64,000 nt of DNA from Octopus vulgaris (lineage: Eukaryota), in the NCBI GenBank assembly GCA_951406725.2, contig OX597824.1, forward strand, positions 26,660,001-26,724,000, read 5' to 3'. This document shows, one piece after another, positions 1 through 64,000 of this stretch; within the stretch, counting starts at the first letter, position 1; every line of letters starts with the position of its first letter. The notes beneath the pieces are model-generated. The model was given only the letters and a program-made list of their open reading frames with translations. It made no database searches and was not told where the DNA came from. The translations under genes and the position numbers were made by a program.

Positions 1-1735
1 AATTTTCCAGAATCTCATTCGAAAACAGACTCGTACATCAATATTCATCCTTAGACACCAGAAAGATCAAAAACTAAAAAAAATTAAATACCTCGGTCAA
101 ATGAAAGGCGATCAAAGGAAAACAATACATATGAAAATAGCGAAACTCAACTAAAGATAAAATATTCTCTACAGTTTCTTTACGATCTGCTGGGGTATCT
201 CTTCCTGAGAGATTTACACACGAGGTAGTTAAAATGGGATTGAAATTAATTACTCCTTTTACACTATTTTAGGCATTTTTTGAAACTTGAAAATTATGAA
301 ATTAGCGTGCGAAAAAAAATTTACTTGTAATCCAGCAGAGAAAAGAATATCTATTAAAAATTAGCTAGTTATTTTATTAACTTCAATCACAATTAGGTTA
401 AAGTTATGGAAAAAATTCTTGAAATAAAACAAAAAAATATCTCCGGATTATGTTTCAGACTTCACTATACTGGCCAATTTTTGCGCCTAAATATAATGTT
501 GTAATACATAATGATGCAGTACTTACAATGTAATGATTTCAAACAGATGAGAAAATAACGAGAAATCAGAAATTACTCACTTTATCCCCTTATTCCCACC
601 CTTAAATAGAGAGCCTAAGTTGTTCACAAAAGTCACCCATTAGTCTTCCTAGCGATTACATAAAAGGTTCAAAATACACCGAAATAACCACTTAAGCTCC
701 GTTTACACGTTGGCTCCCACACGTCATGTCGGTGCTCTTAGCGAGTCCCGCACGACCTACCAACCGGTGGGTTTTTTTCTTTCTCTTAAAGCTGGTATGT
801 TCCGATTTCTTAGATTTGTGCTTTTGCTAAGAGAATTTAATAGACTTTATATTTTCGTTTTACTTCTGATTTTACCATGAAGTAAAAAAGATTCAATGAC
901 AAAATTGTCTCAAACAAAAATAGTTAATTCTTTGAAAAAAAATTATCCAATAGAAATAATATTTTACTTGCCATGGAAATCAAAATAGTTCTTTTTGAAA
1001 AAAGAATTTCGAGATCTTCCAATAGAAGAGAGCTAAAATTTTTAATTGACACGGTGTGGTATGTAAGATGTGATATGAACTAGGGTACCAAACGACTCTC
1101 CGGTGGAATGTGGGTATCTAACATTGCAATCCTTACCTCAGTATAGAGTAAAAATATTACGCCGCTCATGTCAAAATTAAGATAACGTATTGGGACCCTG
1201 GGATAAAACTAATGAGTCTAGAGACCCGACGTGTTAACAGTAAAAGCTGTACGACAGACACGGAAAACATACCCAGAAAATATTGCAGTTTCAAAATAGA
1301 AAGAGACTATATTAAATAACTGAAAATATTAGTAAATTATGACAAACGATTTAAATTCAAAATTGTATTTAATATTTTTTATATAGTTCTAAATACAATT
1401 TTGTGAAGACTAGAAAATTGTTAATGTAGACCGAGTTGAAATTAAATGCAGTTTTGTAATACAAAAATTGTTAATGGGTTAATTATAAGCAAGGGATACG
1501 AATAGAGGGGTAATTTTTCCAATGAAGAGGGATTGTACAAGTCTATATCTCTTCGTTGTAAATTTTGAAGAGATTTTCTCTAAGTTTTCACGGTCGCACT
1601 TATGTAGCTCTAGACAAAAATCACTGATTTTTAAAAATTCTTAACGACATACTAACTAAAAATCAAAGAGGTTTTTTTTTTCTAAATGCTTTTAGAGTTT
1701 TCTATACGTTTGTTTCTCATGTAATGTAGTATGCG

Positions 1736-1748
1736 GTTACATGGCAAC
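1736..1748 (-). promoter_or_regulatory. Candidate RFX X-box (GTTGCCATGTAAC) in tubulin intron 1
   Basis: Fits the X-box consensus GTNRCC-N0-3-RGYAAC closely. Identical at 15159-15171 and 34174-34186. Confidence 0.45.
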
Positions 1749-2203
1749 TTTTGGCTGTCATGTTGCTTTGAAATCTAGATGAAAATTCTATTTTATAAAA
1801 TTCAATATTTTTTGCTATTATGCAAAAGGGTCGAAAGTCCCAAACGCTGCTTTTTCAGAATGAAAAAAAAAAGTTTCACCATTCCACAGCAAAACCGTTG
1901 TACTACACTTTGACAATTTTCGATATCTTGCCATCTGAAGCAACTAGAGATACAATATTTCGGCTAAAAGAACCGGCTATTGCAAATGAAAATAAATACT
2001 GAATAAAACGTATTTGGCTAAATTTAGACGTACGACAGTTTAACATAATAGCAACCATATAAACATTGCGAAAGCAAGAAAAGAATTTCACTAATAAATC
2101 TGAACAAAATATTTTGTAAATGTGAATAAAGGTTATTATATTCAAAACTGGATTTCCCATAAATTTGGAGAGGCAGACTAGAAATAAACCGTAGCAAATT
2201 TAC

Positions 2204-2206
2204 CAT
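2204..2206 (-). CDS. Probable exon 1 (ATG only) of a third alpha-tubulin copy whose remaining exons lie left of the window
   Basis: Minus strand ACAACA-ATG|GTAAAT, same as at 15628-15630 and 34639-34641. Bases 1-2203 align to intron 1 of copy A (13198-15627). Confidence 0.6.
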
Positions 2207-2532
2207 TGTTGTCGCGCTGTTTCTGTACCGTTCAAAGTGGAGTCAATAAACAAGACGGTGGTTTTGCTCTTGGCCTTGCTACAAATAGTAATATTTTTTA
2301 CTCTCCTCCTACTCTTACTCTTATACTACTCCGTGTTAGCCAATTGTGATCGTATGTTCGAAGACAGTCTCAAACTGAAGGGTGTGATTTTGAGGGGGGT
2401 AATAAATTAATTTTGATTTAATTTTCTTTTTTTCAATTTAACACCCCTATAACTACAAATGGCTAAACTTAACGGAATGGTTCACATATTGAAATAATTT
2501 CATCAACTAATAAACCGAAAGAACAGAGAGGT

Positions 2533-4463
2533 TGTTTTATTATTACCCACAAGGGGCGAACATAGATGGGACAATACAATCGGGAAAATGAATAATGAAT
2601 TATGAAGTTTGTACAATGTGGTGTAATGCCCACTCGATCCCCGAAATCGAGCGGTTACATTTCGTCATTTGTTTTTTATTCGTCAACAATATTTTCCAAA
2701 GAAAACATTTTTATACATTTTCAACATACATTTCAAAAATTTTACAAAGTTCAACATTTTTTTTTTCCAGAATTTAAAGTTCTTTTTATCATTTCCAAAT
2801 TAAAGTTTTCACAATACCTTTTCTTTTATATATACTCCATTATCTCTACCAAATCTGAGTAAACTTCCATCATTCGTGGCCACCTTGTAAGTCGGCATTT
2901 CATATGTTTTGACACGTTCTTGCCAGCTGCCTCGATGAACGCCTCGGCGTCGTTCTCGTGGACGAGTGCACCTGTTTCTTTCCATTCGGTGCCCATCCTG
3001 ACCCACGTATATCCATTTGTTACGTTTATTAAATCTTCCATCTCCTCACAGTGCCTGTGATGGATCAACGTTCCATAGTATTTGAATTTTCTATTCGTAC
3101 CTACGTTTTCTCTAGTTTTTCTCTTAGGACTTACTTCCTCTTTTTTCTCCTCCCTCGGTTTCTCTCTTTCTCTCTTTTTGCTTTCTCTTCTTTCTTTTTC
3201 CTTCTCTTGTCTTTTTGGCTCTTTGTCTGCCGTCTCTCTACCCTGTGCCTTGAATTCCTTTCCTGTTGTTTCTTTTCCTTTTTGCATACCATCTTTTCCT
3301 TTCTCTTGGTTCTGTTCCTTCTCTTGTTCTTTTCCTGCTTTTTCTCTTTCCTTTAATGTACTTTCCTTTTCTTTCTCTTGCTTCTGTCTTGGCTCCTTCT
3401 CCACTACTTCTGCACCCTGTGAATTTTGCTCCTTTTCTACTATCTTCTTCCCTTTGTTTTCATTTTCCTTCAGTGCGCTGTTACTTCCCTTCTCTTGTTG
3501 TTTCTCCGTTATTTCCTTTTCCTTGTTTTCGCTGTTCTTTCCTTCGTGTTCGTTTTCCTTCTCTCCACTTTGTGTCTCTTTTTGCTCCGCTGTGAATTCA
3601 TACAGCGGGCATTCCTTTTTATGTGCCCTCTTGATCCGCACAGGTAGCAATTCGGTTTTCTGCCTTCCACTATTACACTAATTGTTTTCTCGTTTTCTAT
3701 TTCTATTTGGAAGGGAAATCTTTCGATGTCTTCCATTGTGGCCATCAGCCACAACTCTACTCCGAATCCCTTCCAATTTACAACGTTCGTCTCCTTAATT
3801 GACCCTATTTCTACTTCCTCTTTTGCTGCCCCAATAATGGCTGTTACCAGCATTTCTGTTTTAATATCTGGGGGCACCTTTGGGACTCTTACCCGTACCC
3901 CTCGTCTTCCTTTATACGTCGGCCACATGGTGAAATTTTCCGCTTTCAGGACAGTGGAAGCCAATGAGGCCGCCACTTCCTTTGTTGCGCATCTCACCTC
4001 CACCGTACCATATTTCTTTCCTCTGTCTACAAAAGTCGCTTTTTTCATGATGTCCCCCAGACATTTCTCTATTTCTTCAATCGTCACTCTCACCAGTTTT
4101 CTCGTGTTTCTATCTTGCGTTCTATACGTTATCGTCTTGTTATTTCTCTCTTCTATTGTTTCCACAGGCGGGACCAGCTTCACGCTGTCACCCTCCCTTT
4201 TGACGAACTTCTCGTATTCCTTCAATTGTTCTTTTCTAAAGAACACTTCTTTTATTCTAAGTGACTCGTCACTTTTTGTTGTGGCGACCCCCGCGTAAGT
4301 CTCCATGACTTGAGGGTCGACACACCTTCTATAAAAGGTTCAAACACGCAGCGGCAAACGCCTCGCGCGATTCAATTTTTTTCCAATTTTTAACAGTTTA
4401 TTTTTCCAATTTTCACATACAAAATAACTCACAACACACATGGGTAGATTTCCTCCAGGTGTT
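2533..4463 (-). mobile_element. ORF1-only non-LTR retroelement (HAL1-like), 1931 bp, with 18-bp TSD
   Basis: TSD ccgaaagaacagagaggt at 2515-2532 and 4464-4481. Empty site present in paralogous copies near 15945 and 34955. Single gag-like ORF, no RT, SINE-like 3' tail. Confidence 0.85.
2826..4306 (-). pseudogene. L1/Tx1-type ORF1-like protein (about 493 aa) with CCHC zinc knuckle, broken by a 1-nt frameshift
   Basis: ORFs 3509-4306 and 2826-3650 join into CYLCGSRGHIKKEC (CX2CX4HX4C) if one base is added to the T run at 3616-3620. A K/E-rich linker and an approximately 90-aa C-terminal domain follow. Confidence 0.8.
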
Positions 4464-4963
4464 CCGAAAGAACAGAGAGGTGGGAGTTGAAGTTCTTGCA
4501 TACGGAGCACCAAAAATTTAAATCTGAAAAGGAACAACGAAGATACTATTTGAACGTGATAATTTTTCAAATGAAATTGGATTATTTTGCTTTTATTCTT
4601 TAGTGGTGAAAGGTATGTTTAGAAGATTTAATTAAATTCACAAACTGAGAATGACGTTTTAGTTTCAATCTCCATCTGAAGTCACTTCTGTTTATTTAAT
4701 GCCCTGAAGTAACTTCAGTTTAATGAGTCCGCTGTAGTCATCGAAAAAAATGAATATTCAAGCCTCCTATTTTTCTTCCTTCTACAAAATTAACTTGGGA
4801 ATGTTATGAGTTATGATTTTTTAAAAATTGATCACCAAATACAGAAGCAAGCATAATCATACAACTCCGGACACATAATGTCTTTTAATGTTTTCCTACA
4901 TCCCTTCACATCTAGTCCGAAATCCCAGGAGAGTTGCTACAACTTTTGTCCGTCTGAATCATT

Positions 4964-5263
4964 GTTTGTTCCTTTTCGAACCCCGCATGTATCATTAGGG
5001 CCGGTTTCCCGGTTTTCTTGGCGTATAGGTTCCCCACCTTGGACGGGACCGGTCCGTCCCAGGTGAACTGCAAGGTGCAGGAGGAAAGAGTGAGAAAAAG
5101 TTGTGGTGAAAGAGTCAGCAGAAGTTCGCCATTACCTTCTGCTGGAGCCGCGTGGAGCTTAGGTGTTTCGCTCATAAACACACACATCGCCCGGTCTGTG
5201 ATTCGAACCCACGATCCCTCGACCGCGAGTCCGCTGCTCTAACCACTGGGCCATGTGCCTCCA
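4964..5263 (-). mobile_element. tRNA-derived SINE (family 3, tail type a) with 13-bp TSD
   Basis: A box (TGGCCCAGTGG) and B box (GGTTCGAATC) on the minus strand. TSD cgtctgaatcatt at 4951-4963 and 5264-5276. Orthologous copies at 16459-16755 and 35472-35772. Confidence 0.85.
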
Positions 5264-6040
5264 CGTCTGAATCATTAAGGCATAATTATCCACAAAGTAC
5301 AGAAGATCATGTAAAGGGAACTGGTTGCTTCTTTACACTTTTGGGGTGCAACTTGGGTGCAACACAATTTCCTTTCTTTTTGTTTCTAGAAACTACCAGT
5401 CAGGAACGAAAAGCAACTTTAGAAATATATAATTCTTTATTCTCTTATTCAACAATGAAACACAATGGTATACTGGTATCCATTCTTACAACAATTCAGC
5501 AGCAATAGATAGGTTAAATCCCAAGCGTCTGGGGCAGGAGAATAGGTTGATCACACTTATGAAAATACGTCCTTTCTCTTCGATCGCCGTGCCTCAAGTC
5601 CCCGAACGCTATTAAGGAACGCTATAGAATTTATTCTTCAGTCTCTAGCGCATGTGCATGGGGAAACTTCTTTATGCCTTTCCAGAAGGCTCCAACCCAG
5701 CACACGCACACTGAAGAAAGACGTTCCGCACACGCACACTGAAGAATGACGAAATATGACGTCACTACAATCATTTAAAAATTTGGAATTCATATATTTA
5801 AAAAAAAAATTATTACAATATGCATTTATTTTATAATAATTTTGATCCAAAGCCAGTGTGCACATAGGCAAACCGCATCAGGTCGTGTAGGTTCGTATCT
5901 AGATAGAGTATTCTACAGGTCAGTTGATAATGATAGCATAGGTGATCCATATTTCAAAATGTTCAGCTACACGTAATCCAAATTTGTCATCTACACGGTC
6001 GACCTAGATAAGCGTCGTAGACTGGAAGCCGGTTACTGCA

Positions 6041-7315
6041 AAAATTTTCCAACCAAATTTTCGAAAAAACCTTTTGAAAATTTTCCTCAAAAATCTTTGA
6101 AAATTTTTCCTAAACATTTTGGAAAACCCCGTGTATCTCCGGCAAACTTCGGATATTTCCGGTAAATTCCGGCAATCTCCACCAATTTCCGGTGATCTCG
6201 GACAATTTGCGGCAAACTCCGGTAATCTACGGCAATTTCCGGCAATATCTGGTTATTTCCGGCAACCCCCGACAATTTCCGGCAATCTCCAGTAATTGCC
6301 GGCAATCTCTGGCAATTTCCGGTAATTTCCGGCAATCTCCGGCAATTTCCGATAATTTCCGGCTATCTCCAGCAATGTCTGGTAATTAACGACAATTTCC
6401 GGCAATCTTCGGCAATCTCCGGCAATCTTTTTTTCAAAAATTTTATAAAATTTTGCAAAAAAATTTACAATTTTCCTCAAAAATTTTTTTGGAAAATTGT
6501 ACTCAAAAATATTTTAAAATTTTCCTCAAAAACTTTTGAAAACCTTTGCCAAAAATCAAAAAATTTTGAAAACTATCGTCAATTTTTCAAAATTTTTCCC
6601 AAAAGGTTTTGAAAAATTTTTTGACAAGTTTCCCAAAAAATTTTTGAAAAATTTTTGAAAATTTTCCCCTAAAATTTAAGGAAAATTTTTTGAAAATTTT
6701 CGTCAAAAATTTTTGAAAATGTACCCAATAATTTTTGAAAATTTTTCGCAAAACTTTCTGAAAACCCCGGGTATCTACGGCAAACTTCGCATATCTCCGG
6801 TAAACTCCGGTAATCTCCGGCAAGTTCCGGTAATCTCCGACAAATTCGGCAATCTTCTGCAATTTCTGCCAATGTCCGGCAATTTACGGCAATCTCCGGC
6901 AATCTCTGGCAAACTCCGATAATCTCCGGCAATATCCAGTAATTTCTGGCAATACTCGGCAATCTCTGCCAATTTCCGGCAGTTTCCGATAATTTCCCGC
7001 AATATCCGGCAATCTTTTCCCAAAAATTTTCGAAAAATCTTTTGAAAATTGTCCTCAAGAAGTTTTGAAAATTCTCCAAAAGTTTTTGAAAAATTTCCCA
7101 AAAATTTTTAAAAAATGTTTTTGAAAATTTTCCTCTAATGTGCTTGAAAATTTTCCTAAAAATCTTTGAAAATTTTCCTAAAAAACTTTTGGAAATTCTC
7201 AAAATTTTTGAAAATTTTTCTCAAAAATTTTATAAAATTTTCCAAAATTTTTGAAAATTTTCCTCAAAAATTTTTGAAAATTTTTCCCAAAAATTTTTGA
7301 AAAAGTTTTTGAAAA
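6041..7315. repeat. Composite minisatellite: GC-rich 10-bp (TCCGGCAATY)n blocks alternating with AT-rich AAAATTTT blocks
   Basis: Blocks: AT 6041-6120, GC 6121-6425, AT 6426-6760, GC 6761-7012, AT 7013-7315. Absent from the paralogous site at about 17070-17118. Confidence 0.9.
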
Positions 7316-7344
7316 TTAGTAAATCTGCCACAAAAGATGAGTTG

Positions 7345-8065
7345 TCCTTTCTAGTTTAGATTAGAATCGATTAAGTTGAAGAACCTAAAGGCGATAGAGA
7401 AAATTGAACAGAGGGAGACTTAGAAACCTACAAGAGGCGCTTAGGAAAGGAATCGCATCAATTCTTTAATCCAAAGCATGAAGTCTGCATTGTCAGATCT
7501 AGATGCCTGCTGTGAGACGCGAGAGGAGAAAGCTGCGAGATGGAACCGAGTGATGGAGGTGCAACGTGGCAACAAAACCACCGTTCGGTTTTTGGTGGAC
7601 CATAATTGATGCATGCTACTCGAGCGACTCTCAGCAAGGGAGACAAAGTGTTGCAAGAAGCCGCGGAAATACGGGAAGCAATAATTAACTGCACGGGATA
7701 TGAAGCGTCTGATTTTGATGGTTTACCCTACGAGCTTTACTTTTGCTTGAAAAACTTGCTCGGAAACCTCTTGGCATCAGGTAACAGAACGGGAAATTTT
7801 CTAGTTCTGTGGGCCGAAGAGCGGTAACGTTGCTGAGAAAGGGTTCAAACAGGATGAACCACATAGATAATTTCTGGCCCATAACATTGCTAAATGCAGA
7901 TGTCAAAGTTTCGGCCAGTGTTGGAAAATAGGTTGGTTGTCACTTGTCAATGGTTTCATTGGTGATGCACAAATATTCACCATCTGTCCACGACATCCAC
8001 CATCTCATTGTGATACATCATAGAGAGGTGGAATAAAGAGCGTAGCATAGGTGGGTCCTTGATCA
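7345..8065 (+). mobile_element. Decayed L1/Tx1-clade LINE ORF2 fragment
   Basis: Translates to DGLPYELY and VTLLRKG...NFWPITLLNADVKV, resembling the L1/Tx1 RT N-terminal motifs PGPDG and RPISLLN.DYK. Paralog at 17140-17845. Confidence 0.75.
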
Positions 8066-8234
8066 TTGCAAAGCCTTCAAGGCAGTGTCCCAGCATGGCT
8101 GCAGTCCAATGTCTGACGAAATAAAAGAAAAAAAGATAAAAGATAGTTAAACCAAGAAAAAGTTCAGGTAGCTGTCACACTCGAATAGTAGCACATATTC
8201 TTTCACTAATTCTTTTAGGTGTCAGAGTAAATGC

Positions 8235-8540
8235 GGGGTCGATAAAATAAGTACCAGTTACGCACTGGGGTCGATGTAATCGACTTAATCCTTTTGTCTG
8301 TCCTTGTTTGTCCTCTTTGTGTTTAGGCCCTTGTGGGTAGTAAAGAAATAGGTATTTCGTCTGTCGCTACGTTCTGAGTTCACATTCCGCCGAGGTCGAC
8401 TTTGTTTTTCATCCTTTCGGGATCGATTAAATAAGTACCAGTTACGCACTGAGGTCGATATAATCGACTTAATCCCTTTGTCTGTCCTTGTTTGTCCCCC
8501 CCCTGTGTGTAGCGCCTTGTGGGTAGTAAAGAAATAAGAA
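8235..8540 (+). mobile_element. SINE family 1, tandem partial dimer
   Basis: Two units ending ...CCCTTGTGGGTAGTAAAGAAATA; the second begins GGTATTTCGTCTG. Confidence 0.85.
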
Positions 8541-8764
8541 ACGTTAGAAAAATTACTTCTCTTGTGCATCAACGAGAAGCAAATCGCAGAGGATACGATT
8601 ACGGAGATCATCATCAGCGACAAAGCACCAGCGTTGGATGGGGATCATCTTGGAATATCGACAGAAGAGACATTAGCAGTGATGAAACTAACATTTTTTG
8701 AGACAAAATGCCCAGTAGAACCAACTGTCTTGCCATAAATTATAGTCATATAGATATTCCTCTA

Positions 8765-9120
8765 ACTCGTTTCAGTCATGTGACTGTGGTCATGCTGGAG
8801 CACCGCCTTTAGTCGAGCAAATCGACCCCAGGACTTATTCTTTGTAAGCCTTGTACTTATTCTATCAGTCTACGTCACGGGGACGTTAGCACACCAGCAT
8901 CGGTTGTCAAGTGATGTTGGGGGGGGGGACACAGACAGACAAACATACATGTAAATATACATATATACGACGGGCTTCTTTCAGTTTCCGTCTACCAAAT
9001 CCACTCAAGGCTTTGGTCGCCCCGAGGCTATAGTAGAAGACTCTTGCCCTAGGTGCCCCGCAGTGGGTCTGAACCCGGAACCATGTGGTTCGTACGCAAG
9101 TTACTTACTATACAGTCACT
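8765..9120 (-). mobile_element. SINE family 2 (tRNA head, CORE-like CCTTGGGCAAGT segment)
   Basis: Reverse-complement match to the copies at 24107, 29186 and 48940. Confidence 0.85.
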
Positions 9121-9214
9121 CAGGATAGGCAATAGGCGCAAAATTAAGAAAACACGGGCACGACAATAACAAATATCATATACATACACATGTATAGATA
9201 TATTGGCACACAGT

Positions 9215-9965
9215 TATATGTGTGGGCCAAACCTGCTTCCTAACCATAGGGCTTTGGGTTCAGTCCAATTAAGTAGCACCTTGGGCAAGTACCTTCCACT
9301 ATAGTCTGGCCGACCAACGCTTCGAGTGGATTTGGTGGAGGGAAACGTAAAGAAGCCTGTCGTGTGTGTCACTACCGCTTGACAACCGGTGGTGAGTGTA
9401 CATAGCCTAGCGGTTAGGCAAAAAGAGTTCGATAGAATAAGTACCAGGTTTAAAAAAGGGAAATTAGTCCTGGGATAAAGTCATTCGACTGAAACTCAAG
9501 CCGGTGCCCCAGCATGGCCACAGTCTAATACAGCTGACAAGGATATTTATGTCATTTACACACTGAAAAAAAAAAAATGCTTAATGGCTAAAGCTTAGTG
9601 GCGTTTCGAAACTACGTCCTCAGTTAGGCGTAGGGGTGGCTGTGTGGTTAAGTAGCTTGCTTAACAACCACATGGTTCCGGGTTCAGTCTCACAGCGTGG
9701 CACCTTGGGCAAGTGTCTATAGCTTCAGGCTGACCAAAGCATTGGGAGTAGATTTGGTAGACGGAAACTGAAAGAAGCCCGTAGTATGTGTGTGTCCCAA
9801 CATCACTTGAGAACCGATGCGTCCCCGTAACTTGGCGGTTCGGCAAAAAGAGACCAATAGAATAAGTACTAGGCTTACAAAGAACAAATCTTGGGGTCGA
9901 TTTGCTCGACTAAAGGCTGTGCTCCAGTATGGCCACAGTCAAATGACAAGCAAAAAGAGAGTAAA
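9215..9965 (+). mobile_element. Two SINE family 2 copies (about 9215-9535, degenerate; 9626-9965)
   Basis: GGCACCTTGGGCAAGT, GTAGACGGAAACTGAAAGAAGCCC and CCAGCATGGCCACAGTC motifs in the expected order. Confidence 0.8.
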
Positions 9966-10610
9966 GAGTTTAAATTCTGCCAAGGTCAACTTCGCTTTTC
10001 AAAATCTGGCGGTCGGTAAAGTAAGTAGCACTTGAGCATTTCTGTCGATGTAATCGCCAAGCCTCCTAAAAGAATTTCAGACCTGGTGCCCATAGTAATA
10101 AATTAAAGGAGGCACGCTAGCAGAATTGTTAACTCACCGGAAAAATGCCTAACGGAATGTTGTTAGTCTTTACGCTCTAAGCTTAAAACACTGCTCATCC
10201 GTTCAGGGTTGATAAAATATGTACAAGCAGAGCTACCGCGGTCGATATAATCGACTAACCACTCTCCCCAGACTTGCTGAGCCTTACAGCAAAAATAGTT
10301 ACCATTGACTAACAAAATGTGTCCCAGTATCTGGATAATTGATTGATTCCAAATACGAAGACAAAATCTATTCAAGAATTAGAGAAAGATGTCAATTGAT
10401 TGCGAAAAGCTTTTATTTCAAAGAAATTCGAAATAAAAAAAAATGTTATTTCGAAAAGTAATTCTTTATGTTTAGTATGCAACACAAACAGGAAAACAAC
10501 GCAATTTTGATATTTCAAAAACTAATTCGTTAGCTTAAATTAATATTGGAAGACTACACACGTGTGTGTATGTATATATCAGATCCACCATTTCTAATAA
10601 AATTTCAGAT

Positions 10611-11734
10611 TTAGTATTCTTCAATCTCATCTCCCGTTTCAGCTGTGTCAATACCAACTTCTTCATAATCTTTTTCCAGCGCAGCCAAATCTTCGCGCGC
10701 TTCTGTGAACTCTCCTTCCTCCATACCTTCACCAACATACCAATGAACAAAAGCTCGCTTGGCATACATTAAGTCAAATTTATAATTTAGACGGGCCCAA
10801 GCGTCAGCAATAGCTGTCGTATTGTTCAGCATACACACGGCCCGTTGGACCTCAGCCATGTCTCCCCCAGGGATAACAGTTGGGCGTTGGGAATTGATAC
10901 CAACTTTAAACCCTGTTGGGCACCAATCCACAAACTGAATGTCTTTCTTCATTTTAATTGCTGCAATAGCAGCGTTAACATCTTTCGAGACCACATCGCC
11001 TCGGTACAACAGACAACAAGCCATGTACTTCCCACGGCGAGGGTCACATTTAACCATCTGATTACCGGTTTCAAAGCACGCGTTTGTTATTTCAGAAACA
11101 TTTAACTGCTCGTGGTACGCTTTCTCAACCGATATTATTGGTGCATACGAAATCAATGGGAAATGAATACGTGGATAAGGTACAAGGTTGGTTTGAAACT
11201 CGGTTAAATCAACATTAAGGGACCCATCAAACCTTAGAGAAGCAGTAATAGAGCTCACTACCTGAGCAATTGGACGATTAAGGTTGATGTATCTTGGATA
11301 CCCAACATCTAAATGCTTTTTACAGATATCATAAATTGCTTCATTGTCGACCATGAAAGCGCAGTCACAATGCTCTAGAGTGGTATGAGTGGTTAAGACG
11401 GAATTGTACGGTTCCACTACAGCTGTAGAAATTCGTGGTGCCGGATAGACTGAAAATTGAAGCTTTGTCTTTTTACCAAAGTCAACACTCAGGCGCTCCA
11501 TTAGCAGAGACGTGAAACCAGAACCGGTGCCGCCACCGAAACTATGAAAAATCAAGAAGCCCTGGAGGCCAGAGCATTGTTCAGTTACTTTATGAATTTG
11601 GTCACAGACCGAATCAATGATTTCCTTGCCAACGGTATAGTGACCCCTGGCGTAATTGTTGGCTGCATCCTCTTTACCACTGATGAGTTGGTTCGGGTGA
11701 AATAACTGGTTGTATTTTCCAACGCGTATTTCAT
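10611..11734 (-). CDS. Alpha-tubulin copy A, exon 3 (last exon)
   Basis: [38 protein letters not shown] and C-terminal EEY. Acceptor ttttccAG at 11736-11735, phase 1; TAA at 10613-10611. Confidence 0.97.
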
Positions 11735-12222
11735 CTGGAAAATAAGATTTTGAGCAATAATATATCAAACTGGCAATATAAAAATTAAAAGATTTTTCTT
11801 ATATTAGAGGAGTATGAAATGTAGAGATTCTCAGACAGTTACTTGCTTTATCAGTTCAACAAAGTACTTCCATGTACGACATTCCTCAGAATATACTGCT
11901 AACAATACTTACATTCAAATACCGGATACATAAACACTTACTATTCCACTCACATTTAACCGATTTTATAGTCGACACATTTTACTGCCGTGATCAGTTC
12001 TGTTGTACAACAGAATTTTGAAATATTGTCCAATATTCAAGAAAACGGCGTTCGGAAATATAGCAGTAAAAAAGGAACCACTGCTTCATCACAAATCTTC
12101 GAGTTTTTTTTCCAACACAGAAAAACATAGAAGATTGATTAACCAGAACATTAAATGCGCGACAGGGCAATTCCTTGTTTAATTTATTTTTGTAAATACA
12201 ATTTTGAAACGTTTATACTTAC

Positions 12223-12439
12223 CGATAACTGAGGGCTCCAAATCGACGAATATGGCTCTGGGGACACGTTTCCCAGAGCCTATCTCATGAAAGAACGTAC
12301 TAGACGAATCATTAACACCGGAAGATTCAAATGATACTTGACCATTTTGTTGGATTCCATGTTCAAGGCAATAGAGTTCCCAACAAGCGTTACCTATTTG
12401 GACGCCTGCTTGTCCTATGTGAACGCTGATACATTCTCT
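12223..12439 (-). CDS. Alpha-tubulin copy A, exon 2
   Basis: [29 protein letters not shown]...[14 protein letters not shown]. Acceptor ttttcAG at 12441-12440; donor GTAAGT at 12222. Confidence 0.96.
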
Positions 12440-13685
12440 CTGAAAAAAAAGTTGTATAATAGAATTATTTTACAAGCTAGAGAAATCGGACAAAAGTGGG
12501 AGTTGAGCCCAAAAGGGAGCATCGCCGTGGTGTACTGCCTGTTAGAAATAGCTGTCAAATTCCTTCCGATCATACCCTATTGATTAACAAAATGTTTATA
12601 TCACGCGAACTCTAAATTTGGAAAATATAGAAATGGTAACTGAAGCGCATTTTTAACACAAATTTTCGCCAACAAGGTTTCGTGAGGTTTCAAGAGCCAT
12701 GCAGAGCTACATAAGAACCTTTAAAATGGTCTTTTTGGAGAAATTAAAATAACTGATATGAGTTGTCAGAACTTAACCATTATACCACAGGAGATAATAG
12801 CACAATATTTATAAATTCAAATCTAATTAAGCACACAAATATTTTAAAACAACCTTCATGTTTAATGTAAGTATTCCGTTCTACTTCATTTCAACACCAC
12901 TTTACATTGAGACAGTTTCTTCCAGTATAGCTGTGGGTCAATCTAGTAAACGGAAATGGATTTAGCGGTGGCCATGTGGACGCCCGTCAAATAAACTGTA
13001 AGGGAAAGTGCACAATGACAATATTTTTTTTAAATGTGCGCTCCCTTACGAAAACTATATCCATTAAGCAAATGACCTTCCCTAAATTCTTTAAAAAATA
13101 ATCTAACATTTTAGACAATTATTGCAGTTCTGAGTATATAAAACAAATTTGGCTGGAGCCAAATGAGTAAGCCAAAATAAGATAAATCTGCCTCTTCAGT
13201 TCTCCAGAATCACATTTGAAAACAGACTCGTACATCAATATTCATCGTTAGACACCAGAAAGACCAAAAACTAAAAGAAATTAAATACCTCGGTCAAATG
13301 AAAGGCGATCAAAGGAAAACAATACATATGAAAATAACGAAACTCGACTAAAGATAAAATATTCTCTACAGTTTCTTTACGATCTGCTGGGGTATCTATT
13401 CCTGAGAGATTTACACACGAGGTAGTTAAAGTGGGATTGAAATTAATCACTCCTTTTACACTATTTTAGGCATTTTTTCAAACTTGAAAATTATCAAATT
13501 AGCGTGTGAAAAAAATTTACTTGTAATCCAGCAGAGAAAAGAATATATATTGTTAAAAATTAGCTAGTTATTTTATTAACTTCAATCACAATTAGGTTAA
13601 CGTAGAGGAAAACATTCTTGAACACAAACTATCTCCGGATTAGGTTTCAGACTTAACTACACTGGCCAATTTTTACGCCTAAATA

Positions 13686-13919
13686 CATATTTCTTTACTA
13701 ACCACAAGGGGCTAAACACAGAGGACACACAAGGACAGACAAATGGATCAAGTCGATTATATCGAATCCAGTGAATAACTGGTACTTAATTTATCGACCC
13801 CGAAAGGATGAAAGGCAAAGTCGACCCCGACGGAATGTGAACTCAGAATGTAACGGCAGACGAAATACGGCTACGCATTTCGCCAGGCGTGCTATCGTTT
13901 CTGCCAGCTCGCCACTTCA
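13686..13919 (-). mobile_element. Full-length SINE family 1 in intron 1 of copy A, 14-bp TSD
   Basis: TSD tttacgcctaaata at 13672-13685 and 13920-13933; empty site near 480-495. Confidence 0.9.
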
Positions 13920-15627
13920 TTTACGCCTAAATATAATGTTGTAATACATAATGATGCAGTACTTACAATGGAATGATTTCAAACAGATGAGAAAATAACG
14001 AGAAATCAAAAATTACTCACTTTATCCCCTTAATTAGAGAGCCTAAGTTGGTCACAAAAGACACCGAAATAACCACTTACAAGTTACATATTTCGATAGC
14101 GTGATAACCGAAGTTCCGTTAACACGTTGGCTCCCAGACGTCCTGCCGGTGCTGTTAGCGACCTACCGGCCGGTGGGTTTTTTTTCTCTTTGTCATGGGC
14201 TTTCTTAAAGCTGGTATGTTCCGATTTCTTTGATTTGTACTTTTGCTAAGAGAATTTAATAGACTTTATATTTTCGTTTTTCTTCTGATTTCACCATGAA
14301 GAAAAAGATTCAATGACAAAATTGTCTCAAACAAAAATAGTTAATTCTTTTGAAAAAAAAATTATCAATAGAAATAAAAAAATATTTTACTTGCCATGGA
14401 AATCAAAATAGTTTTTTCTGAAAAAAAGAATTTCGAGATCTTCCAATAGAAGAGCTAAAATTTTTAATTGACACGGTGTGGTATCTAAGATGCGATATGA
14501 ACTAGGGTACCAAACGACTCTCCGGTGGGACATGGGTATCTAACACTGCAATCCTTGCCTCAGTATAGTGTAAAAATATTACGCCGCTCATGTCAAAATT
14601 AGGATATCAAATTGGGACCCTGGGATAAAACGTAAAAATGAGTCTAGAGACCCGACGTGTTAACAGTAAAAGCTGTACGGCAGACACGGAAAACATACCC
14701 AGAAAATATTGCAGTTTCTCAATAGAGACTATATTAAATAAATGAAAATATTAGTAAATTATGACAAACAATTTAAATTCAAAATTGTATTTAATATTTT
14801 TTTATATAGTTCTAAATACAATTTTGTGAAGACTAGAAAATGGTTAATGTAGACCGAATTAAAATTAAATGCAGTTTTGTAATACAAAAATTCTTAATGG
14901 GTTAATTATAAGCAAGGGATGCGAATAGAGGGGTAATTTTTCTAATGAAGAGGGATTGTATAAGTCTATATTCCTTCGTTGTAAATTTTGAAGAGTTTTT
15001 CTCTAAGTTCTCACGGTTGCCGTTATGTAGCTCTAGATCAAATCACTGATTTTAAAAAATTCTTAACGACATACTAACTAAAAATCAAAGAGGTTTTTTT
15101 TTATGTAAATGCTTTTAGAGTTTTCTATACGTTCGTTCTTCATGTAATGTCGTATGTTGTTACATGGCAACTTTTGGCTGTCACATATTGCTTTGAAATC
15201 TAGATGAAAATTCTATTTTAAAAATTCAATATTTGTTGCTATTATGCAAAAGGGTCGAAAGTCCCAACCGCTGCTTTTTCAAAAGGAAAAAAGAAGTTTC
15301 ATCATTCCACAGGAAAACCGTTGTACTACACTTTGACAATTTTCGATATCTTGCCGTCTGAAGCAACTAGAGATCCTGATATTTCGACCAAAAGAACCGG
15401 CTATTGCAAATAAAAATAAATACTGAATAAAACGTATTTGGCTAAATTTAGACGTACGACAGTTTAACATAATAGCAACTAAATAAACATTTCGAAAGCA
15501 AGAAAAGAATTTCACTAATAAATATGCACAAAATATTTTGTAAATGTGAATAAAGGTTATTATATTCAAAACTGGATTTCCTATAACTTTGTAGAGACAG
15601 ACTGGAAATAAACCGTTGCAAATTTAC

Positions 15628-15630
15628 CAT
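15628..15630 (-). CDS. Alpha-tubulin copy A, probable exon 1 (ATG only)
   Basis: Animal alpha-tubulins commonly have an intron directly after the ATG. Context acaacaATG|GTAAAT; the 200 bp upstream are nearly invariant across the three copies. Confidence 0.65.
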
Positions 15631-15835
15631 TGTTGTCGCGCTGTTTCTGTACCGTTCAAAGTGGAGTCAATAAACAAGACGGTGGTTTTGCTCTTGGCCT
15701 TGCTACACATAGTAATATTTCTTACTCTCCTCCTACTCTTACTCTTATACTACTCCGTGTTAGCCAATTGTGATCGTATGTTCGAAGACAGTCTCAAATT
15801 GAAGGGTGTGATTTTGAGGGGGGTAATACATTAAT
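15631..15835 (-). promoter_or_regulatory. Probable 5' UTR and proximal promoter of tubulin A
   Basis: Near-identical block in all three copies (2207-2410, 34642-34845); contains GCCAAT. Confidence 0.45.
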
Positions 15836-16458
15836 TTTGATTTAATTTTTTTTTTTCAATTTAACACCCCTATAACTACAAATGGCTAAACTTAACGGAA
15901 TGGTTCACATATTGAAATAATTTCACCAACTAATAAACTGAAAGAACAGAGAAGTGGTAGTTGAAGTTCTTGCGTACGGAGCACCAAAAATTTAAATCTG
16001 AAAAGGAACAACGAAGATGCTATTTGAACGCGATAATTTTTCAAATGAAATTGGATTATTTTGCTTTTATTCTTCAGTGGTGAAAGGTATATTTAGAAGA
16101 TTAATTAAATTCACAAACTGAGAATGATGTTTTAGTTTCAATCTCCATCTAAAGTCACATCTGTTTATTGAATGCCCTGAAGTAACTTCAGTCTAATGAG
16201 TCCGCTGTAGTCATAGAAAAAAAATGAATATTCAAGCCTCCTATTTTTCTTCCTTCTACAAAATTAGATTGGGACTGTTATATATAATTTCTAACTTTTA
16301 TTAGTTATGATTTTTTTTTAAATTGATCACCAAATACAGAAGCAAGCATAATCATACAACTCCGGACACATAATGTCTTTTAATATTTTCCTACATCCCT
16401 TCACATCTAGTCCGAAATCCCAGGAGAGTTGCTACAACTTTTGTCCGTCTAAATCATT

Positions 16459-16755
16459 GTTTGTTCCTTTTCGAACCCCGCCTGGATCATTAGGGCCGGT
16501 TTCCCGGTTTTCTTGGCGTATAGGTTCCCCACCTGGACGGGACGCCGGTCCGTCCCAGGTGAATTGCAAGATGCAGGAGGGAAGAGTGAAAGTTGTGGCG
16601 AAAGAGTCAGCAGAAGTTCGCCATTACCTTCTGCTGGAGCCGCGTGGAGCTTAGGTGTTTCGCTCATAAACACACACATCGCCCGGTTTGAGATTCGAAC
16701 CCACGATCCCTCGACCGCGAGTCCGCTGCTCTTACCACTGGGCCATGTGCCTCCA
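16459..16755 (-). mobile_element. SINE family 3 (ortholog of 4964-5263)
   Basis: Same sequence and same flanks. Confidence 0.85.
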
Positions 16756-17139
16756 CGTCTGAATCGTTAAGGCATAATTATCCACAAAGTACAGAAGATC
16801 ATTTAAAAAGTTGGAATTCATATATTTAAAAAAAAAATTATTACAAGATGCATTTATTTTATAATAATTTTGATCTAAAGCCAATGTGGACATAGGCAAA
16901 CCACATCAGGTCGTCTAGGTTCGTATCTAGATAGAGTATTCTATAGGTCAGTTGATAAGGATAGCATAGGTGATCCATATTTCAAAATGTTCAGCCACAT
17001 GTAATCCAAATTTGTCATCTACACGGTCGACCTAGATAAGCGTCGTAGACTGGAAGCGGGTTACTGCAAGCTGAATGCTTCACTCCAGATGCACAAAGAT
17101 TACACAGACCGGATTCGTGAATTAGTAAAGCTGCCACAA

Positions 17140-17845
17140 ATCTAGTTTAGATTAGAATCGATTAGGTTTAGGAACCTAATGGCGATAGAGAAAATTGAAC
17201 AGAGGGAGACTTAGAAACCTACAAGAGGCGCTTAGGAAAGGAATCACATCAATTCTTTAATGCAAAGCATGAAGTCTGCATTGTCAGAGCTAGATGCCTG
17301 CTGTGAGACGCGAGAGGAGAAAGCTACGAGATGGAACAAGTGATGGAGGTGCAACGTGGCAACAAAACCACCGTTCGGTTTTTGGTGGACCATAATTGGT
17401 GCATGCTACTCGAGCGACTCTCAGCAAGGGAGACAAAATGTTGCAAGAAGCCGCGGAAATACGGGAAGCAATAATTAACTGCACGGGATATAAAGCGCCT
17501 GATTTTGATGGTTTACCCTACGAGCTTTACTTTTGCTTGTAAAACTTGCTCGGAAACCTCTTGGCATCAGGTAACAGAACGGGAAATTTTCTAGTTCTGT
17601 GGGCCGAAGAGCGGTAACGTTGCTGAGAAAGGGTTCAAACAGGATGAACCACATAGATAATTTCTGGCCCATAACATTGCTAAATGCAGATGTCAAAGTT
17701 TCGGCCAGTGTTGGAAAATAGGTTGGTTGTCACTTGTCAATGGTTTCATTGGTGATGCGCAAATTTTCACCATCTATCCACGATATCCACCATCTCATTG
17801 TGATACATCATAGAGAGGTGGAATAAAGAGCGTAGCATAGGTGGG
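17140..17845 (+). mobile_element. Decayed L1/Tx1-clade ORF2 fragment (paralog of 7345-8065)
   Basis: Same RT N-terminal motifs. Confidence 0.75.
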
Positions 17846-18370
17846 TCCTTGATCATTGCAAACCCTTCAAGGCAGTGTCCCAGCATGGCTGCAGTCCAAT
17901 GTCTGACGAAATAAAAGATAAAAAATAAGATAAAAGATAGTTAAACCAAGAAAAAGTTCAGGTAGCTGTCACACTCGAATAGTAGCACATATTCTTTCAC
18001 TAATTCTTTTAGGTGTCAGTGTAAATGCGAAGAGATATGGGAATATTCTTGCTCCCTTCAAATTTTGACCCTTCGGAACCCCAAGAATGTAACAGGTGGT
18101 GTCAGATGTTTCTGTTCCAGCAAAAATATGGACTGAAATAGCGTGAAATGAAGCGCTCTGCTGAAGGGCGCAGCACTTCGTTCCGTTCAAGTATTGAACC
18201 ACAACTTCCCATGTGGAATCCTAAGCACCAAACCACACATCCCCATATGCTTATCTTCTATATTTTCCTTGTTTCAGCATTTGGATTGCTGTTATGCTAG
18301 AGTACCAACCTTGAATAATTTAGTAGAATAGATTTACACACACACACGTGTATTTATATATATCATATAC

Positions 18371-18419
<49 letters not shown>

Positions 18420-18553
18420 TATGTATATATATATATATTATATATATACATATATTACATATATATACATATATTATATATTATATACATATATATATTT
18501 TATATATACATATATTACATATATATACATATATTACATATATATACATATAT

Positions 18554-18605
<52 letters not shown>

Positions 18606-18694
18606 CATACATATATACATATATATATATATACATATATACATATACATATATACATATATACATATATATATACATACATATATACATATAT

Positions 18695-19619
18695 GTTATA
18701 ATGAAATTGCTTTCTTATATCAGAGTAATAAGGCGTTTCAATAGAGCATCTTCACCCCGGGAATTACCAGGTACACCAGTAGACGGGCTTCTAGTTTCCG
18801 TCTACAAAATTCATGGACAAGGCTTTGATTGGCCCGAGGCTATAAGTAGAGGAGATTTGCCCAAGGCGCAACGTGGTGAGATTGAACCCAGAACCATGTG
18901 GTTGAGAAGCAAGCCTCTTTATTTTATGCAATTGGCCATCAAGGCCGTACATAGAGGGAGTAGCACAAGGTGGGGACAAAAAAAAAACGAATTAATATAA
19001 TGAAAGATGAAATGAAGCCGTTCGGCCACCTCCTTCGAGCGACTTCCTTGAACCTGTTAATACAACATTTATTAAAACACTGTGGAGGCGCAATGGCCCA
19101 GTGGTTAAGGCAGCAGACTCGCGGTCATAGGATCGCGGTTTCGATTCCCAGACCGGGCGTTGTGAGTGTTTATTGAGCGAAAACACCTAAAGCTCCACGA
19201 GGCTCCGGCAGGGGATGGTGGTGATCCCTGTTGTCCTCTTTCACCACAACTTTCTCTCTCACTCTTTCTTTCTGTTTCTATTGTACCTGTATTTCAAAGG
19301 GCCGGCCTTGTCACTCTCTGTGTCCCGCTGAATATCCCCGAGAACTACGTTAAGGGTACACGTGCCTGTGGAGTGCTCAGCCACTTACACGTTAATTTCA
19401 CGAGCAGGCTGTTCCGTTGATTCGGATCAACCGGAACCCTCATCGTCGTAACCGACGCTATATACATATATACATATATATATATACATATACATATATA
19501 CATATATCCATATATATATACATACATATATACATATACATACATATATATATTTACATACATACAGATATATATGTATATATACATATATATATATACA
19601 TACATACAGACATACATAC

Positions 19620-19711
<92 letters not shown>

Positions 19712-21552
19712 TCAATAGAACCTCGCACCATTGTACGAATAATGTGCTGTCTCGAAGTACTAGTGGAAATGGGCAGTATGAGCTCGCAAACGCACTCCCA
19801 ACAAGCGAAACACATTGTTAGCTTTCACAGGCTGTTTTTCCCCCGTTTGGAGGTGAAGCGTTTATATTTTGTGTAGGTTGTCCTACACAAAATGGATGAC
19901 GATACATTTTACGAGCTCTGGGAGAGCGAGGATGAGGCGGACTACGCAAGTTATTCCGTAGAAAGCACGGATGATTATGCGGCCGCGGCACTAAGATGGA
20001 TGGAATGTTACAACATCAAGCCTGAGGCAGTCAAGAAGTTCTGGTCATTTCTTCAAGGGGAGGAAGACAGCGTGAGGCTAAGTCCCCCCAAGGAGGTGAT
20101 GGAAGGAATTAAGAGAAGAACAAATGTTTATAGGACGCTATCTTTGAAGACTAGCAAAATAGAGAGAGCGTCAATGGAAAAGGCATTAAAGCCTAATATG
20201 TATAAATTGGCGTACGTTAAGGGCGGAAGAAGGTTTGGAACGGTGGAGGCGCAGTTTGTGACTGAGAGCGATGCCAAAATAGACTCGGCGACCACCCTGC
20301 AGACGAGTGGATTAGATCTTTTGCCATCATAGCTCGGCAAAAGAACGACGGAAATAATGATAAACAGGTTCGACCCGGAAATCAAACCGATGTGGCTCCT
20401 GGCTGCGACCTTCGCCAACATAAAAGAAGAGGTGGCACTATTGGAGTTGGAAGAAAAATGTATCCAGAACTGGTGTGGCAGGGGCGTAAGAGCAACACTC
20501 CAGGCCACACCAGCAGATATTAAACAGCGCTTTCCTTACGGTAAAAAAATAGTTTTTCTGTAAATGACAGCAGTTATACACCTCTCAGATGCCTTCGCTA
20601 AGCAGAATAATGACTTTGCCTCTCATCAACCCCCGACAACCTCTCTCACCGACCTCCGATAATCTTTCTCGCCGACCTCCGAAAATCTCTCTTGCCAACC
20701 TCCCAACAATCTCTCCCTCCTCCAGCTGATAGTTTTTGTACTTTTTCATGGCGGAAAATACACCTTTTGTGGCAGTTATAATGAAATTGCTTTCTTATAT
20801 CAGAGTAATAAGGCGTTTCAATAGAGCATCTTCACCCCCGGGAATTACCAGGTACACCAGTAGACGGGCTTCTAGTTTCCGTCTACAAAATTCATGGACA
20901 AGGCTTTGATCGGCCCGAGGCTATAAGTAGAGGAGATTTGCCCAAGGCGCAACGTGGTGAGATTGAACCCAGAACCATGTGGTTGAGAAGCAAGCCTCTT
21001 TATTTTATGAAATTGGCCATCAAGGCCGTACATAGAGGGAATAGCACAAGGTGGGGACAAAAATAAACGAATTAATATAATGAAAGATGAAATGAAGCCG
21101 TTCGGCCACCTCCTTCGAGCGACTTCCTTGAACCTGTTAATACAACATTTATTAAAACACTGTGGAGGCGCAATGGCCCAGTGGTTAGGGCGGCGGACTC
21201 GCAGTTGGAGGATCGCGGTTTCGATTCCCAGACCGGGCGTTGTGAGTGTTTATTGAACGAAAGCACCTAAAGCTCCACGAGGCTCCGGCAGGGGATGGTG
21301 GTGATCCCTGCTGTACTCTTTCACCACAACTTTCTCTCGCTCTTTCTTCCTGTTTCTGTTGTACCTGTATTTCAAAAGGCCATCCTTCCCACGCATTGTG
21401 TAACGCTGAATCTCCCCGAAAGTTACGTTAAGCGTACACGTGTCTGTGGAGTGCTCAGCTACTTACACGTTAATTTCACGAGCAGGCTGTTCCGTTGATC
21501 GGACCAACCGGAACCCTCGTCGTCGTCGTAACCGACGGAGTGCTTCCATCAT
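18695..21552 (+). repeat. Local direct repeat (18695-19457 and 20775-21552), each ending in a family 3 SINE (tail type b)
   Basis: Offset 2080 bp. The first 386 bp are nearly identical. SINEs at 19082-19457 and 21162-21552. Confidence 0.9.
19892..20545 (+). pseudogene. N-terminal fragment of a second, diverged ORF1-like protein
   Basis: Collinear with the 4306 ORF: DSVRLSPP/DSVKLVPP, YRT, GRRFGTVE/GKKYGTVE, KEEV, NWCGRGV/NWKGFGV, DI..RFP. In-frame TAG at 20330-20332. Confidence 0.8.
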
Positions 21553-21995
21553 GATTAGAATACAGAGATTTTAAACTTCTTCATTTACGGAATTTTATGT
21601 AGATATTTATACGATTTCTTCAAACTTTGTTCTAGATACACACGCACGCACGCAAACACACACATACAAACGCACTCACGCTCATGCATATATCTGATAT
21701 AAATACATGCATACATACATACATGCACGCGCGCGCAAACGTACGCTCGTGTATGGGATTTTCAAGGATTTTTTTTTTCAAGAATTCAATGCAAAATTTT
21801 CGTTCTTGTTTTCGTCTAAATTCCTGTGATGGCACTTCGTATCTCTGTTAGAAACCAGTTCCTTCTTTGTCGGAAAGAATTTAAATAAAACGCGAAGATA
21901 AACATATGCACAAATACATGCATTTCCATAGATGAATATACGTCCATATATGAATGTATATATCCAGGCAACCATCAACATATACAAGCACAACA

Positions 21996-22055
<60 letters not shown>

Positions 22056-22472
22056 TTCTTTTGTCTATACCACGCTCTTAAATCCATCTGTTGGTTCTAC
22101 TCTTATATATACACACAAACATATTACGTAAACAAACCATATAATCTATTTTACAAATACTTGCATAGTGACATACACATACACATTACATATATATATA
22201 AATACACACATTACATATATATACATATACATACATTACACACACACACACATATATATATATGTATATATATACGCACTTATTACGTAAACAAACCATT
22301 TAATCTACAAACATTTTTCGCAACAAATCATTGCAGTACACACACGCACACACACATACATACACACACACACACACACACATGAACACACCTGAAGACA
22401 ATGTCTCACACACACTCACATACATTCCGACACCCTCGTGCACCTGTTCAGAGAGCTACATTATATAGTAGC

Positions 22473-22530
<58 letters not shown>

Positions 22531-22611
22531 ACATACATGCATTTATATAAATATATAAATATATAAATATGTACATATATGTATGTATGTATGCATATGT
22601 TTTATTTATTA

Positions 22612-22656
<45 letters not shown>

Positions 22657-22660
<4 letters not shown>

Positions 22661-22860
22661 ATCCAAACAAGAAAACACAAAAAAACACAACAACGCGAGG
22701 ACGTGAGACAAATATAGTATTATTGGACGCTCAGGAAAGAAGGGAAGAAGGTGGGTTTAACGTTTCGAGCGGAGCTCTTCGTCGGAAACATAGGAGAAGG
22801 AAAGATCCCGAGAAGGGAAGACAGAGGAAAAAAAATCGCCAACGGTACACACGAGGTCAT
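22657..22860 (-). mobile_element. Short Penelope-type pseudo-LTR fragment in (TA)n
   Basis: Flanked by (TA)n and carries a minimal hammerhead motif. A related end occurs at about 56155-56230. Confidence 0.6.
22755..22789 (-). ncRNA. Minimal type I hammerhead-like motif (variant core)
   Basis: GUUU-CCGACGA-A-GAGC(UCC)GCUC-GAA-ACGU-U-AAAC: 4-bp stem I, 4-bp stem II, palindromic stem III. Confidence 0.6.
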
Positions 22861-22882
22861 ATATATATATATATATATATAT

Positions 22883-23525
22883 AACAATTAAAAAAGAGGG
22901 TGTCTAATAGACACCAACATGCCGAAATAGCAGTCGAAATTCTGACTATAAAAACCACGTTAAGTGTTCATATCGTACCATGAGATAAGACAGAGGGACA
23001 AAATATACAAGCAAAAATTATTGAATAATTCAAGATCCAGGATTTCTGGTTTTGCTTTAAATAAGCTTTACCGTCATCAATTGAATATATCAAGGGTACA
23101 TAAATACTGATATATATATGCAGAACAAACGATATACTTACATATACGAACGTCCATACATAAATACATATGTACGTATGCACGCGGCCAGTTAAATTGC
23201 CCGCCAAAGCACCCCATAAGCACGATATGGTTAAAATAAACATCGCAGTGAATACAATAACGAATTATATAAATTTATATATGAGGATAATATCGATATT
23301 TAAGTATCAATATTATCAAGTGGCCAGCATGGGAAAAATACCGTCCAAAGGTAATAATTTTTAACAATTAAAAATGAGGGTGTCTAATAGACACCAACAT
23401 GCCGAAATAGCAGTCGAAATTCTGTCTTATTTCATGGTACGATATGAACACTTAACGTGGTTTTTATAGTCAGAATTGATAATATTGATACTTAAATATC
23501 GATATTATCCTCATATATAAAATTA
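22883..23525. mobile_element. Penelope-type element with direct and inverted terminal pieces, in (TA)n
   Basis: 22883-22944 is repeated at 23363-23424. 23421-23477 is the reverse complement of 22937-22993, and 23478-23525 of about 23270-23317. Same family as 62195-62696. Confidence 0.6.
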
Positions 23526-23731
23526 TATATATATATATATATAAATTAGAGAAAAACCACTATTATGCAATTCAAACAATGATAGACATAAACCATAAAC
23601 CATATATGTCTTATATATCTAGATATATCAAGCATATATCTAGATCACACAAAGTACAAAATAATGAATAAACATTATATAATAAGTAAAAAGAAATAAT
23701 AATATTATACTAAATAATAATAATATACTCC

Positions 23732-23790
<59 letters not shown>

Positions 23791-24106
23791 TGTATGTATG
23801 TATGTATGTATGTATGAATGTATATGTATGTAGATATGTGTATGTATATATATATATATATAATATTTTTATATTCATTCCCTTTTCCTTTGAAATTGCG
23901 CATTTCGTGGTTTGGACTAACTGCCCTTTCTAGCATGTAAGGTGTCCAGTTAAAGGTCACCTGTTTCGTGTATAAATACATAAATTGTTTGTACACTATT
24001 ATATATGAAAATACATTGTCTATTGGCATTATTACGCATGCTACCCACTGGTATGAAAGTTTTTCTAAATTTTATACCCTTATTATTTTCACAGTATTTA
24101 TATATA

Positions 24107-24755
24107 GGCGTAGGAGTGGCTGTGTGATAAGTAGCTTGCTTACCAACCACATGGTTCCGGGTTCAGTCCCACTGCGTGGCATCTTGGGCAACTGTCTTCT
24201 ACTATAGCCTCGAGCCGACCAAAGCCTTGTGGGTGGACCATGTAGACGGAAACTGAAAGAAGCCCGACGTATATATATGTATGTGTGCGTGTGTGTATGT
24301 TTGTGTGTCTGTGTCTGTCCCCCTAGCATTGCATGACGACCGATGATGGTGCGTTTATTTCCCCGTAACTTAGCGGTTCGGCAAAAGAGACCGTTAGAAT
24401 AAGGACCGATAGAATAAGTAGTAGGCTAACAAAGAATAAGTCCCGTGGTCGATTTGCTCGACTAAAGGCAGTGCTTCAGCATGGCCGCAGTCAAATGACT
24501 GAAACAAGTAAATGATTAAAGAGAGTTAAGAAATATATATATATATACATATATGCGTGTGACTCTGTGTGTGCGTATTTTTGTGCGTTCCCCGTAACTT
24601 AGCGGTTCGGCAAAACAGACCGTTAGAATAAGGACCGATAGTATAAGTAATAGGCTCACAAAGAATAAGTCCCGTGGTCGATTTGCTCGACTAAAGGCAG
24701 TGCTTCAGCATGGCCGCAGTCAAATGACTGAAACAAGTAAAAGATTAAAGAGAGT
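24107..24755 (+). mobile_element. SINE family 2, full length, with tandem duplication of its 3' half
   Basis: Head GGCGTAGGAGTGGCTGTGTG; 24360-24590 repeated at 24590-24825. Confidence 0.9.
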
Positions 24756-24987
24756 ATATATACATATATATATATATATATATACATATATGTGTGTGAC
24801 TCTGTGTGTGCGTATTTTTGTGCGTATGTAAATATATATACGTATGTTGTACGTTACGAAACTATGCATTTATGTACGTATGTATACATTGTTAAGCTAT
24901 GTATAAACACTACTTCTTTTCTTCAACGGTTTTCACAAAAAGAAATATGGAACATACATTAATACTTTGTGCATACGCATACACACA

Positions 24988-25023
<36 letters not shown>

Positions 25024-25322
25024 TAACAGCAACAAGAAAATGAACGATGAAAATAACAATACCGAGGACACGTGATGCATATTTTATGGTGCACAATATA
25101 ATGCAAAAAAAAAAAGAAGCAACATGACGGAGACAGCTCTGTATATTATATTTGTGCAACATTACTCTGACAACAAATGTATTTGACAGTATAATACAAT
25201 ATAACTGCAACAGCCGTTGCAATTATTTATTGCATTTGGTTGTAATAACAATAATAATAATAATAATGATGATAATGATGATGATTATGATGATGATGAT
25301 AATCATGATTGGAAGAGTTATC

Positions 25323-25824
25323 ATCTTAACTGATTGGAAGTGTTATCATGTACATTGTTTTGTCTTGGTATAAAAGATGGGCTACAGCAAATATTCTGCT
25401 CAATACCACAGATTTGCTTGTCAGTTGTTTGACCTTAACCAGTTGAGCATGTCCCTTAGTGGCTGACGATATGTGCAGAAGTAGTGGGGGAGCATCATAG
25501 CCATGTGTTGAGAGGGATTCTTTGGGGTTTGAATAATTCACCTCTGGAAACATGGGTGGTTCTTTCAACATCCTTAAACAACCCTTATTCAGGGACCTTT
25601 TGAGCGGGATGGGCTACTCAACCTGAAGAAAATTCTAACTGGGCCCCCACCTGCAAGGTCATGTGCTGTTTATCTTGATATGAGATCACCATGTCGCGCA
25701 CATATGGTTGTGATGCATGTGCCTGGTGTACCTTTATCAGACGGGTAGTCATGATGGGTATATTGGGCTTCGTATATTTTACCCCAGTGTCACTTTGATG
25801 ACATGCACTGCTCTCTCACTCAAA

Positions 25825-25890
<66 letters not shown>
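25323..25890 (+). mobile_element. Probable non-LTR retroelement 3' end with (AAT)n tail
   Basis: About 500 bp of higher-GC sequence ending CTCTCTCACTCA followed by (AAT)n. Family not identified. Confidence 0.5.
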
Positions 25891-25994
25891 CCTTTCTACT
25901 ATAGTCTCAAGGCCTGGAATTTGCCGGGGGGAAAGTATAGTCGATTACATCGACTCCGAAAGGATGAAAGGCAAAGTCAACCTCGGCGGAATTC

Positions 25995-26220
25995 GTGTAG
26001 CTTCGTTGGATTGCCTCAAGTTCTGAGATTAATTTGACACTGGTTGGTGACCATAGCTGAGAGCAATTGTCAAAGTGGCTTAGGAAAAGTGTCCTCCAGA
26101 GAACCATCATGGTTTCCTGATTTCTTGTTCCAAAAGTTCTAAGAATCCATCCGGTCAGCCGCCTGCATTTCATTGCCAATTTAGCAACATGCACATGGAA
26201 GTATGTATCGTTACTCATGT
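25995..26220 (-). mobile_element. CR1-group LINE ORF2 fragment
   Basis: GWILRTF...HFDNCSQLWSP...LEAIQR, homologous to the 43860-44885 element. Confidence 0.8.
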
Positions 26221-26464
26221 ATGTATGTATGTATGTATGTATGTATGTATGTATGTATGTATGTATGTATGTATGTATGTATGTATGTATGTATGTATGT
26301 ATGTATGTATGTATGTATGTATTTTTATGTGTTCAATTACAATAAAGAAGTTATATTAATCTGATAGCTAACTCTACACATTTGCAGAGTAAAAATGTAT
26401 TATTCTTATACAAGAATACTACTCAGAGTGCTATCGAAATTTCGTCCAGCTAAGCCATCATACG

Positions 26465-27385
26465 CTACTCTAAGCAGTAGCATATAAGATGGAGATTGTC
26501 GTGGATCAACCTGCCCGGGATAGGGCACTTTGCGCTTCCTCTACAAGTCTGTTCACGACACGCGCCAACCTTTTCGCTAGCACTTTGGCCAAAATCTTTA
26601 ACTCTGTGTTCAACAGTGTTAGGAGTCTGAAAATTCCTATTTCGTCCCCCTTGCTCGGGTCCTTCCTGATCAACGCACCAGCCCTCCGCTCGCAGGCTTA
26701 GGAATTCTCCCATTCTGCTACCAATTGGTGTAGACGCTGGCCAGTAGGCGCCCGAACAAGACTGGCATACTGTTATAAAATTCATAGGGTAGACCATCGA
26801 GACCCGGCGACTTCTCCTCGGAGCATTCGCCTAGCATCTCGATCACCTCCTTGGCCGTGATTGGGCCTTCACAGCACTCAGCTTCTCATGCCGATAGACG
26901 CGGGTCACCAGACAGGAAGCCTCTAAGGGCCTCACCATGATTGAGAGCCCCTCCCTCACACATCTCGTCCTCGACCGAGCTCCCATTGTCATCAATAAGA
27001 GACCTTATTGTGGCATCATTCCCACGCTGGATTTCTACCATATGGGCCCATCCGGCAACATTAATTAGCTCACGGCCCAATGCGCGCGCTTTAGTCCGAA
27101 CTCTGCAACCCTTATGTTTGGCTTTGAGATGACGGTCCAAGTCCGTTCTCGCTGCCAAAATGTGGGATGCAGAGCCCAACCTAAACGCCTTCTCTAGGTC
27201 CTTAACTAGTTACCCTTCTATTCTAGCCTTATCTAGTCTTAGTTAGTAGCTAAACCTAACAGACTCGAAACGAATGGCTCTCTTGAGGGCGAACCACCAC
27301 TTGTTATTAACTACAGCGCCGGTTAACGCCCTCTGTACTAGTTCCTCAATCCGGCTACAATATCTCTCGCAAGTCAAAATAGGTT
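26465..27385 (-). mobile_element. Decayed L1/Tx1-clade LINE ORF2 fragment
   Basis: Minus strand FRLLTLLNTELKILAKVLAKRL and IPGRLIHDNLHLI, RT motifs typical of L1/Tx1. Confidence 0.85.
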
Positions 27386-27849
27386 TGTTTAGCTTCCCGT
27401 GCCTCAGGTTTCAAGGGGTGGGAAATTTTGTTTTTGCAGGGGCTTGTGTGCGCAGGGGTTGGATCTTTCCGTTGTTTCGTGGGAGTGGGTGGGAGTGTTT
27501 GTCTTTGCGGGGACTGTTCTGTGTGCGTGCTTGTGTGTTGTCTGGGGGAGTTGTTTAGCTTCCAGTACGATCGGAAGCAAGCTTCTTACCACACACTTTT
27601 GTACTATACATATATCTATCAGTGGCTGATATATACTTAGATACATATATATGTTTGTACACACATATACATATGTATAGTGTGGACCTAAAGTCAAGCA
27701 CCAATAAGTTCAATACGCTCCAGAATTGTAAAAGTCGTGTTTCAATATTCGTAAAATTGAATAAAATAAATAAAATAAGATGAATGCTCACATACTTGTA
27801 CATGATGAGCAAAATGAATAATAGTAATAATAGCCATGAAATTTTGGGG

Positions 27850-28335
27850 GAGGTGTTCGTCGATTACATCACCCCCACCCCCACAGTGTTTTACTGGTAC
27901 TTAATTTATCGACCCCGAAAGAATGGGAGGAAAAGTCGATCTTGGGGGCTAAACACAGAGAAGACAAACAAGGACAGACAAACGGATTAAGTTGATTATA
28001 TCGACCCCAGTCCGTAACTAGTACTTATTTAATCGACCCCGAAAGGATGAAAGGCAAAGTCGACCTCGGCGGAATTTGAACTCGGAACGTAACGGCAGAC
28101 GAAATACCTATTTCTTTACTACCCACAAGGGACTGAACACAAAGGGGACAAACAAGGACAGACAAACGGATTAAGCCGATTATATCGACCCCAGTACGTA
28201 ACTGGTACTTATTTAATCGACCCCGAATGGATGAAAGGCAAAGTGTACCTCGGCGGAATTTGAACTCAGAACGTAGCGGCACACGAAATACCGCTCAGTA
28301 TTTCGCCCGGCGTGTTAACGATTCTGCCAGCTCTA
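27850..28335 (-). mobile_element. SINE family 1 multimer
   Basis: Two to three tandem units with the same internal junction as at 8350. Confidence 0.85.
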
Positions 28336-29185
28336 TACCTTGATAAATAATAATAATACTAATAACGTAAAATAAATAAAATGTTATATGTTTTGGTGCA
28401 TGACTTTTGGTCCGCCCTCTATATACACGCACGCATTATATATAAGCCTCCGACGTTGCAGGGTGCGCTAAAATGTTTGCGTAAATATCTTATATTGTGA
28501 TGTAAATACATGCGTCTCATTACGAGTCAACATTCATGATACAAAGAATACAATGACTAGAATTTTTGAATGAATTTACTGATGAGATGTTCAATATTGT
28601 GTGACCTGAATCAGAACTATTTTGGGACAGAGTAAAGAAACACACACCCTGCCGAGGTTTCCCTTTTTGTTTTGCATCTAACTGGAGTTTCTTATATAAC
28701 TTTCTAAACTTTGCACAAAGCCAGCAACTTTGAGTAGATGGGGCAATCGATTACAGATTGGTATTTTATTTTATCGACCCTGAAATGAAAAGCAATATCG
28801 GCTTCGTTGGAATTTGAACGCAGAATGTGAAGAACCGGAAGAAACGACACCAGTCCTTTTATCGACGTGCTAATGATTCTGCCAGATCGCCAATTTTATT
28901 TTAATAATCAATCACTAAATTTTTCAGTGGCAGCCAACCCCTTCTCACCACAATCTGACGCGTTTATTTATTTATACAAAACATGAATGAAAGCAATTAA
29001 CCGCCATTCTTAAAGGGCAGCCATCGACTTTTTCTAGCCAAACGTTTTCTTTTTAAACTATTTAAACGCTGTTCATAGATTCTTGTGCTTCGAGATCACC
29101 CACAAAAATATAAGAAATATATCCACAGGCGAACACACAAAGTACATCACTAAATGATTTTTATAAAAAGATTTATGAACAACCA

Positions 29186-29545
29186 GGCGGAGTGGCTGTG
29201 TGGTAGGTAGCTTGTCTACCAACAACATGGTTTCGGGTTCAGTCCCACTGCGTGGCACCTTGGACAAGTGCCTTCTACTATAGCCTCGGGCCGACTAAAG
29301 CCTTGTGAGTGGATTTGGTTGACGCAAACTGAAAGAAGCACGTCGTATATATGTATATATGTGTGTATCTGTGTTTGTCACCCCCAAAATCGCTTGACAA
29401 TCGATGCTGATGTGTTTACGTCCCCGTAATTTGGCGGTTCGGTAAAAGGCTTACAATGAATAAGTCCTGGGGTTGATTTTCTCGAATAAAGGCGGTGCTC
29501 CAGCATGGCCGCAGTCAAATGACTGAAACTAGTAAAAGAGAGTAA
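29186..29545 (+). mobile_element. SINE family 2
   Basis: Head, CORE-like segment and GGCGGTGCTCCAGCATGGCCGCAG tail. Confidence 0.85.
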
Positions 29546-30507
29546 CAAGAACTAGTTTTATAAAAGTTTTATTTCAATTTTTCCATTTTATTCCAGCATT
29601 AACCAGTCGTTTTAAACAATCGAAACCAGTGCACGTCATGATAGAGTTCAGTCTTTTCGTATTTTTTTTTTACTCTCCCTCCTTTTTTAATATACGTATC
29701 ATGCAATCTGAGAACTGTAAAAAGAAGAATCAGCACCACTATTATCCATTGCATCAAGAACATCCTTAGACAATTTTGTGCTTTCTCTTGTATTCGTGAG
29801 TAATAACGTTCTGTAATTAGATTCGGTAGCTTTTCTGTTTTGTAAAAATACAGCCATGTCTATCATTAATACCCTTAAAACTACGTCTAACTTTATTGAT
29901 AACAAAACTAACCTATTTTCGTTCTAATTAAAAAAATTTTTCTTGTATGTAACGAGAAATGGTTGATTATTTTCGAAAGAGTTTGCTGGTTAGTAAACAT
30001 GAAATGTAAAGTATACAGCTTCACCAAACATTAATCTAACAAAGGATCACCGGACGTTTTCGACAGACTTCGTAACTTTTGGTATTAGGAAAATGCATAA
30101 TCGTAGGGGTATTGTCGTTGGCATTAAAAGGCAGCAATGCGCCAGAATCGGTATCCGGCATTTCGTCCTTTACGTTCCGAGTTCAAAATCTCTTGGGGAC
30201 GAAATCGCCGTTCACAATTGATAATATCAGTAGTTGTTGGGATCCTGAAGTCTATTTAATCGATGTACCCCTTCCTCAGACCTGGTGGTGTTGTACCAAA
30301 TATAATTAGCATCTGCTGACACAAAATGTCCCCTACATCTAAACTTTATCCATAGGGCATGCGACTGCTTCAGATACAAAGCGTTTCATTAATTAGACGA
30401 GGAAGGAAAAAAAAAATATGACTAATGTTTTGTTAATGCTTCAAAGAAATTGCAAAAAATACATCCACATTTTATAAACTGTTACTTTCTCAGATGCTGT
30501 AGGAAAT

Positions 30508-30558
30508 TTTGTCGGTGAACAGGTCGCGATGTCAAAGCGACGAAATTATTTTGACAAA
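30508..30558 (+). ncRNA. Type I hammerhead-like motif with G3:C8 core variant
   Basis: UUUGUCG-GUGAACA-G-GUCGC(9 nt)GCGAC-GAA-A(UUAU)U-U-UGACAAA: 7-bp stem I, 5-bp stem II. Confidence 0.45.
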
Positions 30559-30802
30559 TTATATTTGAAAGTTGAATTGAATATAACGGTATTTGTGTGT
30601 TTTAATTTTTTTTAATGGTTTATAAACACCTTCCATGCTGCAATATTAAAAAAAAAGATCTTTATTTTGAATATGCAACATAAAACAAGACAATGAGATT
30701 TTAATATCTCAAAATGATTCTTTAGTTTAATAGCGGAGCAATATATTCACATGTGTATAATATACCTCTCAATCGATTTATAATAAAGTTTATATATAAC
30801 AT

Positions 30803-31926
30803 TTAATATTCTTCTATCTCATCTTCCGTTTCAGCTGAATCAATACCAACTTCTTCATAATCTTTCTCCAACGCAGCCAAATCTTCGCGCGCTTCCGAAA
30901 ACTCACCTTCCTCCATACCTTCACCAACATACCAATGAACAAAAGCTCGCTTGGCATACATTAAGTCAAATTTACGATTCAGACGGGCCCAAGCGTCAGC
31001 AATAGCTGTCGTATTGCTCAGCGAGCACACGGCCCGTTGGACCTTGGCCATATCTCCTCCAGGGACAACGGTTGGGGATTGGGAATTGATACCAACTTTA
31101 AACCCTGTTGGGCACCAATCCACAAACTTGATGGATTTTTTATTTTTAATTGCTGCAATAGCAACGTTAACATCTTTCGAGACCACATCGCCTCGGTACA
31201 ACATACAACAAGCCATGTACTTCCCACGGTGAGGGTCACATTTAACCATCTGATTACCGGTTTCAAAGCACGCGTTTGTTATTTCAGAAACATTTAACTG
31301 CTCGTGGTACGCTTTCTCAACCGATATTATTGGTGCATACGAAATCAATGGGAAATGAATACGTGGATAAGGTACAAGGTTGGTTTGAAACTCGGTTAAA
31401 TCGACATTAAGGGACCCATCAAACCTTAGAGAAGCAGTAATAGAGCTCACTACCTGAGCAATCGGACGATTAAGGTTGATGTATCTTGGATACCCAACAT
31501 CTAAATGCTTTTTACAGATATCATAAATTGCTTCATTGTCGACCATGAAAGCGCAGTCACAATGCTCTAGAGTGGTATGAGTGGTTAAGACGGAATTGTA
31601 CGGTTCTACTACAGCTGTAGAAATTCGTGGTGCCGGATAGACTGAAAATTGAAGCTTTGTCTTTTTACCAAAGTCAACACTCAGGCGCTCCATTAGCAGA
31701 GACGTAAAACCAGAACCGGTGCCGCCACCGAAACTATGAAAAATCAAGAAGCCCTGGAGGCCAGAGCATTGTTCAGTTACTTTATGAATTTGGTCACAGA
31801 CCGAATCAATGATTTCCTTGCCAACGGTATAGTGACCCCTGGCGTAATTGTTGGCTGCATCCTCTTTACCACTGATGAGTTGGTTCGGGTGAAATAACCG
31901 GCTGTATTTTCCAACGCGTATTTCAT
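30803..31926 (-). CDS. Alpha-tubulin copy B, exon 3
   Basis: Same motifs and splice acceptor as copy A (offset 20192); intact to EEY-stop. Confidence 0.97.
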
Positions 31927-32414
31927 CTGGAAAATAAGATTTTGAGCAATAATATATCAAACTGGCAATATAAAAATCAAAAGAGTTTTCTTATATTAGA
32001 GGAGTATGAAATGTAGAGATTCTCAAACAGTTACTTGCTTTATCAGTTCAACAAAATACTTCCATGTACGACATTCCTCAGAATATACTGCTAACAATAT
32101 TTACATTCAAATACCGGATACATAAACACTTACTATTCAACTCACATTTAACCGATTTTATAGTCGACACATTTTACTGCCGTGATCAGTTCTGTTGTAC
32201 AACAGAATTTTGAAATATTTTCCAATATTCAAGAAAACGGCGTTCGGAAATATAGCAGTAAAAAAGGAACCACTGCTTCATCACAAATCTTCGAGTTTTT
32301 TTTCCAACACAGAAAAACATAGAAGATTGATTAACCAGAACATTAAATGCGCGACAGGGCAATTCCTTGTTTAATTTATTTTTGTAAATACAATTTTGAA
32401 ACGTTTATACTTAC

Positions 32415-32631
32415 CGATAACTGAGGGCTCCAAATCGACGAATATGGCTCTGGGGACACGTTTCCCAGAGCCTATCTCATGAAAGAACGTGCTACACGAA
32501 TTATTTGCACCGGAAGATTCAAATGATACTTGACCATTTTGTTGGATTCCATGTTCAAGGCAATAGAGCTCCCAACAGGCGTTACCTATTTGGACGCCTG
32601 CTTGTCCTATGTGAACGCTGATACATTCTCT
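32415..32631 (-). CDS. Alpha-tubulin copy B, exon 2
   Basis: [12 protein letters not shown]...EPSVI with canonical AG/GT boundaries. Confidence 0.96.
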
Positions 32632-34638
32632 CTGAAAAAAAAGTTGTATAATAGAATTATTTTAAAAGCTAGAGAAATCGGACAAAAGTGGGAGTTGAGC
32701 CCAAAAGGGAGCATTGCCGTGGTGTCCTGCCTGTTAGAAATAGTCGAATTCCTTCCGATCATACCCTATTGATTAACAAAATGTTTATATCACGCGAACT
32801 CTGAATTTGGAAAAGATAGAAATGGTAACTGAAACGCATTTTTAACACAAATTTTCGCCAACAAGGTTTCGTGAGGTTTCAACAAGAGCCATGCAGAGCT
32901 ACATAAGAACCTTTAAAATGTTTTTGGAGAAATGAAAATAACTGCAATAAGTTGTCTGAGAGCTAAACCATTATACCACAAGAGATAATAGCACAAGATT
33001 TATAAATTCAAATCTAATTAAGCACACAAATATTTTAAAACAACCTTCATGTTTAATGTAAGTATTCCGTTCTACTTCATTTCAACACCACTTTACATCG
33101 AGACAGTTTCTTCCAGTATAGCTGTGGGTCAATCTAGTAAACGGAAATGGATTTAGCGGTGGCCATGTGGACGCCCGTCAAATAAACTGTAAGGGAAAGT
33201 GCACGATGACAATATTTTTTTTAATGTGCGCTCCCTTACGAAAACTATATCAGTTAAGTAAATGGCCTTCCATAAATTCTTTAAAAAATAATCTAACACT
33301 TTAGACAATTATTGCAGTTCTGAGTATATAAAACAAATTTGGCTGGAGCCAAATGAGTAAACCAAAATAAGATAAATCTGCCTCTTCAGTTCTCCAGAAT
33401 CCCATTCGAAAACAGACTCGTACATCAATATTTATCGTTAGACACCAGAAAGATCAAAAACTAAAAGAAATTAAATACCTCGGTCAAATGAAAGGCGATC
33501 AAAGGAAAACGATACACATGAAAATAAAACTCGACTAAAGCTAAAATATTCTCCACAGTTTCTTTACGATCTGCTGGGGTAGCTCTTCCCGAGAGATTTA
33601 TACACGAAGCAGTTAAAGTAGGATTGAAATTGGTCACTCCTTTTACACTATTTTAGACATTTTTTGAAACCCGACGTGTTAACAGTAAAAGCTATACGGC
33701 AGACACGGAAAACATACCCAGAAAATATTGCAGTTTCACAATAGAGACTATATTAAGTAAATGAAAATATTAGTAAATTCTGACAAACGATTTAAATTCA
33801 AAATTGTATTTAATATTTTTTTATACAGTGCTAAATACAATTTTGTGAAGATTAGAAGATGGTTAGTGTAGACCGAATTGAAATTAAATGCAGTTTTTTT
33901 AATACAAAAATTGTTAATGGGTTAATTATAAGCAAGGGATGCGAATAGAGGGGTAATGTTTCCAATGAAGAGGGATTGTATAAGTCTATATTCCTTCGTT
34001 GTAAATTTTGAAGAGTTTTTCTCTAAGTTTTCACGGTCACCGTTATGTAGCTCTAGACAAAATCACTGATTTTAAAAAATTCTTAACGACATACTAACTA
34101 AAAATCAAAGGTTTTTTTTCTAAATGCTTTTAAAGTTTTCTATACGTTTGTTTCTCATGTAATGTAGTATGCCGTTACATGGCAACTTTTGGCTGTCACA
34201 TGTTGCTTTCAAATCTAGATGAAAATTCAATTTTAAAAATTCAATATTTGTCGCTATTATGCAAAAGGGTCGAAAGTCCCAAACGCTGCTTTTTCAGAAG
34301 GAAAAAAGTTTCACCATTCCACAGAAAAACCGTTGTACTGCACTTTGACAATTTTCGATATCTTGCCATCTGAAGCAACTAGAGATCCTGTTATTTCGAC
34401 CAAAAGAACCGGCTATTGCAAATAAAAATAAATACTGAATAAAACGTATTTGGCTAAATTTAGACGTACGACAGTTTAACATAATAGCAACCTATAAACA
34501 TTGCGAAAGCAAGAAAAGAATTTCACTAATAAATATGCACAAAATATTTTGTAAATGTGAATAAAGGTTATTATATTCAAAACTGGATTTCCCATAAATT
34601 TGGAGAGGCAGACTAGAAATAAACCGTAGCAAATTTAC

Positions 34639-34641
34639 CAT
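34639..34641 (-). CDS. Alpha-tubulin copy B, probable exon 1 (ATG only)
   Basis: acaacaATG|GTAAAT as in the other two copies. Confidence 0.65.
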
Positions 34642-35471
34642 TGTTGTCGCGCTGTTTCTGTACCGTTCAAAGTGGAGTCAATAAACAAGACGGTGGTTTT
34701 GCTCTTGGCCTTGCTACAAATAGTAATATTTTTTACTCTCCTCCTACTCTTACTCTTATACTACTCCGTGTTAGCCAATTGTGATCGTATGTTCGAAGAC
34801 AGTCTCAAACTGAAGGGTGTGATTTTGAGGGGGGTAATAAATTAATTTTGATTTAATTTTCTTTTTTTCAATTTAACACCCCTATAACTACAAATGGCTA
34901 AGCTTAACGGAATGGTTCACATATTGAAATAATTTCATCAACTAATAAACCGAAAGAACAGAGAGGTGGGAGTTGAAGTTCTTGCATACGGAGCACCACA
35001 AATTTAAATCTAAAAAGGAACAACGAAGATGCTATTTGAACGCGATAATTTTTCATTTGAAATTGGATTATTTTGCTTTTATTCTTCAGTGGCGAAGGGT
35101 ATGTTTAGAAGATTAATTAAATTCACAAACTGAGAATGATGTTTTAGTTTCAATCTGCAGCTGAAGTCATTTCTGTTTATTTAATGCCCTGAAGTAATTT
35201 CAGTCTAATGAGTTCGCGGTAGTCATCGAAAAAAGAATGAATATTCCAGCCTCCAATATATTCTTCCTTCTACAAAATTAAATTGGGACTGTTATATATA
35301 ATTTCTATCCTTTATGAGTTATGATTTTTAAAAAATTGCTCACCAAATACAGAAGCAAGCATAATCATACAACTCCGGACACATAATGTCTTTTAATATT
35401 TTCCTACATCCCTTCACATCTAGTCCGAAATCCCAGGAGAGTTGCTACAACATTTGTCCGTCTGAATCAGT

Positions 35472-35772
35472 GTTTGTTACTTCTCGAACCACGCCTGGCT
35501 CATTAGGGCCGGTTTCCCGGTTTTCTTGGCGTATAGGTTCCCCACCTGGACGGGACGCCGGTCCGTCGCAGGTGTGCTGCAAGATGCTAGAGGAAAGAGT
35601 GAGAGAAAGTTGTTGCGAAAGAGTCAGCAGAAGTTCGCCATTACCTTTTGCCGGAGCCGTGTGAAGCTTAGGTGTTTCGCTCATAAACACACACATCGCC
35701 CGGTCTGAGATTCGAACCCGCGATCCCTCGACCGCGAGTCCGCTGCTCTAACCACTAGGCCATGTGCCTCCA
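35472..35772 (-). mobile_element. SINE family 3 (ortholog of 4964-5263)
   Basis: Same sequence and same flanks. Confidence 0.85.
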
Positions 35773-35860
35773 AGTTTGAATCATTAAGGCATAATTATCC
35801 ACAAACTACAGAAGGTCATTTGAAATATTAGGAATTCATATATTTTTTAAAAAGTATTAC

Positions 35861-36760
35861 AAGAAGAAAGCTTGTTAAAGAAAAGGAAGGAAAGTAAAGA
35901 GGAAGAAACACGGCATGATATTCCAACAACATCAAGAAGGGAAGCCAACGTTAAAAATCAAGTGGGACTACAGGAACAAGTAACTATAAAAGAACCGAAA
36001 AATAAATGACATATTGTGACTTACACGAAAAGCACGGAGATTGAAAAGGAAATAACGAAAATGAAGTCGGTAATAAGAGTGAAGCTAACAATAGAATACT
36101 ATCCAGAGAGTAAAGGCGGCGAGCTGGCAGAAACGTTAGCACGCCGGGCGAAATGCGTAGCCGTATTTCGTCTGACATTACGTTCCGAGTTCATATTCCG
36201 CCGAGGTCGACTTTACCTTTCATCCTTTCGGGGTCGATAAATTAAGTGCCAGTTACGCACTGGGGTCGATGTAATCGACTTAATACCTATGTCTGTCCTT
36301 GTTTGTCCCCTCTATGTTTAGCCCCTTGTGGGTAGTAAAGAAATAACTATCCAGAGAGTACCAAGGCAATTGTAATTGACAAGGAGAGATGCGCAAGACT
36401 AAGAGAATGCTTCGGAAATAGGATAGACCCAGCAGGAGTACGCGTGGAGTTCAACGTCTTGCCATTTTATAGATTATGAGGACCTACTGGCTTACATAAA
36501 ATGGTGAAAAAAGTAAGTAAATGTTTGAAACCCTGATGATTGTAACACACATGCAAAAAAGGAAAAAATAAGAGGAAAAGAATGATAAAAACATTAAATG
36601 ATACTGCTTGCGAGTGGGGAGCATGCAGCCATTTCATCTTCATCATTATTGTTCATCCTTCATTCGTTCCTTCTGTGTTTTTTTTTGTCCCCGCTGTGGT
36701 ATTCTGTCTGTTCTTGTGCTGTCCCCTCTGTGTATAAGCCTGAGTGCTTAAATAAAGAAA
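35861..36760 (+). mobile_element. Probable 5'-truncated ORF1-only element (3' end), interrupted by a SINE
   Basis: A K/E-rich frame continues in phase once the SINE and one TSD are removed. Ends GTCCCCTCTGTGTATAAGCC...AATAAAGAAA, similar to the family 1 tail. Confidence 0.5.
36113..36345 (+). mobile_element. Full-length SINE family 1, 15-bp TSD
   Basis: TSD actatccagagagta at 36098-36112 and 36346-36360. Confidence 0.92.
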
Positions 36761-36813
36761 AGAGTTCGTACCAGTCACGAGGCCAAACATCTCTGAAAGT
36801 TTTATCCGAATCC

Positions 36814-37045
36814 TATTTCTTTACTATCCACAAGGGGCTAAACACAGAGAGGACGAACAAGGACAGACAAACGGATTAAGTCGATCATATCGACCCCAGT
36901 GCGTAACTGTACTTATTTAATCGACCCCGAAAGGATGAAAGGCAAAGTCAACCTCGGCGGAATTTGAACTCAGAACGTAACGGCAGACGAAATACCGCTA
37001 AGCATTTCGCCCGGCGCGCTAACGTTTCTGCCAGCTCGCCGCCTT
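36814..37045 (-). mobile_element. Full-length SINE family 1
   Basis: Reverse complement of 36113-36345. Confidence 0.9.
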
Positions 37046-37640
37046 CTATTCATCCGAAGCCATCCAGCAGTTCTTGAGATATCGTGTCCACGGACAAACA
37101 AACAAATACGACTGAAAAACAATACCTCTGACTTCGCTAAGAGAATGGGTCATGGTTACATACCTGGCTGGAATCAGTAAAAATATTGCATTGTATAAAT
37201 TTACTGCCCTTTCGGAGAATTCTTCCACGAACTGTTTACGCAATTCTTTCATTCCTATTTGAAACATTACATACATAAATGATTTAACATTGAGCAATAT
37301 TCTTGTTTTATTTCTAACACACTGCACGATTTTTCATTCCTTACAAAATATATTGCAAACATTTACAGTTGTGTACGTGGCCTCCCAGCATTGATGTCCT
37401 CGCAGAACGAGTAATTTGACAGTTTTTCTCACTGATAACCAGAATAATAGAAAAGATTCCCGTCTTATAGAACGCTTCTCTCTTTACAGGATACCATCCT
37501 TAGATTACTGTCTTCGATAATTTCTAAGCCAACAACCCATTCTTTTATCTTTCTCTTCTTACATATTCACCATTTCTTTCTTTCCATCACGGCTATATTT
37601 ATCCCTATCTCTGTTTACTTTTCTTCCCGTCTATTTCTCT

Positions 37641-37699
<59 letters not shown>

Positions 37700-38158
37700 A
37701 CCCTCTTCTCTTTCTTCCTTCATCTGTATACCGCCACCATCATCGCAAATCAAGCAACACGACAAATAGTTATCGATGAGATAGATCAATTATTAACACG
37801 ACAATCTGACAGTTGGTGTGATAAATCGGATATTGATGTGATAATCTAAATATTTGTTGTCATAAAGCGGGTATTCATATGATAAATTGAGTGTCGGAAT
37901 GGTAATCATATGATATACACGAAAATAAAAGCGAACAAACTTACAAATAAATATACATGTGTTACTAAAATGCATGAAATCGTTTGATAAATAGTTGTAC
38001 AGTGATAAAATCGAATGTAACGGTTGCAATTTCGTGAGATAAAGGCATCTTTGTTTTTAAATTCACTATCAGAAATGGAAGATATTTGAAAGACCAATTC
38101 TTTAAATGATCTGCTGAGAAGTGAATGAACAGCAGATATGTATATATATATGCACACA

Positions 38159-38391
38159 AGGCGGCGAGCTGGCAGAAACGTTAGCATGCCGGGCGAAATC
38201 TGTAGCCATATTTCGTCTGCCGTTACGTTCTGAGTTCAAATTACGCCGAGGTCGACTTTACCTTTCATCCTTTTGGGGTCGATAAATTTAGTACCAGTTA
38301 CTCACTGAGGTCGATATAATCGACTTAATCCGTCTGTCTGTCCTTGTTTGTCTCCTCTGTGCTTAGCCCCTTGTGGGTAGTAAAGAAATAG
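38159..38391 (+). mobile_element. Full-length SINE family 1
   Basis: GGCGGCGAGCTGGCAGAA head through GTAAAGAAATA tail. Confidence 0.9.
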
Positions 38392-38664
38392 GTGTATATG
38401 CATACGACACACATACATATGCATTAATGTTTGTTTTTATGTCGAGTTACAGTACTTTCTACTTACTATAGACATAACGCCTGAAACTTGGTGGGAAAAG
38501 ATTAAAGGATGAAAGGCAAAATGGACATCGGTGGCATTTGAACTCAGAACGGACGAAATACTGCCGAACATTTTGTCCGGCGTGTCAAGGATTCTGATAA
38601 AAAAAAAAGGGGGGGGGGGTCAACATTAAACAGAATTACTCTATATTTTCTTTACAGAATGAAG

Positions 38665-39030
38665 TGGCGAAATGTTTAGCGGAATTTCGTCTGCTGCTAC
38701 GTTCTGAGTTCCAATTCCGCCGAGGTTGACTTTGCTTTTCATCCTTTCGGGGTCGATAAATTAAGTACCAGTTACGCACTGGGGTCGATGTAATCGACTT
38801 AATCCGTTTGTCTGTCCTTGTTTGTCCCCTCTGTGTTTAGCCCCTTGTGGGTAGTAAAGAAATAGGAATTTCATCTGTCTTTACGTTCTGAGTTCAAATT
38901 CCGCCGAAGTCGACTTTGCCTTTCATCCTTTCGGGGTCGATAAATTAAGTACCACTTGCGTACTGAGGTCGATCTAATCGACTGGCACCCTCCCCAGAAA
39001 TTTCAGGCCTTGTGCCTATAGTAGAAAATA
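38665..39030 (+). mobile_element. SINE family 1 dimer; second unit has an alternative tail
   Basis: Second unit ends AAATTTCAGGCCTTGTGCCTATAGTAGAAA, as at 56490-56522. Confidence 0.8.
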
Positions 39031-39550
39031 TTTTCTTTTCAGAATGCATATTCGTTAGTCTTTTCCAAGAGGCTGACAGTAACACTGAAGTTGTGGTCTG
39101 CTTTATTTCTCTTGCATTCGTTTCATGGTATCAGGCTGTACAGAAAGTCCTGTCGAAAAAAGAGCATATACCTGTTGAAATCTGCTTTTTAAAAAATTTT
39201 CTGTGAGGGTAGTAAAAAACAAAAATACGATGAATAATGGTGATATTCACTGATGCTTAATCACTTCAGGGAAAGTTCTCACAGATCAAGAACCATATTT
39301 TAGTATATTAATTTTCTGTCTGAAGGAAAAGTAATGGAATCAACCAAAGGACATATTCATTACACAGATTCTTATGGATTTCGTATAGGTTCAGATGCAA
39401 GGGAGGCCGCCAATGTGTTCTCACACCCAAGATGCAGAGAATAGATACACACACACATGCACGCAAACACACATAAACACGTTTACATATATGTATATGT
39501 AAGCCTACATACACACACACACAAATACATACATACATACATATATATAT

Positions 39551-39862
39551 TCAAATGGATGAATGAATCATCCTTTGTTTACCGTTAACGAGGAAAATTC
39601 AATAAACCGTTACCAGGGTAGCAAAATTCATGCCAGTAACACGGTTGAAGCGACCTATTCAAAGTAGAAACTCCGGGTTAATGTGGAGTAATTTGTGTAT
39701 TATAAATAAATAAATAAATAAATGAGAGAGGCTATCTCTTTCTTTCCTGATGAGAAGATTGCATTTTACACCGTTTATTCCTTTGGAATAAAACCATGTC
39801 TTCGAAACATATGTCGAAAGTAAAAGAATTTTAATAACATCGTCCAACTCCATTTATACATA
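39551..39862. mobile_element. Penelope-type pseudo-LTR element (long-stem-II hammerhead family)
   Basis: Homologous to 51486-51803 and 60779-61241; bounded by TA-rich microsatellite. Confidence 0.65.
39742..39820 (+). ncRNA. Type I hammerhead ribozyme, canonical core
   Basis: Stem I CUUUC/GAAAG; CUGAUGA at 39747-39753; stem II GAAGA...UCUUC with inner hairpin; GAAA at 39804-39807; stem III ACAUAUGU; GUC site at 39813-39815. Confidence 0.85.
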
Positions 39863-39863
39863 C

Positions 39864-39923
<60 letters not shown>

Positions 39924-39939
39924 GTCTGTGGATGGAGGA

Positions 39940-39982
39940 GTCGCTGAAGAGGTCATGGATGTGTGACGAAAGATTTCCAGAC
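39940..39982 (+). ncRNA. Minimal type I hammerhead-like motif
   Basis: GUCG-CUGAAGA-G-GUCA(8 nt)UGAC-GAA-AGAUUU-C-CAGAC. Confidence 0.6.
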
Positions 39983-40109
39983 AATGGGCATAAAATAAAA
40001 TAAGAACAATAATAAGCAAGTGAAGAACGTGTAGTGCATGATTTTTTTTTTGGCAAGAAAAGGAAAAGATGACCATCCCTTTCCAATCATTCGCCATGCG
40101 GGACAGCTG

Positions 40110-40281
40110 ATCTCTACTCTTCCTTTTTCATTCTCTCTCTATTTGTTTCCTCTTAGTCCTTTCTTCCGAAGAGCGTAGGCTCGAAACGTAAATGTCTTTT
40201 CCATTTATCTCGAGCGTCAAACTATACATTTGCTTGTTGTTCCTACACCTCTCTTTGTCTTTTGTTTTTTCTATAAATTTG

Positions 40282-40285
<4 letters not shown>
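40110..40285 (+). mobile_element. Penelope-type pseudo-LTR fragment with degenerate hammerhead
   Basis: CCGAAGAGCGTAGGCTCGAAACGT at about 40166-40189, resembling 22755-22789. A related end occurs at 47180-47250. Confidence 0.5.
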
Positions 40286-40363
<78 letters not shown>

Positions 40364-40409
40364 ACACACACACACACACATATATAAATATATATATATA
40401 CTTGTTTAT

Positions 40410-40661
40410 GGAAGACCAGCAGTCGCCTATGCATACCGGCCTCCCCTCTCCACGCTTTCAGTGTTATCCAAGGAAAAGGCAAATGGGCCGATACAGCTTG
40501 GCACCTGTAACCTCGCAACTCATTTCTACAACTGAGTGAACTGGAGCAGCGTGAAATAAAGTGTCTTGCTCAAGAACGTAACACGCCACCCGGTCAGGTA
40601 TTCGAACTCACAACCTCACGATCGTAAGTTCGATGCTTTAACCACTGAGCCATGCGCCTTC
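40410..40661 (-). mobile_element. tRNA-derived SINE (family 4, CORE-like)
   Basis: Minus strand TGGCTCAGTGG A box, GTTCGAATA B box and TTGAGCAAGACACTTTA segment. Confidence 0.75.
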
Positions 40662-41359
40662 TCTGTGTACATTAGTTTATTTAAACCACCCCTATTATCA
40701 CCTCCGGCCATGATGTCCCGCCACTTCAGCCTCTTCTTTACCAAGTCCTCAGTGTTTACCCACTTCCCCTCCCCACCCCATTATCGATGGCGATCATAGT
40801 GTCCCGTTTTCCCCACCGTTCCCCTTAATGACATGTCAATGGTTTGCCAATAAAGGGTGAACTGTGAACATAAACTTTGACATATGCGCGTGAACACTAT
40901 TGATTGCCCACTGTAATGAGCCCGTCCAATTAATTCTTTGACTGAATTTCATTGGTGGAACACTGTTCACCTGATAATGCCAGTGTCAAATCGTAATTAT
41001 TGATGTGCTTTTGTGCATATCTGATGAGCGCTTCGGCTTTCAGGTGAGGACTTCCATTTGACGTACATTATTGCTTTGACTTCATACTTCCTGTTGAAAG
41101 TTTTCGTTGTCCACATACTAAATTAAGTTAACTCCTTCATACTGTTGTCGTCTACCAGTTTTTAGTTTTGTGTCATTAAAAATATTGTATTCAGTGTCTT
41201 TGTGTCCACATAGCTAACTGTCTGTCCCTGCTTCCACCTTTTTTGAATAATACGTTTATTAGGTTCACTTTTTATACATCGTGCCAAATTTGTTTCTCAG
41301 TGTCCCGTTTTGCCCGTTTTTAAAATTTTGCAATTTAAACATAGTTTAATACTACCGCT

Positions 41360-41549
41360 ATGCCACCTAAGAACGCGCCTTGGTCGTAAAACAGAGTCTG
41401 ATTCGGCTGTCAAAAGAAGGAAGGCGAGCCATGTTTCTCTCATGGTCAGTTATATGTCGGATGCTCCGGAGTTGGAAGCAAACAAAATCTATTCGTACTT
41501 GCTCCTTCCTAATGACTAAATGAAAAATGTCTACAGAGAAGTGTTATAA
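41360..41549 (+). pseudogene. Internally deleted Helitron Rep/helicase remnant
   Basis: 41426-41549 reads EPCFSHGQLYVGCSGVGSKQNLFVLAP..NVYREVL-stop (PIF1-type motif VI and Helitron C-terminus), joined to a basic start MPPK..LGRKT. Confidence 0.75.
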
Positions 41550-42018
41550 GCATTTCATGCGCCAACAACTTTCAAATTCGTGAACCTCGGTGCCTCCACT
41601 ACATCAGGGCAACCTTGCTGACCTGATATGTGGTGAGTGCTACAGTAGTCATGCTTTCGAAGTTACTAACTTTCTTCAACCATGTTTCTTTTCCTTTTGT
41701 CCAATCTAAGTTTGTCACCTGTTTTCGCAGAGTTTCACATTTCCCAGCAACAGTTTCATTGCTTTCGGTGTAAACGAAAAAAAAGGCCCTTTTCAGGGTC
41801 ACTTTACATACGATTGTTACGCCACCTGAGAACACATTACGGACCTTTCAGGACTTCCTATCAAGTTGTTACCGCTGTGAAAACGACAAAAACGCCATTT
41901 TCAGGGCTACTTCACCCGTCTGAGAGCGCATTAAAGACCTTCTCGGGACTTCGTATCAAACTGTTATCGCCTGGCTTCAACGGTACCTGACGACCAATTT
42001 TCTGATAATTTGCAACAA

Positions 42019-42491
42019 TCTATATATATATATAAAACTGTAGTTGTGTGAGTGTCTGTCCCCTTCGATTTAGATTCCTAACTACTCCCACATTTTGCGG
42101 TGCAGTTTAACCATATTCGGGTATCTTATAGTGATGAGTCTACGATTTAAAAAATAATTTAACATCATTTTTTATTCCATTTTAATGCATAATTTTTCGT
42201 GTGTCGATGGCGGCGGAGTTGGCGTCCATGGTTACACCTGTACCTGTTTGCTTCTCCCCCTTCTTCCCTCCCTCGTGAAGCTGTGGGGAAGGGAGTGTAA
42301 GGAAATCAACGTCGTAAAGCGTTGTCAAGGAGACCAGCGTTCTTTCAGAACAACGACTTCATGGCTTGAAGACACCAAAACAGAAATGGCTAAGAAAGCC
42401 CGAATTGGCATCTATAAGGGAAGTAACTCTCTAAAATGCTTATATAGTTATTTCCCTTACAAACCCGAGCAACGCCGGGCGATACTGCTAG
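42019..42491 (+). mobile_element. Non-autonomous Helitron
   Basis: A|TC start, subterminal hairpin CCCGAGCAACGCCGGG, CTAG|T end, no TSD. Confidence 0.85.
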
Positions 42492-42699
42492 TTTTGTTAT
42501 AATTTTATTACAATAAGCGACCAATTTTATTACAATTTGCAGTTAACGTTATTTATGACATGGGAAACTTACTATCAAAAACATTGCAGTATTTGAGTCG
42601 CAAGCAACGCCGGGTCTCTCTTACCTTCATTCTTTCCTCTTTTCTTTCTCTCACCCTGTCACTTCTGTTCTAGCCTTCCTATTTACTCCTTCTCTCTCT

Positions 42700-42872
42700 C
42701 TCCCTCTTGTACTCCTAGCCTTTCTCCCTCTTTTATTTCTAGCATTTCTCCCTCTTATATTCCCAGCCTTTGTCCCCCTTATATTCCGAGCCTTTCTCCC
42801 TTTTATATTCCAAGCCGTTCTCCCTCTTCTATTCCTGGCCTTTCTAACTCTTTTATTCCTAGCCTTTCTCCT
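42700..42872. repeat. Approximately 24-bp pyrimidine-rich minisatellite
   Basis: About 7 degenerate copies of CCCTCTTATATTCCNAGCCTTTCT. Confidence 0.7.
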
Positions 42873-43377
42873 TCCCTTTCAGCCACGTCCCCATTCTTTT
42901 CTCTATCCCTCCTTCTCCCTGCTGTCTTGCTCCTCTGCCTGCTGCTGTCACACTGACCAACGTCCAGTTCCTCTTTTCCTTCCTTTCTTTGACAGATCCC
43001 TTAGCTGACCAGTTGCAAATTCTGTCTCTCCGTTTTCCATCGTTCAAAACGTTTTCTTAGCGTAACTCACTATTCTCGTCTTCTTGGCCCCAGGGCCGTA
43101 TTTTGTTCGACTGTTAGTCCTCGTCCACCGTCCTCAATCACACACTGTGTCGTTTTGCTTGTCTTGCTTCGTTTTGTTTGCACTTGTCCCTTTTTCTACA
43201 CAAGAAAACATATTTTTTGCGGGCACCGCCATTTCGAAAGCATTCTGTCTTATTGTTAAAAATGCTACACTGAAGAGTAACATTAGTCGATAACTGATGA
43301 AGAATTATGGACGATCTGTTTGTCTCCCGTTTGTTTTTACATTCAGTATACGTTACGTCGTATGTTTATACTCACGC

Positions 43378-43429
<52 letters not shown>

Positions 43430-43482
43430 CTATAAGTATATATATATATATATATATATGTATATACATATATATATATATC

Positions 43483-43579
<97 letters not shown>

Positions 43580-43674
43580 GTATGTATATATATGTATATA
43601 TATATATGTATGTATATATATATATATGTATATATATATATGTATGTATATATATATATGTATATATATATATG

Positions 43675-43757
<83 letters not shown>

Positions 43758-43758
43758 G

Positions 43759-43801
<43 letters not shown>

Positions 43802-43810
43802 ATATATATG

Positions 43811-43859
<49 letters not shown>

Positions 43860-43864
<5 letters not shown>

Positions 43865-44885
43865 CATAAATGATATTACTGACACCATCAAACACAGTAA
43901 CATCAGAACCTTCGCTGATGATTCCAAGCTCCAGAAGGTCATCAATGGCGTGGATGACCGAATAAACCTTCAGTCAGACCTACTGGCTGTTGTCCAATGG
44001 GCGGAAAAGAATAACATGTTGCTAAATGAAGACAAATTCGAACTGATCCACTTTGGAAGGGAGGACGCTCTGAAACTCCCATACTCTCTTCCTTCTGGAG
44101 AAATTCTCATGGCATCCAACAACATCAGAGACTTGGGAGTAACAGTGGACAATAACATAAGCTGGGCTACACATATAAGCAGCAAAGTTGACATGGCCTG
44201 CAGAATGTGTTCCTGGATTCTCAGAACCTACCAGTCGAGAGATTCCCACGCTATTATCCTTCTCTTCTCCACTTTTGCCCGACCCCACCTTGAATACTGC
44301 TGTCCACTGTGGTCTCCCTACACAAAACAAAATATTATGAGAATTGAAGCTCCCCAAAGGTCAATCACAAAAAAGATAGATGGCATGTCAGACCTTGACT
44401 ACTGGGGTAGACTAGAGAAGCTGAAATTGTATTCACTCCAACGACGCCGTGAACGCTACATTATCTGTATGATGTAGAAAATATTCCATCAGCACTGTCC
44501 GAATGATGTTGGCATCACCTTCAAAATACATCCAAGGCTTGGTCCACGTGCCATCCGTCCACAACAAAAATCTAAATCGCATCACATAACGACAATACGG
44601 CACAACTATTTCACCTCAATTGGACCCGCTCTCTTCAACATTACACCAGGACACGTCAAAAAAGAAACTGACCACACAAAATTCAAGAAATCTTTGGACA
44701 AATTCCTTCAAACAGTACCGGACAAACCACCCACATCCGGATATGTCTCCGCAAACAATAACTCTCTGCTCGAATGGGCCTTGGTGCCCAAATCCTGAAC
44801 TGAAAGACTTCGCAGGTGGTGCTATTAAGTTAGACATGGCCTGGGCCAATACTGGCCAAAACCTTTCTAAGTTATTCTAAGTTAT
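43860..44885 (+). mobile_element. 5'-truncated CR1-group LINE (RT C-terminal half and 3' UTR) in (TA)n
   Basis: YIND...FADDSKL...RDLGV...[13 protein letters not shown]...SLQRRRER. One in-frame TAG at 44475-44477; ORF ends about 44798; (TTCTAAGTTA)2 tail. Confidence 0.92.
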
Positions 44886-44905
44886 ATCTATATGTATATA
44901 TGCAT

Positions 44906-44956
<51 letters not shown>

Positions 44957-45586
44957 AATATGTATATATATAGGTATAAATATCTATGTATATATATAGG
45001 TATAAATATCTATATATATATATATGCATACATATATATATATACCTATATATATAGAGATATACCTATATATGTATATATACATATATATACATATATA
45101 TACACATATATGCATATATATACACACATATATGTATATATACATATATATACATATATATACACATATATGTATATATATACACACATATATATATATA
45201 TGCATATATATATACATATATATACATATGTATATATATATATGTAAATATATATACATATATATATATATAGTATAATAAATAAAATATATGCATACAT
45301 ACATACATATATGTACGTACCTACATCTACATGTATATATACATGCATATATAAATATATATACGTGAGTATAGGACACCACAAATAGACGCAGAACTCA
45401 ACGAGAACGAAAACGTAAAAACAAGCATGGAACGAACCTTTTTTTACAAAGAAAAAACAGAGTACTAGACAAACTACACAAGGAAAAATCCCCTTCATCA
45501 GCTGTCCCTAGTTCAACTCCAGCGTGTTTCGAAGGTATATATATATATACATACATATGTATACACACACACACTCACGCCTATAT

Positions 45587-45652
<66 letters not shown>

Positions 45653-46029
45653 GTACACACATATATATGTATATGTTTACATATACATATAAATTCACTT
45701 ATGGTTATAACACACATTTATGAATTCATACAGTATACACGATGAGTGTATGGGCGCATGCGCGTTAGAGTGTTTGTACGCGTGGTCTGATCGTCTGTTA
45801 CTCCATAATGAAACTAAAGACAAACACCAGTGTTCTGGAAGCCGTCAGATATAATAAATTTGATTTTAAGTCAATTATATTTCAGTTACTCTTTGTTTCT
45901 GTATTAGAGAGACTGGTTAGCAATTTGGCAAATACAGAAGCAAAAGCATAGAGATACCGTATACACTAACACCGTAGATGGGTGACATATTCTCTGTGTG
46001 TGCGTGTGGGTATGTGTTTATGTATGTGC

Positions 46030-46145
<116 letters not shown>

Positions 46146-46251
46146 ATATTTACCCTTCTCTCTGGCTGTCTGTTTACATGATTTCCTGTCTGTCTGCTTG
46201 CCTGTGTGTCTGTCTCTCACTCTCTTTGTCTATCTATCTATCATATATATG

Positions 46252-46393
<142 letters not shown>

Positions 46394-46462
46394 TATATTT
46401 ATATATATATATAATATATATATATTTATATATATATATAATATATATATAATATATATATA

Positions 46463-46543
<81 letters not shown>

Positions 46544-46547
46544 ATAA

Positions 46548-46926
46548 CTAGCAGTATCGCCCGGCGTTGCTCAGGTTTGTAAGGGAAATAACTATAAAGC
46601 ATTTTTAGAGAGTTATAGCCAAAAAATAGCAAAAAAATGGGAAAAAAATGATGGTAAATTTTTTTTAGTTAAAAAAGGTGGAGTTGCGTCCCCTAGACGG
46701 TCTGTGGTTTGGGTTTCTGATTCTCGACCCCATGTCGAATTTATCGATTTTTTTCAGAACTGGGGGAACTTTTCAAAATTTTCGCTGCGTTAGTTTTGAA
46801 TTATGACATTGGGCTATGTGTGTGTCAAGTTTCATCAGAATCGGTTGAAAGCCGTGGTCAGAGTGAGGGTACGAGAAAACAGACACACAGAAAACGCACA
46901 GACAAACTGCCGTTTATATAGAGAGA
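46548..46926 (-). mobile_element. Non-autonomous Helitron in (TA)n
   Basis: Same 3' hairpin and CTAG as 42019-42491, on the minus strand; TC start at 46926. Confidence 0.8.
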
Positions 46927-47064
46927 TATATATATATATATATATTTATATATATTTATATATATATATATAATATATATATATATTATATATATATATA
47001 TATAATATATATATATATATTTATATATATATATAATATATATATATTTATATATATATATAAT

Positions 47065-47096
<32 letters not shown>

Positions 47097-47274
47097 ATAT
47101 ATATATAATATATATATAATATATATACATATATATATACGTATATATATATACATATGTATATATATATATATATATAGGGACAATTCACGAAAAAACA
47201 AAAAAGCGAAGACAGGTCGTGTAGACAATAAACAGATGTATTAGTATAGCCCTATATATCCATATTCTTTTGTT

Positions 47275-47483
47275 TAAAATCATTTGACTGCGGCCATGCA
47301 GGAGTATCGCCTTTAGTCAAGCAAATCGACGCCAGGACTTATTCTTTGTCAGCTTAGTACTTATTGTATCGGTCTCATTTTCCGAACCACTAAGTTACAG
47401 CAACGTAAACACACTAGCATAGGTTGCTAGGTGATGTTGGGTGCGACAAATATACACACACAAGAATACACACATATATAAAT

Positions 47484-47554
<71 letters not shown>

Positions 47555-47705
47555 CGGGCTTCTTTCAGTTTCCGTCTGCCAAATCCACTGACAAGGATTT
47601 GATCGGCCCGAGGCTATAGTAGAAGAGACATGCTCAAGGTGCCACGCAATGGGACTGAACTCGGAACCACGTGTTTGGTAAGCGAGCTACTTACCACGCA
47701 GCCCC
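47275..47705 (-). mobile_element. SINE family 2
   Basis: Reverse-complement match to the family. Confidence 0.8.
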
Positions 47706-47706
47706 T

Positions 47707-47769
<63 letters not shown>

Positions 47770-48367
47770 ATACATACATACATACATACATATCACTAGT
47801 TTTTACTGAAAGCGAGTGATAAAATAATTCACGCCTTTCATGTTGCTATAATCCACCTTATCGCGATTCATATCTCTAAGATAGTCGCAATTGCCGAGTT
47901 CAAGAACATTTTGACAGCATGAATATCTACCTATTTATTCACCCATATCTCCAATCATTGTTATCGGCTGTTACATTCAATCTTTTCCAAACAATTCGTT
48001 TACCCTATGCTCTCTTCTTTTAGTCTCTCTATCCTCACCTTCTTTTTATGTATTGTTCTCTACTCAATTCCCTCTCATTCTCCTATAACTCCTTTTCCGA
48101 CATATTGCTTATCGTTCATGTGCATAATTTTTTTTTATATCGTATCATATCATATCATATCAGTTGCCCTGAGCTTATCAGTATTTAACATGGGTTAATA
48201 CCTCTAGATTGTGCAGCATATCTGTTTATGATAATTTAACAATTGAGCAAACTTTATTGATTTTCGATATATGATATTATCTATATTGGAATATGGGAAT
48301 AAATAAATAAATGGATTTGATTATCCGTATGTGAATACTTGTGTATATGGATATGCAATCTATCTAC

Positions 48368-48470
<103 letters not shown>

Positions 48471-48471
48471 C

Positions 48472-48519
<48 letters not shown>

Positions 48520-48626
48520 TTATATATCTATCTATCTATCCGTCTCTCTGTCTCTCCGTCTATGTATGTATGTATGTATGTATGTATGTATGTATGTATC
48601 TATCTCACTCACTCACTCTCTCTGTC

Positions 48627-48684
<58 letters not shown>

Positions 48685-48726
48685 CGTGCAGATATATATA
48701 TATATGTATATATATGTGCATGCGTG

Positions 48727-48782
<56 letters not shown>

Positions 48783-48939
48783 TTTGCGTGTAATATTGGT
48801 CACAGAAACATATCGGCAGAAGATTGAGGCCTAAGAGTTTCATGCAAAGGTACTCGTTTATTGGCGAAACTCAAGGCCTTTGAATCACTGCAATTTCTAC
48901 CAATTAATATTAGTAACAATAATGATAATGATAATAGCA

Positions 48940-49107
48940 ATAGTGGTAAGTAGCTTGCTTACCAACCACATGGCTCCGGATTCAGTTCCACTGCGTGACA
49001 TCTTGGGCAAGTGTCTTCTTCTATAGCCTCGGGCCAACCAAAGCCTTATGAGTGAACTTGGTAGACGGAAACTGAAAGAGGCCCGGGGGGGGGTGTGCGT
49101 GTGTGTG

Positions 49108-49155
<48 letters not shown>

Positions 49156-49330
49156 GTATGTGTCTGTGTTTGTCCACCCAGCATCGCTTCACAACCGATG
49201 TTGGTGTGTTTGTTTACGTCCCCGCAACATAGTGGTCTGGCAAAGCGACCGATAGAATAAGTACTAGGATTACAAACAAATAAGTCCTGGGGTCGATTTG
49301 TTCGACAAATGACTGAAACAAGTAAAAGAA
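48940..49330 (+). mobile_element. SINE family 2
   Basis: Family motifs in order, with an internal microsatellite. Confidence 0.8.
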
Positions 49331-49332
49331 AT

Positions 49333-49392
<60 letters not shown>

Positions 49393-49419
49393 TTAAAGCA
49401 GCAGAAACTTCAACAAAAT

Positions 49420-49457
49420 CTGTTACTCTGAGTTTCTCGTTGCCGTTCATCAGACAA
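49420..49457 (-). ncRNA. Inverted copy of the same hammerhead
   Basis: Reverse complement of 49459-49496 with the core intact. Confidence 0.65.
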
Positions 49458-49458
49458 A

Positions 49459-49496
49459 CTGTCTGATGAACGGCAACGAGAAACTCAGAGTAACAG
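49459..49496 (+). ncRNA. Type I hammerhead ribozyme, canonical core
   Basis: CUGU-CUGAUGA-ACGGCAACGA-GAA-ACUC(A)GAGU-A-ACAG; GUA site at 49490-49492; weak stem II. Confidence 0.7.
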
Positions 49497-49600
49497 ATTT
49501 TGTTGAATTTTCTGCTGCTTTAAATAAAGCATATTACTCTACCACTGGTATTTGACTACTCTTTTTTCCACCTTGTTTCACATTTATGTGTTTACTCCGG

Positions 49601-49636
<36 letters not shown>

Positions 49637-49882
49637 TTATTCAATGAAAGTATATTTTCAATAAAAATAAAATTGGTTTAGCAATACTCTTCTCATAAAT
49701 TATGGAGGAAAATGTTAAGAACATATTTATGACAATGCTATTCATCTTCGTTCTCTACGTTCATGTCGCATGCCGGTCTGAACTATTTTCTCTTCGCTCA
49801 TATATTTTAAAATTATGCTAATTAACCGTGGCCCAAAATACATTTATGTACGTATATGCATGCAAGCATACGTACTTAACGT

Positions 49883-49937
<55 letters not shown>

Positions 49938-50148
49938 CTTTTATAGGCGCAGTCACGTCTGTGTTTTAAGAAGTTTGTGTTTCAAGCTCACAAATCAGGG
50001 TTCAGTTTCACTGCACAGCACCTTTGGTGAATGTCTCCTACTATAGCCTTGAGCCAACTAACGCCTTGTCAGCCAATATGGTAGATCAAAAAATGGAAAG
50101 AAGCTTGTCGTATGTGTGTGTGCGTGTGTGCGTGTGTGTGTGTTTGTG

Positions 50149-50236
<88 letters not shown>

Positions 50237-50728
50237 CATCTATCTATCTATCTATCTATCTGTGTGTGTGTGTGTGTGTGTATTTTTATATGAAAGTGTT
50301 TACGTCTCCATTATTTTTCGACCGCTTCCATCTCCGATAAATCAGCAGATATTTTATTTGCAGTTGAGCACATAGTTCCAGACAACTGAATTCAAATTAA
50401 GGAATTTCTATTTTCAAACAAAAAGATTTCGCGTCACTTGACACTATGTCATCGTGTTTCACAGCCTTATTTCTATACAAAAAACAGTCTAGGAACAAAT
50501 ATTAGAAGAAAAACCTTTCATCTTTAAAGATGAACTCAAGTATCCGAAAAATTATCGCTTAGAGGTCATATGTTCCTGTAAATAGCAACTGAATATATTG
50601 GCCACGCGCAGTTAAATTTTAAATTTCTATCACAAAGACAAAATTGAATATTAATACATTATGTGTTAAGCAAGCGATGTGGAGTTCGAATCCTGTTACT
50701 GCTGTTACCAGTTCTCTGATCTTCCTAG

Positions 50729-50764
<36 letters not shown>

Positions 50765-50767
<3 letters not shown>

Positions 50768-50902
50768 GGAGTAAGTAAATTTGAAACAAGGAGGAAAAAA
50801 AGAGTACTCAAATACCAGAGGTAGAGTAATATGCTTTATTTAAAAGCAGCAGAAAAAGCCGAGTAACAGCTTTTGTTATATTTCTGCTGCTTTTAAATAA
50901 AG
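50765..50902 (-). mobile_element. Penelope-type element, same family as 49388-49601
   Basis: Shared end TACTCCGGTA; short inverted repeat CTTTATTTAAAAGCAGCAGAAA. Confidence 0.65.
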
Positions 50903-51176
50903 TATATATATATATATATATATATGTGTTTAAGAATCTATTATTGTTTATAGAGACAGAGATGTGCATGCTTTCACATGAGAACAAACATCCATATCTG
51001 AATACATACATATGTACATAAATGTGTATAGACACACATATATTCATATGTATAGACACCAATAGCTAAGCTTTGTCTAAGCTTAATTACGTTACCAATG
51101 AAGAAACCTAAGGGTGCATCAGTAAAATGCTACCGAAACAGTTGTTACGAAATTTATAACTAACTTGTGTTCTTCT

Positions 51177-51240
<64 letters not shown>

Positions 51241-51420
51241 AATATTAATATTAGGGAGTATAACTCCAAACTTACAGGGACAAATTCAATATTCAATTTA
51301 GTATTAAATCAAATTTCACAATATAAATATATAAATTAGAGATGAAACGTACGTAGTTTTTTTTTTTATATATTATATATTGATTATTCATTTTTATACT
51401 TTTTATGATCTAGTTACAAG

Positions 51421-51485
<65 letters not shown>

Positions 51486-51487
<2 letters not shown>

Positions 51488-51801
51488 AATAAATGAAAGA
51501 ATGGAGTCGAACGACGATTTAACAAAATTCCTTTATTCTCGACATATGTTTCGAAGACTGCATATTCCTAATTAGGAATATGCAGTCTTCGAAACATATG
51601 TCGAGAATAAAGGAATTTTGTTAAATCGTCGTTCGACTCCATTCTTTCATTTATTTATAGTAAAAAAAACACACAAATTTCCACACGAAAGCACGTGATC
51701 TCTGCCCCTGGCGTGTAGCTTCAACCGTGTTTTCTGACGTGAATTTGCTACCCGGGTATCGGTTAACCGATTTATCCATACTAGGATAATTCATTCAACT
51801 A

Positions 51802-51803
<2 letters not shown>
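51486..51803. mobile_element. Penelope-type element starting with a perfect 172-bp palindrome
   Basis: Arms 51486-51571 and 51572-51657 with no spacer; each arm retains the GAAACATATGTC half of the hammerhead. Confidence 0.7.
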
Positions 51804-51839
<36 letters not shown>

Positions 51840-52766
51840 TGTATGTGTATGTGTGTGAGAGAGAGAAAGAAAGATGACGTTTACCAGCATAAACAAAAAA
51901 TACAAATGCATTCTCGAGTTGGCTGCGTAATAATACAAGCTACGGAAATGGTAAGTTAACGAGATACTCTGAGCAGTAACTGGGAATAATCTCTGCTCTG
52001 CTCTGCTCTGCACTTTAACACTCACATATATTTTGTTATTTTGAATTATCCCCGTTGTTACTGGACCACGATATAACCAAACCTGCTTGTATTCAAAACA
52101 AAATAAATAATTAAATAAATAAAGACACCAGCAGCAACAGACAGATATACAAAAGCAAAAACAAAATATACTTAAAACAAAACTAAAAGACTTGTGAATT
52201 TGAAAGTGCCATGCTTGTCACGTTTCCTTCAAGTTGACTTATTGCCACGTGATGCTGTCTCGAAGACGAGATTCTAGCACATTCTCTCTGAGCTGTGATC
52301 TCAGTTCACTCATAAATTCCTACTAAATGGATTTAGACAAACACCCGATGTTACTCGCACTCGTCATTTCGTATTCACTGCACTCTGTGTGTTGTGTTAC
52401 GTTCAGAGTATTCTCTCATTCTCTCATTCTCTTATTCTCTTATTCTCTCATTCTCTCACTTCGCCTCTTAATCTTTTACTCTCTCTTTTCTCTTTCTCAC
52501 TCTCACGCACTCTCTCGACACACGCAAACACTGATACACACACGCACACACATACATATATGTACGTATTTACATACATACATGCATAGATGCATACATA
52601 CATACACACGCATATACATATCTACATGTATAAATGTATATATGTGTGTATATATATATATCATATATACATGTATAGATGTGTATATATATATGTGTGT
52701 GTGAGTGTGTGTGTATGTATATATATACATATGTTTGTCTATATATACATATATGATATGATATCA

Positions 52767-52800
<34 letters not shown>

Positions 52801-52854
52801 CCTCTATATCTGTCTATTTATCTATTTATCTACCTCCCCCTTTCTCTCTCACTT

Positions 52855-52934
<80 letters not shown>

Positions 52935-53418
52935 CATGCATACATACATAAATGCATACACGCACCCACACACGCATACACACACATATATACATACTCC
53001 TATCTACATCGGTAATCGGTTCTATCTCTTTATTAACTTCTCCCTCACTCTTTCAACTCCTTTTCTCTCTCTTGTTTTAAACTCACACAATTTCCTGCAT
53101 ATTCCTTCTTCCTTTCTTCCCCTCACTCTCCTTCCTTCCTTCCTCTCCCTTTCTCTCTGTCTCCCTATCACCCTGTGTTACTCTCTATATCTCTCTCTCT
53201 CTCTCTCTTGCACTTCCATCTCTCTGTTTACCTCCTCTCCTACCGTTATCCCCTCACTCATTCATTCAGTCTCTCTCTTTCATTTTATCTCTCCTTCCTT
53301 CTATTCTTTACTCCTCTATGAATTACTGACATTCTCTTTCCCCTCCAATACTCCTTCGGTCCTATCCTTACTCTCTCACCTTTTCTCTGACAATCTATCA
53401 TTCTTTCAATTGTTCACC

Positions 53419-53517
<99 letters not shown>

Positions 53518-53542
53518 ATTCTTATACTACTACTACTACTAT

Positions 53543-53594
<52 letters not shown>

Positions 53595-53938
53595 TCCTCC
53601 TCCTATCACTCTCCACTCCCCTCCTCTAACCATCTCCCCCTCCTCTCACCACCTTCCCTCATCTCTCCCTTATACCCTTCTCACCCACACCCCGTCCCTT
53701 CCCCAACTCTCCCTCGCCCCAGCCCCGCCTCTCCCACCTCCTTTACTCTCCCTTCACCTTCCTCCCCCCTTCCCCCCTGCTTCCGTGATTCAAATGATGG
53801 CTATCTTAGTCTTTCATTACTGTTCCCCAACCTTTTACTGTCTGTCTCTCTGCCTCGCCTTCTCTCTCCGTCAATCTCTCTCTGTAAATATATACATATC
53901 TATACATACATACACACACAAACACACACACATATGTT

Positions 53939-53981
<43 letters not shown>

Positions 53982-54065
53982 TTACAGACTCACGCAAGCA
54001 CTTTTGAATACGTATACAAGAGCGACTCCATGTATGGGTATATAGTTGCATTGACACACACCCAC

Positions 54066-54099
<34 letters not shown>

Positions 54100-54146
54100 A
54101 TATCTATCTATCTATATATCTATCTATATATATATATATATATATA

Positions 54147-54261
<115 letters not shown>

Positions 54262-54819
54262 TGTGTATATATGTGTGTGCCTCTGTGCGCGCGCGTACGT
54301 ATGTGTGTCTGTGTGTGCGAGTGAGAAAGTGTACAATATTTCACATATTCTGTGCTTTTGTAAGACCACGTATTCGTCTCTGTGTGTGTGTATACACACA
54401 CACACACATGAACACACACACACACACACACACGCACGCACACATAAACTAGAAATATTATTATTTCTAAATCTCTCAAAGAGAGATACACAGAAACAGC
54501 ACCATAAAATAATGACTTTTTGCCAACATAATGTGACAGTCCCAGAATAGGACGAATGTTATTGTTATATAGTCCAAGGAAACATCGTTTTCTGCTGGCT
54601 ATACGACACAAAAAAAATTCTGTGTCAATATGTTTTCGAACAGAGGAGATCAGCACCTTCACCCAGCACACTCTCGCACTCACGGACCGGTTTCTGGATC
54701 ATTGCTCTTTATAAGCGTGGAGTAGCTTTGGTTGGCTCGATGTCGCTACTGAACTGCTGTCGAAAATATATAGATTTCAAACAGACACACCGTCACTGAT
54801 CTACAAAATAGAAACATTA

Positions 54820-55049
54820 TCTTTATATAAAAAAAAAAATTACCATCATTTTTTCCATTTTAATGCATTTTTTCGCTATTATATAAGGGAAGTAACTCTC
54901 TAAAAATGTCTACAATGTGTCAACGATTTAAAAAAAAATTTACCATTATTTTTTTTCCATTTTTTTGCTATTTTTGGCTATAACTCTCTAAAAATGCTTA
55001 TATAGTTATTTCCCTTACAAACCCGAGCAACGCCGGGCGATACTGCTAG
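54820..55049 (+). mobile_element. Short non-autonomous Helitron
   Basis: A|TC...CCCGAGCAACGCCGGG..CTAG|T. The empty site is preserved in the tandem paralog at about 54449-54585. Confidence 0.85.
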
Positions 55050-55614
55050 TTATTTATAAATCTCTCAAAGAGAGATATACAGTAACAGCACCATAAAGTA
55101 ATGACTTTTTACCGACATAATGCGGCAGTCCTAGGATGGGACGATTGTTACTGTTATTTAACCACAGGAAACAGCCAGGTGTGATAACATACAACTAGTT
55201 ATGGTGCGTACTTCGGCATATAAGTGTCTCTTCAGATGACTTTTCAAAAGGGATATCGTTGAATAAACTCCGTTTCGCTTGTTTCGATTTTACTGCATTG
55301 CTATTTGCTCGTAGATTGTCGCCTACAGGCTTTGTATTTCGAGTGACACACACATTCACAGATATGTATATAAGATAAAGGTAGGATCCAAGGATTAAGT
55401 TGTAGAAAGATAGTACGCTTCGCGCAGTTCATTGGGATATAATAAACAACTTTCAGGAACAATAGTGGTTCATTGACGTAGAAGGTGGTTAAGATTTTTC
55501 CCGTATCGAAGTTCGATAAGCTGATAAAATTGTTTTATAGCTTACTGTGAGCAGCAGGGATTGCGGTGTATGCGAACAGAAACGTAGACAATGGAATAGA
55601 CAAAATCCAGGCTC

Positions 55615-56025
55615 TTTACTCTTTTACTCTTTTACTTGTTTCAGTCATTTGACTGCGGCCATGCTGGAGCATCGCCTTTAATCGAGCAACTCGACCCCGG
55701 GACTTATTCTTTTGTAAGCCCAGTACTTATTTTATCGGTCTCTTTTGCCGAACCGCTAGATAACGGGGACATAAACGCACCAGCATCAGTTGTCAAGCAA
55801 TACTAGGGGGACAAACACAGACACACAAACACACACACGCATATATATATACATATATACGACGGGCTTCTTTCAGTTTCCGTCTACCAAATCCACTCAC
55901 AAGGCTTTGGTAGGCCCGAGGCTATGTTAGAAGACACTTGCCCAAGGTACCACGCAGTGGGACTGAACCTAGAACCATGTGGTTGGTAAACAAGCTACTT
56001 ACCACACAGCCATTCCTCCGCCTAC
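55615..56025 (-). mobile_element. SINE family 2, full length
   Basis: Reverse-complement match with a (GAGTAAAA)n tail. Confidence 0.9.
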
Positions 56026-56817
56026 ATATGTTTCGTAGCTACTAGAATATCGGAAGTAGTAATTATCCAAATGAGGGGGCTAAAAATACCTTAATCAAAT
56101 GAAAGTTATGTTGTTGCCAGAGATCCCATGTTGACTTGCAGGAGTATACTTATATAGTCAATCCAAACATGACCAAGCAAGAAAAAACAACAAGAGTACG
56201 TGGAATAAGTACGGTGTTTTTGGACGATCAAATTCTACCGAGGTTAACTTTGCCTTTCATCCTTATGGGGGTCGATAAATTTGCCCGTAGATTATCGCCT
56301 ACGGGCTTCGTGTTTCGATTGACACACACACATTCACAGATAGTAGACATAACTATACTCCCCATTTCGTGTGCCACTACAAACTGAGTTCAAATTCCAC
56401 CGAGGTTGACTCTGCCTTTCATCCTTATGGGGTCGATAAATCAAGTACCAGTTGAGCACTGGGGTCGATGCAATTGACTATCTCCATCCCGTAAATTTCA
56501 GGCCTTGTGCCTATAATGGAAAGTAATAGTTATACTCTCCATTGAGACAGTTTACGCTCACATGTATACGGTAAACCCTCTGAAAAACACACAGTATACT
56601 GCGCGTATACAAACACACACTCACACACACATCTACAAATTACTATTCACACACACACAACTTTACAGATACATAAGCACACACATAAACACTCCTACAA
56701 ACACAAATAAATAAAAAATCACGAACATTCATACATACATACATACATACATACATACATACGTACATACATACTCTCTCACACATACGAATACATACTT
56801 AGACACACACATACATA

Positions 56818-56859
<42 letters not shown>

Positions 56860-57269
56860 CATACTTACAGTTTCCACTAAAATTCACCAGGCACACACAT
56901 ACACACACAAGCACAAACATTCATTCACACACAGAAAACAACACGCACACAATCACACAAAATATACACACACTCATTCACACACAAAAGTACACATACA
57001 AACACACACATTCATTAGCAAGCGATACACACATACACACATACACACACAACCGCAACCAATAATACGACATTTGTCTTCATTGTGTATGCTGAACAAA
57101 TATTGTGAAGCATTTTATGAGACAATTGGAGAAATTATTACCGAACAGGTAGAACAGAATCACGCAATATTACTTCATTCTTTTGTTCTCTAGTTCTGTT
57201 AATCTTTCAGGAGTTCAGTTAACACACGAGATATTAGCGGTCATTCTTTTCATTTGTCTGCTCCTCCTC

Positions 57270-57282
57270 TACCACCACCACC

Positions 57283-57314
<32 letters not shown>

Positions 57315-57780
57315 CAACAACAACCCAGCCCCATTCTTCTTCTTCTTCTTCTTCTTCTTCTTCTTCTTCTTTTTCTTCTTTTTCTTCTTTTTCTTCTTTT
57401 TCTTCTTCTTTTTCTTCTTCTTTTTCTTCTTCTTTTTCTTCTTTTTCTTCTTTTTCTACCACCACCACCATCACCACCAACCCAGCCCCATCTTCTTCTT
57501 CTTCTTCTTCTTCTTCTTCTTCTTCTTCTTCTTTTTCTTCTTCTTTTTCTACCACCACCACCATCACCACCAACCCAGCCCCATCTTCTTCTTCTTCTTC
57601 TTCTTCTTCTTCTTCTTCTTCTTCTTCTTCTTCTTCTTCTTCTTCTTCTTCTTCTTCTTCATCCTCGTTGTCCTCATCGTCACCACGGCCACAACTACGG
57701 TGACGAACACCACGACCACCATGGTCATCATCATCATCATCATCATCATGACCATCACAGTCATCGTCTTCACCGTCACC
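57270..57780. repeat. Compound trinucleotide microsatellite (CAC/CAA/CTT/CAT)
   Basis: Pure triplet runs with a repeated CCAACCCAGCCCCAT spacer. Confidence 0.9.
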
Positions 57781-58074
57781 ACGAAACGAATTTTTATACA
57801 ACTTGGTGTCTAGCAGCGACACCAGTGATTTTTTAGTCACTGCTTTTCGCAGCTAAATCTTACCTTGGCCTTCCTCTATGGCTAATGGATGTTTATACTA
57901 CAGATGACCTTCCAACAAAGCAGAAAATACGTGTTTAGCTATACCATCATCTCCGCTACACAATTTTCGTCTACTGAAAAACCGTTTTTTTTTTGCACTA
58001 TACCTCTATACGAGATGTTCTCTAACGATGTCAACCACCGAAACATACACAAACTTAAAAGCCTGTAATTACAC

Positions 58075-58146
<72 letters not shown>

Positions 58147-58300
58147 TTTATACACATACACACAAACACATGTATATATGTATATAAGAAAAAATAGGAT
58201 TTAAAACATCGTGGCAGATATCAATAAAAAACTGTTAAAAGAATTTGGTTAAATGTTCAACAACCAGATAACCTTGATTATATATATATATATTTGTATT

Positions 58301-58350
<50 letters not shown>

Positions 58351-58420
58351 CAATATGCAATAAAAATTTATAGGTAATTTATACATTAAATAAATAATCA
58401 AATATATATATATATACATA

Positions 58421-58800
58421 TGGAGGCAATGGTTAGGGCAGCGGACTCGCGGTCATAGGATCGCGGTTTCGATTTCCAGACCGGGCGTTGTGAGTGTTTA
58501 TTGAGCGAAAACACCTAAAGCTCCACGAGGCTCCGGCAGGGCATGGTGGTGATCCCTGCCGTACTCTTTCACCACAACTTTCTCTCTCACTCTTACTTCC
58601 TGTTTCTGTTGTACCTGTATTTCAAAGGGGCCAGCCTTGTCACTCTCTGTGTCACGCTGAAAATCCCCGAGAACTACGTTAAGGGTACACGTGTCTGTGG
58701 AGTGCTCAGCCACTTACACGTTAATTTCACGAGCAGGCTGTTCCGTTAATTCGGATCAGCCGGGACTCTCGTCGTCGTAACCGACGGAGTGCTTCCATCA
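58421..58800 (+). mobile_element. SINE family 3 (tail type b)
   Basis: High similarity to 19082-19457. Confidence 0.9.
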
Positions 58801-58814
58801 TATATATAATTATA

Positions 58815-59520
58815 TTAAGGGAGCAAGGGAGATAAAAAAAACCCAACTTATCTCCAACCTGCTTGAAAACTCCGAAGCAATCAAATATTACCAAAAAACT
58901 CCAGAAATATACACGAATTCTAGGCGAGCGAGTAAATAAACATTAAAAAGACTTCACGTTAATTGTGAAATGGGTCCAATTTCTAAGATTAAAGCCGTAA
59001 AAGAACAGGCTATTTTCCTTCGTCAATACAATACAAGAGATACATATACTCATTTACTTGTTTCAGTCATTTGACTGTGGCCATGCTGGAGCACCGCCTT
59101 TAGTCGAGCAAATCGACCCCAGGACTTATTCTTTGGAAGCCTAGTACTTATTCTATCGGTCTCTTTTGCCAAACCGCTAAGTGGTGGGGACGTAAACACA
59201 CCAACATCGGTTGTCAAGCGATGTTGGGAGGACAAACGCAGACACACAAACACACACACATGCATATACATATATACGACGGGCTTCTTTCAGTTTCCGT
59301 CTACCAAATCCACTCATAAGGGTTGGTCGGCCCGAGGCAATAGCAGAAGACACTTGCCCAAGGTGCCACGCAGTGGGACTGAATCTGGGACCATGTGGTT
59401 GGTAAGCAAGCTACTTACCACACAGCCACTCCTATAAATACAAATAATTTTACATTCCCGTACAAAACAGATTCGTACGTCCACATACAAACATTTGCAC
59501 GTATAGATCAAAGATATGTC
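58815..59520. mobile_element. Repeat of unknown class interrupted by a family 2 SINE (59052-59432, minus)
   Basis: Homologous to both arms of 60095-60615. Confidence 0.6.
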
Positions 59521-59734
59521 AGATTAATGCTTTTTCACGACAAACAGGTGTATATTATCAAAACAGCTCCGTATAAAATACTCTTCCGATCAGGAGTAAA
59601 AGTAATTATTTTATTTATTAATTCATTCTAGAATAGAAGGATAAAATTACCTTAATGTTTTTTTTCTTTTATCAGGTAGCTTGCAATAAAAATTTGCAGA
59701 CAATTTATACATTAAATTAATGTAGGACAAGATG

Positions 59735-60034
59735 TAGGACAAGATACTGTGATAGCCTGGGCTTCCGAGGCCCACAGCTCTTCAATATCCTCCCGAAGAA
59801 CCTAAGAGACCTGCATGGGGTGGATGCAGATGTCTTTAAAATGAAACTGGATCTCTTCTTGTCAGGTATCCCAGATGAACCAACTTCACGACAGGAAGTG
59901 CAGATGAGGGCAGCTGCATCGGACTCTCTCATGCACCAAATGGCAGTTGCTAAAAAGCATTCGTGAAGTAAAACCATGTAGCAACACCAAATGGCGGTGC
60001 CCCAGCATGGCCACAGCTCGTGAGCTGAAACTAG

Positions 60035-60068
<34 letters not shown>
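59735..60068 (+). mobile_element. CR1-group LINE 3' end with (ATCA)n tail
   Basis: RGPQLFNILP...FKMKLDLFLSGIPDEP, homologous to the C-terminus of the 43860 element; the 3' UTR matches the SINE family 2 tail. Confidence 0.85.
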
Positions 60069-60069
<1 letters not shown>

Positions 60070-60094
60070 TATATATATGTATGTATATAGTTTT

Positions 60095-60615
60095 ATTATG
60101 GGAGCAAGGGCAAAAAAGTACAACCTATCTCCAACATGTTTAAAAATACCGAGGCATTCGATATTACGGAAAAACTCCAAAAATATACACAGACTGTAGG
60201 CGAGCGAGTGAAAAAGTATTAAACAGACGTTAATTGGGAATGGGGTGCAATTTCTAGATTAAAACCATAAAAAAAGAGGCTGTTTTCCTTCGTCAACACA
60301 ATACACGAGATATATAAATACAAATAATCATACATACGCGTGCGAATCTGTTTTGTACGGCTATGTATAATTATTTGTATTTAAATTTCCTGTGTATTGT
60401 GTTGGCGAAGAAAAAAGGCCTCTTTTGTTTACGGCTTTAATGTAGAAATTGGACCCCATTCACAATTAACGTGAAGTCTTGTTAATACTTTTTTCACTCG
60501 CTCGCCTACAATCGGTGTATATTTTTTTGGTTTTTCAGTAATATCTGAATGCCTCGGTATTTTCAAGCTTGTTGGAGTGAGGTCGTTTTTTTCTTTGCCT
60601 TTAATCCCGTAATAT
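60095..60615. repeat. Diverged inverted repeat (about 240-270 bp arms) between microsatellites
   Basis: 60095-60335 matches the reverse complement of 60360-60615, e.g. TAGGCGAGCGAGTGAAAAA. Confidence 0.75.
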
Positions 60616-60641
60616 GATTATGTACATACATATAATTATTA

Positions 60642-61304
<663 letters not shown>

Positions 61305-61420
61305 ATACAATTGAAGCAATTGTTGGATTTTTAAGGTGAGATCTATAATAAAGGTATGGTTTTCTTCGCACGAATATATATAAACATGCACATACATACA
61401 TACATACATACATACATACG

Positions 61421-61454
<34 letters not shown>

Positions 61455-61719
61455 ATTTTGAAAAACAAACAAAAAAAAGAAACAAAACAAAAGGCAAAAA
61501 AGTTGAGAAAATATACTAAGGTCGATTCATTCGACTAAAAGTTCTTGAAGGCAATGCCCCAGTATGGCTGTAATCTAATGACAGAAACATGTAAAGGATA
61601 AGATATATATATACATAATACATACATAATACATACATACATGCAGACACACACACACTCACACACACACACACAAACACACACACAGACACACACACAC
61701 ACACAGACACACACATATA

Positions 61720-62082
61720 TATTCTTTTACTTGTTTCTCTCATTTGACTGCAGCCATGCTGGAGCACCGTTTTGGGTCGAACAAATCAACCCCAAAACTT
61801 ATTCTTTGTAAGCCTAGTACTTATTCTATCGGTCTCTTAGGCCGAACCGCTAAGGTACGGGGACGTAAAGACACCAACATCAGCGTCTTTTGCCGAACCG
61901 CTATTTTATGTGAACGTAAACACACCAGCATCGGTTGTTCAGCGATGGTAGGGGACAAACAGGCATAAACACACAGATACGGCGGGTTTCTTTCAGAAGA
62001 CACCTGCCCAAGGGACACGCAGTGAGACTGAACACGGAACCTTGTGGTTGGGAAGCAAAGTTTTTAACACTCAGCCACGCCT
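61720..62082 (-). mobile_element. SINE family 2, rearranged
   Basis: Family motifs with an internal duplication and a deletion. Confidence 0.75.
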
Positions 62083-62146
62083 TCACCCACATACGTATAA
62101 TATTATGCAACACGTACGAACACACATATATATGTATATTTATTTG

Positions 62147-62194
<48 letters not shown>

Positions 62195-62196
<2 letters not shown>

Positions 62197-62695
62197 CAAA
62201 TTGAGATAGGGGTTGTGAGTGCAACCCACCATGGGATAACAATATCCAATATATTGCCAGTAAAGCACCCAACAAAGTTATTACATAAATGTTAAGAATT
62301 GCGATGCAATTAATTCATTTATTGTATTATATGGGCGAAGGTAAAATGTTTTACCACAAATTTATAATACAAAATAAGAGGTAATAATTTTTTACAACTA
62401 AAAATAAGGGTGTCTGAGAGACACCATCATGCTGAAATAGCAGTCAAATCCCTGACTCTAAAAACCACGTTAAATGTTCATATCGCATCATGAGATAAGA
62501 CAGAGGGACAAAATAGACTAGCAAAAAGATATTACTGAATAATTCAAATATATTCAGTAATATCTTTTTGCTAGTCTATTTTGTCCCTCTGTCTTATCTC
62601 ATGGTGCGATATGAACATTTAACGTGGTTTTTAGAGTCAGGGATTTGACTGCTATTTCAGCATGGTGGTGTCTCTGAGACACCTTTATTTTTAGT

Positions 62696-62696
<1 letters not shown>
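62195..62696. mobile_element. Penelope-type element ending in a 146-bp-arm inverted repeat
   Basis: Arms 62396-62541 and 62551-62696 with a 9-nt spacer; same family as 22883-23525; (TA)n flanks. Confidence 0.65.
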
Positions 62697-62764
<68 letters not shown>

Positions 62765-62811
62765 GTGTATATATAAATATATGTGTGTATATATATATAT
62801 ATGTGTGTGTG

Positions 62812-62924
<113 letters not shown>

Positions 62925-62931
62925 GTGTGTG

Positions 62932-62962
<31 letters not shown>

Positions 62963-63558
62963 ATATATATATATAGACATATTCCTATAATCTTTTTGTC
63001 TTTGAGTATCTGATTTAGTCTAACCATAAATCCTAAAATTCACCAACTCGTTGTCATATAACCTAACTACAATTTATTTCTGTCATAACAACAACAACAA
63101 GACCCCGCCACCACCGCCACCACCACCAACAACAATAACGAAACAAGTAATTATATATTTTTTGTATATTCTAAACAACTTAATGAATGTCTATCTGGAT
63201 GATATTAAAATAAAATAAGCCAATATTAAATTGAAATAAAATACAAAAAACATGGAACAAAAATACAGCTGGTAAATTGTATGTGTGTGTGTGTGTGTGT
63301 CTGTGTGTGCGTGTGAGTGAAAGAGAGAGTGAAAGAGATACAGAGAAAGAAATTAGGAGAGAGAGAGAGTAAATGATAGACACACGGTCAGACATTTACA
63401 GCTTTGAGTGCTGACATTTATTTATGTGACACTTCAGTTGGGATTGAAACCAGAACTATTTAATCTCTATTAGCCTACATTAGATTGAGAAATAATAATA
63501 CGGAATAACGTTTCTTGACTGAATACACACACACACACATACATACATACATACACAC

Positions 63559-63611
<53 letters not shown>

Positions 63612-64000
63612 TAAGAAACAGGCTTGGCTGTGTGGTTATGAAGCGAGTTTTACAATCACGTGGTTTCGGATACAGTCGAACTGCACGTCTCTTGTACATA
63701 TGTCTTCTATTAAAGACCCTGGCCGACCAAAGCCTTCTGAGTGAATTCAGTAGACGGAAACTATGAGGAAGAAAATGTTCTCTAGCCGGTAAATTGACTG
63801 CTGTAGTTTATTAACTGCAGAGTAAATTCCGATCTCAGCGCGCCAAAGTGAAGACATTTGGAAGATACACATAAATATACATTGTGGAACTTTATACAAT
63901 ACTGGATTTCGGTCGAGTGCCCTGTATCTAGTTCTAGAAATTATGTTTCGCAAACGACAGACTATGCTGATGATCTTGCAGATGTTCGCGTGTACATATA

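Follow-up and report, generated by a model that had tools for sequence, protein, structure and literature searches.

The window, a 64,000-nt stretch of Octopus vulgaris DNA, carries on its reverse strand a real, young and multi-copy LINE derivative that encodes ORF1 only (2533..4463, 1,931 bp in its entirety), is missing from both paralogs of its insertion site and is present in multiple copies in public sequencing runs. We consider it probable that this octopus non-LTR element, whose ORF1 is of the L1 clade, is copied in trans by an autonomous, likely Tx1-type LINE that reads its tail. As the element encodes a predicted RNA-binding protein but no reverse transcriptase (RT) of its own, it likely borrows this enzyme from a related full-length LINE.

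Insertion site and layout of the element

The element is bracketed by an 18-bp target site duplication (TSD), CCGAAAGAACAGAGAGGT, which matches exactly between 2515..2532, on the element's 3′ side, and 4464..4481, on its 5′ side. The original prediction had described a 1.9-kb insertion with an 18-bp TSD, absent from both tubulin paralogs and about 330 bp from the third tubulin ATG, and each part of that description held: the exact 18-mers enclose 1,931 bp, each paralog contains the target sequence once, and the distance from the 3′ end of the element to the start codon downstream measures 327 bp. In the first paralog the empty site (34950..34967) is exact and its flanks are joined, and in the second (15938..15955) the single copy has two mismatches; both empty sites are paralogs, not alleles. 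Over the 200 bp to the left of the insertion site, identity with the paralog near 34950 reaches 99.5%, which argues that the insertion is recent. The start codon itself (2204..2206, reverse strand, an ATG followed by an intron) is read as that of alpha-tubulin by paralogy with 15630 and 34641, where later exons encode alpha-tubulin; exon 2 of the copy that starts at 2206 falls outside the window. An insertion at this distance from the tubulin start may affect that paralog. The window as a whole holds three tandem alpha-tubulin paralogs on the reverse strand (2206, 10611–15630 and 30806–34641), with flanks up to 99.5% identical.

Read on the reverse strand, the element begins with a 5′ UTR of 157 nt (4307..4463), which may contain an internal promoter and in which tail-to-head joints land at 4457–4461. 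ORF1 follows (2826..4306, running from 4306 to the stop at 2826–2828), and directly behind its stop lies a 3′ UTR of 293 nt (2533..2825), the stop being bridged by a contig of public run X1 that covers 2622–3796. One segment of the 3′ UTR (2625..2661, more broadly about 2590–2662) is common to further repeat families, with about 5-fold depth and the loose ends of as many as 10 contigs at 2662; a possible hairpin at 2625..2661 was not significant (z −1.8; 11 of 200 shuffles). Reading of the open frames and Pfam revealed neither an endonuclease nor an RT domain in the element, and an Rfam search gave no real match and hence no known ribozyme. The tail and the 5′ UTR fold no better than their shuffles, and the likeness of the 5′ UTR to L001, one of the autonomous LINEs described below, is not significant (10 of 500 shuffles).

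In the window copy, ORF1 is split into frames of 265 and 283 aa at a run of five T (3616..3620, forward strand), within the zinc knuckle. Contigs from all four public runs examined carry one T more, placed after 3615, at 86–100% of depth (62.2/62.2, 156.3/156.3, 32.3/37.5 and 488.7/512.6), so the ORF of the family is a single frame of 493 codons. The O. vulgaris protein CAI9726493 reads through the knuckle in frame (98% over query residues 188–229). The base missing from the window copy is either an assembly error or a real mutation. The ORF of about 493 aa that had been proposed is thus correct for the family form and not for the frameshifted window copy, the homopolymer that had been marked for a read check proved to be the site of the difference, and the expected 3′ UTR of about 290 bp, the 5′ UTR and the lack of endonuclease and RT agree with the layout above.

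The ORF1 protein and its L1-clade relatives

AlphaFold modeling on a 78-row alignment (mean pLDDT 93 for residues 1–229) predicts two RRM-like folds ahead of a CCHC knuckle in the ORF1 protein, namely an RRM-like domain at about aa 47–134 (3905..4168; this and all further ORF1 features are on the reverse strand) and an RRM/ferredoxin-like domain at about aa 133–217 (3656..3910), the latter from AlphaFold, Foldseek and VIA-align. The best VIA-align match, which concerns the first domain, is the La RRM (Z 9.2, rmsd 2.6, 82 residues aligned), and all 12 Foldseek matches at E ≤ 0.001 are RRM-containing chains with tandem-RRM proteins at the top (IMP3 RRM12, E 3e-5); Pfam did not recognize an RRM in the window protein. 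The knuckle (CX2CX4HX4C, 3609..3649), which the frameshift splits in the window copy, matches zf-CCHC at E 0.0067, and the match clears the Pfam cut-off in in-frame relatives (for example P0034, E 1.5e-5). It is followed by a charged linker of 165 aa with 48% K+E (3099..3593) and by a C-terminal domain (2829..3098) that is kept in sibling subfamilies and is predicted, with moderate confidence, to be ferredoxin-like (pLDDT 77, two of five models above 70). The fold of this last domain matches ferredoxin-like structures with a best Z of 7.8, within background; it has no Atlas match, and a comparison of profiles showed no link between it and the C-terminal domain that the autonomous relatives carry. 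No match to Transposase_22 at E 0.05 was obtained for any of the 78 proteins in the alignment. The domain order first read from the sequence (N-terminal domain, CCHC, K/E-rich linker, C-terminal domain) is recovered by this analysis, and of the domains for which a structural check had been suggested, the RRMs are predicted by AlphaFold and the knuckle is supported by Pfam in in-frame relatives.

Variation among copies gives modest support to constraint on the protein, as a pattern of substitutions and indels and not as a dN/dS estimate. Eleven of the 12 indel rows shown (of 32) fall in the UTRs (23% of the element's length), and the twelfth is the window's own frameshift. The 40 substitution rows shown (of 175) include 33 coding changes, 13 of them synonymous (14 counting codon context). 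Synonymous changes account for 8 of the 13 substitutions shown in the RRM-knuckle part (binomial p 0.002–0.012, by expected fraction), and over the whole ORF their excess is weak (14 of 33 shown; p 0.002–0.05, by expected fraction). These signs of coding constraint, together with ZCCHC3-like features in Atlas (score 0.89, a lead only), would also suit retrocopies of a domesticated, ORF1-derived host gene of the L1TD1 kind. We hold this origin to be very improbable, because the element has no poly(A) tract, has a tail in common with a SINE, forms tail-to-head joints and is accompanied by many divergent paralogous families.

A phmmer search with the window ORF1 returned 359 matches at E ≤ 0.001, the named homologs being from O. 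vulgaris, O. sinensis, O. bimaculoides and Argonauta hians, and none of the 36 homologs scanned held endonuclease or RT families (for one of them, a WD40 fusion, 5 of 18 families are listed). A distant homolog, P0211 (27% identity to the window ORF1, E 9e-19), lies on animal-type contigs within the bacterial MAG record G001. It precedes an ORF2 of 1,155 aa with endonuclease, RT and zf-RVT domains, and the best PDB match of the G001 ORF2 is human L1 ORF2p (E 5.5e-74), R2 proteins scoring 1e-23 or weaker. As judged by these comparisons, the window ORF1 is homologous to the ORF1 of autonomous L1-clade LINEs. Its predicted type I composition (RRM and CCHC) in a non-mammalian L1-clade context is one expected of the Tx1 clade, and RRM/CCHC ORF1s of non-mammalian animals have been reported to fit Tx1 (PMC5203782); the label 'Tx1-type' for those LINEs is one that we infer.

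The G001 elements are arranged head to tail: among 73 ORF1 matches, 66 starts are tabulated, and 49 of their 50 spacings measure 6.2–7.0 kb, so none of those units is ORF1-only. In an ORF1 tree of 35 rows, all 6 ORF2-linked rows lie on one side of a 100/99 branch and the window protein, together with 9 of 9 named octopod rows, lies on the other, which makes the G001 elements relatives and not the partner. The window-protein side of this branch also holds several proteins from contigs of 1.0–2.2 kb, including one ORF1 cluster found on four contigs of 1,849–1,930 bp.

Some further observations concern these and other LINE sequences. The animal-type contigs in the bacterial record (L001–L054) are a contamination of a reference genome set. 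Their arrays of intact L1-clade LINEs, with a period of 6.4–6.9 kb, form a striking system, in which differing 5′ UTR/ORF1 types sit on ORF2s that are 91–100% identical, with one family at 48%. The window itself contains a second, broken ORF1 relic from the element's own family group (19891–20560, forward strand; 33% identical, E 4e-18) that ends before the knuckle, and a broken L1/Tx1-type ORF2 relic (26468–27401, reverse strand; 31% to the G001 ORF2, E 5e-36) without a 3′ end. RT fragments at about 43880–44800 (forward strand) and 25910–26332 (reverse strand) look CR1/L2-like by their motifs.

Copies and possible arrays in public sequencing runs

At least half of the sampled element words are present in 20 of the 24 public runs listed (11 studies, 4 organism labels), one of which may be the source of the window itself; no run recorded as RNA is among the listed runs that hold the element. 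Four runs were examined closely as contigs, three of DNA type (X1, X4 and X18) and one guessed to be RNA (X5). The body of the element exceeds its flanks in depth roughly 8–25-fold, where contig depth is not copy number and rare forms are dropped from contigs.

A single X1 contig of 1,174 nt (depth 62.2) covers 2622–3796 and runs unbranched through ORF1, its stop and the 3′ UTR; it differs from the window by 9 substitutions and 3 gaps, and the flank contigs of the same run have depths of 2.7–5.5. Bin depth just past the stop versus quiet parts of the ORF is 61–62 versus 62 in X1, 224–316 versus 153–228 in X4 and 491–500 versus 344 in X18, and in X5 it falls to 3.5–14 versus 32. The level depth across the stop in the three DNA-type runs, together with the stop-bridging contig, shows that the ORF1-only form is dominant and multi-copy. 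In X4, record 19, which is about 88% alike, covers 2866–3169, and a joint of equal depth (13) links 2866 to position 2675 in the 3′ UTR, so a diverged subfamily likely has an identical layout. Amplification as a unit is evident from the TSD (seen at one copy), the empty sites and the level, high depth across the ORF and UTR.

The same data bear on whether the 1.9-kb copies could be recurrent deletion or splice products of a low-copy, near-identical autonomous LINE and not a self-propagating lineage. X5 record 25 (depth 5.84) departs from the element at 8 nt past the stop, about where ORF2 of the autonomous relatives begins; its further 172 letters, like 245 letters of X1 record 3, are unseen, and either record could be an ORF1–ORF2 junction. 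Against such products stand the X1 contig, which is unbranched at the stop, the level depth in three runs, the dominance of one fixed junction and the subfamily diverged by about 12% that appears to share the layout, and we find this explanation improbable. Word-indexed protein searches, as weak evidence, yielded no longer or fused ORF1–ORF2 proteins, and no loci related to the element were found in metagenome_contigs and viral_contigs.

An internal deletion confined to the window locus, or an artefact of its assembly, would be consistent with the frameshift of this copy and with the finding that no single contig bridges the element and its flank there among the contigs listed for the four public runs. 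It is nevertheless scarcely credible, as one and the same ORF1–UTR junction dominates independent runs and the two TSD copies match exactly. The one-off deletion that had been named as the case against the original prediction is thereby contradicted, and its proposal of a non-autonomous, protein-coding cephalopod family gains support from a form that is multi-copy and ORF1-only in public runs.

Tail-to-head joints of the ORF1-only element were found in two of the four runs, in X4 from 4457 to 2535 (two contigs) and from 4379 to 2532, and in the main contig of X5 from 4461 to 2535. Only 35–43 nt of the upstream tail are visible at these joints, and it may therefore come from any family that has this tail. 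A sibling subfamily (74% over the N-terminal part, with its stop at the same position) includes distinct proteins with consecutive accessions on a single O. vulgaris chromosome (CAI9715245–249 and 251), and further such runs of accessions exist, which suggests arrays; annotation may have filtered RT genes near these proteins. The C-terminal sequence of the siblings matches the loose end of the deepest X5 contig listed (depth 288 versus 32). The target of the window element is one non-repeat site, and target-sequence preference is described as common, not universal, in the Tx1 clade (PMC4494074).

A wider reading would see here an old, diverse octopod clade (Octopus, Argonauta) of ORF1-only Tx1 parasites that lost ORF2 once, diversified its ORF1 under selection, formed HeT-A-like arrays and shared its tail with the SINE or donated it. 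We regard this as conceivable but unlikely, the octopod relatives being known from proteins and the absence of ORF2 there being presumed.

The shared tail, the probable partner LINE and known ORF1-only elements

The 3′ end of the element is AATAATAAAACA, followed by the TSD. This tail (2533..2579, reverse strand), which ends in AATAAA plus 3 nt with no poly(A) tract, is common to an abundant SINE. Depth in X1 at 2557 is about 65 times that of the element body, and the motif at 2540–2557 occurs 9 times in the window at up to 2 mismatches (0 expected), the other 8 occurrences being SINE copies. The SINE is about 245 nt long and non-coding, and its last ~45 nt are those that it has in common with the element (alignment score 53; shuffle maximum 27). 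We read its head as tRNA-like; ARAGORN called no tRNA in the window. Two of the 8 SINE copies have clear TSDs of 14–15 bp, and 3 are directly followed by another SINE body. SINE loci lie at 8300–8540, 13690–13940, 25900–26010, 27850–28350, 36109–36345, 36820–37050, 38158–38390, 38660–39030 and 56364–56520. The window also contains a tandem repeat at 6087–7320 with 10-bp and 11/22-bp periods.

Thirteen SINE cores in the window comprise 7 with the element's tail (tail A), 3 with a second tail and 3 that are unclear. In the second tail, 28 of 31 nt agree with the 3′ end of the G001 LINEs, a likeness that 0 of 500 shuffles reached, and every G001 family examined retains the core motif of this tail, including one at 48% ORF2 identity. 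As the SINE thus shares a tail with L1-clade LINEs, a Tx1-type source is likely for the tail that it has in common with the element. The link to Tx1 as the partner is indirect, since the 3′ UTR of the element showed no match to G001 LINE tails, its score of 24 being attained by 43 of 500 shuffles as well. Among the G001 spacers listed, none matched tail A, which occurs in G001 at control level (9 matches versus 11, all on the large contig C1). Scanning metagenome and viral contigs for the tail pattern gave 0 matches, and no ORF2-bearing element with this tail was found in the metagenome, viral and G001 contigs searched.

That the tail is unlike those of the L1-clade relatives is what a mobile ORF1-only chimera would explain, in which a Tx1-type ORF1 had joined a tail captured from an RTE, Dong/R4 or CR1 element, with the latter supplying the RT. 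Families of RTE, Dong-R4 and CR1 are reported as recently active in O. vulgaris (PMC13282606), and Ceph-SINE tails as RTE-derived (PMC5786205); a search of 8 supplementary files (of 12) of PMC9115989 for the RTE-2_OV sequence yielded no match. A chimera seems quite unlikely to us in view of the other SINE tail, which is L1-clade, the CCTTGTG core present in both tails, the AATAAA close to the end of both the element and the G001 LINEs, neither of which has poly(A), and the tandem arrays, a trait of the L1-clade relatives. Under our preferred reading of trans-copying by a likely Tx1-type LINE, the common tail points to the LINE that partners a very abundant octopus SINE.

Combining these observations, we envisage the following life cycle. 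The element may have arisen by loss of ORF2 from a Tx1-type LINE. Polymerase II would transcribe it, either from a start in its own 5′ UTR or by reading through from a copy upstream, and ORF1p would coat its own RNA in cis via the RRMs and the knuckle, easing access to the ORF2p of the partner; such ORF1 proteins have been proposed to multimerise with the partner's proteins (PMC5786205). The partner's ORF2p would recognise the tail, nick the target and reverse-transcribe the RNA, with staggered nicks during target-primed reverse transcription giving rise to the 18-bp duplication. Tandem joints may come from insertion behind an earlier tail or from template jumping.

In encoding an ORF1 protein without endonuclease or RT, the element conforms to the ORF1-present bipartite non-autonomous LINEs. 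HAL1 carries a 3′ poly(A) tail, and the octopus element differs from it in its fixed tail without poly(A), in residing in a mollusc, in a predicted type I ORF1 (RRM-RRM-CCHC) without a Transposase_22 match and probably in having arisen independently. Membership in HAL1 was rejected on the grounds that the ORF1 is not type II (Transposase_22: coiled coil, one RRM, CTD) and that the tail differs. The earlier label 'HAL1-like' is fair as an analogy in view of the homology between this ORF1 and the ORF1 of L1-clade LINEs, but it does not extend to the ORF1 type or to the tail, which is shared with a SINE. The likeness itself lies in HAL1 being non-autonomous, derived from the L1 clade and equipped with ORF1p only (PMC5753468), and HAL1s arose several times in mammals (PMC5753468).

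ORF1-present non-autonomous LINEs are described from three clades, as HeT-A (Jockey), HAL1 (L1) and Ag-Sponge (CR1) (PMC5786205). HeT-A resembles the octopus element in being ORF1-only and in its head-to-tail arrangement (PMC5786205, PMC10088271), whereas it is Jockey-derived and telomeric, and the octopus copy is internal, beside a tubulin gene, and has a TSD. An origin in the Jockey clade, as for HeT-A, finds no support, the ORF1 homologs being linked to an L1-clade ORF2. Ag-Sponge of Anopheles is likewise an ORF1-present non-autonomous LINE of an invertebrate (PMC5786205) but is derived from CR1, in contrast to the L1/Tx1-type ORF1 of the octopus element. The autonomous G001 LINEs (L001–L013, L044–L054) share with it a homologous ORF1, an AATAAA-terminated 3′ end and tandem arrays, and differ in their ORF2, their tail and their position across the 100/99 branch.

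The ORF1-only design thus has precedents in mammals, flies and mosquitoes, and the octopus case likely arose independently. Thirteen recently active L1-Tx1 families are reported for O. vulgaris, an ORF1-only family going unmentioned in the main text of that report (PMC13282606). A search of the full-text literature found no description of a cephalopod or Tx1-derived ORF1-only case; the element may have a prior unlabelled entry in Repbase, Dfam or the 2026 octopus repeat library. A young, intact, multi-copy Tx1-branch case in a mollusc would add another independent origin of ORF1-only parasites, and the octopus element makes testable why non-autonomous elements keep making ORF1p. As ORF1-only elements have no RT, pipelines annotate them as 'uncharacterised genes'; proteins of the O. 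vulgaris sibling subfamily (P0177, P0294–P0297, P0059 and P0151–P0156) are annotated as uncharacterised genes.

What the first reader, a model, noticed from the sequence alone, without database searches (positions are those of the whole stretch)
2533..2580. The ORF1-only element and SINE family 1 share the same 3' tail
Seen: the element's 3' end TTGTCCCATCTATGTTCGCCCCTTGTGGGTAATAATAAAA aligns with the SINE end TTGTCCCCTCTATGTTTAGCCCCTTGTGGGTAGTAAAGAAATA (ending at 36345). TSDs are 18, 14 and 15 bp. Known: SINEs often borrow the 3' recognition tail of their partner LINE. Inferred: a three-part system in which one LINE RT mobilises both an ORF1-only element and a SINE. The L1/Tx1-like ORF2 relics at 7345, 17140 and 26465 are candidate partners. 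A stringent shared tail would be unusual for L1-group elements, which are usually poly(A)-dependent.
Basis: partly seen in the sequence, partly recalled or inferred. Interest (0 to 1): 0.8.

Follow-up and report, generated by a model that had tools for sequence, protein, structure and literature searches.

The report
Octopus half-LINE sharing a SINE tail
A 1.9-kb octopus jumping element that encodes only an RNA-binding protein ends in nearly the same 45 letters as a common short repeat and also occurs head-to-tail, so both likely borrow the same copying enzyme from a full-length retrotransposon that was not found here.

Summary
Observation confirmed. Window 4463-2533 (minus strand) is a 1,931-bp insertion with an 18-bp target duplication; two paralogous empty sites lie in the window. 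It encodes only a type I ORF1 (two RRM folds plus a CCHC knuckle) and ends in a ~45-nt tail 80-89% identical to the ends of 8 of 8 tail-A SINE copies. Public contigs show a multi-copy family whose ORF1 runs into the same short 3' UTR without ORF2, contigs joining that UTR to the tail, head-to-tail junctions (tail directly before a 5' end), and a third, unidentified sequence class ending in the same tail. So the tail is not a stray SINE fragment. A 4-bp hairpin with a CUUGU loop is kept, with compensatory stem changes, in a second SINE tail, but the tail alone folds no better than shuffles. The partner LINE was not found. Tx1 is plausible but not shown; stringent recognition is inferred. Verdict: a new octopus variant of the HAL1/HeT-A kind of ORF1-only non-autonomous LINE. 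Interest 0.5.

The parts
2533..4463 (-). ORF1-only non-LTR retroelement, 1,931 bp, apparently full length
   Evidence: bounded by an 18-bp TSD; absent from two paralogous sites; multi-copy in public contigs
4464..4481 (-). 5' copy of the 18-bp target-site duplication
2515..2532 (-). 3' copy of the 18-bp target-site duplication
4307..4463 (-). 5' UTR, 157 nt; in other copies its first bases directly follow a tail (head-to-tail junction)
   Evidence: table 5 joints 4457->2535 and 4461->2535
3615..4306 (-). ORF1 N-terminal part: two predicted RRM folds and the start of a CCHC knuckle
   Evidence: AF2 pLDDT 92.7; Foldseek tandem-RRM hits, best E 3.4e-5; VIA Z 9.0, rmsd 2.8, 83 aligned, La RRM; zf-CCHC E 0.0068, below the curated cut-off
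2826..3677 (-). ORF1 C-terminal part (rest of the knuckle, Lys/Glu-rich linker, ~90-aa terminal domain), in another frame because this copy is one base short in an A-run near 3615
   Evidence: one more base after 3615 in contigs of 4 of 4 runs (table 4); relatives P0003/P0004 read through the knuckle; terminal domain 40% identical to P0133, E 3e-19
2580..2825 (-). AT-rich 3' UTR, no ORF2
   Evidence: X8 contig 2768-4404 colinear across the stop codon (table 8)
2625..2661 (-). 3' UTR hairpin module, shared with other repeat contigs, absent from the SINE
   Evidence: z -2.9, 2 of 200 shuffles as stable; raised depth and unlike flanks tables 2, 7, 8
2533..2579 (-). shared 3' tail ending in short (TAA) repeats and As
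2545..2557 (-). 4-bp hairpin with CUUGU loop inside the tail (predicted)
36113..36345 (+). tail-A SINE copy with 15-bp TSD (36098-36112 / 36346-36360)
13688..13913 (-). tail-A SINE copy with 14-bp TSD; empty paralogous site near 490
38158..38390 (+). tail-A SINE copy
36814..37045 (-). tail-A SINE copy
27945..28333 (-). two tail-A SINE units head-to-tail (second unit 5'-shortened, its tail cut)
8234..8537 (+). two tail-A SINE units head-to-tail
38666..39025 (+). tail-A SINE unit followed directly by a tail-B unit with the same body
56364..56520 (+). tail-B SINE copy: same body, different tail, same CUUGU loop with swapped stem
34950..34967 (+). empty paralogous target site, single exact copy of the 18-mer
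15938..15955 (+). empty paralogous target site, 16 of 18 bases match
7314..7990 (+). ORF2 relic, breaks off within RT, no 3' end; not testable as partner
17120..17790 (+). paralogous duplicate of the 7314 relic (95% identical)
26440..27550 (-). L1-group-like ORF2 relic, breaks off in early RT, no 3' end
   Evidence: human L1 ORF2p E 3e-4 over 69 aa
19892..20540 (+). older relic of a distant ORF1 of the same protein family, cut before the knuckle, no tail
   Evidence: tblastn with P0001 39% over 114 aa, E 1e-14

Best explanation
This is a multi-copy octopus non-LTR retroelement that encodes only an ORF1 RNA-binding protein and ends in the same ~45-nt tail as an abundant SINE, and both are likely copied by the reverse transcriptase of one unidentified autonomous LINE, most likely of the Tx1 clade, which would start at this tail. 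Shown: TSD-bounded insertion, ORF1-only anatomy, many near-identical copies, tail joined to the UTR in other copies, tail-to-5'-end junctions, and a third sequence class with the same tail. Inferred: (1) the element arose from a two-ORF LINE by loss of ORF2, keeping the LINE's 3' end, and the SINE took the same 3' end by a template switch; (2) the partner ORF2 protein binds the tail, probably through the small CUUGU hairpin and the terminal (TAA)/A run, and inserts by target-primed reverse transcription, giving 14-18-bp TSDs; (3) the element's own ORF1p coats its RNA and helps it compete for ORF2p; (4) head-to-tail junctions with 1-4 variable bases and no TSD arise when the RT finishes one RNA and jumps to the tail of the next. 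Step odds: multi-copy ORF1-only family with integral tail 0.9; same RT as the SINE 0.7; partner is Tx1 0.5; sequence-specific recognition 0.5.
For: 18-bp TSD and two empty paralogous sites. 20 of 24 listed runs, 11 studies, 4 organism codes hold at least half of the element's words; body contigs at depth 344-628 in X18 against 22.5 for the empty-site joint, and 140-271 in X4 against 10.2. In low-coverage X8 one 1,638-nt contig covers 2768-4404 with 14 differences while the flanks have depth 0. UTR depth stays in the range of the body (X18: 233 at 2590, 302 at 2708, 376 at 2756). An X8 contig joins the tail side (to 2584) to the UTR hairpin (from 2625), depth 15.1, 33 letters on the shorter side. 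An ~88% relative (X4 record 11, joint 2675->2866) also goes from the ORF1 end to the hairpin in ~190 nt. Head-to-tail joints: 4457->2535 (X4, 2 contigs), 4461->2535 (X5), 4379->2532 (X4). Loose ends behind 2577-2581 in all 4 runs, including a 1,011-nt X8 contig with the tail at its end (4 differences in 46), resemble neither the SINE nor the element. A sister ORF1 (74% identical) is annotated in O. vulgaris as CAI9715245-249 and 251 on one chromosome, as CAI9739099-101 on another, and on 6 contigs in all for cluster 2; the neighbouring models differ in sequence, so they are separate loci. ORF1 is type I by fold (definition). Listed ORF1 variants: 16 of 35 synonymous against ~0.2 expected, p 0.002. 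Hairpin: RNAalifold picks only this helix; 3 of 4 pairs show a two-sided change; covariation reached by 2 of 500 shuffles. L1-Tx1 has 13 recently active families in O. vulgaris.
Against: No RT-encoding sequence ending in the tail was retrieved. No contig shown spans the whole element, and only 15 of 18 joints, 24 of 275 loose ends and 32 of 943 pieces were displayed. Depth is not a copy number. The third class could be another non-autonomous family. The tail half of each head-to-tail joint is only 35-43 nt, so the upstream unit is unidentified. Consecutive accessions imply but do not prove adjacency, and ORF2s may be unannotated. The tails fold no better than shuffles (z -0.24, +0.24, -0.28). 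The element's own minimum-energy fold is a different helix. The covariation rests on two related tail lineages picked after the fact; 12 of 60 cells are unpaired, and 64 of 500 shuffles match the number of doubly changed pairs. Type I ORF1s occur in I, Jockey, R1, Tad1, plant L1, L2 and CR1 as well, so the clade is not fixed. The synonymous test used 35 of the 40 rows shown of 180, ignores transition bias and mixes subfamilies.
Confidence: 0.6

Rival explanations
1. The master copy of the ORF1-only element captured the last ~45 nt of the SINE (or of a tail-bearing repeat) by template switch or recombination. The shared tail records that ancestry, and the element is moved by a relaxed L1/Tx1 machinery that needs only an A-rich end.
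For: Homology stops abruptly at ~2579. Tail-bearing repeats are ~100-190 times deeper than the ORF1 body (64,991 vs 344-628 in X18), so they are easy donors. SINE tails are swapped by template switching (tails A and B on one body). The tail has no significant fold.
Against: The third class matches the element's tail (4 differences in 46) better than any SINE copy does (0.80-0.89). The 3' end is not poly(A). Compensatory stem changes between tails A and B suggest a constraint.
Confidence: 0.2
2. The shared tail is a true recognition signal, but the partner belongs to another clade (CR1/L2 group, RTE, I/Nimb), and the ORF1 comes from that clade or was grafted onto its tail.
For: Stringent tails with small stem-loops are the rule outside the L1 group. 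Type I ORF1s occur in L2, CR1 and I. I elements end in TAA repeats. CR1 and RTE each have 13 recently active families in O. vulgaris.
Against: 2 of the 3 TSDs begin with A and have no upstream T stretch, unlike the RTE signature in the abstract of PMC6007223; n is tiny. No I/Nimb family is in the recently active list. CR1/L2 insertions usually have short or no TSDs (recalled). Atlas look-alikes include ZCCHC3-type RRM pairs at 0.89-0.90, a lead only; their link to Tx1 ORF1 is recalled and a search for it found 0 papers.
Confidence: 0.15
3. The element is a retrocopy or duplicate of a domesticated, ORF1-derived host gene family, not a self-propagating repeat.
For: Relatives are annotated as genes and cluster in runs of accessions; the variants show a synonymous excess.
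Against: Intronless, TSD-bounded, dispersed over several chromosomes, head-to-tail junctions with variable linkers, 359 relatives at E<=0.001 including many fragments.
Confidence: 0.03
4. The tail is a SINE fragment that inserted separately at the end of this one copy.
For: SINE fragments are dense in the window.
Against: The tail lies inside the element's TSD with no TSD of its own; contigs of other runs join the UTR to the tail.
Confidence: 0.02

Closest known systems
HAL1 (half-L1) of mammals
   Same: Non-autonomous LINE derivative that encodes only ORF1p, dispersed, arising by loss of ORF2 (passages).
   Different: ORF1 here is type I (two RRMs + CCHC), with no Transposase_22 hit in 0 of 51 family members. 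It ends in a conserved tail shared with a SINE, not poly(A). It forms head-to-tail junctions.
HeT-A (Drosophila, Jockey-derived) and Ag-Sponge (Anopheles, CR1-derived)
   Same: ORF1-only non-autonomous LINEs. HeT-A forms head-to-tail arrays (recalled).
   Different: This copy sits alone, with a TSD, in a tubulin gene cluster, not at a telomere. The 3' UTR is only 293 nt. No SINE sharing the tail was mentioned for either in the passages read.
Stringent SINE/LINE pairs (L2, CR1, RTE tails; maize ZmSINE2/3 with LINE1-1_ZM; Chlamydomonas SINEX-3_CR with L1-1_CR)
   Same: A short shared 3' end with a small stem-loop before terminal repeats.
   Different: Here the sharer is a protein-coding ORF1-only element, the autonomous partner is not identified, and the hairpin is only 4 bp.
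Crocodilian SINEU / Tx1-Mar
   Same: SINEs thought to be mobilised by Tx1-clade LINEs; tandem copies occur.
   Different: That pairing rests on shared target preference, with no shared 3' tail found and poly(A) ends; tandem copies sandwich a TSD, whereas the junctions here have none.
MetaSINEs and other SINE superfamilies with exchangeable tails
   Same: One head and body carrying alternative tails (tails A and B here).
   Different: Membership was not tested, because the Meta-domain consensus was not readable.

Membership tests
ORF1-only non-autonomous LINE (HAL1/HeT-A/Ag-Sponge type) | encodes an ORF1p and no ORF2 | tested here: met
   contigs colinear from ORF1 into the UTR
ORF1-only non-autonomous LINE (HAL1/HeT-A/Ag-Sponge type) | propagates as a family of many copies with this anatomy | tested here: met
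ORF1-only non-autonomous LINE (HAL1/HeT-A/Ag-Sponge type) | marks of target-primed insertion (TSD, simple-repeat or A-rich 3' end) | tested here: met
   one copy only
ORF1-only non-autonomous LINE (HAL1/HeT-A/Ag-Sponge type) | 5' and 3' parts shared with an identified autonomous LINE | not testable with these tools
   no genome held; scans 24-26, 77, 78, 85 empty
HAL1 proper | type II (Transposase_22) ORF1 from L1 | tested here: not met
   0 of 51 members hit it in Pfam; the fold is two RRMs + CCHC
HAL1 proper | poly(A) 3' end (recalled) | tested here: not met
   ends in short TAA repeats and four As
HeT-A | head-to-tail arrays | tested here: inconclusive
   4 junction contigs in 2 of 4 runs and consecutive gene models of a sister family; upstream units unidentified; this copy is single
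HeT-A | telomere-restricted insertion | tested here: not met
   this copy is in a tubulin gene cluster with a TSD
Tx1 clade | RT groups with Tx1 in a phylogeny | not testable with these tools
   no RT linked to the element or the tail
Tx1 clade | ORF1 with RRM/CCHC combination | tested here: met
   not diagnostic, also in other clades
Tx1 clade | frequent target-sequence preference | not tested
   only one element insertion site available; the three TSDs share no evident motif
Stringent SINE/LINE pair | 3' tail shared with an RT-encoding LINE | tested here: inconclusive
   a third class shares it, but only 30 of its letters could be seen
Stringent SINE/LINE pair | conserved 3' stem-loop with compensatory changes | tested here: inconclusive
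   for; against: and only two lineages
Stringent SINE/LINE pair | tail required for retrotransposition | not testable with these tools
   needs a cell assay
tRNA-derived SINE (the tail-A repeat) | pol III A and B boxes in a tRNA-like head | tested here: inconclusive
   box-like motifs by eye (consensus recalled); ARAGORN 0 genes, Rfam 0 hits
MetaSINE | 66-bp Meta domain after the head | not tested
   consensus only in figures or an unreadable supplement

The most novel reading that the evidence does not exclude
An animal Tx1-clade LINE uses stringent recognition of a small CUUGU stem-loop tail and, through it, drives both one of the octopus's major SINE expansions (tails A and B) and a lineage of ORF1-only parasites that build HeT-A-like head-to-tail arrays by RT template jumping onto that tail.
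Probability: 0.3. Interest if true: 0.72.

Novelty: new variant of a known kind. Interest (0 to 1): 0.5.

Why it matters
SINEs make up 11.6% of the O. vulgaris genome, and I found no paper naming the partner LINE of this SINE. The shared tail gives a direct handle for finding it. ORF1-only non-autonomous LINEs are listed for three clades only (L1, Jockey, CR1); a cephalopod family, probably from a fourth, that also shares a SINE tail and forms arrays would extend the pattern. If the partner is Tx1, it would add an animal case to the three L1-tailed SINEs on record and support stringent recognition as ancestral in the L1 group. For annotation: these ORF1s are being called host genes in O. vulgaris.

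Tried and rejected
No genome held. Tail pattern in metagenome, prokaryote and viral contigs: 0 matches each. Locus searches with the ORF1 or its relative P0066: no relative confirmed; alignment A1 was too loose to search with. Longer ORF1 forms, 402-2000 aa: none of 1,935 candidates, weak evidence. No EN/RT domain in 28 relatives scanned with Pfam, and no recalled RT/EN motif in 153 proteins. The search meant for the 26465 relic used an out-of-frame ORF and found nothing; it says nothing about the relic. No RNA holder listed; run X5 is only guessed to be RNA, so expression is not shown. The O. vulgaris transcriptome supplement was not readable as text; the repeat library of PMC13282606 is on Zenodo, out of reach; either could hold the partner. 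The empty-site contig of X4 cannot be assigned to this locus or to a paralogue (differences 2/5 vs paralogues 4/6 and 2/9), so insertion polymorphism is not shown. The third-class and post-tail motifs are not in the window, apart from one near match at 60183-60196 in another repeat. Rfam 0 hits, ARAGORN 0. Earlier scan notes: nothing in 4 look-ups. Rejected: the in-window ORF2 relics as testable partners; a strong tail structure; a private SINE fragment.

Full report
Setting. The window is octopus DNA: the closest relatives of the ORF1 are Octopus vulgaris models, 98-100% identical over the stretches aligned. It holds a tandem tubulin cluster (ORFs 10611-11798 and 30803-31990) whose repeat unit gives natural empty sites. 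No whole genome was available.

The observation. The quoted ends are present. BLASTN aligns 2531-2579 with 36347-36299 at 84% over 50 nt, E 1.2e-6. Against 8 of 8 tail-A SINE copies the match is confined to the last ~45 nt of the element and beats all 300 shuffles each time; 3 of 3 tail-B copies do not match. Identity is 0.795-0.886; the SINE copies are 0.87-0.94 alike among themselves (21 pairs). TSDs of 18, 15 and 14 bp are real; three other SINE copies tested had none.

The element. It runs 4463-2533 on the minus strand between 18-bp repeats; paralogous sites at 34950-34967 and 15938-15955 carry the 18-mer once. Anatomy: 157-nt 5' UTR, a 1,481-nt ORF1 split by a frameshift at the zinc knuckle, and a 293-nt 3' UTR including the tail. 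There is no room for an ORF2. AlphaFold2 on a 51-sequence alignment gives a confident model of the first 229 residues (pLDDT 92.7). Foldseek returns tandem-RRM proteins (best E 3.4e-5, but TM-scores of ~0.3, since the two domains are oriented differently). VIA-align gives La RRM at Z 9.0, rmsd 2.8, 83 aligned. zf-CCHC hits 15 of 51 members. This is a type I ORF1, which occurs in several LINE clades, Tx1 among them. A full search finds 359 relatives at E<=0.001; all 16 clusters with a source name, of 20 look-ups, are octopods or Argonauta.

It is a family, and the tail belongs to it. 20 of 24 listed runs (11 studies, 4 organism codes) hold at least half of the element's words. Four runs were laid on 2330-4660. 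Body contigs have depth 344-628 in X18 against 22.5 for the empty-site joint and 46 for a flank contig, and 140-271 in X4 against 10.2. That points to the order of 10-20 near-identical copies, though the tool warns that depth is no copy number. In low-coverage X8 one contig covers 2768-4404 with 14 differences and one gap while the flanks are uncovered. All four runs show one more base after 3615, so the frameshift is private to this copy. Depth through the 3' UTR stays in the range of the body. An X8 contig joins the tail side to the UTR hairpin (2584->2625, 33 letters on the shorter side), and an ~88% relative also reaches the hairpin ~190 nt after the ORF1 end. No displayed piece spans the whole element, and most rows were not displayed (15 of 18 joints, 24 of 275 loose ends, 32 of 943 pieces, 40 of 180 substitutions, 12 of 35 indels shown). 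Of the 35 displayed substitutions in the ORF, 16 are synonymous against ~0.2 expected: weak support for selection on ORF1p.

(a) Head-to-tail junctions: the element's first bases follow a tail directly in X4 (4457->2535, two contigs, 2 and 4 letters between; 4379->2532, a 5'-shortened copy) and in X5 (4461->2535, one letter between, on the main body contig), with no TSD. Independently, a sister ORF1 (74% identical) is annotated as CAI9715245-249 and 251 on one chromosome and CAI9739099-101 on another, besides dispersed copies; the neighbours differ in sequence. Arrays are therefore likely. Variable short linkers without TSD fit end-to-end template jumping (recalled; only the title of Bibillo and Eickbush 2004 was seen). 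Insertion into an older tail is the alternative. (b) A third class: in all four runs contigs leave the reference at 2577-2581 into sequence unlike both the SINE and the element. One is a 1,011-nt X8 contig with the tail at its end, 4 differences in 46. It is the best candidate for the partner LINE's 3' end, but only 30 letters were visible and it may be another non-autonomous family. Depth over the tail is 64,991 in X18 and 15,946 in X4.

Structure of the tail. Folded alone, the tails are no more stable than shuffles (z -0.24 for the element, +0.24 tail A, -0.28 tail B). But a 4-bp hairpin with a CUUGU loop recurs: 6 of the 7 such hairpins in the window (of 143 loop pentamers) lie in these tails. 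A second SINE tail on the same body keeps the loop and swaps the stem. On 15 aligned tails RNAalifold predicts only this helix; 3 of 4 pairs show a two-sided change, 80% of cells pair, and 2 of 500 shuffles reach the covariation score, though 64 of 500 reach the pair count. This is two related lineages chosen after the fact: suggestive, not proof. A stronger hairpin at 2625-2661 (z -2.9) is shared with other repeat contigs but not with the SINE.

The proposed partners. The relics at 7314 and 17120 are one insertion duplicated with the tubulin unit (95%). The relic at 26440-27550 resembles L1 ORF2p weakly (E 3e-4). All stop inside RT with no 3' end, so none can be tied to the tail. Every route to a full-length LINE failed.

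Mechanism. Most likely a two-ORF LINE lost ORF2 and left an ORF1-only derivative with the LINE's 3' end; a SINE took the same end; the autonomous ORF2p copies all of them by target-primed reverse transcription. Tx1 is my best guess for the partner: type I ORF1, 14-18-bp TSDs, 13 recently active L1-Tx1 families in O. vulgaris, and 2 of 3 TSDs lacking the RTE signature. CR1 and RTE are as active, so this stays at about even odds. Confidence in the whole is 0.6; rivals are capture of the tail with relaxed mobilisation (0.2) and a non-Tx1 partner (0.15).

Comparison with what is known. It works like HAL1, HeT-A and Ag-Sponge, the ORF1-present non-autonomous LINEs, but fails HAL1's ORF1 type and HeT-A's telomeric restriction, so it is filed as a new variant of that kind. 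Shared SINE/LINE tails are common outside the L1 group; three L1-tailed SINEs were on record in 2012. The Tx1-mobilised SINEU families were paired by target preference, with no shared tail found for SINEU-1. Nine answered literature searches on the topic and one with no hit showed no description of this family; Repbase, Dfam and the Zenodo library could not be checked and may hold it under an automatic name.

What I saw of each paper. PMC5786205: passages and section 23. PMC4824008: passages, section 9, one of two supplements searched. PMC13282606: parts 1-2 of 3 and a supplement search. PMC3472496: abstract and opening text. PMC6007223: abstract. Passages only: PMC4758252, PMC4494074, PMC3747384, PMC9115989 (sequence supplements unreadable), PMC8967140, PMC4120745, PMC11203168, PMC5203782, PMC5804259, PMC5753468. 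Bao and Jurka 2010 was not held and is known second-hand. Recalled without a call: HeT-A arrays, HAL1 poly(A), short TSDs of CR1/L2, the ZCCHC3-Tx1 link, pol III box consensus.

Verdict. Observation confirmed; interpretation partly supported; new variant of a known kind; interest 0.5, about 0.72 if a Tx1 partner with stringent recognition is shown (probability 0.3).

Noticed in passing
window 10611-11798 and 30803-31990 (-): Two tubulin coding exons in a tandemly duplicated unit; a third copy of the flanking unit covers 3-6000. SINE and LINE insertions differ between the units (for example the SINE at 13688 is absent from the paralogous site near 490), which allows relative dating.
   Followed up: partly
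window 8350/8352, 28109/28107, 38864/38868: Tail-A SINE units are followed directly by a second unit that restarts at the same internal position in 3 of 3 cases, once with tail B; this suggests an inherited dimeric master or a fixed jump point.
   Followed up: partly
window 2625-2661 (-): A stable 3' UTR hairpin shared with other repeat contigs that have different flanks on both sides; a possible second recognition element absent from the SINE.
   Followed up: partly
window 2532, loose ends in runs X8 and X5: The same 27 letters follow the tail in two studies, one of them low-coverage, so a second multi-copy tail-to-something junction exists; possibly the 5' end of another element.
   Followed up: partly
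window 2540-2566, run X18 (table 5c): A contig shows a tail, nine letters resembling the element's 5' start, then a partial tail again: a possible double template jump.
   Followed up: no
window 19892-20540 (+): Old relic of a distant ORF1 of the same family with an acidic N-terminus, cut before the knuckle.
   Followed up: partly
window 6100-7300: A 10-bp-unit tandem array and a palindromic A/T-rich 11-12-bp-unit array just upstream of the first ORF2 relic, missing from the paralogue near 17100.
   Followed up: no
window 53375-53675 and 57295-57690: Arrays with 9-12-bp units giving long open frames.
   Followed up: no
window 18979-19263, 21059-21543, 58307-58800 and 5078-5264: Another SINE-like family with a tRNA-like head, and a further family near 59044-59430 with its own tail (families D19 and D16).
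   Followed up: no
window 58830-59050 and 60090-60310 (-): Two diverged copies of a ~220-bp unit, one split from the other by SINE insertions.
   Followed up: no
proteins P0075, P0089, P0093, P0040: Fragments of this ORF1 family are fused into octopus gene models of an astacin, an LDL-receptor-domain protein, a WD40 protein and a coiled-coil protein; probably annotation artefacts, possibly exonisation.
   Followed up: no
protein P0066/P0153: An 861-aa relative lies on unnamed contigs of 3,483 and 6,159 nt; the longer has room for an ORF2 and could link this ORF1 family to an RT clade, but the DNA could not be fetched.
   Followed up: partly
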